The notes beneath the pieces are model-generated. The model was not told the origin of the DNA, searched no databases, and was given only the letters and a program-made list of their open reading frames with translations. The translations under genes were made by a program, and so were the position numbers. This document shows positions 1 to 64,000 of a DNA stretch of 64,000 bases, one piece after another. Source of the stretch: Macrostomum lignano. Taxonomy: Eukaryota. Each line of letters opens with the position of its first letter. Positions within the stretch are counted from its first letter, which is position 1. The stretch covers positions 176,404 to 240,403 of the forward strand of contig NIVC01001762.1 of NCBI GenBank assembly GCA_002269645.1. The letters are read 5' to 3'.

Positions 1-450
1 AGATAGATCTAGAATAGAACAGGTGCGCGTGAGATAGATCTAGAATAGAACAGGTGTGCGTGAGATAGATCTAGAATAGAACAGATGTGCGTGAGATAGA
101 TCTAAAATAGAACAGGTGTGCGTGAGATAGATCTAGAATAGAACAGGTATGCGTGAGATAGATCTAGAATAGAACAGGTATGCGTGAGATAGATCTAGAA
201 TAGAACAGGTGTGCGTGAGATAGATCTAGAATAGAACAGGTGTGCGTGAGATAGATCTAGAATAGAACAGGTGTGTGTGTGTGTGATAGATCTAGAATAG
301 ACAGGTGTGTGTGAGATAGATCTAGAATAGAACAGATGTGCGTGAGATAGATCTAAAATAGAACAGGTGTGCGTGAGATAGATCTAGAATAGAACAGGTG
401 TGCGTGAGATAGATCTAGAATAGACAGGTGTGTATGACATAGATCTAGAA
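1..450. repeat. 31-bp minisatellite (AGATAGATCTAGAATAGAACAGGTGTGCGTG)n
   Basis: About 14 near-identical tandem units read directly; runs off the window start. Confidence 0.95.
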
Positions 451-859
451 TATCCTAACTGAAGTCGGAACATTCAAATTTAATTGCGATATTCAGGGAG
501 ACAAAATATCAACTAATCATGAGCTCAGCAGATCTTCCTTTCTAAAAATGTAATCATTCACTTTGCCATCATCTGCTCCGAGCTCGCATGCGGAACCTTG
601 CAAAGCTTTCGTTAGCGCTGTGGAATCATTCATTGATAGCGGGGTGGAGGAATTCAAACGGATGACCCCCGGGGGCGGCAGGACCTCCCCTGCGCCGCTC
701 CGGTCACGCGAGCACCTCAATGGCGACTCGCCGAGGAACAGAGAAAAGCGATCAGTCAGACGCCGCCTCGCTACACTTTGCTGGCGCGGAGTTCTGTACG
801 ACTTCCCAGCCATGTCTGCCGGCTTGGCTGCTAGCGCACACCTCCCTTCTCCTCTCGCG

Positions 860-1330
860 AGTTTCCCTCCCTTCATCTCCTTCTCATCTGCCTCCCTTCA
901 TCTCCTTCTCATCTGCCTCCCTTTATCTCCTTCTCATCTGCCTCCCTTTATCTCCTTCTCTTCTGCCTCCCTTCATCTCCTTCTCTTCTGCCTCCCTTCA
1001 TCTCCTTCTCATCTGCCTCCCTTCATCTCCTTCTCATCTGCCTCCCTTTATCTCCTTCTCATCTGCCTCCCTTCATCTCCGCTTGTCTGCCTCCTTTCAT
1101 CTCCTTCTCGTCTGCCTCCCTTCATCTCCTTCTCATCTGCCTCCCTTCATCTCTTTCTCATCTGCCTCCCTTCATCTCTTTCTCATCTGCCTCCCTTCAT
1201 CTCTTTCTCATCTGCCTCCCTTCATCTCCTTCTTATCTCCCTCCCTTCATCTCCTTCCCTCATTTCCTCCTCGGCCTGACTGCTTCCCTTCATTTCTTTC
1301 TTCCCTCCAGCCTCAGTCCCTTCATCAACT
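860..1330. repeat. CT-rich ~25-bp intronic minisatellite (CTGCCTCCCTTCATCTCCTTCTCAT)n
   Basis: Tandem degenerate units; explains the low-complexity ORFs 563..1279 and 720..1577. Confidence 0.9.
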
Positions 1331-1340
1331 TCTTCCCATA

Positions 1341-3072
1341 GCCCGCCAGTCAGCCGCGGTGCAGCCCGCCGAGCCGCAGCGCCAGCTTCGCCATCCCAAA
1401 GCTGGCTGCGACTTTCCCGAAGTCCTCCGCCGCCACGGCCCCTGGGCCTTCCAGCACCACCTGGCCAGGGACCCGCCACTGGCGCCCGCGCCGCCTCGCC
1501 CTCCGACAAGCTGCGCTTCGCTTTGGCCAGCGTTGCTACGGCAACCGGACAACCGGAGCACCCGCTGGGCCGAGTGAACATCCGTCGCCGGCTGGTGCTG
1601 CCTGCGGGCGACCCCGGCGCTGGAGGCTACCGCGAGTCGGCGCCAGACGAGCCGCTGGAGGCTCTGGAGTGCCTGGAGGCGGCGGCGGCCAACTACAGAC
1701 CGTCCGAGACCTTCCTGGCGGCTCACTACCACTCGGATGGGTGAGCGGGTCCGGTCTCTGATCATTAATTGGTTATTAGTAATTCGGCTGATCATGAAGT
1801 CTGGTCATTCTGCTGATCATCATAGATTCTGGTCATTCTATGATATACAGTCTGGTCATACTACTGGCCACTGCCCAAACCGCCCCGCCCCCAGAGACTC
1901 CCAGCAGCTGTCGGGTTATTTGTGCATCACATTCGAAGCGAAGGCTGATGAGCGAAGTCGAGCTGTGTTTGCAGTCACCGTGTACTTTGGTGAGTTGAAT
2001 AATGAGCAATAAATTCTGACCAAGGAGCTGTGGGATTTCTGACGCGGAGTGGGATTCCTGACATTCTTAGGCCAAGTCGAGCCGCACAGATTTCCCGTTG
2101 CCAACTGCCCAGCAGGAGAGCTCAGCGATAAATGGGCCTGGATCCGTGAGTTCGAATCCTGCAGCACCTCAAATAAGTTTTTGAGCTTTAAAAAATATAT
2201 CAAGATTGACGCTTGAAATTTTCAGCCGAGCCGCGCACCGGGAATTTCCACGACATCCCGTGCCCGTTCACCTTCTCCTACCGGGCTGTGCTGGACTGGA
2301 TCGACGCCAGGGACCGCGCGCGTCCGCGGCCTGTGGTTGGTGCCCCAGCCTGATCTTGAACTGCCGCCCTTCTGTACTCGTGCAGTAGAGTGCTGTGCTG
2401 GCTGGAGTTGATACTTTCCACCAGACACCAGACATGTCTGCACACCACACAAACCCCAACTCCGCACACCCACCCCAACTCCGCACACCCACCTCACTCC
2501 GCACACCCACCCCAACTCCGCACACCCACCCCAACTCCGCACACCCACCTCACTCCGCACACCCACCCCAACTCCGCACACCCACCCCAACTCCCTTCAC
2601 CCACCCAACTCCATTCACCCACCCCATCTTCGCACACCCACCCAACTTCATTCACCCACCCCATCTTCGCACACCCACCCCAACTCCGCAGAACCTTCGC
2701 TCCGGCCTGGGCACAGTGCAGGAGAACACTTTCACGCTGGTGCAGAGCCAGTGCGTGCCGGACACGGGGATGAGCTGGCTGTTGTACAACGTGCCTCCGA
2801 GCTCGCTGCTCCGCGTGGCGCCGCTCTCCCTGCTCAGCAGCCTGCCCGGCCAGGACTCAATCCGTGAGAATCTTCTTCTCTCCCCCGAGTCATTAATTCA
2901 AACTCGTTTCACCCCCCTCTTGAATTCATTGCAGCCAATCTTTTTATTTCTTTCAACTGCCTCATCTGTTCGTGAATTTTTTCTTACCGTCAGCTGTCCT
3001 CTCCTCAGTCTCTTCCTGCTCCGGAACTTCTACGCGGAGAAGCCGCGCCTCTGCAAAAGTCAGATTAATTAG
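1341..3072 (+). CDS. 3' portion of an unidentified multi-exon protein-coding gene
   Basis: GC3-rich segments bounded by AG/GT join in frame: ~1341-1740 (..PLGRVNIRRRLVL..AAHYHSDG), ~1894-1989 (DSQQLSGYLCITF..VYF), ~2070-2145 (GQVEPHRFPVANCP..WAWI), ~2227-2334 (PEPRTGNFHDIPCPFTFSYRAVLDW), ~2691-2863 (NLRSGLGTVQENTFTLVQSQCVP..), ~2995-3072. The last junction is out of phase as read and coding may extend to ~3313. Family not recognised. Confidence 0.5.
2450..2690. repeat. ~19-bp intronic minisatellite (CCGCACACCCACCCCAACT)n
   Basis: Tandem units ending directly at the CCGCAG acceptor near 2690. Confidence 0.85.
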
Positions 3073-3399
3073 CCTTTGATGGCGCTACAGGCGGAGTCAG
3101 AGTCGACCTCTCCGCCGAAAACGACTTTGATGACCCCGGCTGAAGAGGCCCGAGGGCTATCAGAAACTGCGATTAAAAAAATATGCGAGCCCAGGGCTTT
3201 GATCAGCCGCCTCAGTCGGATTGCGGGAGTGAAGGACCGAGCGAGAGAGATGGGCAACAGATCTGGGTGGCCGAACCCCTGGAGTTGTACGGCTACCTTT
3301 GCTGTGTATTCTAATATAGTTTTGCAGTTAATTCATTATAAAAAGTAACCACGTAGGATTCACAAGGTTTTTGGATCTCGAAATCCCTAGAATTTTTTA

Positions 3400-4200
3400 G
3401 TGGGACCTGAATTGTGATCCCTGAATTGGGACCTGAATTGGGATCTGAAATGGGACCTGAAGTGGGATCTGAATTGGGCCTGAATTGGGACCTGAATTGG
3501 GATCTAAATTGGGATCTGAATTGGGACCTGAATTGGGACCTGAATTGGGACCTGAATTGGGACCTGAATTGGGACCTGAATTGGGACCTGAATTGGGACC
3601 TGAATTGGGACCTGAATTGGGACCTGAATTGGGACCTGAATTGGGACCTGAATTGGGACCTGAATTGGGACCTGAATTGGGACCTGAATTGGGATCTGAA
3701 TTGGGACCTGAATTGGGATCTGAATTGGGATCTGAATTGGGACCTGAATTGGGACCTGAATTGGGACCTGTATTGGGACCTGAATTGGGATCTGAATTGG
3801 GACCTGAATTGGGATCTGAATTGGGACCTGAAGTGGGACTTTAGGTGGGACCTGAATTGGGACCTGAATTGGGACCTGAATTGGGACCTGAATTGGGACC
3901 TGAATTGGGACCTGAATTGGGACCTGAATTGGGACCTGAATTGGGACCTGAATTGGGACCTGAATTGGGATCTGAATTGGGATCTGAATTGGGATCTGAA
4001 TTGGGATCTGAATTGGGATCTGAATTGGGACCTGAATTGGGACCTGAAATGGGACCTGAAGTGGGACTTTAGGTGGGACCTGAATTAGGACCTGAATTGG
4101 GACCTGAAATGGGACCTGAAGTGGGACTTTAGGTGGGACCTGAATTGGGACCTGAATTGGGACCTGAAATGGGACCTGAAGTGGGACTTTAGGTGGGACC
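3400..4200. repeat. 12-bp minisatellite (GGGACCTGAATT)n
   Basis: About 65 tandem units; produces the spurious GPEL/WDLN/QVPI ORFs. Confidence 0.95.
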
Positions 4201-4449
4201 TCATGCATGAATCCTGTTTCTTCCACGGCTCCAAAATCCTTGAGCGCACAAGAATTTCTGGTTCAAACTGCTTTTACAGCTTCAGCTGCAAATAAAGTGC
4301 AAATAAATCGTGTTTAAATTTGCACTTTCACACCGTTGGTCCACGGCAGGGCTATTTAGCGGCTACAGCGGGAGCGGCGGCCCCAGCCCAGCCCGAGACC
4401 GGCCCGAGATCTGCAGAATCCTTATCAGCTCTGCAAGCAACTCAAAAGC

Positions 4450-5694
4450 ATGCTCACTCTGCTTCTCGTTGCTCAGTTCGCTGCAGCTCTTGCAGCTGAG
4501 CAGGGTAAGTTTCCTGGAATATCTAGGAATAGTTGAGTCCTAGCTTCTCCTCTGCTCAACCCTCCTCTCTCAAACAGCCTTCGAGTTCGACGCAGTCACC
4601 GCGACCGCCTCCTGCAATGCGAGCTCAGTCACCGTGAGCGCTCGCAGCGACGTCGAGTGCGCTGTGAAATGCGCTCAGGCCGGAGACCGCCTCTCCTACA
4701 GCTTCATCAACGGAGTCTGTGTCCTGTCCAACAGGGCCGACTGCGCCGCATCCGGTGCTGCAACCGTGTACCGGAAGAAACGCGTGGGACCGGGTGAATA
4801 TTTCAGGTTATTTTTTCGCCTGCAAACAGGGGCAGCGACTGATGACTTGACTCGACTGACATCAAGTCAAGTCGTGGACTCTTTCTGAAGCTTGAGAGCA
4901 CGCAGACCCTGCATCGCTACTCTTAAAGCTGAAAAAATCTGCAAAATCAAACTTAGAAGAAAACTTTTCCGACTAAACACTTTTGCTTCTTGCTGCCCAA
5001 TAGCTGCAAGTTGAGAAGAAAAAAAGCTCACTGCACCAACCACTTCAGATGTTTCGGCCGGATACCTGCGGCAGATCGGCGGCCGGACATTCTGGGTGTT
5101 CCAGCAGAGACAGACGGGTCAAATCGCCTTCAACAGGAACTGGGATGACTACGTCAGCGGCTTCGGAGATGCCACGGAGTTCTGGGCTGGTGAGCATCCC
5201 ATGTGCTGGGTGTAAAACAATGTCTGTGTGAGCTCAACTTGGCGAATCTGCAAGTTTTGACAATTCAAATTGCAGGACTCGAAAACATCCACGATATGAT
5301 TGGGACCAACCCTCGAAACCTGCGAGTCGAGGCCCAGACCTTCGACGGACAATTATACGCGTTCGAGTGGCTCAGCTTCACCGTCGGAGACTCCAGCACG
5401 AACTACACGATGAACTACGGCAGCTTCCTCAGCGCCAACTCTACCATCGACTGCGACTTCTTGTCGGAAGCTCGAGGCCATCAGTTCTCCACCTTCGACA
5501 GGGACAACGACGCTTATTCCACCAGCTGCAGCACCCAGTTTGGGAGCGGCGGCTACTGGTGGGGCGGCTGCATGAACTCCAACCCGAACGGTGTGTACTC
5601 AGCCACGCTGACGTTCGGTCACTCCTTTATATCCTCGAATTGCATTAGGAGCTACGAGACCCCCCGCACGATGCAGATGATGCTGCAGGTGTGA
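4450..5694 (+). CDS. Secreted PAN/apple-like + fibrinogen C-terminal domain protein (FReD copy 1, intact)
   Basis: Exons 4450-4504 (signal peptide MLTLLLVAQFAAALAAEQ), 4578-4793 (SVTVSARSDVECAVKCAQ..SYSFINGVCVLS, PAN-like Cys pattern), 5049-5189 (FWVFQQRQTGQIAFNRNWDDYVSGFG..EFWAG), 5276-5694 (FSTFDRDND..C..GGYWWGGCMNSNPNG). All junctions GT-AG, phase 1, in frame. Motifs match the FBG consensus (WxxYxxGFG, EFWLG, FSTxDxDND, GWW..C..NLNG). Confidence 0.9.
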
Positions 5695-6289
5695 ATTCTC
5701 ATAGGCAAATTCTTTAGAAACGTTATTGAAAACAAAGTAATCAGTGACTACTAGTCAGCATTGCGTGTTTTTTAATTTTATTAAACTTGAAAAATTCAAA
5801 TTGCGACTTTCTGTTTTAATTATCCGGTTCCAAGCTCAGCCGCAAGGTTTAAAATATTTATGAATTTTTATTCAGGCACAATGTATGTTAATATTCATTA
5901 CTTTAGATGTCTAGAAATTTCCTTTGCGTGAGTATGCCTTTCTGTACCTTGCTATGCCAGCTAAAATCATCACATTAAAGCTGCATTCCGATTCTATTTG
6001 TTTTCTATTGATAATAACTCAAAATTTTATGAGCATAGTTAATAAAGTGAGATCAGCATCACCTGTTCTATTCAGTTACTGTGTTTTACTAAAAAATGCG
6101 CTTTTGTCCCACCGAAGTAAACCAATAAAAGTTTGTTTCTGTATTTCGTCCTGGTGTTTTCAGTTATGAATTCTGTGCAGTCTGACACAAAGATTGGCAA
6201 AGCGTAGCCATGAGGTGTTGCGAAATCGAACCAGGGGTCGTCGAGGTGCAACAGTCAATGGCTCCTGGCGTTAACGGCTCCAGAGAGAC

Positions 6290-6612
6290 ATAATAATCAT
6301 AATCATAATCATAATCATAATCATAATAATCATAATCATAATCATAATCATAATCATAATCATAATCATCATAATCATAATCATAATCATAATCATAATC
6401 ATAATCATAATCATCATAATCATAATCATAATCATAATCATAATCATAATAATCATAATCATAATCATAATCATAATCATAATCATAATCATAATAATCA
6501 TAATCATAATCATAATCATAATCATAATCATAATCATAATAATCATAATCATAATCATAACCATAATCATAATCATAATAATCATAATCATAATCATAAT
6601 AATCATAATCAT
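6290..6612. repeat. (ATAATC)n hexanucleotide microsatellite
   Basis: About 53 units; source of the DY/IM ORFs. Confidence 0.95.
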
Positions 6613-7814
6613 ACGCATCATCATCAGTTGACAGACTGGTCAAAGATAATCACACAGGGGTTGAGATGCGCATGCCAGCCAGTCCTTCACTTTTCCACAC
6701 GATATTTTTCAGCTGTTTATCGCCCTCCTAACAGCCTCCCATACAGCCTGGCATCATTCAGCTATAATATAAAATGCTCAATATTATGCATTAAATGCAT
6801 TGTCAAGCAGTCATAAATAATTTGGGCATCGGACAGCCCGCTCTGCAGGCCGGGCGCGCAGTCCTCTGTCCGCCTCAACTCACTGCGACTTTTGATACTG
6901 GAGGCTGGATTAGTAAAAGGGAAGCCAGCTTGTTGATTAGCATGGCTGACAGAATAGCGATGGTGACGCAGAGGGAAAACAGTGGACAGAAGGGAAGCAA
7001 GGGATGAGAAAAGAGGGATCATTTTCTCCCCTTGACTCCTCATCTCCGCACCAGCTGTCTTGAGACTATTTGAAACCAATCAGCGATGGGGAGGCCCGAA
7101 GGCGGGATTGGGCAGGCCCAGAGGTGGGGTGGGGCAGGTTCGATGAGGGGTCGGACAGGCTTATTTAAAAAATGAATAAGATGCCCAAAAGAACAAATCA
7201 TTTACCACAGAAACACCGCTTTGTTCTTGAATAAATTTTATACATACAAAGTCATGTTTTTCTTTTATGTCTGTTGACAAACCCAGACGAGCAGGTGGGC
7301 TTTGCTTTACTCACCTGTTTGGTGCGGATTTTGTGCTTTTCAACTGCCAAGACTTGCCAAGACTGCACTCACCCGATGTAGTTGTACAGAGAAGGAGAGG
7401 GTTTTAGGGTTTAAGAAGAGAGGAAGAGAGAGATTTCATTGACTTGGTTCTGCAGCCAATTGTGTACACCTTCAGCCAAATGCAAATCTAACAAGAAATC
7501 TTAACTTTATAATCTTTCTGCTCACGTACTGCAGATGTACTGCAGAAAGCCTTCATTTTCGGACTCTGTAGCGGACTCCGACAGCAACAAGCAGGGAACA
7601 AAGCCAGTTGGGAGTTCATACCGTTTTATCATTGTTGTTGACTTGTAATTTTAATTCTGTGCCTGCGTTTTGCGCTCCATTTGCTGCATTTAGGTATTGT
7701 AATTATAAAATTTGAGTCGCTGTACCGCGCAACAGGGCATAATAAGGCATTGCCTACTAAAGACTAGCAAGAAAAGAATGTGATAGCAACTCTCTCACAG
7801 TGTGAGCAAAAATA

Positions 7815-7905
7815 GGTGACGTCCTGAAGCAGCGGTTAAGACCGGCTGACAGTCAGTAAGAACTCAGAAACTGGTCCTGGACTTCAGTTCGAATCTGAAG
7901 ACAAG
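7815..7905 (+). mobile_element. tRNA-derived SINE head (degenerate)
   Basis: A-box-like GAAGCAGCGGTTAAG and B-box GTTCGAATC with tRNA-like spacing; no intact cloverleaf. Confidence 0.4.
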
Positions 7906-8294
7906 ACGAAATACGTTAGTGCGGCCTTGTTGACACAACCACTACTCAAAGCTGTGTTGATTGATGGTTAACTAAAGACACATAGAGTTGCAGTATTGCG
8001 AAAATCACAACGTTTAAAAAACGCTGCCTTCCTTTTACTAGATGGAATCTTGAGCTGAAGTGTCAGCAGAGCGAGTTTATTCCCGGTCTCAATAAAAAAA
8101 ATAGTCAATCATAGTCGGGAGCAGGGAGAAACTCAGGTTCTACCTGTACAGTCGTGCGCTACGGTTGCCGCTGCGTTGCTAGGAGCGGAGCGGCAAACAC
8201 GGCAGGGCTATTTAGCGGCCACATCGAAAGCGGCGGCCTGAGACCGGCTCGAGATCTGCAGAATCCTCATCAGCTCTGCAAGCAGCTCAAAAGC

Positions 8295-9614
8295 ATGCTC
8301 ACTCTGCTTCTCGTTGCTCAGTTCGCTGCAGCTCTTGCAGCTGAGCAGGGTAAGTTTCCTGGAATATCTAGGAATAGTTGAGTCCTAGCTCATCCTCTGC
8401 TCAACCCTCCTCTCTCAAACAGCCTTCGAGTTCGACGCAGTCACCGCGTCCGCCTCCTGCAATGCGAGCTCAGTCACCGTGAGCGCTCGCAGCGACGTCG
8501 AGTGCGCAGTGAAATGCGCTCAGGCCGGCGACAGCCTCTCCTACAGCTTCATCAACGGAGTCTGCGTCCTGTCCCACAGTGCTTGTTACACCGCATCCGG
8601 TGCTGCGACCGTGCAGTAGAAGCGCAAGAATACTGGTGAACACTTATTGCTAATTCAGTTTTACTATTGCTTTAGAAGGGTCACTACTTTAGGCACTGTG
8701 AATTTCAATCAAGCTGTCCATGTCCATGCACTGTCCATGCACTTCAGATACACTTCTTACACACTCTTCACACATTCCTCACACACTCCCCATAGCTATG
8801 CATAATGCGTATGTCCGAGAGCATTACAAAATTGAAGTTGAACCAGAAAGTCATTTAAACCAGCAGTTGATACAATCAATTAGTTTACCAACTCAGCACT
8901 GCCACTGCACTAACAGCTCGCACTCATGCGACCAACGCGCACTCCGTTCACCCCTCCAGTTTTTCCCGTCATGAGTCCCGGATACCGGCAGCGGATCGGC
9001 GGCCGGACATTCTGGGTGTTCCAGCAGAGACAGACGGATCAATCGCTTTCAACAGGAGCTGGGATGACTACGTCAGCGGCTTCGGAGAGGCCACGGAGTT
9101 CTGGGCTGGTGAGTATCTTCAGTAGTGCCAAATGCTACCTGCTTGGTGAAATTCTTCATTTGAACCGTGCATTTTCGTGACAACGCAAATTGCAGGTCTT
9201 GAAAATATCCACAATATGACTGCGACCAGCTCGAGAAACTTGAGAGTCGAGACCCAGACCTTCGCGGGAGAGTTCTACGCGTTCACGTATCTCGGCTTTT
9301 CCGTCGGAGACTCCAGCACGAACTACAGGATGAACTGCGGCAGCTTCCTCAGCTCCAACTCCACCATCAGCTGCGACTTTTTGTTTCACCATCGAGGCCA
9401 TCAGTTCTCCACCTTCGACAGGGACAACGACGCTGCTCCTGACAGCTGCAGCACCAAGTATGGGAGCGGCGGCTACTGGTGGGGCCGCTGGATGAGGTTC
9501 AACCCGAACAGTGTGTACTCAACCACGCTGACGACCGGTGCCTCCTACATGGCCTCGTATTGCATTGGAAGCTGGGAGGCCCTCCGTAAGATGCAGATGA
9601 TGCTGCAGGTGTGA
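8295..9614 (+). pseudogene. PAN-FReD copy 2, disrupted
   Basis: Same 4-exon layout as copy 1 (8295-8349, 8423-~8635, ~8955-9109, ~9195-9614). In-frame TAG at 8617-8619 (copy 1 has CGG), a 1-nt deletion in exon 3 (CAATC vs CAAATC), and loss of the conserved Cys (WWGRW vs WWGGC). Confidence 0.8.
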
Positions 9615-10274
9615 AACTGAATTGCTAATTGAATTTGACCCTTTTGGTCTGCGGCGCCTGCTGAGTTCGACATCAAACTGAGCTGAATTTCATAACTGAA
9701 GCAACAATAGAGAAATTCAAAGTAGATATTTTAGTCAGACTGACTTTCTTGTAGCGCTTCGGTGTATTTTTCAAAAAATAATAACTAACTGAAGACAATA
9801 ATAAAATGTTTTGCTTACAATATTCTGAGAATAAGTTTTTTTATCAGTGGTTATTTGGTCTCTGTAAGGCGAGCAGACACAAGACAGCAAGAAATATTCC
9901 ATTTCAAGTTCAACCATCCTTTGCTTACAATTTGCTATGATGGGCATCAGTGGTCTGGAAGTTACCAGGCCATGGATGGAGTGAAATCCAAGCAGACAAC
10001 ATCCGAAAAACGAGGCCGCTCAAACTCCAGTTGTCTGCAGGTGTAACAATGAGACTTAATTCTGTCGATATGACTGACTGTATAAGATTGTTTTTGGACG
10101 CAAATCTGACAGAAGAGCATTGTACATTATGTACATTATAACAGATGGTAGTGCTAGAGATGGCACAAAAAAACGGAAGACACGGGACTGAGGTAGGAGA
10201 TTAATTTAAGAGAGATCAACTTTGCTTTGATGAAATCCGCCAATCGAAGAAAGAAAGGGATACTAGTTGCTAGG

Positions 10275-11460
10275 GGGTTGTGGATAGGCTTCTGCGATGC
10301 TACACAACTGCACCCAATAGCCGGAGAAGTTTGGGCTTGGGTTCCAAACTGACTCACAAGCCGACCCAAGGGTTCGCGTCCCTTCGCACGTGTTCAGGCA
10401 GTTGTAGGACAGGGGTCCGGCGGCGGCAATCTATCCGTGGCCTTGGCTTTTGACTTAGCCGTGTTCTTCAGAGCTGCGGCTCTTAGAAACAGATTCTACC
10501 CTCTGACCTTAGCGTTGTGTCGTGTAACCTGACTGACCAACTTAATGATAGATAATATTTTACGAATATTTCTACTATAACGTAAATGCTACCTATATTA
10601 TTATTATTGTCTATTACTTATACTGCCACTTTAAGTAGAGTAGTTGATAAATTATCTGTATAATGTATTATTAATCACGTGATATCTCTAGCTCTTGAAT
10701 TTATCGATCGTGCAGTTTTTCTAGTGTAGTTAAATTATCGATCATGTAGTTTTTCTTAAATAACAAAAATATAAATAAAGCAACTGTGCGCACCTGGCAC
10801 TTTACTGTTCAACTCAACTGGAAAACTTCAAGCCTTGGCTACACAATACTTAGCTTGGTATGCGGCAAGTCCGCAGGCTCCGTAGGCAGCCTCCTCGTCT
10901 CTCTCAAGAGCCCGGTGTGAAGCACCGCGCTGATGGACCATTGGTTCGGCCTCTGACTGGGCTCCTAGCGGCGAGCTTCTCGGTTGCTAGCGGTAGGGTC
11001 GGTAAGAGCTTAAGCCACCTCACGGTCGTTATTCTGGAACGCCAACCGAGGTTGGTACGGTTGGTCAAGCGGATTTTTGCAGCAACTTATGAACTTTTGG
11101 TGCATCCCACTCTAATAGCCCCGCCGACACTCAGCATAATACCGAAATGACACGACCACAGGGCAGCAGGCTCCACATCTCTAAGAAGAAGGCCCGTAGC
11201 ATCGCTCGCTTCCAGGAATTCCGCCGGCGCAAAGCGGAAAACAGAGGAGAGCGGAAGCCGCCTCTTCTGCCTCTAAGGAGGATGCCGGCAACTGTAGCCT
11301 GTTGGCTGGAGGTCTTAACCACCGGGTCGGCCGCAGGGAAGCTTCTGCCAGTGCGACAGCCGGTTTTATTCCAGAGCTGGCGGAAAGATTCAAGACCTGA
11401 TCGGTCTGAGCAGGGAGGCGCTAGCCATCGAATTCGGAACCTGCTTATTAATTAATCCTA
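10275..11460 (+). mobile_element. Decayed 5' end of a retroelement (relative of 11460-13000), interrupted by a nested insertion
   Basis: Blocks 10290-10470 and 10855-11035 align to the reverse complement of 12540-12990 (e.g. TGACTCACAAGCCGA; GGCGGCAA..ATCCGTGGCCTTGG; AGTCCGCAGGCTCC; CGGTTGCTAG). Confidence 0.6.
10514..10848. mobile_element. 335-bp AT-rich nested insertion (solo-LTR- or MITE-like)
   Basis: Absent from the sister copy; flanked by direct CTTAGC (10508-10513 and 10849-10854); short terminal inverted TTGTGT/ACACAA; internal AATAAA. Confidence 0.55.
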
Positions 11461-13000
11461 AAGGGGGTCCTCTTCACTCATCACTGTCACCGTCGCTGTC
11501 ACCACGCCTCACAGGCCACTCGGAAACAGAAGATACAGCTCAGCCTCACAACCCCACATTGAGGCTTTTTTCCCTTGGCATTGATACACTTGGCATATGG
11601 CTTTCGAATAGCTCGTTTGCCGCTTGCATCATGTTTGCCGAGGCCGCGATGCAGTGGGTGCAGCTTAAGCTGCAGGATGTCCACTCCAGAGATTCCACGG
11701 GTGGTCCGCACAGCTTCCTGCTGGCTCAGGGCGAGTTGTGCAGGAGAGCTGCCTCTTCTGCCTCGCCGATGGCTCCAGACTCCAGTTCCATCGGCTCCCT
11801 CGGGGCCGCCACCGGGGCCGTGAATGAGAATTCCGCATCAGCCTGACAGAGACAGAGAGCATCCAGCTATCCGACAGTCCGAGGATTGCCGTGAAACCGT
11901 CTCCACCCGGCTTGGAGATGTTCTCGTGAACTACGACGCCATTGGCCAGCAGCTCTGGATTGGAGCACTAGCAGGCGGTGCAGCTCGTCGGCCTTGGTGA
12001 TGGAACTGCGAGCCGGAATCCAGACACGGTGCCGGTGTGTCCGGGATCGCTCGTCCTCCCTGTAGATGAACAGATTTTCCAGCTCCGTATCCCAGTCGAA
12101 GGCTTTCAGCATTTCGAGAAGCTGCTGCCCAGACTGGCTGTCGGCGGGCTGGATGTGAAGGGCCTGGTCCTCGACTTTCGTCTAAAGGACTTGAAATGAC
12201 GGTACCGCTCAAGGCCATCTTGACCAGGTGCATGGGAGTTGTCCCTGGTAGCGAGCAATGCTATGGGCCTTCTTCTTAGAGGTCCGAGGTCCCCGGTCCT
12301 ATTATCCAGCCACTTCGGCAGTGTCCTGAATGGCGGCAGGGGCTGGTTGAGAGTCACCGGAAGTTCCGGTGTTGCGAATGTCCGGCTGCGCAGTACCAAC
12401 CTCGCAGTTAGTGCTCCAGCAGCATCAGGGGACGCGTCGGAAGTAAATGAATACTCCATGAGTCGCTTAAAGGTGAATGGGGACTAATTAAGAGGTGAGA
12501 AGCTGCTGGGCCGTACCCCAAACCCAACAGACAGCCAAAAGAATAGCGACCGGGAGGTTTAGCTTTACCCGCCCGACCACTAGCAACCGGGAAACTCCCC
12601 GGCTAAGAGCTCGGTTTGAAACCAGAGGCCGAACTAAAGGTCCATCGCGCGGTGCTACAATGGGTCTTTGAGGGAGGACAAAAAGGCTGTCTCTGGAGCC
12701 TGCGGACTGGCCGATACCCTGTTAAGGTCAGATCGAGGGTGATACTGATACCTGTTCCTCAGAACCGTGGCCAGAGGTACCTGATACGAACAGGTGCACT
12801 ACCGGGCAGAGACCGTACCCAAATCGGACAAGACAGAAGCCAAGGCCACGGATTGGGTTGCCGCCAACGGAGCCCAGCAGAACTAGAGCTGCCTTACATG
12901 CTGGACGTAGATCGGCTTGTGAGTCAACTTGTAGAGAGTTCTCCTGCCATTCCTGCACCAGAATAGAGGGTGCAGGTGTGAAGGATCGCAAACCTTAGCT
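11460..13000 (-). mobile_element. Decayed non-LTR-like retrotransposon 5' half (leader, ORF1 remnants, start of AP endonuclease)
   Basis: Frameshifted ORF1-like pieces (12459-12106, 12112-11867) are followed by DILQLKLH[H]CIAASANM..AIRKPY, resembling the ILQINLHHCxAAS..LIQEPY start of R1/LOA-type APE domains (judged by eye). No RT present. Confidence 0.5.
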
Positions 13001-14953
13001 TGTGATTGTGAGCCTTGTCTGTCTCATACTACACAGGCATGCTGAGACCGCCATAGTATGCTAACATTAAGCTCAGATTTTATCAAATTTACAATAATGA
13101 AACACGTCTATAAATGAAACCAGGAGAAAGGTTTCTACGAAGATGCGTAGTGTTAGTTTTTTTATTATAAGCTTCTTATAAATAAAAACGCGGAGTTTTT
13201 TTGCTTAAATTTACATACTTAACTGGCAAATTTTAAATTTAGAAATGCATGGGAAGTATCACACCAAGGAAAATACTAAGTCTATAATATGTTAGTTATA
13301 GTTGGCATTTGGCAAACAACAAAGGCTTATTATTATCACTTATTTAGCTAGATTTAAGAGATTTAATAAGAGAGAGGATTTGTCAGATCAGATTAACTTA
13401 TTTGGCATGATGTAAAAGTATGATGAATGATGTTAAAAGAAAATTAGACCCTATAGTTTGTTATATATCCCATGGCCATATACTAAAAATGGTTTGTCTG
13501 TGTGTGTGTGTGACTATCTATTAAAAATATTAAATTGAGAAGCCTATTAAAACTATTAGGACTATTAAAAATGAATTTGAATAATTTTTAATGAATTTCT
13601 TAACTTTCTAAATATTTCTAAATATAAAGTCAGAGAGGAAATCAAGAAAATTTTATTGTTCAGCAATTTTCCTATTTTATTCATAAAATTCTTGACATTT
13701 TAAAAATTCCTTTTTTGTTTGAACTATAATTGTATAAATAGTTGGAACATTAATTAAAGGAGAGGCTTTTCTAAATCCTAGCTTCCCTAGTATAGTATAG
13801 ACCTAATATAGACCCCAATGCACCACATATTTATATGAACCTAGTTGATGGCACCTGGGCCCATGCAAAGACCAAGTTTCACAATATATGAGGAACCAGT
13901 GATGCATTGTTTTCCTCACATTTAAAGGAGTTCTTATAATACAAGCTTCACACTTTATCAATGCCTTTGGCCTTTGGGCATATTAGGAATACCCACTATT
14001 ATCCTTGCTAGGGCCTAGTTATTATTATTACATGCTATTATGCTATGTGTAGGCCCTATGCTATGCTGCATGCTTATAGGTTATAGCCATTAGGGCCTAA
14101 CATTATGGACTAGGGCCCTTATAACTATTAAATTGACTATAATTAATTATTATGTCTAGGCCTACTACAAAAAAGGAATTAAAGGATCTAGTTATAACAT
14201 AGAATGTTTTTCTATGGCTCCAATGCATTTTAGGCCCAATACTAACTTTTAGGCATTGTTGCCAAGTAGGTTTTCACTATTTTAGCATTTTTAGATTTAC
14301 TTTTATCAATAGATAAAGGATAAAAAACTAAACAGACTTAAAAACAACCAATTAGAAATTGGTTAACTAAAAATATTATAAACATTATTAGTAAAAGCCA
14401 AAGTTTTGGGGCGAAAATGATCATAGTGCCTAATAGACAAAATACATTACAAAAATTTAAGCAAAAATTAGGATACAAAAATGTTTTTATATGTAACTTT
14501 TTATTACTTGACTAATTTTCAAAAGTAAGGATTTTAATATTGGTTTTAAAATGTTGAATAATGAGTATGCAGCATGGGAAAATAAAAGATGAGTATTATT
14601 ATTGAGTAATAAAGCTTGAATAGGCCTAATATCTACTCATTGTAAATAAAAAAAGATTATTTTCAGAAGCAGCAAAATTTTACATGTAACTGTACCTTAG
14701 CTTTCTAGTTCGGGTGCTTACTTAAAAAAGGAACTGATCTATTAATATGAATAACACACAACAAAGGCTTACCACCAGCCACTGTGATTTTGTTTAGCCA
14801 TGAAAATCATGGATATATGATGCAAGTCAGGATGTCCTAGTTTAATTAATTCATTCATTCATTTTCCTTCTTACCAATTACAGGAGCTAATGCCACTTGG
14901 ACAGGCCTTCTTTCTCCTTTCCATCTCTCTGAACTAATCCTTGCCAAGCAGAG

Positions 14954-16517
14954 ATGGACCCAGCTGTGCAGACCTCAGTGCTGTCAGTCATAGCATTGAT
15001 TGCCTGCTTCACTGTCAGCCTGCTTGTCTGCTGCTGCTGCGCCAGGTTCTGGGGGCGCAGGCGCTACCAGCCCACCTCGGCTGCCGAAATCAACAGGCCG
15101 CTGCACACTGGCCGGGGGCTGCCCGGCCGGGCCGAGAGGCTGCAGCAATCTATAGGAAGATTCTCCGCCTCCATCAGGTGCGGCTGCTCAAAGTATATGT
15201 GAGAGTAGACAGGATGTGAGAGTTAGAGTAGACAGGATGTGAGAGTAGACAGGATGTGAGTGGACAGGGTGTGAGTGGACAGGGTGGGAGTGGACAGGAT
15301 GTGAGAGTAGACAGGATGTGAGAGTAGACAGGATGTGAGAGTAGACAGGGGATGAGAGAGTAAACAGGATGTGAGAGTAGACAGGATGAGAGAGTAAACT
15401 GGACGTGAGAGTAGACACGGTGTGAGAGTAGATAGGATGAGAGAGTAGACAGGGTGTGAGAGTAGATAAGATGTGAGAGTAGACAGGATATCAGAGTAGA
15501 CAGGATGTGAAAGTGGACAGGATGTGAGAGTAGGCAAAAATGTGCATAATCGATGGAAGAGAATTTACATAGTTAGAGAGAGAAGTAGAAAACGAGGAAG
15601 AGAAAATATTGGAGCAGAAAGGTAGGCAGCCGAGTAGAGTAGACAGAAGGGGGAAAAGGGCTGAGAACACAGGGCAGGGCAGACAAGGGGCAGAGAACAC
15701 AGGGCTAGGGCAGACAAGGGGCAGAGAACACAGGGCTAGGGCAGACAAGGGGCAGAGAACACAGGGCTAGGGCAGACAAGGGGCAGAGAACACAGGGCTA
15801 GGGTAGACAAGGGGCAGAGAACACAGGGCAGGGTAGACAAGGGGCAGAGAACACAGGGCAGGGCAGACAAGGGGCAGAGAACACAGGGCTAGGGCAGACA
15901 AGGGGCAGAGAACACAGGGCTAGGGCAGACAAGGGGCAGAGAACACAGGGCAGGGCAGACAAGGGACAGAGAACACAGGGCTAGGGCAGACAAGGGGCAG
16001 AGAACACAGGGCTAGGGCAGACAAGGGGCAGAGAACACAGGGCTAGGGCAGACAAGGGGCAGAGAACGCAGGGCAGGGCAGACATGATCAGCAATTTCGT
16101 GTCCTAAGATACCCTCAATAACAATGCAGACGGAAGTTCCGCCGTCAGCGCTCCATCAATCGGGCCCTGACTTCTGGCGATGCCTGCAGCAATGGCGGCG
16201 GCGGGGGCATAGACACGACAGGCGGACTCACCCTGAACCCCAGTGTCTATCACCGCATGGAGACCGGGCACTACAACACTGCATTTGAGAGTTGCTACGC
16301 TGAAGAGGAGCGGCCAGCCTGGCTGAGTGGCCCAGTGGGCAACGGATTTTCAAACGGGGCTGGAGGCGCGGGACCCCAGTATCCTTCAAATCGGCACTTG
16401 AACTCCCACGACAGTACTCGGCATCAGCTTCAGCTTCATCAGTTACAGCATCAGCAGCATCAGCAGGTTGCGCGGCCTGACAGACAAGGCCGAAGGCAGA
16501 ACGAATCGGCTGTATGA
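14954..16517 (+). CDS. Orphan single-pass membrane protein, 203 aa
   Basis: Exon 14954-15177 (MDPAVQTS, hydrophobic VLSVIALIACFTVSLLV, CCCC, basic RFWGRRRY) splices in frame (AG|A, GT-AG) to 16130-16517. An acceptor at ~14883 implies an upstream 5'UTR intron. Confidence 0.7.
15200..15530. repeat. 17-bp intronic minisatellite (GAGAGTAGACAGGATGT)n
   Basis: Tandem units starting just after the donor. Confidence 0.9.
15660..16080. repeat. 31-bp intronic minisatellite (GAGAACACAGGGCTAGGGCAGACAAGGGGCA)n
   Basis: About 13 tandem units. Confidence 0.9.
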
Positions 16518-16759
16518 GGCCTTCTTTGCCTTCATCCTCTGCAAACCAGACTGAGCGGTATTACAGAACATTATTCCAATTCGACTTCACCTTCACTGAA
16601 TATTTCCATTATAATTTGTTTGCATGCGTTGCTGCCTACTCGACTGAGTAGCAAAGTTGGTGCGTTGTATTTTATTTTTGTATTATTTATTTATTAACTG
16701 GCGGGACTTGCTTTTCATATTCATGAAACTGTTGACTTGATGAATATTTTAGAGGGATC

Positions 16760-17720
16760 CAGAAGGGAGCTTTGCAGGAATTGAGAAGGGAGCTAGCAGG
16801 GATTGAGAAGGGAGCTGTGCAGGGATTAAGAAGTTAGCTGTGCAGGGATAAAAAGAGAGAGCTGTGCAGGGATTAAGAAAGGAGCTGTGCAGGAATTGAG
16901 AAGGGAGCTGTGTAGGGATTGAGAAGGGAGCTGTGTAGGGATTGAGAAGGGAGCTGTGTAGGGATTGAGAAGGGAGCTGTGTAGGGATTGAGAAGGGAGC
17001 TGTGTAGGGATTGAGAAGGGAGCTGTGTAGGGATTGAGAAGGGAGCTGTGTATGGACTGAGAAGGGAGCTGTGCAGGGATTGAGAAAGGAGCTGTGTAGG
17101 GACTGAGAAGGGAGCTGTGCAGGGATTGAGAAAGGAGCTGTGTATGGATTGAGAAGGGAGCTGTGTAGGGATTGAGAAGGGAGCTTTGCAGGGATTGAGA
17201 AGGGAGCTGTGTAGGGACTGAGAGGGGAGCTGTGTAGGGATTAAGAAGGGAGCTGTGTAGGGATTAAGAAGGGAGCTGTGTAGGGACTGAGAAGGGAGCT
17301 GTGTAGGGATTAAGAATGGAGCTGTGTAGGGACTGAGAAGGGAGCTGTGCAGGGATTAATAAGGGAGCTGTGCAGGGATTAAGAAAGGAGCTGTGTAGGG
17401 ACTGAGAAGGGAGCTGTGCAGGGATTGAGAAGGGAGCTGTGTATGGATTGAGAAGGGAGCTGTGTAGGGATTGAGAAGGGAGCTTTGCAGGGATTGAGAA
17501 GGGAGCTGTGTAGGGACTGAGAGGGGAGCTGTGTAGGGATTAAGAAGGGAGCTGTGTAGGGATTAAGAAGGGAGCTGTGTAGGGACTGAGAAGGGAGCTG
17601 TGTAGGGATTAAGAAAGGAGCTGTGTAGGGACTGAGAAGGGAGCTGTGCAGGGATTAATAAGGGAGCTGTGTATGGACTGAGAAGGGAGCTGTGCAGGGA
17701 TTGAGAAGGGAGCTGTACAA
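16760..17720. repeat. 23-bp minisatellite (GGGATTGAGAAGGGAGCTGTGTA)n
   Basis: About 41 tandem units. Confidence 0.95.
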
Positions 17721-18859
17721 GGACTATTGCAGGAAGACTTTCACACACATTGAGCTGAATTTCAAAATTTGTAAAAAAAATGTGAATTAAGCCATTCCCT
17801 GCATACTGTAAGTAGCAAGTAAAGAGTTTGCTTGTATTTTATGTATCAAATCCGATTGTTTCTCTATCGTAGTTACTCGCTCAAGTATTTAAAATGCAAA
17901 TTTGGCTGCGTCTATTGAATCTCATATAGAGTTTTTGTACTTTTTGTGTACACCGACAAACATTCCTCTGTACAGTGCAGCTTGAATCTGCAAGCGTTGC
18001 CCACCGCCTCTGAAATGACTTCCTACTCGTCAGAGTAGGTCAAGAGTAGGTAAGGCAAGAGTAGGTCTCGTTTGATTTTGCTTTTGTTTTGCCTTTTTTA
18101 TGGATATTTTTATATGCCTGCAGGTTGGCAGAAATAGATTCGCATCGGACTACTGTGGACCTCCTTTATGGCCAAATCATTTTGATGCCTACAATTAAAA
18201 ACACTAATTCTGTTTACCTGCTTGTCGTTATTGCGTTAAAAATATTAATTACAGATCTGCGATGGCTTGAGAAGTTCTGTTGGATAATTTGTACTTACTG
18301 ATCCTCCATATGGGATCATCTGGACTGTTCCCACCTCTGGGATCCTTCATGTGTGGGATCATCTGGACTGTTCCCACCTCTGGGATCCTTCACGGGATCA
18401 TCTGGCTGCTTACAGGCGCATGTCAGGTGCATCCAACGGATCACCCGCAGCCGGTGTGACACAAAAATGTTAGGCTTCTGCCGGCTCTCCTGCAGAAGCA
18501 AAATAGGTTGGCAGTATTTCTCAAAAGTCTAATAAGTTCAAGATTCAAGAGCTGAAGATATGAGCAACCAAAGCGAAGCCTGCGGTCGCACAGAGTCGAA
18601 TTCTTGAAGGCAGTTGGCTGCCCGTGTGCAGCTCACTTTTGTGCGTTATCAACTCGCTTATCATTGCCTGTGTTCCTTTCCCCTGTGATTGCCTCGAACT
18701 GCTTGGCTGAGCCGTTATCAGAGAAGGCGGGGATTGAGTGACACAGTTAGAATCTTCTTACGCCTCAGGTTCAGCCAACGCCCCGTGGCTGCAGTCAAAA
18801 CACTTTTATACCGGCGAGAGAATTAAAGCGAAACCGTCAAACTTGCCTGAGCAGATTGG

Positions 18860-21800
18860 CTTGAAAGCAGCAGCAATTTCTTTAGGCCGTTATTTCTGCT
18901 TCTTTTGCTGCGGCCTCGGCGAGCAACCAGCGGACTGCCGGCACTCAGAATGGGGCCGCTGGTCACTTCAGGCTTCGACACGTCTGAGCTGGCGTGCTCG
19001 GATGTCATTCACAATAACACGTATGTCACTGCGGTTGCCATTGGTGATTCTGTTTGGGGCATCATATTGTGTACTTGCTGACTCACTCACTCACTCACTC
19101 ACTCACTCACTCACTCACTCACTCACTCACTCACTCACTCACTCACTCACTCACTCACTCACTCACTCACTCACTCAATCACTCACTCACTCACTCACTC
19201 ACCACTCACTCACTCACTCACTCACTCAATCACTCACTCACTCACTCACTCACCACTCACTCACTCACTCATTCACTCACTCACTCACCACTTACTCACT
19301 CACTCATTCACTCACTCACTCACCACTTACTCACTCACTCACTCACTCATTCACTCACTCACTCACTAATTCACTCACTCACTACCTCATTCACTAACTC
19401 ACTCACTCACTCACTCACTCACTACCTCATTCACTAACTCACTCACTCACTCACTCACTCACTCACTCACTCATTCACTCACTCACTCATTCACCACTCA
19501 CTCACTCACTCACTCACTCACTCACTCACTCACTCACTCACTCACTCATTCACTCACTGGTGTCACTGAAGCGGTCCCGTTCACCTGCCCATGATTATTT
19601 AATTCCCACCGATCGCAGGCTCTGGGGCAACGACGCGAACACCCTCTGCCAGCTGGTGAACGCCACCGAGAGCTGCATCTTTAATGACGGCCATATCGAG
19701 TACCTTCTAGGCATGTACTGCGTCTTCAAGGATGTGGTGCCGCTTGGCGTCACCCTGATGGTGGGTTGCGGGGCAGCTGCAGCTCTGATGCGTTGCGTTG
19801 TCTTTCACTCACTGACTCACAAATGACTCGCATCTAGTCACAAAATCAGGTCACTCATTCAGTCACGCGGTCACCCTCTCACTCAACTCTTAGTCACTAA
19901 TTCAGTCACTCAACCACTAATTCAGTCAATCGGTCACTGATTCTGTCACTCGGTCACTCACTCAGTCATTAATTCAGTCACTCGGTCACTCACTTAGTCA
20001 CTAATTCAGTCACTCAGTCACTCCCTCAGTCATTAATTCAGTCACTCGGTAACTCACTCAGTCACTAATTCAGTCACTCGGTCACTCACTCAGTCATTAA
20101 TTTAGTCACTCGGTCACTCACTCAGTCACTAATTCAGTCACTCGGTCACTCACTCAGTCATTAATTCAGTCACTCGGTTACTCACTCAGTCACTATTTCA
20201 GTCACTCGGTCACTCACTCAGTCACTAATTCAGTCACTCGGTCACTCACTCAGTCATTAATTCAGTCACTTGGTTACTCACTCAGTCACTAATTCAGTCA
20301 CTCGGTCACTCACTCAGTCATTAATTCAGTCACTCAGTCACTCACTCAGTCACTAATTCAGTCACTCGGTCACTCACTCAGTCACTAACTCAGTCACTCG
20401 CTCGCACCCCCCTCCCAGTTCCTGTGGCTCATCATGATGCTCATCGGCCTGGCCACCACAGCCGACGTCTTGTAAGTGCGGAATTTTTGTATTGAAACTT
20501 TGCTTAAAGCTCTGCTCAGAAACTATGAGAATCCATCGCTCCCAACTTTACCGGCGTCCAGCTTCGGGCCGTGCCTCATCGTGATGGCGGACACCATGCG
20601 GCTGAGCCAGAATGTGGCGGGCGTCACCCTCCTGGCGCTGGGCAACGGCGCCCCGGACATCTTCAGCGCCATCTCCTCCATCACCACGCTGAAGGACGGC
20701 GACGCCGGCTTGGCTTTCGGAGCGCTGCTGGGTAACTAAAGCCTATTTTCGATACATATCGGCCAATTCTTCAAACTTAAGAGAATTGCACAGATCGCAG
20801 TTTTCATTCTTTCCCAATATTAGCTCGTAATCCCAGATAGAAAATATCGAATTTCAAAGCTGAAGTCCCAAATCCTTAATCCTAAATTAAAAATCTAAAT
20901 CCAAAACGTTATAAGTCTCTGATATCTAAAATCTTAAATCCCAAAACGCTACTCTCAAGCCACGACTCACAACTCCCAACTCTGAATTAAGTCCAATATC
21001 TTAAATTCAATATCCCTAATCTAATATCCCCATTCCCCAATCCAATACCCCAATATCCCCAATCCAATATCCCCAATCCAATATCCCAAACCCAATATCC
21101 CAAATCCAATATCCCAAATCCAATATCCCAAGTCTCAAATCCCGAATCAACTATCTCAAATCTAACATCCCAAATCCAACACCCCAATCCAACATCCCCA
21201 ATCCAATATCCAATATCGATATCCCTAATCCCATATCCCAAATCTCAAACCCCAAATCCCTCTCTCCCAGGCGCCGGCATCTTCGTTACCGCTGTGACAG
21301 CCGGCGCCATCGCCATCGTGAAGCCGTTCACCGCGATGTCCCGCCCGCTGATGAAGGACATCGTGTTCTACATGTTCACCATCTTCTGGGCCTTCATCGT
21401 GATGTTCAGGCAGACCATCACCCTGGTGGACTCGATCGGGTTCATCGTGCTGTACGTGCTCTACGTGATCCTCACTGTGGTGTCCAGGGCGCTGTATTCC
21501 CAGGGCATCGGCGCGGGCAGCAAGGAGGGCCAGGCCGGCACCGAAGCTGTCGCTGGGGCCCAGGATGAGGTGACCGGCTTGAAGGCAGCTGATATTCGCT
21601 TTTTGTCTGCTGTTGCCCTCACCGATTCCTTTGGCGAGTTCTTTCGCCCAATCCTTCAATGTTTTCTTTTACCAATCCATTTACCAATCCATTCACCAAT
21701 CCGTTCACCAATACATTCTCCAATCCGTTCACCAATACATTCTCCAATCCATTCACCAATGCATTCACTAATCCATTCACCAATCTATTCACCAATCCGT

Positions 21801-24800
21801 TCACCAATACATTCATCAATCTATTCACAAAAATTTTCACCAATACATTCACCAATATATTCACCAATACATTCACCAATTAATTCACCAATCCATTCAC
21901 CAACCTCTTACCAATCTATTCACCTACCTCTTACCAATCCATTCACAAATGCATTCACAAATGCATTCACCAATCCATTCACCAATCCATTCACAAATGC
22001 ATTCACAAATGCATTCACCAATCCATTCACCAATCCATTCACAAATCCATTCACCAATACATTCACAAATCCATTCACCAATCAATTTACCAATCCATTC
22101 ACCAATACATTCACAAATCCATTCACTAATACATTCACAAATCCATTCACCAATACATTCACAAATCCATTCACCAATCCATTCACAAATCCATTCACCA
22201 ATACATTCTCCAATCCATTCACCAATACATTCACCAATCCATTCACCAATACATTCACAAATCCATTCACCAATTCATTCACCAATACATTCTCCAATCC
22301 ATTCATCAATACATTCACCAATCCATTCACCAATCCATTCACCAACACATTCACAAATCCATTCACCAATACATTCACCAATCCATTCACCAACACATTC
22401 ACAAATCCATTCACCAATTCATTCACCAATCCATTCACCAATCCATTCACCAATCCATTCACCAATCCATTCACCAATCCATTCACCAATCCATTCACCA
22501 ATCCATTCACCAATACATTTACCAATCCATTCACCAATCCATTCACCAATCCATTCACCAATACATTTACCAATCCATTCACCAATACATTCACCAATCC
22601 ATTCACCAACCTATTCACCTCCAGGACCCGGCGGCGGGAGGTTCCGAAGCTTTCCGCATGCGCTCCTGCAGCGACATCCAGCAGGACGTCGGCGCAGTCT
22701 ACGCCAACGACAATCCGGCCTTCAACTCCGAGATGGAAGCCGACGCCGCGGCCGGGTACGACACCTCGCTGGATTTCCCAGGCGGCCTCCAGCGGGCCGA
22801 GCCGGACGAGTCGAAGACGGCGCGGTGAGTTCGATGAGTTCAGTTTTGAGTTCGATTGCGTGTCGACGCGTCAAGTTGATGGATCACTGACAGGCTGATT
22901 GGTGGGTCACTGACAGGCTGATTGGTGGGTCACTGACAGGCTGATTGATAGGTCACTGACAGGCTGATTGGTGGGTCACTGACAGGCTGATTGATAGGTC
23001 ACTGACAGGCTGATTGGTGGGTCACTGACAGGCTGATTGATGAGTCACTGACAGGCTGATTGGTGGGTCACTGACAGGCTGATTGATGGGTCACTGACAG
23101 GCTGATTGGTGGGTCACTGACAGGCTGATTGATGGGTCACTGACAGGCTGATTGATAGGTCTCTAACAGGCTGATTGATAGGTCTCTAACAGGCTGATTG
23201 ATAGTTCACTGACAGGCTGATTGATAGGTCACTGACAGGCTGATTGATGGATCACTGACAGGCTGATTGATGGGTCACTGACAGGCTGATTGGTGGGTCA
23301 CTGACAGGCTGATTGATGGGTCACTGACAGGCTGATTGGTGGGTCACTGACAGGCTGATTGATGGGTCACTGACAGGCTGATTGATAGGTCTCTAACAGG
23401 CTGATTGATAGGTCTCTAACAGGCTGATTGATAGTTCACTGACAGGCTGATTGATAGGTCACTGACAGGCTGATTGATGGGTCACTGACAGGCTGATTGA
23501 TAGGTCACTAACAGGCTGTTTGATAGGTCACTGACAGGCTGATTGATAGGTCACTGACAGGCTGATTGATGGGTCACTGACAGGCTGATTGATGAGTCTC
23601 TGACAGGCTGATTGATAGGTCACTGACAGGCTGATTGATGAGTCACTGACAGGCTGATTGATAGGTCACTGACAGGCTGATTGATGGGTCACTGACAGGC
23701 TGATTGATAGGTCACTGACAGGCTGATTGGTGGGTCACTGACAGGCTGATTGATGAGTCACTGACAGGCTGATTGATAGGTCACTGACAGGCTGATTGAT
23801 GAGTCACTGACAGGCTGATTGATAGGTTACTGACAGGCTGATTGATGGGTCACTGACAGGCTGATTGGTGGGTCACTGACAGGCTGATTGATGGGTCACT
23901 GACAGGCTGATTGGTGGGTCACTGACAGGCTGATTGATGGGTCACTGACAGGCTGATTGATAGGTCTCTAACAGGCTGATTGATAGGTCTCTAACAGGCT
24001 GATTGATAGTTCACTGACAGGTTGATTGATAGGTCACTGACAGGCTGATTGATGGGTCACTGACAGGCTGATTGATAGGTCACTAACAGGCTGATTGATA
24101 GGTCACTGACAGGCTGATTGATAGGTCACTGACAGGCTGATTAGTGGGTCACTGAGAGGCCGTTCACTCCCTGCCCAGGTCTCGCCGTTTCCAAGAGCTC
24201 GATGTGCACAGCTCGCCGAAGACTTCAGTGGCGAGGAAGCCGTCCCGCCTGGACGAGCGCATGAAGCGGGTGTCCCGCGTTCAGATGCAGAAGCTGTCCC
24301 GTACCGGCCAGGAGTCCTTCGGCGAGGCCGACGGTGTTGTGTCCGGCGGCCGGAAGCGGTCGCAAGTGGGCCGGAAAGTGTCCACCGCCAGCTTCACGGG
24401 AGTTGAGCGGCGGGCCAACTATCTGACGCGCTGGATGCTGGGTGAGGCTGGGACTTCAGGTTGATCTATTTGGCGGTGCTGGGTTCGAATCTCAGTCTCA
24501 CCAAAATATGAAATCAAATCCTTCTCCTACATGAAGGTCCTGAGATCTAATCCCAGTCCTACCTAGAGGTCCTTGGTTCGAATCCCATTTTTCATAAAGT
24601 TGCGAGTACGAGTCCCAAAATTTTTTTAGAGAGTCTTGAGTTCGTATCTATAAGTCTTGGGTTCGTTCCTGGTCTCATCGCTCGTATGAGATTCTATGGG
24701 TCCAATACTTACAAAACTTGATTATTTTCAACTCCATCTTGGGTTTTCTTGGGTTTGAAACAGCAAAAAGTGGTTCTTCAGTAAGTTCGTAAAAAATAAA

Positions 24801-27800
24801 TATCCCATACCGCCCACGTCATCCCCCCAGTGTACGGAAACCTGGAGCAGGTGGAGCACCGCAGCCGATCCTCTTCGCAGGTGTCCCATGATGGCCATCC
24901 GGCGGCAGCGGCCCCGAGCCCTGCCCCGGCCCGCTCGGTGAGCGTCGCGCGGCCGCCGCCGCAGGCAGCGCGCCAGCAGCCCGCAGAAAGGCGGGTGTCC
25001 GATTCCGACCGGCCAGGCACTAGCAGCGGCGGCGGTGGCGGTGGCAGCAGCGGCAGTGCGATGATCCGGCCAGGGTACAAGCTATCCGGCGGACTCGGAA
25101 TGGACGGTGAGTTGCCTCGAATGTACATCTGCAGACTCGTGGGGGAGAGGGATTGAATGTACATCTGCAGACTCGTGAGGGAGAGGGATTGAATGTACAT
25201 TCAGACTCGTGAGGGAGAGGGATTGAATGTACATTCAGACTCGTGGGGGAGAGGGATTGAATGTACATCCAGACTCGTGAGGGAGAGGGATTGAATGTAC
25301 ATCCAGACTCGTGAGGGAGAGGGATTGAATGTACATCTGCAGACTCGTGGGGGAGAGGGATTGAATGTACATCCATAGACTCGTGGGGAGAGATTTAACA
25401 TACAGCCAATGAAATTAGAGCATAGTGATTGAATATGCATATTTAACGAAATTAAAGAAGCCAACAAATTTTAATATTGCGCACTCTGTTTGCATGGTCA
25501 TATCGATGACACAAACTGACGCAGATTAAAAATGAACTGCCGGCCCCGTCTGGTGCTTTCAGCCGCGTCAGCTTATTTCCAGAAGAAAGAAAGCGAGCAG
25601 CAAGCGAGGAAGCTCTCGAAGCAGCAGCAGAGGGTCAGCCAGACGCGTCAGCCGCCATCCCCACCTGCGCCGCAGCCACAGCAAGAAGAAGATGGTATGT
25701 CATGACATTTTTATCTCTGCTAGTGCATCTTCTAGATAGCTGATTGTTCAGTCGCGACTAATTGGGAACTTATTAGTTTATATATTATTGGTGGCATTTT
25801 AAGGTATTTTTCCTATATTTCTACTTTCAGTAGAGAATCAAGTAAAAATGCTTTATTACTAATTTTATAAATGTAATAATCTGCTATTCTTACTATAAGT
25901 AAGGAGAGTCAGATTGAATCAGGAAGAGTCAGATTGAATCAGGAAGAGTCAGACAGAATCAGGAAGAGTCAAATAAAATCAGGGAGAGTCAGACAGAATC
26001 AGGGAGAGTCAAATAAAATCAGGGAGAATCAGACAGAATCAGGGAGAGTCAAATAGAATCAGGGAGAGTCAGAGAGAGTCAAACAGAATCAGGGAGAGTC
26101 AAATAGAATCAGGGAGAGTCAGAGAGAGTCAGACAGAGTCAGGGAGAGTCAGACAGAATCAGAAAGAGTCAAACAGAATCAGGGAAAGTCAGACTGCATC
26201 AGGGAGAGTCAGGCAGAATCAGGGAGAGTCAAATAGAATCAGGGGGAGAGCCAGGGGAGATTTGAAAGGGGGTTAGCTGGGTCATACAGTCACAATGAGC
26301 TGTGTCCTAATGCTGTGCTTTTTTTCTGGAATTAACGTATTAAGAAAATTCTGTCTATTGTACAATACAATACAATATAGTTGGTTGTATTGCAGCTGAC
26401 AAGGCAGCCCAGTCTAGCATCTATATAAATATATGATGCATCATTAAGTTTTTCTACCCATAAAAGCTCGTCCTTCTCTACTCAACCCTGAGGCTGAGCT
26501 GTTGCCAAGAGCATCTGCACTCGAATTGCTGCAATCTCCCCATTTAGAAGATGAGAACCGCCAGCGCCAGCTGTACCGAATCGAGTCAGTTGACGAGGCC
26601 CTGGACGATGATACCGTGGACCGGCTGAACCGCCTCAACGAGCAGCGCATGATGGAGGAGCGCCAGCGGGAGCGGGAGGAGAGAGAGGCCGCCGCGGCGG
26701 CACAAGAAGCTGCCGCCGCCGAGCGGCAGGACGCTGGAGAGGACGATGAGGTTGACGAGAACCAGAGCCCCATCAAAGAGTTTTTCTACAGCCTGGTGCC
26801 TGTGGATCTGGAGGAGTTTCCTGAGATGACCTGGTACAATAAAGTCTACGAGATTATTAAGGTGCGAATGGCGATTCGAGTTGAAAGTAATTTAATATAC
26901 ATCTCTAGCCTCTGGGGAAGGAAGGAATTGAATGTATATCTCTAGCCTCTGGGGAAGGTAGGAATTGAATGTACATCTCTAGCCTCTGGGGAAGGAAGGA
27001 ATTGAATGTACATCTCTAGCCTCTGGGGAAGGAAGGAATTGAATGTACATCTCTAGCCTCTGGGGAAGGAAGGAATTGAATGTACATCTCTAGCCTCTGG
27101 GGAAGGAAGGAATTGAATGTACATCTCTAGCCTCTGGGGAAGGAAGGAATTGAATGTACATCTCTAGCCTCTGGGAAAAGAAGGAATGTTAAATGTACGC
27201 TCGTACAAGCTCACATCACAATTCAGCACGCGACTCGTCTCGATTCACGTCTCCCCAGGCGCCACTGCTGTTCCTTCTGCTGCTGTCCACCCCCTTCGTG
27301 GATTATGACCAGCCGCTAAACGGGTGGAGCCGCATTCTGAACTCCGTGCACTGCGCTATCGCTCCGGTCTTCATCGCCCTGGCATTCAAAGGTGAGCAGA
27401 GACACGGTGCACATTCAGTGACAAAAGCTACGGGTTAATTGAATAACAACGGTCTCACAATTGAATTGAAATTTATTGAGTCTATTTCTAGATAATCATT
27501 AAGACCCTTTTCTGTTCTATGATACATTCTAGCTGATCTACTATAGAATATTTGACATGTTAATTACAGATAATTAACTACAGGTAGATACGAGCCCTAC
27601 CTATCAATCTACATTATTTATATATCCGCTTTGCTTAGACATATCCATAGACACCCACATAGACATCCATGGACAACCACATAGATACCCATACATGTAG
27701 ATACCCACAGTCCCACATAGACACAAATAGACAATCCACATAGACACCCACATAGACACCTATAGACACCCATAGACAACCTATAGAAACCTATACACAC

Positions 27801-30162
27801 CCATAAAGATACCCATAGACAATCACAGACACCCATAGAAACCCACAGACACCCACAGAAACCCACAGACACCCACAGAAACCCACAGACACCCAGATAC
27901 CCACAGAAACCCACAGACACTAACATACACCCACAGACACCCACAGACACCCAGACACCCACAGAAACCCACAGACACCCACAGACATCCACAGAAACCC
28001 ACAGACACCCACAGAAACCCACAGACACCCACAGACACCCACAGACACCCACAGACACCCACAGACACCCACAGACACCCACAGACACCCACAGAAACCC
28101 ACAGAAACCCACAGAAACTCACAGACACCCACAGTACCCAAGCAGAGATCAACAACCCAGCCTTGTCTGACTGGTTTCCCCGCCCCCAATTCCCCCAGGC
28201 TATAACTGGATGATCCCATTCGAAGGCGGTGGCGGCTTCCCCATCGTGGTCATCGTGCTGATCGTTGGCATCGCCCTGGGCATCCTGGTCTACTTCACCT
28301 CGTCCGACTTTGAGCCGCCGAAATATCACGCAGCGTTCGCCTTCATCGGCTTCCTGACGGCCATCGTGTGGATCTACACGTTTGCCAACGAGGTCGTCAA
28401 CATCCTGGAGAGCGTCGGCTCCATCTTTCGGATCAGCAGCACCATTCTGGGGCTCACCGTGCTGGCCTGGGCGAACTCCATCGGAGGTGCGAGAGGGAGA
28501 GAGAGAAGGGGGGCCTCCGATGAATCGAGCTAGCGGATGAGAGTCAGATTAAATCAAAGACAGTCAGACAGACTCAGGGAGAGTCAGATAGACACAGGGA
28601 GAGTCAGACAGACTCAGGGAGAGTCAGACAGACTCAGGGAGAGTCAGATAGACTCAGGGAGAGTCAGATAGACTCAGGGAGAGTCAGATAGACAGGAAGA
28701 GTCAGATGGAATCAGGGAGAGCCAGACGGAATGAGCTGGGTCATACAGTCGCAATGAGCTGTGTCATACATTCGCAATGAGCTGGGTCATACAGTTGCAA
28801 TGAGCTGGATCATACAGTCACGATGAGCTGGGTCATACAGTTGCAATGAGCTGGGTCATACAGTCGCAATGATCTGGGTCATACAGTCGCAATGAGCTGG
28901 GTCATACAGTCGCAATGAGCTGGGTCATACAGTCGCAATGAGCTGGGTCATACAGTCGCAATGAGCTGGGTCATACAGTCGCAATGAGCTGGGTCATACA
29001 GTCGCAATGAGCTGAGTCATACAGTCGCAATGAGCTGGGTCAACAGCCGGAGCCGCCATCCCGCAGACGTGATCGCCAACACGGTGCTGGCCCGGCAGAA
29101 TTTCCCCCGCGTGGCCATCTCGGCCTGCTTCGGCGGCCCGCTGTTCAACTTGCTGCTGGGCGTCGGCATCCCCTTCACCATCAAACTGCTCAGCGACGGC
29201 ACCACAGAAATGCGGGTGAGTCAGTGGTGACTCCGACACACTGCCTCACCTTAGCTTGCCGCCATCGACTTACCCACTGACCCAGAGCCTCCCTCATTGA
29301 CTCAGAGCCTTTGTTGTTGACTCAGAGCCCCCTCGTTGACTCAGAGCCTCCCTCGTTGACTCAGAGCCTCTCTCATTGACTCAGAGCCTTTGTCATTGAC
29401 TCAGAGCCCCCTCGTTGACTCAGAGCCTCCCTCGTTGACTCAGAGCCTCCCTCGTTGACTCAGAGCCTCTCTCATTGACTCAGAGCCTTTGTCATTGACT
29501 CAGAGCCTCTCTCATTGACTCAGAGCCTTTGTCATTGACTCAGAGCCCCCTCGTTGACTCAGAGCCTCCCTCGTTGACTCAGAGCCTCCCTCGTTGACTC
29601 AGAGCCTCCCTCGTTGACTCAGAGCCTCCCTCGTTGACTCAGAGCCTCCCTCGTTGATTCAGAGCCTTTGTCATTGACTCAGAGCCTTTGTCATTGACTC
29701 AGAGCCTCCCTCGTTGACTCAGAGCCTCCCTCGTTGACTCAGAGCCTCCCTCGTTGACTCAGAGCCTCCCTCGTTGATTCAGAGCCTTTGTCATTGACTC
29801 AGAGCCTTTGTCATTGACTCAGAGCCTCCCTCGTTGACTCAGAGCCTCCCTCGTTGATTCAGAGCCTTTGTCATTGACTCAGAGCCTTTGTCATTGACTC
29901 AGAGCCTCCCTGATCATTAATTCAAATTAGGCTCCCCCACTCCTTGTCCATCGCCCCGCAGATCGAGGCTTCGGTGGTGCAGCTGCTGCTGGTGGTGTCG
30001 GTGACGGCTAGCCTGATTGTCTCCATGGTGTACCTGACCGTGATGCGGTTCAAGCTCGGCCGCGTCTACGGCATAATCCTGATTGTGCTGTACCTGGCCT
30101 TCCTGGTCGTCGCCCTGCTGGCTGAGACCGGCCAGCTGCCCCCTCTGATTGACAGAAATTGA
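18860..30162 (+). CDS. SLC8B1: NCLX/NCKX6-like cation:Ca2+ exchanger (CCX family)
   Basis: Exons ~18860-19020, 19619-19760, 20419-20471, 20562-20731 (alpha-1 repeat LSQNVAGVTLLALGNGAPDIFS), 21271-21569, 22625-22826, 24179-24442, 24830-25107, 25563-25694, ~26447-26861, 27260-27391, 28199-28487 (LGLTVLAWANSIG), 29068-29216 (DVIAN..AISACFGGPLFNLLLG, alpha-2 repeat), 29962-30162. The N-terminal Cys pattern and W..ILN..H motif match NCLX. Start codon not located. Confidence 0.88.
19080..19560. repeat. (TCAC)n microsatellite in exchanger intron
   Basis: About 120 units. Confidence 0.95.
19880..20400. repeat. 32-bp minisatellite (TCAGTCACTAATTCAGTCACTCGGTCACTCAC)n
   Basis: Tandem units ending ~20 nt before the acceptor at 20418. 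Confidence 0.9.
21660..22620. repeat. 12-bp minisatellite (CCATTCACCAAT)n
   Basis: Fills the intron; explains the HSPI/TNPF part of ORF 21294..22898. Confidence 0.95.
22880..24160. repeat. 23-bp minisatellite (TCACTGACAGGCTGATTGATAGG)n
   Basis: About 55 units filling the intron. Confidence 0.95.
25120..25400. repeat. 34-36-bp minisatellite with core GGATTGAATGTACATC
   Basis: Tandem units after the donor at ~25108. Confidence 0.85.
25900..26250. repeat. 20-bp minisatellite (AGAGTCAGACAGAATCAGGG)n
   Basis: Tandem degenerate units; same family at 28540-28730. Confidence 0.85.
26900..27185. repeat. 37-bp minisatellite (GAATGTACATCTCTAGCCTCTGGGGAAGGAAGGAATT)n
   Basis: About 7 units. Confidence 0.9.
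27640..28135. repeat. 10-bp minisatellite (ACCCACAGAM)n
   Basis: Tandem units with a degenerate 5' flank. Confidence 0.85.
28540..29040. repeat. 20-bp array followed by 23-bp (ATGAGCTGGGTCATACAGTCGCA)n array
   Basis: Two adjacent tandem arrays in one intron. Confidence 0.9.
29275..29910. repeat. 20-bp minisatellite (TGACTCAGAGCCTCCCTCGT)n
   Basis: About 31 units. Confidence 0.9.
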
Positions 30163-32856
30163 TGAAGACTGGCCGCCTTCATCAGCGAAGATTTTGAATA
30201 GCGATTGAAATCAGGTCAACATTTTCCACCGCACTCGTATCCATTAGCAGACAGCATACTATAAGTACTATGTATATATATCTGTGATATATATATCAAC
30301 CAGCAAGTTGTAAGTGTAAGCAACAAGGTACATCAAACTGAACTGGACCAACTCTGATTGGCTGGATCAATAACTGCATGTACAATTGTACACCCTACCT
30401 TGTGCAACGGAAAAGAACGCCTCTCAGTTAGATTCTGAGGGTAAATTCCTGGCTTTGTAACTCTGATTTGGCAAATTAAAACTCGTCAATAACTTTGGGC
30501 ACGAGCGTGATTTCGTTTGCTCCACAATTTGAATTTTTTTCGTCAGGCCCAAAACAGGTCACTGTTTCACTGCCATATAGAAGTTCTCTTCATTTTCTCC
30601 GTGCAAATTGTTAAAACTTGAGATTTAGATTGTTTTAAAAACTAAAAATGAACAAATTGAGCATAAAGCAACCAAGTGAGGCGAGGCTCAGGAAATTGCT
30701 ATAGTTATGCTTTGCTTTTTTGCCTATCTCCGGAAGCAACCTCCAGTACCCGTGTACCTTCGAATTCAGCAGATTCTGGACGACGACATTTTGAGCACGA
30801 AATTACCCATCTAAGCAACTTTTCAACCAACGCAATTTCACTTCGGACCGGCTGATAAAGTTAAATTAAAATTATTATAAAATAGCATCAAACTGCAAGC
30901 CACTCTACTCGTTTAGTAGTATTAGTAGTAGTGAAGTAGGCGACAAAAAATGCTAGGCCTAATATAAAATGCTAGTCGGGATGAGTTGGTTACGTACAAT
31001 AAATTGTCATTTTTATCACAACTCTGAGCAGCTGGTGCAGGCAACTGTTGAGCAAGCCAGTCAGTTAGCAACAAAAATTAGTAGCTTTATTATTAATAAT
31101 AGTTACTCATTTGGTGCGACATTTTTAGTTGCAAGACCTCTCGGATTACTAAGCTCGGGATTAAATAAAGTTAATAATCGACACTGGTCGAGTTTTTAAA
31201 AATCGTTTTGATTAAAACAGGAGCCAATGAAGGAAGATCCTCGTTAGCAAAGGTATTTGTTATTATAATATTGTGGATTGAAATATCATAAACATTCCGT
31301 TCTGGTTTAGCAAAATCGTCAATGAGAAACCCGACACAATTGCTGCGGTGCGGTTTTATAAAATTAGCAACGAATTGTTCAATCGGAAAAAACACGCATA
31401 GCAATTGCTACTACTGAGGTGAGTAGAGTGAGTTGGGGTTAAAACTAAATATAGTATCGGTTCGTGCAGCTACAGAGTTTGGGTGGGGTGTGACGTGCAG
31501 TGGCGAGGCCTGGCCTGTGCTCGCACTACTCACTAAATCTCACGAGTAGTAAGTGAGAGTTTACACACAGAAAGCAGTTGAAATTAGAAATTTTGCCAAA
31601 CAAATAAGGCTTTTGTTAATCTTTGCTTTCTTCAGAATTTCAGAAACAGAAAACAAAAAACCAGAGCAGATTACAATGGGGATTGGAAGCAGGCCTGTTA
31701 TTGTTATTGAGTTGAGCAACAAAGGAGCGGAGCCCATGCCCAGCTCCAGCTGATAAACACACGGTGGATGGGTCGCTATGTTACAGGGGACACAGGGTAG
31801 ATAGGCACTTAGTAAGTTCAGTCAGTCAGACGGTACTGTTATTTAATTATCTAATAAATAATTAATGAGATTCGTGAAGCTCGAATTAAAAGAATCGAAT
31901 TTTTACAAAGCGTACAATTAATTAAAAAGGGTTAAAAAGTACCAGCTTGGGCCCTAAGAGAAATTATGAATTGAGATTTCCAATCCGCAGTGCGCTACTA
32001 TTAGTAATTAGTAGATAAAAAGCAATTACGGAGCATTGTGTGTAGCGAAACTTTGGTAAGTCAGCAGTTCGATAAGAAAATTCTTGTTAAAATTATCACA
32101 GAGAGCACTGGAGTTTTAATAGATTCTTAAACTGTTTTGAAGTGCGACACCTAAAAAAACAAAAGAAAATAGTACTTAGGGTACTGTTAATTAGAAGTTC
32201 AAATTAAGGGATAAAATTGTGTTAATTTTGAGTTGATATTTAATTAAATAAAGCGCCAATTATAAGCAGAGCTGTCAGTAAAAAATGAGTTTAGTCAGTT
32301 GTTTAAAGTTAAAACCGCACAGGTTCTCCAGCCCCAGCAGCAGCAGCAGTGAGTGTTTGCAGTTGGTTAGCCGAAATCTTGAAGGATGAAGAACAATATG
32401 CTGTCGTTATAAACATTGCTGTTGGTTAATAATGGATGAAAATGAATTTAATCAGCTGGTCAGTAGCAGCGGCTCACACGGGGATGGATTAACAGCAAGC
32501 CGACCCGCTCTGTTCGAGTCTCGTTATTAATATATATAATAATTATAAATTAATTTCTTTAGTAACAATTAGCAACTGTTTATTATATTAATTCATAACG
32601 GCAGGCTTAAGTTAGTAAAACACAGCCGGTCCGCAGCAACAACCGAACTGGGGAAAGCTTTGGAAAGAATTTCATAGTTTCAAACTACTCTTATTTTTCT
32701 CCTAAGTAGTATCGGACGAACTTGAGACGGCTATCGATTGGAGACAGGCAGATTGAGCAGGTCGGCTTGCTGCGAGTCGCCCCGCTCACAGCTCTAAAAT
32801 TCAATGCCTAGCAAGAGATTAAGATTGAAGCGCAGTACCTCAGCTTGGCTGCACCT

Positions 32857-51615
<18,759 letters not shown>

Positions 51616-52224
51616 TACTCGAGTAAACTACTGGAAGAAACTAGTCTTATGACTAATTTGGTGTCATTTAGCTAGGTTCAAGCTAAAACTAAAAAAGCAG
51701 AAGTACAAAGCCGTCAAAGGAAACGTACTACAATACAACTCTGAAATGTATTTTTGTCTAGAATATCTATGCGATGCTGACTGTTAGTCAGGTTTAAAAA
51801 CTGGTGACTCTAATTTACAAGCGGCTGACCGTCAGGGTCATGATAGCATGAACGAATGAACGAAGCGTGGATATCATACAAAAAGTTGGGCTAAAACGTG
51901 TCTCATTCCAGGAATAAAGAAGTTGAAATTTAGCGCTTTCTAGCAATATTAGTAAAACACCGTCTGCAGTTAAACGATACGTTAATAAGCACATGATTTA
52001 AAATTCAAAGACATTGTTAACAACTATGTTATTGCATGGAATAATTCAACATAATTTCTTAACAATATTTAACTTTAATTTCTAAGCTTCTACGTGTCCG
52101 CGTAAAATTGAGCTTGGATTTAATAACAATTTCATGAATTGAAACTTGCTTTTTATTTTATTCCAACTCATCAATCAACCAAACCAACCTAATCGAACAT
52201 CGTTTGTCTTTCTTACAAACGAAA

Positions 52225-55200
52225 ATGGACAAGACACTTCTAATTGCCTACTTTCTGCTGATGCTTTCTGCCTCAAACTGCAGTGAGCAGGCGAAGAACT
52301 CAAAGGTTGTTAGGAAAGTGGATTTAACTACTCAAATCGTCAAAATCGAAACAGTTATTTCGTCTGAAAGTTTTGGCTCTACATACCTTTTTGCTGCCGA
52401 ACCTGGTTATGAGGACAACATGGCATTTATTGGTGCCTCTGTAAGCATTAAATTTCATTTTGAATTTTGAACAATAATGAACCCCAAAATTTATTAAATT
52501 TTTTACTTGAAATTCTCCAAATTTAATTATTCAGGATATTCCTATTAATAGTTTGTACTGTAAGTTCGTTTTAGGACTAAGACTTTTTTAGAAATAAATT
52601 AGCAAAGAGAAAATAAATTACAAATTTAGTGATAGATTAAAAATTAGTTCTATACAAGTATAAGAGTATACCCCTGATATATACCAATTTTTAATTTTAT
52701 TTCTTATTACCAATTTTTATTTATATTCAATTTTCTTTGAATTGATCTAAAGCAGTTTTTTAATCTTTGGCTTTGTTCAATTGATGATTTCCATTTATTT
52801 ATATTTATATTATTATATGGCGAAATCCAAAAATCAAGGGCAAATTTTTTGAAAATTCGTTTTTGTTGATTTGAAAGCAAAAAAGCTATAGAATTTATTT
52901 AAGTTTTAAAAAGTTAAAAACATCTTTAAAAGCACAAATTATTCACATATAGCCTTATTTTTTATAAAATGATTTGTTAAAATGGTAAATTTAATTACAA
53001 CCAAAACTGACTAGGCCTATAATAAAAATTATAGAAAAACTCTACTAATGTATTTAATAACTTCATGTATCTTATATTATTACATTCTATGATGCTACAA
53101 CATATTTAACATTCTTTTAAGGGTTTATTTGTTTATCACTTTGTTATTATTGATAACATACTGGCTCACTGGCTAACATTCAAATATATAAATATGGAGG
53201 ATTGTTCTCATGAAGTTATCACTGAGAAAAGCATAGAAAAATAGTCACCAATTTGAAAAGGCACAAATGTGAAAGATTGGAACTCTAATAGTAAATAAAC
53301 AAATGAGATAACACAATACTTTATTTTTTTAGGGTAATGGATTGAAATATAACAATAGAATTACTATTTCATTTTAGACCAAATCCGGTGAAGACAGCCC
53401 AGCTCTGCCAATCAAGCCTGTATCCAAGAATGGAAAGCAGTGAGTGTGCCCTGTAGATGCAGTGCTGAATTGCAGTTGAAATAACTCAAAGCTGTTCCTA
53501 TTGACTTGCACGCCACTCGCCCCAACCTCTACCAGGCTGTACGAAATCTCCATCGGGTCGCGGCCCTCCAGCCTGGTGGTGACGGCCTACTACACGCACA
53601 AGCTCGCGCCCTACCCCAGCGAGATCACCCAGTCAGAGAGGCAGTACCTGCGCTTCACTGGCAATGCCAATTTCTACTCGCCCTACCCCAGCGACTCTGT
53701 TGAGACTCAGATTCGTACGGCCAATCCGAACATCCTGGATTTCACCAACCTGCAGCCGGTGAACAAGCAGGAGTCCACCATCACCTACGGCCCCTTCGCT
53801 AACGTGCCCGCCTTCACCCAGCAGGAGGTGCGAATCTCTATCATTCATTCCATTCACTTATCGCTTGCAATCGCCTACTTAAAAAAGTAGCAAGAATAGG
53901 GTATGAAGGCTTTAATATTATAATATCCATGGCTCACGAGGGCCGCAGGCTGTGCAGTTCACGGCACTGGTCACTGGGGTCGGCACACTCCGGCCCGCGA
54001 AGCCTCTCTATCTGGGCCTCGGGTCCTTTGAAATCCACAATAGCAATCCGGCCCGCTCAAGATTTGTGTCAGAATCTCAGCTCATTTTTCTTTTCCTCCT
54101 CTTCTCTCATCTCTCACCTCTCTCTCACCTCTCTCCCCTTCTCTCACCTTTCCTCTCTCATCTCTCTGCCTTCCTCTCTCCTCTCCCCTCTCTTCTCTCA
54201 CCTCTCCTCACCTCTCTTCTCTCATCTCTCTCCCCTCCTCTCTCTCATCTCTCCTCTCTCTCACCTCTCTCCCCTCTCTCCCCTTCTCTCACCTTTCCTC
54301 TCTCATCTCTCTGCCCTCCTCTCTCCTCTCCCCTCTCTTCTCTCACCTCCCCTCTCATCTCTTCTCACCTCTCTTCTCTCATCTCTCTCCCCTCCTCTCT
54401 CTCATCTCTCCTCTCTCTCACCTCTCTCCCCTTCTCTCACCTTTCCTCTCTCATCTCTTCTCACCTCGCTTCTCTCATCTCTCTCCCCTCCCCTCTCTCA
54501 TCTCTCTCCTCTCTCTCTCATCTCTCTCCCCTCCCCTCTCTCATCTCTCTCCTCTCTCTCTCATCTCTCTACCCTCCTCTCTCCCATCTCTCTGCTCTCC
54601 TCTCTCTCCTCTCTCCTCTCACCTCTCCTCTCATCTCTTCTCACCTCTCATCTCTCATCTCATCCCTCCTCTCTTATCTCCTCTCATCTCCTTGATCTCT
54701 ACCTTTTCTCTTCTCTCTTCTCTCATCTGGCCCGCAGTCATGCGCTAGATTCTTTATCTGACCCTTAATTTTTAAAAAGTTTCCCGACCCTGCTCGGCTA
54801 GTTAACGCAATCGACAGCATTGATTGCCGCCACACCCCATTTGCAGGTGAGCGTTCACTACGAGAACAACGCTCCATTCCTCACGGTCGTCGACATGCTG
54901 CGCCATGTCGAGGTGTCCCACTGGGGCAACGTTGCTATTGAAGAGAAAATCCACGTTGTCCACTCCGGCGCCAAGCTCAAGGGCAGCTTCTCCCGCTACG
55001 AGTATCAGCGCAAGAACGATGGCGTGTCCAGCGTCCGAGCCTACAAGACCGTGCTGCCGGCCGCCGCCAAGGACGTGTACTACCGCGACGACATCGGCAA
55101 CATCAGTACGTCCAATCTGCGCGAGCTGATCGACTCCGTTGAGATCGAACTGCGGCCCAGGTTCCCACTGTTCGGCGGCTGGAACACCGACTACATCATC

Positions 55201-57811
55201 GGGTACAATGTGCCCAGCTACGAGTACCTGTTCAGTAGCGGCAACCAGTATGCTCTGCGCATTCGCTTCATTGATCACGTGCACGACGATATGGTGGTGG
55301 ACCGGATCACCCTCAAGATTGTGCTGCCCGAGCTGGCCACCAACATTCGATACGAGGCGCCTTACCCTGTGATCGAAGGCCCCAGGGAGCTGATTAAGAC
55401 TTACCTGGATACCGTGGGGCGGCCCGTGCTTGTGCTGAGCAAGGTAAGCGGCTGGGAAAATTTTACTGAACCCCACACCTGATCGAAGCTACAGCTGCTC
55501 TACCCCACACCTGATCTAACCTACAGCTGATCTAACCTACAGCTGATCTATCCTACAGCTGATCTATTCCACACCTGATCTAAGCTACAGCTGATCTATC
55601 CTACAGCTGATCTATTCCACACCTGATCTAAGCTACAGCTGATCTATCCTACAGCTGATCTATCCCACACCTGATCTATCCCACACCTGATCTATCCCAC
55701 ACCTGATCTATCCCACACCTGATCTATCCCACACCTGATCTAACCTACAGCTGATCTATCCCACACCTGATCTATCCCACACCTGATCTAACCTACAGCT
55801 GATCTATTCCACACCTGATCTAAGCTACAGCTGATCTATCCTACAGCTGATCTAAGCTACACCTGATCTAACCTACAGCTGATCTATCCCACACCTGATC
55901 TATCCCACACCTGATCTAACCTACAGCTGATCTATCCCACACCTGATCTATCCCACACCTGATCTAACCTACAGCTGATCTATCCCACACCTGATCTATC
56001 CCACACCTGATCTAACCTACAGCTGATCTATCCCACACCTGATCTATCCCACACCTGATCTAACCTACAGCTGATCTATCCCACACCTGATCTATCCCAC
56101 ACCTGATCTAACCTACAGCTGATCTATCCCACACCTGATCTACCCCACACCTGATCTAACCTACAGCTGATCTAACCTACAGCTGATCTAACCTACAGCT
56201 GATCTATCCCACACCTGATCTATCCCACACCTGATCTAACCTACAGCTGATCTATCCCACACCTGATCTACCCCACACCTGATCTACCCCACACCTGATC
56301 TAACCTACAGCTGATCTAACCTACACCTGATCTATCCCACACCTGATCTAACCTACAGCTGATCTATCCCACACCTGATCTACCCCACACCTGATCTATC
56401 CCACACCTGATCTAACCTACAGCTGATCTATCCCACACCTGATCTAACCTACAGCTGATCTAACCTACAGCTGATCTATCCCACACCTGATCTATCCCAA
56501 ACCCTTAGTTGATCTATCCCACATTGTCAGTTACTCTGCTCCAAATCTGAAGCCGTGAGCTCCCCCCCCCACCCCGCAGGCCAACCTCGTGGACCAGCAC
56601 ATCCAGGAGCTGGTTGTCCGCTACGAGTTCGCCTCTTGGTCGCTGATCCGCGAGCCGCTGATGGCCACCACCTTCTTCCTCGTGCTGTTCCTCACCGTCA
56701 TCCTGGCCGTGCGGCTCAACTTCTCTATCGTGCAGGACGCCAGCACCGAGATGAAGCAGCGCCTCGGCTGCCTGACTTCCGAGATTGTCGGCCTGCAGGA
56801 CAGGCGCTCCGCCCTGTACCAGTGCTACGAGGACGCCATTAACAAGTTCAAGTCCGGCAAAGACCACGGCCGGTTCAAGTCCGACGTTAATAAGGTGGGA
56901 TCTCTACCTCAACCGATCGATTTCAGGGTTTTGAAAGCACCGGCGCGCTGGGAACTTCCCTGTCAGGCTTCTGGGGATGTCCATATATCGATTTTTATAT
57001 CCTCAAGAATTCCTTGCAAAAGAATTTCGTCTTTTAGAATTCCTAAAATACAATATTTATATCCACGGAATTCGGCCCAAGAAGTCTATTGAAATTACCA
57101 GTATCCACAGGATTCTTCCACTAAAACTTGTTTACTTCCGAAATGGGAATATCCCACAATTTTAGAAATGGGAATTCCCCTAAAATTGGAATTCCCCTTA
57201 AATAAGAATTCCCCTTAAATGGGGATTTCCCTGAAATGGGAATTTTCCTGAAATTGAGATTCCCCTGAAATGGGAATTTTCCTGAAATGGAGATTCCCCT
57301 GAAATGGGAATTTTCCTGAAATGGAGATTCCCCTGAAATGGGAATTTTCCTGAAATAGAAATTTTCCTGAAATGGAGATTCCCCTGAAATGGGGATTCCT
57401 CTGAAATGGGAATTTCCCTGAAATTGGGATTTCCTGCCAGGTCTTTTCCCTGTGTATGAGCCCCGCTAAGAAATTTCCTTTAAGATTTATACACCAAGAG
57501 ATGCCCAACTACTGCCCCTGTCGCAGGTCACTACTGACCACAAAGCTCTGACCAAGAAGGTCGCTGAGCTGGTGAAGGCCATCCGCAGCGACCCGGCCTT
57601 CGCTCCGCCCGGCGACCTGCTGGAGCGACTTGACGAACTGCAGCGTCAGGACAGCCGCCTGGCTGAACTGCTGCAGACCGCGGCCAGTCAGGCTGAGGCT
57701 CTGGTTGCCAACAAGATCACCCGCCAGCAGTACCTGGACGCCGACGCCAAGCACGTCAAGAACAAGGAGGACGCTGTGGCTCGCATCGAGCAGCTGGTTG
57801 AAGGCCTGTAA
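52225..57811 (+). CDS. RPN1: Ribophorin I, oligosaccharyltransferase subunit 1
   Basis: Exons 52225-52440 (signal peptide), ~53378-53439, ~53537-53826 ([16 protein letters not shown]), 54847-55443 ([44 protein letters not shown]), 56580-56893 (TM helix after EPL), 57527-57811. These are hallmark RPN1 motifs. Confidence 0.95.
54100..54730. repeat. CT-rich low-complexity intronic tract
   Basis: Pyrimidine-dominated degenerate repeats. Confidence 0.9.
55480..56505. repeat. 16-bp minisatellite mixing CTGATCTATCCCACAC and CTGATCTAACCTACAG
   Basis: About 63 units filling an RPN1 intron. Confidence 0.95.
57140..57440. repeat. 17-bp semi-palindromic array (GAAATGGGAATTTTCCT/GAAATGGAGATTCCCCT)n
   Basis: Tandem units in the last RPN1 intron. 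Confidence 0.85.
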
Positions 57812-57919
57812 GCGGACTGGTGCGAGCTCTCGGACCGGGGCTGGCTTGACGCTGAGTGGTTGTTGGGGCTAACACTGTCAGCTAGTAATATTCGGCTTCT
57901 GCATCCTACCGATACACTT

Positions 57920-58520
57920 GTACCTGGATTTCAGATTATTATGCTGGGAATTCAGGTTGGGATCCTGGGATTTCAAATTGGGATCCTGGGATTTCAGGTT
58001 GGGGTGCTGGGAATTCAGATTGAGATCCCGGGATTTCAGATTGGGATGCCGGGATTTCAGATTGAGATCCTGGGATTTCAGATTGAGATTTCAGGTTGGG
58101 ATGCTGGGAATTCAGATTGAGATCCTGGGATTTCAGATTGAGATCCTGGGATTTCAGATTGGGATGCCGGGATTTCAGATTGGGTTGCCGGGATTTCAGA
58201 TTGGGATGCCGGGATTTCAGATTGGGATCCTGGGATTTCAGATTGAGATCCTGGGATTTCAGATTGAGATCCTGGGATTTTAGATTGAGATCCTGGGATT
58301 TCAGATTGAGATCCTGGGATTTCAGATTGAGATTTCAGGTTGGAATGCTGGGAATTCAGATTGAGATCCTGGGATTTCAGATTGAGATCCTGGGATTTCA
58401 GATTGGGATTCCGGGATTTTAGATTGAGTTGCCGGGATTTCAGATTGGGATGCCGGGATTTCAGATTGGGATCCTGGGATTTTAGATTGGGATCGTGGGA
58501 TTTCAAATCGGGATTCTGGA
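57920..58520. repeat. 21-bp minisatellite (TGGGATTTCAGATTGAGATCC)n
   Basis: About 28 units 3' of the RPN1 stop. Confidence 0.9.
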
Positions 58521-59989
58521 TTTCAAGTTGTTAGTGAAAATATTTGCACCTTAATTACCTTTCTTTACTGCCATGCCGCCCCAAGTTTCATATAGTTGGT
58601 CTGAGAAGAATAAGTTCCGGTTCTGCCGTTATCAACTCTGTTTAGCTAATTAAAAAATAAAATAAATAATTGGTTTCCAGAACTTTTGCTTTATCTTCGC
58701 CTTGCTAGCTGTTTCTTAGAAAAATAGACTCAATAAGTTTGTACTCGTATGGTAGCCATTGTTGCTTTATGTTATACTCGTATCTGTTCTGCTTTGCAAT
58801 AAATATTCAAATTCTACCAGCTTCAGCTCGATCAAAACTCTATTTGACGCGAAAGCTTATAGTAACCTGATTAGTAATTCTATTAAATAGCCGCATTACC
58901 TTTTGTTTCTAAAATATTTATGGCTATCTGTCACCCTATATTGGTGTTGTGCCAAATAACGCGGTGTTTTAGTCAGCTATAAGAGCGCAAGGTGAACATT
59001 ATTAATAACTGGGCTTGTCGCGTTGCCATATCGTGTTGAAATACAAAAAAATCAGGCAGGCCGTCAGTCATTTCAATTCCGCTCGTCATCTTTTGGTCAG
59101 CAGCCGCCTGTTGTTTTGCAGTGCTAAATTTGATTACAGTTTGCACTTTCTACTCAGACTTTGATTTTTTTTCAGTTGACTGGCTGAATTGTGACCGCAA
59201 GACAAGATTCACTTTGGTGTGTGGCTGCATAGCACAAGACTGCATTGCAACTTAGTCTTGATTTAGATTGAGATTGATCACACCATAACTGTCTCTTGTG
59301 TGACTTTCAGTTTTACTGACTTGATGTGAAAACAAAAGCCACAGCAGCAGACTCAGTATGGAGGCGAGCATCGTCAGGTTTTTCTGCAGCCCCCCAAAGT
59401 TTTCCACGTGTCTGAGATGCAGCGTGTGCATCATTTTTGAAGCAAGCTTTGACGAAGAATTGCAGACAGTTTTGTTCTGTTTTTTTCTTCAGATTTTGAG
59501 TCGGATTGCAAAACAGCTCAGCGCCTTCACTACTCTCTGATGCATATAAATTCATCCACTGGTGCACCTGTCAATCAGTGTTTTCTCTTGCTCAAACTTG
59601 ATCCGTAGCTCAAGGCTTCAGCCAGCAGCAGCTGTTTAGATTGATCACCTGGAATTCACTATTCTGGTGATCATGAAGAGGAGAAACTTTGGTTGGGTTA
59701 ACGGAAAAGCACACGAATATGCAGTAACACACCACTGGCTGTACACGAAGAGGCCCTGATTTCCTATGTCCAGGCTGACAGACTCCGTGTCTTTGTGGTC
59801 GACCCTAGCTCGGGCGTTATAATCTCTCGCGACAAGATCCCAGCCAGAATCGAACTCAGGAACTTGAGCGCGATTAGCCTCCGGACACTGAAAATGAGTC
59901 TTTGCCTCACAATCTGAAGCCGTAGTAAGCGAAAATCCCAATCGATTTTAATTGACTGAATTTATAATAATAATTGATTACACCTGCCC

Positions 59990-60245
59990 CAATTGGGCCA
60001 GGTGTGCAAACGACAGGAGCTCAACCGCAGCTATTGCGAGGCGTATCTGAAGGCGCATGCGTACGGCTGTTCAGTCCAAGGACTGGGGGTTGCCACACAC
60101 ACACCCTCAATTAACTCAGCTAATGCTGGCACCCATTTTAAAACTGGATGAACTGCAGCAATGCAGAGTTAAGTGTCTTGCTCAAGGACAAATTGTTCCA
60201 GTGGGATCGAGAACCCCTGATCATCAAATCGGTTAGACCTACAGT
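59990..60245 (-). mobile_element. tRNA-derived SINE with CORE-like central motif
   Basis: Minus strand: B-box-like GGGTTCTCGATCCC followed by TGTCCTTGAGCAAGACACTTAAC..AAATGGGTGCC, resembling the CCTTGGGCAAG..ACTTAAC motif of CORE-type SINEs (by eye). Confidence 0.55.
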
Positions 60246-60283
60246 TATTTTGGTAAAAAAAGTTGCTCGCAAGACTTTGTTAA

Positions 60284-61423
60284 TCAAGGAGCACCTCCGC
60301 ACACCTGCAGCATCATCTGCATCACATGGAGAGCCTTGTATCTTCCAATGCAAGACGAGGCCATGAAGGAGGCGCCGGACGCCTTAGTGAATGAGTGCAG
60401 ACCGTTCGGGTTGGAGTTCATGCACGTTTCCCACCAGTAGCCGCCGCCATCGAAGTTGCTGCTGCAGCTCGATCCGAAAGCACCGTCGTCCCTGTCGAAG
60501 GTGGAGAACGGCCGGCCTTTAGCTGAGTACAGAAAGTCGCAGTTAATGGTGGAGTTGGCGCTGATGAGGAAGCTGGCGTAGTTCATCCTGTAATTCGTGC
60601 TAAAGTCCCCGACGGTGAAGCCGAGCCACTCGAGCGCGTAGAACTCTCCGTCGAAGGTCTGGGTCTCGACTCGGAGTTGCTTAGCGCCGGTCACAGTAAC
60701 ACTGCGGATGCTCTCGAATCCTGCAGTTGACGGGAGAGAATCCTTTCGATTGCTTCTGGTGTCCTAAGAAGACTGGCCAATCGGACGGCGGACTCACCAA
60801 TCCAGAACTCGACGGCATTCCCGAAGCCGCTAGCGTAGTCGGTCCAGTTCCTGCCGAAGGCGATCTCTCCCGTCTGTCGCCGCTGGAACACCCAGAATGT
60901 CCGGCCGCCGATCTGCTGCTGGTAGCCGGGACTTTTTCGGGAAAAACTGCATGATATGGTGGAAGGAGTGCGGTTTATGGGAATGATGAATTAGAAATCA
61001 CCATTTTGTTCGCCGACGGTCATGCTTTCCAAGCCAGCAAGGCTACAATGTAAAAAACTCGCCACTGCGCTTCATGTACACAACTGCAGCAGATGGTGCG
61101 GAACAGCTTATGCTCGTGCTGTCGGACAGGACGCAGACTCCGTTGATGAAGCTGAATGAGAACATGTCGCCAGCTTGACCGCATTTCATAGCGCACTCGA
61201 TTTCGCCTCGAGCGCTCACGGAGATCGAGCTGGCTGAGCAGGAGAATTTTGCAGCGGCTAAGTCGAACTCGAATACTATGAGATGATTGATCAGTTCGTG
61301 AGATATCAATATCTGGTATGTAAAATTTACATTCACAGGTAGACAATTTACCGGTTGCTTACCTGGATTAGCGGCTGCAGCAGCAGTCACAAGCAGCAGC
61401 AGACTGAGTAGTGGTGCGAGCAT
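60284..61423 (-). CDS. PAN-FReD copy 3 (one apparent 1-nt frameshift)
   Basis: Exons 61423-61363 (signal peptide), 61275-61063 (PAN-like), 60946-60798 (WTDYASGFGNAVEFWIG), 60720-60284 (FSTFDRDD..GGYWWETCMNSNPNG). Exon 3 is one base short in an A-run (GAAAAAGT). Confidence 0.8.
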
Positions 61424-62289
61424 CGTTGCGAGTTGCTATGCAGCTCTTTCCAACTTTCTCGATTTCCGAGAACTCGGGTTTTTCTTCTAGTTGGCGGATT
61501 CAGTTTTTTTCGGCGATTCCTAGCAACGAGTTTGCGATGGATTTTCCTAGTTTTTCGTTGCTGCACAGCTGTTTTTGTTTATAGCTGAGTATTCTAATAA
61601 AGGGATTATAAAAAGTATCAATTCTCGATGTTTGACTGTTGGGAGATCCACAGGCGCACCTGTCAATCATGTTTTACCTATTGTCAGGCACGTCACGCCG
61701 GCGGGGAATAATGTGATATAATTCAATCATTGAAAAGGACACCGTGTTTGCCTTCTCAGTCAGTCCAATATGGTTAATCTAATACATTGAGCTCTTTAGA
61801 CATTCCGATCCTTGGTCTACTGAAGGAGCGCTACCATTGAGGTTGCAAATCTAATATAACCCAATTGTTTTCGGTTTGGTGCATGGAAGCCGATCGCTAC
61901 AAACCTTTTCCGGGTTATCAGCTGAGCAATACTAGCGACCTGAAGTCTATGCACACGCTGCTCGCACAGGTACGGTTGTACAGACTCGTAGAGTGCAAAA
62001 GCATTTGACGTAATAAAAATCCGGGGATTTATGCTGAAACATTCAAATGTTTTTATAGCACAAGTTACCTGACCTATAGCTATGAAAAGCTTTGAAATCT
62101 TCAGAAAATATAGAATTATCGAGCTTAAATCAACCGAGTATCTTACAAAAAGCAGCAGCTGCACAGGATGCAGGAAGGAGTTTAAAATGATGCAGGAAAT
62201 GCATTCTGAATACCCGAGGGTCTTAAGAGACTGAGCAACGGCCAATACCGGTTCGTCCGCTTCCTGCCTGCACTCCACACCGCGGACCC

Positions 62290-62630
62290 CGCGCATTGCA
62301 CTACGTCTCGACCGGCCTGCTGAAAGGAGCCGCCCTGCAAGATGCTCGCTTAGTAGGAAATGATTCGGGCGTTGTTTCAAGCCGAAAGCAGAATGCCGTG
62401 TCTCCACTCCGCAGGTGCTGCCACACAAGGTCCTCTGTCACCTCGCTCGCCCACCTTCCAGCGGGCAGTGTGGCAGTGTGGTATTCCCCTGCATCTGGGG
62501 AATCGCACGAAAAACCTCTCATCCAATTTCACGCACAAGCCCCAAAGAATGCGGCCGCGCACGGGATCGAACCCGGGGTCGTGGCTCGAGAATCGGACGC
62601 GTTTACCGCTGAGCTGCTCCGCTCTCTGCT
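62290..62630 (-). mobile_element. tRNA-derived SINE
   Basis: Minus-strand AGCTCAGCGGTAAACGC (A box) and GGTTCGATCCC (B box), then a non-tRNA body. A similar head fragment occurs at ~6200-6280 (-). Confidence 0.6.
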
Positions 62631-63251
62631 GCACTGTCATGTACGAGCGTAATTTTGATTTTAAAAAATTGTGCCAACAGTCATGGTGAGAGAAATCTGT
62701 CTCAAATTTTATTTGGAAGATAAATCACCTGTATTTTCTGGTTAAGTCAGAGCAAGGCTTTCACTCTACGAAAACAATAAAGTGTCCTAGGGAAGCATGC
62801 AGCAGCCTCAATGTTTAATCAATAACCAGACATGCAATGAGTTCTACTCTTCGATCAGCACTTCTGCCCAACTCTCATGTCTGCTCTGACAGCAATAAAT
62901 TCTATTCAGACAGTTTAATATCTGCACGTTTCCGCAATGGCAACAAAGCGTGGCGACTGCGTGAGACATTATTTCTGTGTTCCAGAGGGTGTCGCCTGGG
63001 CCCACTCTGCAGGCACCAGTTGCTGGAAGGCCGGTTGTCAAGAAGCTCATCTCGCATCTCTCACTGCCATGAGAGCCAAGAAGTTTGGGATGAGGACATT
63101 GTTCGCAGGCTCAGCCAGGCAGATAAAGCCTGAGCCATCGGCCGTGACAGAAACGCAAGAAAGCCAAGCTGCATTTAAGCAGAAGAAGAACAAGGCCAGT
63201 TGCCTGGAAGAAAGCAACAGAAAGAAAATAATTGAAATTGTCCCTGAAGAA

Positions 63252-64000
63252 ATGAAACTCCTTGCTTTTCTCAGTCTGCAGTTTTTTGCTGCCTTTGCAG
63301 CTGCCTCAGGTGAGTTCAGGTCCGGTTTGTTAAGCGATCATTAAATACTTAATACTCGTAACAACTCAAATACGGTCCGGTAACAAATTTCAATACAGAC
63401 TTGAACAACAACATCGCCAGCATCGAATTTGACGCGGTCACCGCGAAAGCCTCCTGCGATGCCAGCTCGGTCACCGTGAGCGCTCGCAGCGACATCGAGT
63501 GCGCAGTGAAATGCGCTCAGGCCGGCGACAGCCTCTCCTACAGCTTCATCAACGGAGTCTGCGTCCTGTCCGACAATGCTGACTGCGCCGCATCCGGTGC
63601 TGCGACCGTGTACCGGATGCGCGCTGCACCGGTGAGTAACTAAAGTTCAGATTATCCTTCTAACCGACTTTCAATGCTTTCAATGCTGTACTATTTAACT
63701 CCAGACGCAACAGCTGCCATCGAAGCTACTGAAACTACCAGAATTTCTGAACCTACCGGATCACCTGAAACGGATGAAGAAACGCCGGAAACTACCGGAA
63801 CATCTGAAGCTACTGAAACGTCTGAAACTACCGAGGCCACCGGAATGAGTTCAAGCAACCCGACTGGCATGCTGATCGGGCTTTCGGATACCAGCAGCAG
63901 ATCAGTGGCCGGACATTCTGGGTGTTCCAGCAGAGACAGACGGGTCAAATCGCCTTCAACAGGAACTGGAATGACTACGTCAGCGGCTTCGGGAATGCAC
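63252..64000 (+). CDS. PAN-FReD copy 4 with Thr/Glu/Ser-rich stalk (runs off the window end; apparent 1-nt indels)
   Basis: Exons 63252-63309 (MKLLAFLSLQFFAAFAAAS), 63399-~63630 (PAN-like, near-identical to copies 1/2), 63705-end (DATAAIEATETT..ETTEATG stalk, then GYQQQISGRTFWVFQQRQTGQIAFNRNWNDYVSGFG in a shifted frame). Confidence 0.75.

Follow-up and report, generated by a model that had tools for sequence, protein, structure and literature searches.

Gene copies at the locus

The window analysed here, a 64,000-nt stretch of contig NIVC01001762.1 from the Macrostomum lignano assembly GCA_002269645.1, contains four copies of one gene family: one intact, one clearly dead and two doubtful (Table 1). 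The encoded proteins consist of a signal peptide, a cysteine-containing module of ~70 aa and a fibrinogen-related (FBG) domain without its N-terminal A subdomain. Copy 1 is fully intact and has canonical splice sites: all of its introns are GT-AG, and the open reading frame is 276 aa long. The block preceding its first exon includes a TATA-like sequence, CTATTTAG, and represents the upstream end of a tract shared with copy 2. Intron 1 of copy 1 shows no relationship to the first introns of copies 3 and 4. Minisatellite arrays make up 28% of the window.

Table 1. Positions of the four family copies and their parts in the window.
Feature	Position	Strand	Remarks
Copy 1, promoter-proximal block and 5'UTR	4342..4449	+	blastn homology with copy 2 begins at 4342/8198
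Copy 1, exon 1	4450..4504	+	signal peptide MLTLLLVAQFAAALAAEQ; ends in phase 1; 55/55 nt identical to copy 2
Copy 1, intron 1	4505..4577	+	73 nt, 71/73 identical to copy 2; in recently homogenised tract
Copy 1, exon 2	4578..4793	+	PAN-like Cys module; 216 nt, phase 1-1
Copy 1, exon 3	5049..5189	+	start of FBG domain (GGRTFWVFQQRQTGQIAF...EFWAG), from Pfam and PDB alignments
Copy 1, exon 4	5276..5694	+	remainder of FBG domain; stop codon 5692-5694
Copy 2, upstream block	8198..8294	+	homologous to copy 1 (blastn)
Copy 2, exon 1	8295..8349	+	identical to copy 1 exon 1
Copy 2, exon 2	8423..8635	+	in-frame TAG at 8617-8619; module Cys displaced
Copy 2, exon 3	8960..9108	+	frame shifted by 1-nt deletion in A-run, 9041-9042
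Copy 2, exon 4	9196..9614	+	no indel or stop; closest to M. lignano paralog P0002
Copy 3	60284..61423	-	exons 61423-61363, 61275-61059 (or -61047), 60946-60798, 60720-60284
Copy 4, cut by window end	63252..64000	+	exon 1 63252-63309; exon 2 63399-63631/63635; FBG start from 63705

Copy 2, previously suspected to be a pseudogene, is definitely one. In addition to the premature TAG and the 1-nt deletion, its fourth exon has lost a conserved P-domain cysteine (C235W, TGG at 9489-9491), and its second exon reads SACY where copy 1 has RADC, displacing a cysteine of the module. The UniRef model A0A1I8H7A6 from M. lignano, which matches copy 1 at 226 of 227 aligned residues with a 17-residue gap in the alignment, also stops at the TAG of copy 2 (..GAATVQ). 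For copy 3, an open reading frame requires intron 2 to begin at a non-consensus donor (GTTTTT or GTAGCC, phase 2). From 63705 onwards copy 4 encodes a linker rich in T, E and S and the beginning of the FBG domain; compared with P0001, its frame is broken by 1 nt near 63885. Each of the three 1-nt frame breaks is a single-base deletion, two of them in A-runs, and all three could be long-read assembly errors. Copies 3 and 4 had been expected to add FBG variants: copy 3 does so, while the last FBG exon of copy 4 lies beyond the window end. Since every window copy except copy 1 has a defect, the local cluster may for the most part be in decay.

Domain architecture

The FBG domain is real. Copy 1 matches the Pfam profile Fibrinogen_C (PF00147) with 112.8 bits against a cut-off of 22 (E=2.8e-32), its residues 104-251 corresponding to profile positions 42-193 of 221; P0012 matches the same profile at E=2.3e-31. 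Among PDB structures, 68 FBG chains match copy 1 at E<1e-5, the best being tenascin-R, ficolin-3 and ficolin-1 (E=1e-21 to 1e-22). The complete A/B/P fold was not recovered: PDB alignments begin at about residue 45-50, the 'VYCDM' strand and both A-domain cysteines are absent, and the A subdomain is shrunk to 'SAGYLRQI' in exon 3 of copy 1. Judged by sequence, the Ca2+-binding Asp loop and the P-domain disulfide are kept, with FSTFDRDND-x5-C...C aligning with ficolin-3 and tenascin-R. In exon 4 of copy 1 these elements are DRDND (211-215) and C221/C235, accompanied by a family-specific cysteine pair, C196/C259.

We placed the FBG residues of copy 1 on FIBCD1 (PMC3908420). The spacing of Asp393, Asp395 and Cys401-Cys414 in FIBCD1 equals the loop-to-Cys spacing of the family. 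In the acetyl-binding FBG lectins (tachylectin 5A, ficolins, FIBCD1) the conserved residues of the pocket, the S1 site, are Tyr405, His415, Tyr431, Ala432 and Trp/Tyr443 by FIBCD1 numbering, and this residue set was not found in the family: the Tyr405 equivalent is F or Y, and the His415 equivalent is M in copies 1, 2 and 3 and in P0001, L in P0002 and Q in P0012. The C-terminal ~30 residues, in the region of Tyr431/Ala432/Trp443 and past the end of the profile match, are unalignable to known FBG domains. Lectin activity itself is uncertain, since the pocket His is not conserved and these last residues cannot be aligned.

The N-terminal module probably has a PAN/apple fold, as the earlier note proposed: AlphaFold, Foldseek, Pfam and hhalign signals converge on it weakly but consistently, each of them below significance. 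An AlphaFold model of the module, built from a six-sequence alignment, has a pLDDT of 83.7, a pTM of 0.69 and a β-β-α-β-β-β topology. Foldseek places PAN/apple proteins, namely plasminogen, HGF NK1 and factor XI apple 4, at all of ranks 1-13 (E=0.37-1.5, TM 0.42-0.52). Pfam PAN_1 aligns in register at sub-threshold scores in two of the six modules (copies 2 and 3, about E=0.03); the best score with PF00024 and PF14295 is 14.7 bits against a gathering threshold of 21.4 (E=0.028). In hhalign the 17-column helix motif (ECAxKC) alone is aligned (P=0.015, probability 3%), and a PDB profile search with the module gave no PAN match. The module has an odd fifth cysteine, with C3 lacking its C4 partner.

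A family restricted to Macrostomum lignano

All close homologs are M. lignano proteins. The search for the combined PAN and FBG architecture, suggested earlier, covered 1.8-5.8 billion proteins and detected no relatives outside this species; in a scan of 1.84 billion proteins with the Cys module, P0012 was the only genuine relative. P0012 (PAA91134.1) has the architecture of copy 1, with module and FBG start on one exon and with introns 1 and 3 kept in position and phase. Intact relatives (P0002, P0012 and P0014) occur elsewhere in the genome, and the annotated relatives P0003 and P0016 include frameshifted stretches. With about 6-10 distinct sequences seen, the family is apparently small, and we found no report of the PAN plus FBG combination in the searchable literature. 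We conclude that this is a real, previously undescribed, M. lignano-restricted FBG family, subject to birth-and-death evolution and 5' gene conversion.

Mosaic structure of copy 2

Copies 1 and 2 combine identical signal exons and a near-identical intron 1 (Table 1) with strongly divergent last exons, as originally described. The identity of intron 1 is far over chance (z=8 against shuffles), while introns 2 and 3 and both flanks show chance-level similarity (z<=1.9). By our recount the last exons, which align without indels, differ at 42 of 138 residues and at 70 of 419 nt, of which 69 fall in the 414-nt codon alignment; the swaps SEA>FHH, YST>APD, NS>RF and FGHSFISSN>TGASYMASY are all found. 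The differences are spread evenly over codon positions (27/22/20); the reported multi-base codon swaps are borne out by 18 codons with at least two changed bases against 10.2 expected (permutation p=0.0007). In exon 2, the first 150 nt contain 5 differences and the remainder climbs to about 30%; the shared tract ends at ~4728-4768, inside exon 2 of copy 1. Scattered differences and an 11-nt indel occur within the tract. The inferred 5' gene conversion corresponds to a real, recently homogenised 5' tract between these two copies.

The FBG half of copy 2 is 80% identical to P0002 versus 72% to copy 1, and shares the motifs HH, AAP and GASYMAS with P0002. Likewise, the final 22 nt of intron 2 and the adjoining 5' end of exon 3 resemble copy 3/P0002, not copy 1. 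Six last-exon residues are unique to copy 2 and seven to copy 1, which amounts to no excess in copy 2. Because copy 2 has an FBG half nearer to another paralog than to copy 1, and few differences of its own, it is best read as a mosaic with a ~430-bp copy-1-like 5' tract. The contrast between conserved front and divergent back would then reflect mostly recent front-end copying between two neighbouring copies. It is not supported as a family-wide property: between copies 1 and 3, dN is 0.28 in the module and 0.25 in the FBG part, with 27 of 70 module residues and 53 of 138 FBG-exon residues differing. The description of a conserved 5' half therefore fits copies 1, 2 and 4, where the module evolves about 2-3 times slower than the FBG exon, but fails for copy 3.

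Constraint, selection and decay

Constraint on the gene is weakest in the last FBG exon. Omega is 0.29-0.57 in exon 2, 0.18-0.48 in the core of exon 3 (1.66 for copy 1 versus copy 2, a noisy value from very few changes) and 0.65-0.93 in exon 4, the highest value belonging to copy 1 versus copy 2. Bootstrap intervals for exon 4 (0.54-1.84, 0.40-1.04 and 0.42-1.20) span or fall under 1. In the last third (aa 230-276) omega reaches 0.9-1.9, an excess that hangs on about three synonymous changes. Exonic dS (0.04-0.37) is far under what chance-level intron similarity implies, so the omega values are distorted, in either direction, by exon-limited homogenisation or synonymous constraint.

The earlier note interpreted the family as diversifying recognition receptors, with positive selection on the FBG P-subdomain surface and gene conversion homogenising the 5' half. 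Several observations fit: besides the high exon-4 omega, the evenly hit codon positions, the surplus of multi-base codons and the slower module of copies 1, 2 and 4, the branch of intact copy 1 has an omega of about 0.84 (three-taxon decomposition). At least three residue types occur among five paralogs at 31 of 138 positions, clustered at 200-201, 215-219, 233-234 and 246-252. As claimed, these clusters lie by the binding site, flanking the Ca2+ loop and the equivalent of FIBCD1 Cys414, the cysteine framing the acetyl site of FIBCD1 and of tachylectin 5A (PMC3908420); another variable stretch, 143-149, falls outside the binding subdomain. Against positive selection, omega is significantly >1 in no comparison, the same exon of a sister cluster has an omega of 0.22 at similar protein divergence, and the module of copy 3 has diverged from copy 1 as much as its FBG part. 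The tests use three DNA sequences, too few for a site model, of which one is a pseudogene and a second doubtful. Diversifying selection is not shown, and we consider this reading of the family unlikely.

Alternatively, the cluster could be a graveyard of non-functional copies whose FBG divergence reflects relaxed or absent constraint. The stop, frameshift and lost cysteine of copy 2, the frame break of copy 4, the non-consensus donor of copy 3, the frameshifted parts of P0003 and P0016, and the omega of 0.93 with equally affected codon positions are all consistent with decay. However, copy 1 is wholly intact, intact relatives exist elsewhere in the genome, and the three frame breaks may stem from the assembly. 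Across 414-432 nt, exon 4 is free of indels and stops in every copy that includes it, and 62 of its 138 positions are invariant, Ca2+ loop and cysteines included. The suggestion that part of the divergence of copy 2 is neutral decay agrees with its pseudogene status, yet just 6 of the 42 differences are unique to it. Decay as the general explanation is accordingly rather improbable.

An assembly artefact, through mis-assembly or duplicated haplotypes, is very improbable as the source of copies 1 and 2 or of their 5' identity. It would fit a genome that is partly polyploid and rich in repeats: M. lignano assemblies are known to be repeat-rich and duplicated, 28% of the window is minisatellite, and several versions of the locus evidently exist, since P0015 has a copy-1 5'UTR slightly unlike that of the window (H against Y, small indel). 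However, the UniRef model places copies 1 and 2 in the same order and repeats the TAG, with its own slightly different copy-1 5'UTR. The shared tract with its scattered differences and 11-nt indel is unlike a pasted duplicate, and the 3' halves, with unrelated introns and differences at 17% of bases, make the two copies true paralogs.

Proposed model

We favour, with reasonable though limited confidence, a lineage-restricted family of small secreted PAN-like plus FBG proteins in which a mosaic copy 2 creates the front/back contrast. Each protein would comprise a signal peptide, a ~70-aa disulfide module of probable PAN/apple fold and an FBG domain that lacks the A subdomain and appears to keep the B/P core, the Ca2+-binding Asp loop and the P-domain disulfide. 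From this domain content, the proteins most likely act as soluble, Ca2+-dependent lectin-like binders. The P-subdomain would be the ligand-binding part, and the PAN-like module may add another surface for binding or oligomerisation, perhaps by way of its odd fifth cysteine. Ligand specificity probably differs from that of the classical acetyl pocket, because the residue after the pocket Cys is Met, Leu or Gln in place of His. Any immune or self-recognition role is pure conjecture from domain content.

Duplication, both tandem and dispersed, has presumably shaped the family together with pseudogenisation and ectopic recombination. In the dead mosaic copy 2, the ~430 bp from -108 to about +150 of exon 2 would have been copied recently between copies 1 and 2, in either direction; the replaced half of copy 2 could be 5' or 3'. 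Its 3' half would derive from a different, older P0002-like paralog lineage, and such a mosaic would account for the conserved front and divergent back.

Comparison with known systems

Tachylectin 5A, ficolins 1-3 and FIBCD1 share with the family the FBG B/P core, the P-domain disulfide and secretion. The Ca2+ loop D-x-D-x-D, identically spaced to the first P-domain Cys, recurs in ficolin-3 and FIBCD1, and the aromatic residue at Tyr405 of FIBCD1 corresponds to F/Y225. Ficolins have a collagen stalk and FIBCD1 a membrane anchor and coiled coil, neither of which is present here; Gly-X-Y repeats are absent from all copies, whose N-terminal part is the Cys module. Unlike the acetyl-binding FBG lectins, the family lacks the A subdomain with its disulfide and the His415 equivalent, has a loop before the second Cys that is one residue longer, carries the extra C196/C259 pair, and ends in ~30 unalignable residues.

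Snail FREPs, mosquito FBN/FREPs and bivalve and amphioxus FReDs resemble the family in lineage-specific expansion, secreted FBG domains and a non-FBG N-terminal module, and snail FREPs and other expanded invertebrate FReDs also form tandem clusters with pseudogenes. The N-terminal module is IgSF or coiled coil in those families and PAN-like here; even at E<=10, Pfam gave no Ig-family match for either full-length copy 1 or the separate modules. The present family also appears small, and its host is a free-living flatworm. Somatic diversification of snail FREPs is documented in the IgSF1 region, not in the FBG P-domain, which makes this analogy loose. Gene conversion among paralogs, as seen here, is known for invertebrate FReDs (reviewed in PMC12074976).

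PAN/apple domains (plasminogen and HGF N domains, the apple domains of factor XI and prekallikrein, and apicomplexan apple lectins such as Sarcocystis SML-2) differ from the module in having the C4 cysteine, which is missing here (RLS) and leaves an odd Cys; the module is also shorter (~70 aa), has its last Cys 8 residues past C5 and scores below the Pfam threshold. They share with it the predicted β-β-α-β-β-β topology, the helix motif ('E-C-A-x-K-C' here, 'EECAAKC' in plasminogen) and a Cys in the next β-hairpin ('GVCVL', compare 'QQCVI'), and certain PAN/apple domains serve as lectins or dimerisation modules in their own right.

Results

A tblastn search of the window with copy 1 as query found exactly four copies of the family, and a relaxed search (E≤5) recovered no further copies there. 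The sequence region is eukaryotic. All introns of copy 1 are in phase 1, and its exon 2, which encodes the Cys module, is a symmetric module exon of 216 nt. Copy 4 passes the end of the window, so that its last FBG (fibrinogen-related domain) exon lies outside. Between module and FBG domain copy 4 carries a mucin-like linker of ∼55 aa rich in Thr, Glu, Ser and Pro, which is in frame only with the weaker GTAACT donor at 63636; the linker is also present in the M. lignano protein P0001 and absent from copies 1–3.

Features of the family and of its surroundings (window coordinates except in the last row)
Feature	Position	Strand	Remarks
Copy 1, exons 1–4	4450-4504, 4578-4793, 5049-5189, 5276-5694	+	GT-AG throughout; intact 276-aa ORF
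Copy 1, C196 and C259	∼5450-5452, ∼5639-5641		CDFL and NCI contexts
Copy 2	8295-9614	+	tblastn with copy 1
Copy 2, TAG	8617-8619
Copy 2, 1-nt deletion	9041-9042
Intron 2, copy 1 vs copy 2	4794-5048 vs 8636-8959		chance similarity
Intron 3, copy 1 vs copy 2	5190-5275 vs 9109-9195		chance similarity
Copy 3	61423-60284	-	tblastn with copy 1
Copy 4	63252 to window end at 64000, continuing beyond	+	tblastn with copy 1
Copy 4, linker	63705-63880		mucin-like
UniRef100_A0A1I8H7A6 (P0015)	4381-5595, 8139-8616		chimeric model
Na/Ca-exchanger fragment	28171-28530	+	PF01699, E=2e-9
Possible STAR-type C-terminal ORF	41672-42055	-	no Pfam match; ∼7 kb from KH-I exon, same strand
KH-I (KHDC4/BBP-like) exon	49213-49584	-	E=7e-10
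Ribophorin I (OST1) exons	54802-55479, 56559-57089	+	Pfam PF04597, E=5.5e-82 and 5.6e-07
Minisatellites (examples)	3401-4187, 6293-6624, 22876-24160, 40236-41584, 55472-56503
Sister tandem pair	10001-12008, 14415-15693 of NIVC01000094.1		P0012 gene and neighbour

Minisatellite arrays with units of 12–37 nt make up ∼28% of the window, and 31 of them have a TRF score of at least 200. One array, of 65 copies of a 12-mer (TGGGACCTGAAT), stops ∼150 nt short of the copy 1 promoter block on its upstream side; another, (ATAATC)n, is found in the interval from copy 1 to copy 2; and the intron between the ribophorin I exons is filled by a 1-kb array with a 16-nt unit.

Membership of the FBG/FReD superfamily is supported by the profile match, the Ca2+ loop and the disulfide. 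Pfam Fibrinogen_C matches with E=2.8e-32 but is limited to profile positions 42–193 of 221, and FBG domains of known structure (tenascin-R, ficolins, angiopoietin-likes) align from residue ∼50 to 190. Since the matches begin only there, the A subdomain and its disulfide are gone; the final ∼30 residues of the domain are family-specific. Both the Ca2+ loop (FSTFDRDND) and the disulfide of the P domain (C221/C235) are retained with FIBCD1-like spacing (PMC3908420). In place of the acetyl-pocket His415 the family has Met, Leu or Gln, leaving a classical acetyl site unsupported. The predicted function is that of a secreted Ca2+-dependent lectin-like binder. Two extra cysteines of copy 1, C196 and C259, occur together in all paralogs of its type (copies 2 and 3, P0001, P0002) and are both missing from the divergent member P0012, which has SDVL and SGV instead. 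This joint presence and absence suggests a subfamily-specific disulfide, which would tie the divergent C-terminus to the P-subdomain.

The earlier note had called the N-terminal module PAN-like, and it is probably so: no PAN match is significant, but three weak lines of evidence converge on a PAN/apple-like module. Pfam PAN_1 matches in register in two of six modules (E=0.03). An AlphaFold model built from a six-sequence alignment (pLDDT 83.7) has a β-β-α-β-β-β topology, and the top 13 Foldseek matches to it in the PDB are all PAN/apple proteins (E=0.4–1.5, TM 0.42–0.52). With hhalign, a local ECAxKC helix motif matches five reference PAN domains (P=0.015). A PDB profile search with the module gave nothing but intimin noise (E=0.37), and none of the 35 candidates from a word-indexed search of 5.8 billion proteins scored. 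Among ten matches in a full HMMER scan of 1.84 billion representatives P0012 alone was genuine, the other nine being repetitive bacterial surface, Ig or low-complexity proteins that Pfam shows to be unrelated. A single-sequence AlphaFold model of full-length copy 1 was unusable (pLDDT 40).

Every close homolog comes from M. lignano. P0012 (PAA91134.1, 283 aa) shares the architecture of the window copies and is encoded in a second tandem pair. Its gene has three exons, with introns 1 and 3 conserved in position and phase, and places the module and the first part of the FBG domain in one exon, which validates the junction independently of our own splice models. The tandem neighbour is 58–60% identical, with stops in the module region and an intact last exon. 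Three further candidates (P0017–P0019) were rejected because they are canonical FBG proteins from other organisms, which retain the A domain and differ in architecture. Sequence searches found the combination of a PAN-like module with an A-less FBG domain in no organism outside M. lignano, and the searchable literature yielded neither this architecture nor anything relevant on a Macrostomum fibrinogen-related family.

The family is poorly annotated publicly. Copy 1 is identical at 226 of 227 aligned residues, in an alignment with a 17-residue gap, to a segment of UniRef100_A0A1I8H7A6, a 768-aa read-through model that joins a P0002-type FBG gene, translated sequence from the intergenic region and the 5'UTR, copy 1 (17 aa of which are skipped) and exons 1–2 of copy 2, ending exactly at the TAG of copy 2. 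P0003 and P0016 contain out-of-frame stretches, and P0002 begins at an internal Met.

Copy 2 had been suspected to be a pseudogene, and its TAG, which the UniRef model shares, its 1-nt deletion and the replacement C235W bear this out. An alternative CA/GTAGAA donor opens the frame but turns the core GGRTFWVFQQ strand into out-of-frame residues, and we judged this rescue non-functional. Copy 3 has an open ORF only if its intron-2 donor is non-consensus, and in copy 4 the frame is broken by 1 nt when compared with its near-twin P0001. Each of the three 1-nt breaks is a deletion, and two fall in A-runs, which makes assembly error a possibility for them; the substitutions of copy 2 are beyond the reach of such an explanation.

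The contrast between the front and back of copies 1 and 2 was confirmed, with every count reported earlier for exons, intron 1, exon 4 and motif swaps proving exact. The two are identical across exon 1 (55/55) and nearly so in intron 1 (71/73). Exon 4 differs at 70 of 419 nt without an indel and at 42 of 138 residues, including all four motif swaps quoted earlier. The 69 coding differences fall about equally on the three codon positions (27/22/20), and codons with at least two changed bases number 18 against 10.2 expected (p=0.0007). Homology starts 108 nt before the ATG, in a block more diverged than the tract that follows; identity is ∼97% over the stretch that begins at the ATG and takes in exon 1, intron 1 and the leading 150 nt of exon 2, and then falls sharply. 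The similarity of intron 1 (z=8) contrasts with introns 2 and 3 and both flanks, which are at chance (z≤1.9).

Constraint cannot account for the 5' identity, because intron 1 and exon 1 of copies 3 and 4 are unrelated to those of copies 1 and 2. The end of intron 2 and the start of exon 3 in copy 2 are copy 3-like, and its FBG domain is nearest to P0002 (80%, against 72% to copy 1), with which it shares the HH, AAP and GASYMAS motifs flagged in the earlier note. Just 6 of the 42 differences are private to copy 2, and 7 to copy 1. Together, the limits of the tract, the chance-level introns, the P0002-like FBG domain and the few unique changes indicate that copy 2 is a mosaic, in which a ∼430-bp copy-1-like 5' tract is joined to the 3' half of an older paralog lineage. 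The divergence between copies 1 and 2 is mostly inherited paralog difference and not recent adaptive change; nor is it the neutral decay that had been allowed as a partial cause, given the few changes unique to copy 2. Within exon 4, synonymous differences were not significantly placed beside replacement patches, as patchy conversion would have it (p=0.63, 0.08, 0.08), and segment-wise comparison of five paralog proteins revealed no clear switching of nearest neighbours, their relationships being nearly star-like.

Selection was assessed by Nei–Gojobori omega, with bootstrap 95% intervals for exon 4. Omega is 0.29–0.57 in exon 2 and 0.18–0.48 in the exon 3 core, except for copy 1 vs copy 2 (1.66, on very few changes). 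It reaches 0.65–0.93 in exon 4 and 0.9–1.9 in the last third of that exon, where synonymous changes are very few. Within the window cluster, then, constraint is weakest in the C-terminal FBG exon. The asymmetry is not family-wide: between copies 1 and 3 the module dN (0.279) is not below that of exon 4 (0.247), and in the sister cluster the same last exon has an omega of 0.22 (P0012 vs its neighbour, dS 1.35). For the window copies the bootstrap intervals (0.54–1.84, 0.40–1.04, 0.42–1.20) do not support an exon-4 omega above 1, and none lies wholly above it, which leaves the positive selection proposed for the FBG domain unsupported. Exonic dS (0.04–0.37) is far below the level implied by the unalignable introns, a caveat on these omega values. 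GC3 of the coding sequence is 0.77, against an intron GC of 0.44. Low dS beside chance-level introns may reflect exon-limited homogenisation, or synonymous constraint (as the high GC3 would allow), or very fast intron turnover.

Discussion

The best explanation, and one we consider reasonably likely, is a family evolving by birth and death, with a mosaic made by conversion at the 5' end and an FBG C-terminus under relaxed constraint. Gene conversion between the 5' parts of adjacent paralogs can mimic the pattern of a conserved module with a hypervariable domain, and the locus offers a clean, small case of this imitation.

The earlier interpretation, in which conversion and positive selection together shape the family, is supported in part: the 5' tract shared by copies 1 and 2 stands, an omega above 1 is not shown, and diversifying selection is an unlikely reading of the family. 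The boldest reading is of an FBG recognition repertoire built independently by a free-living flatworm on a new scaffold of PAN/apple module and A-less FBG domain, in which short-tract conversion and positive selection would hold the part for secretion and oligomerisation uniform and diversify the Ca2+/ligand-site residues. We regard this as improbable; if true, the repertoire would be a flatworm counterpart to the FREPs of snails and the FBNs of mosquitoes. As it stands, the locus is a modest annotation-level find, and a diversifying immune system is at most a candidate here.

Invertebrates have repeatedly turned to expanded families of fibrinogen-related proteins to recognise pathogens and glycans, and we know of no such family described in flatworms. 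M. lignano is amenable to transgenesis and RNAi, which makes a small, lineage-specific, secreted lectin-like family directly testable there. The family is an invertebrate FReD multigene family of undescribed architecture. It is not demonstrably one of the acetyl-site lectins, and it differs from ficolins in having no collagen stalk and from snail-type FREPs in having no IgSF domain.
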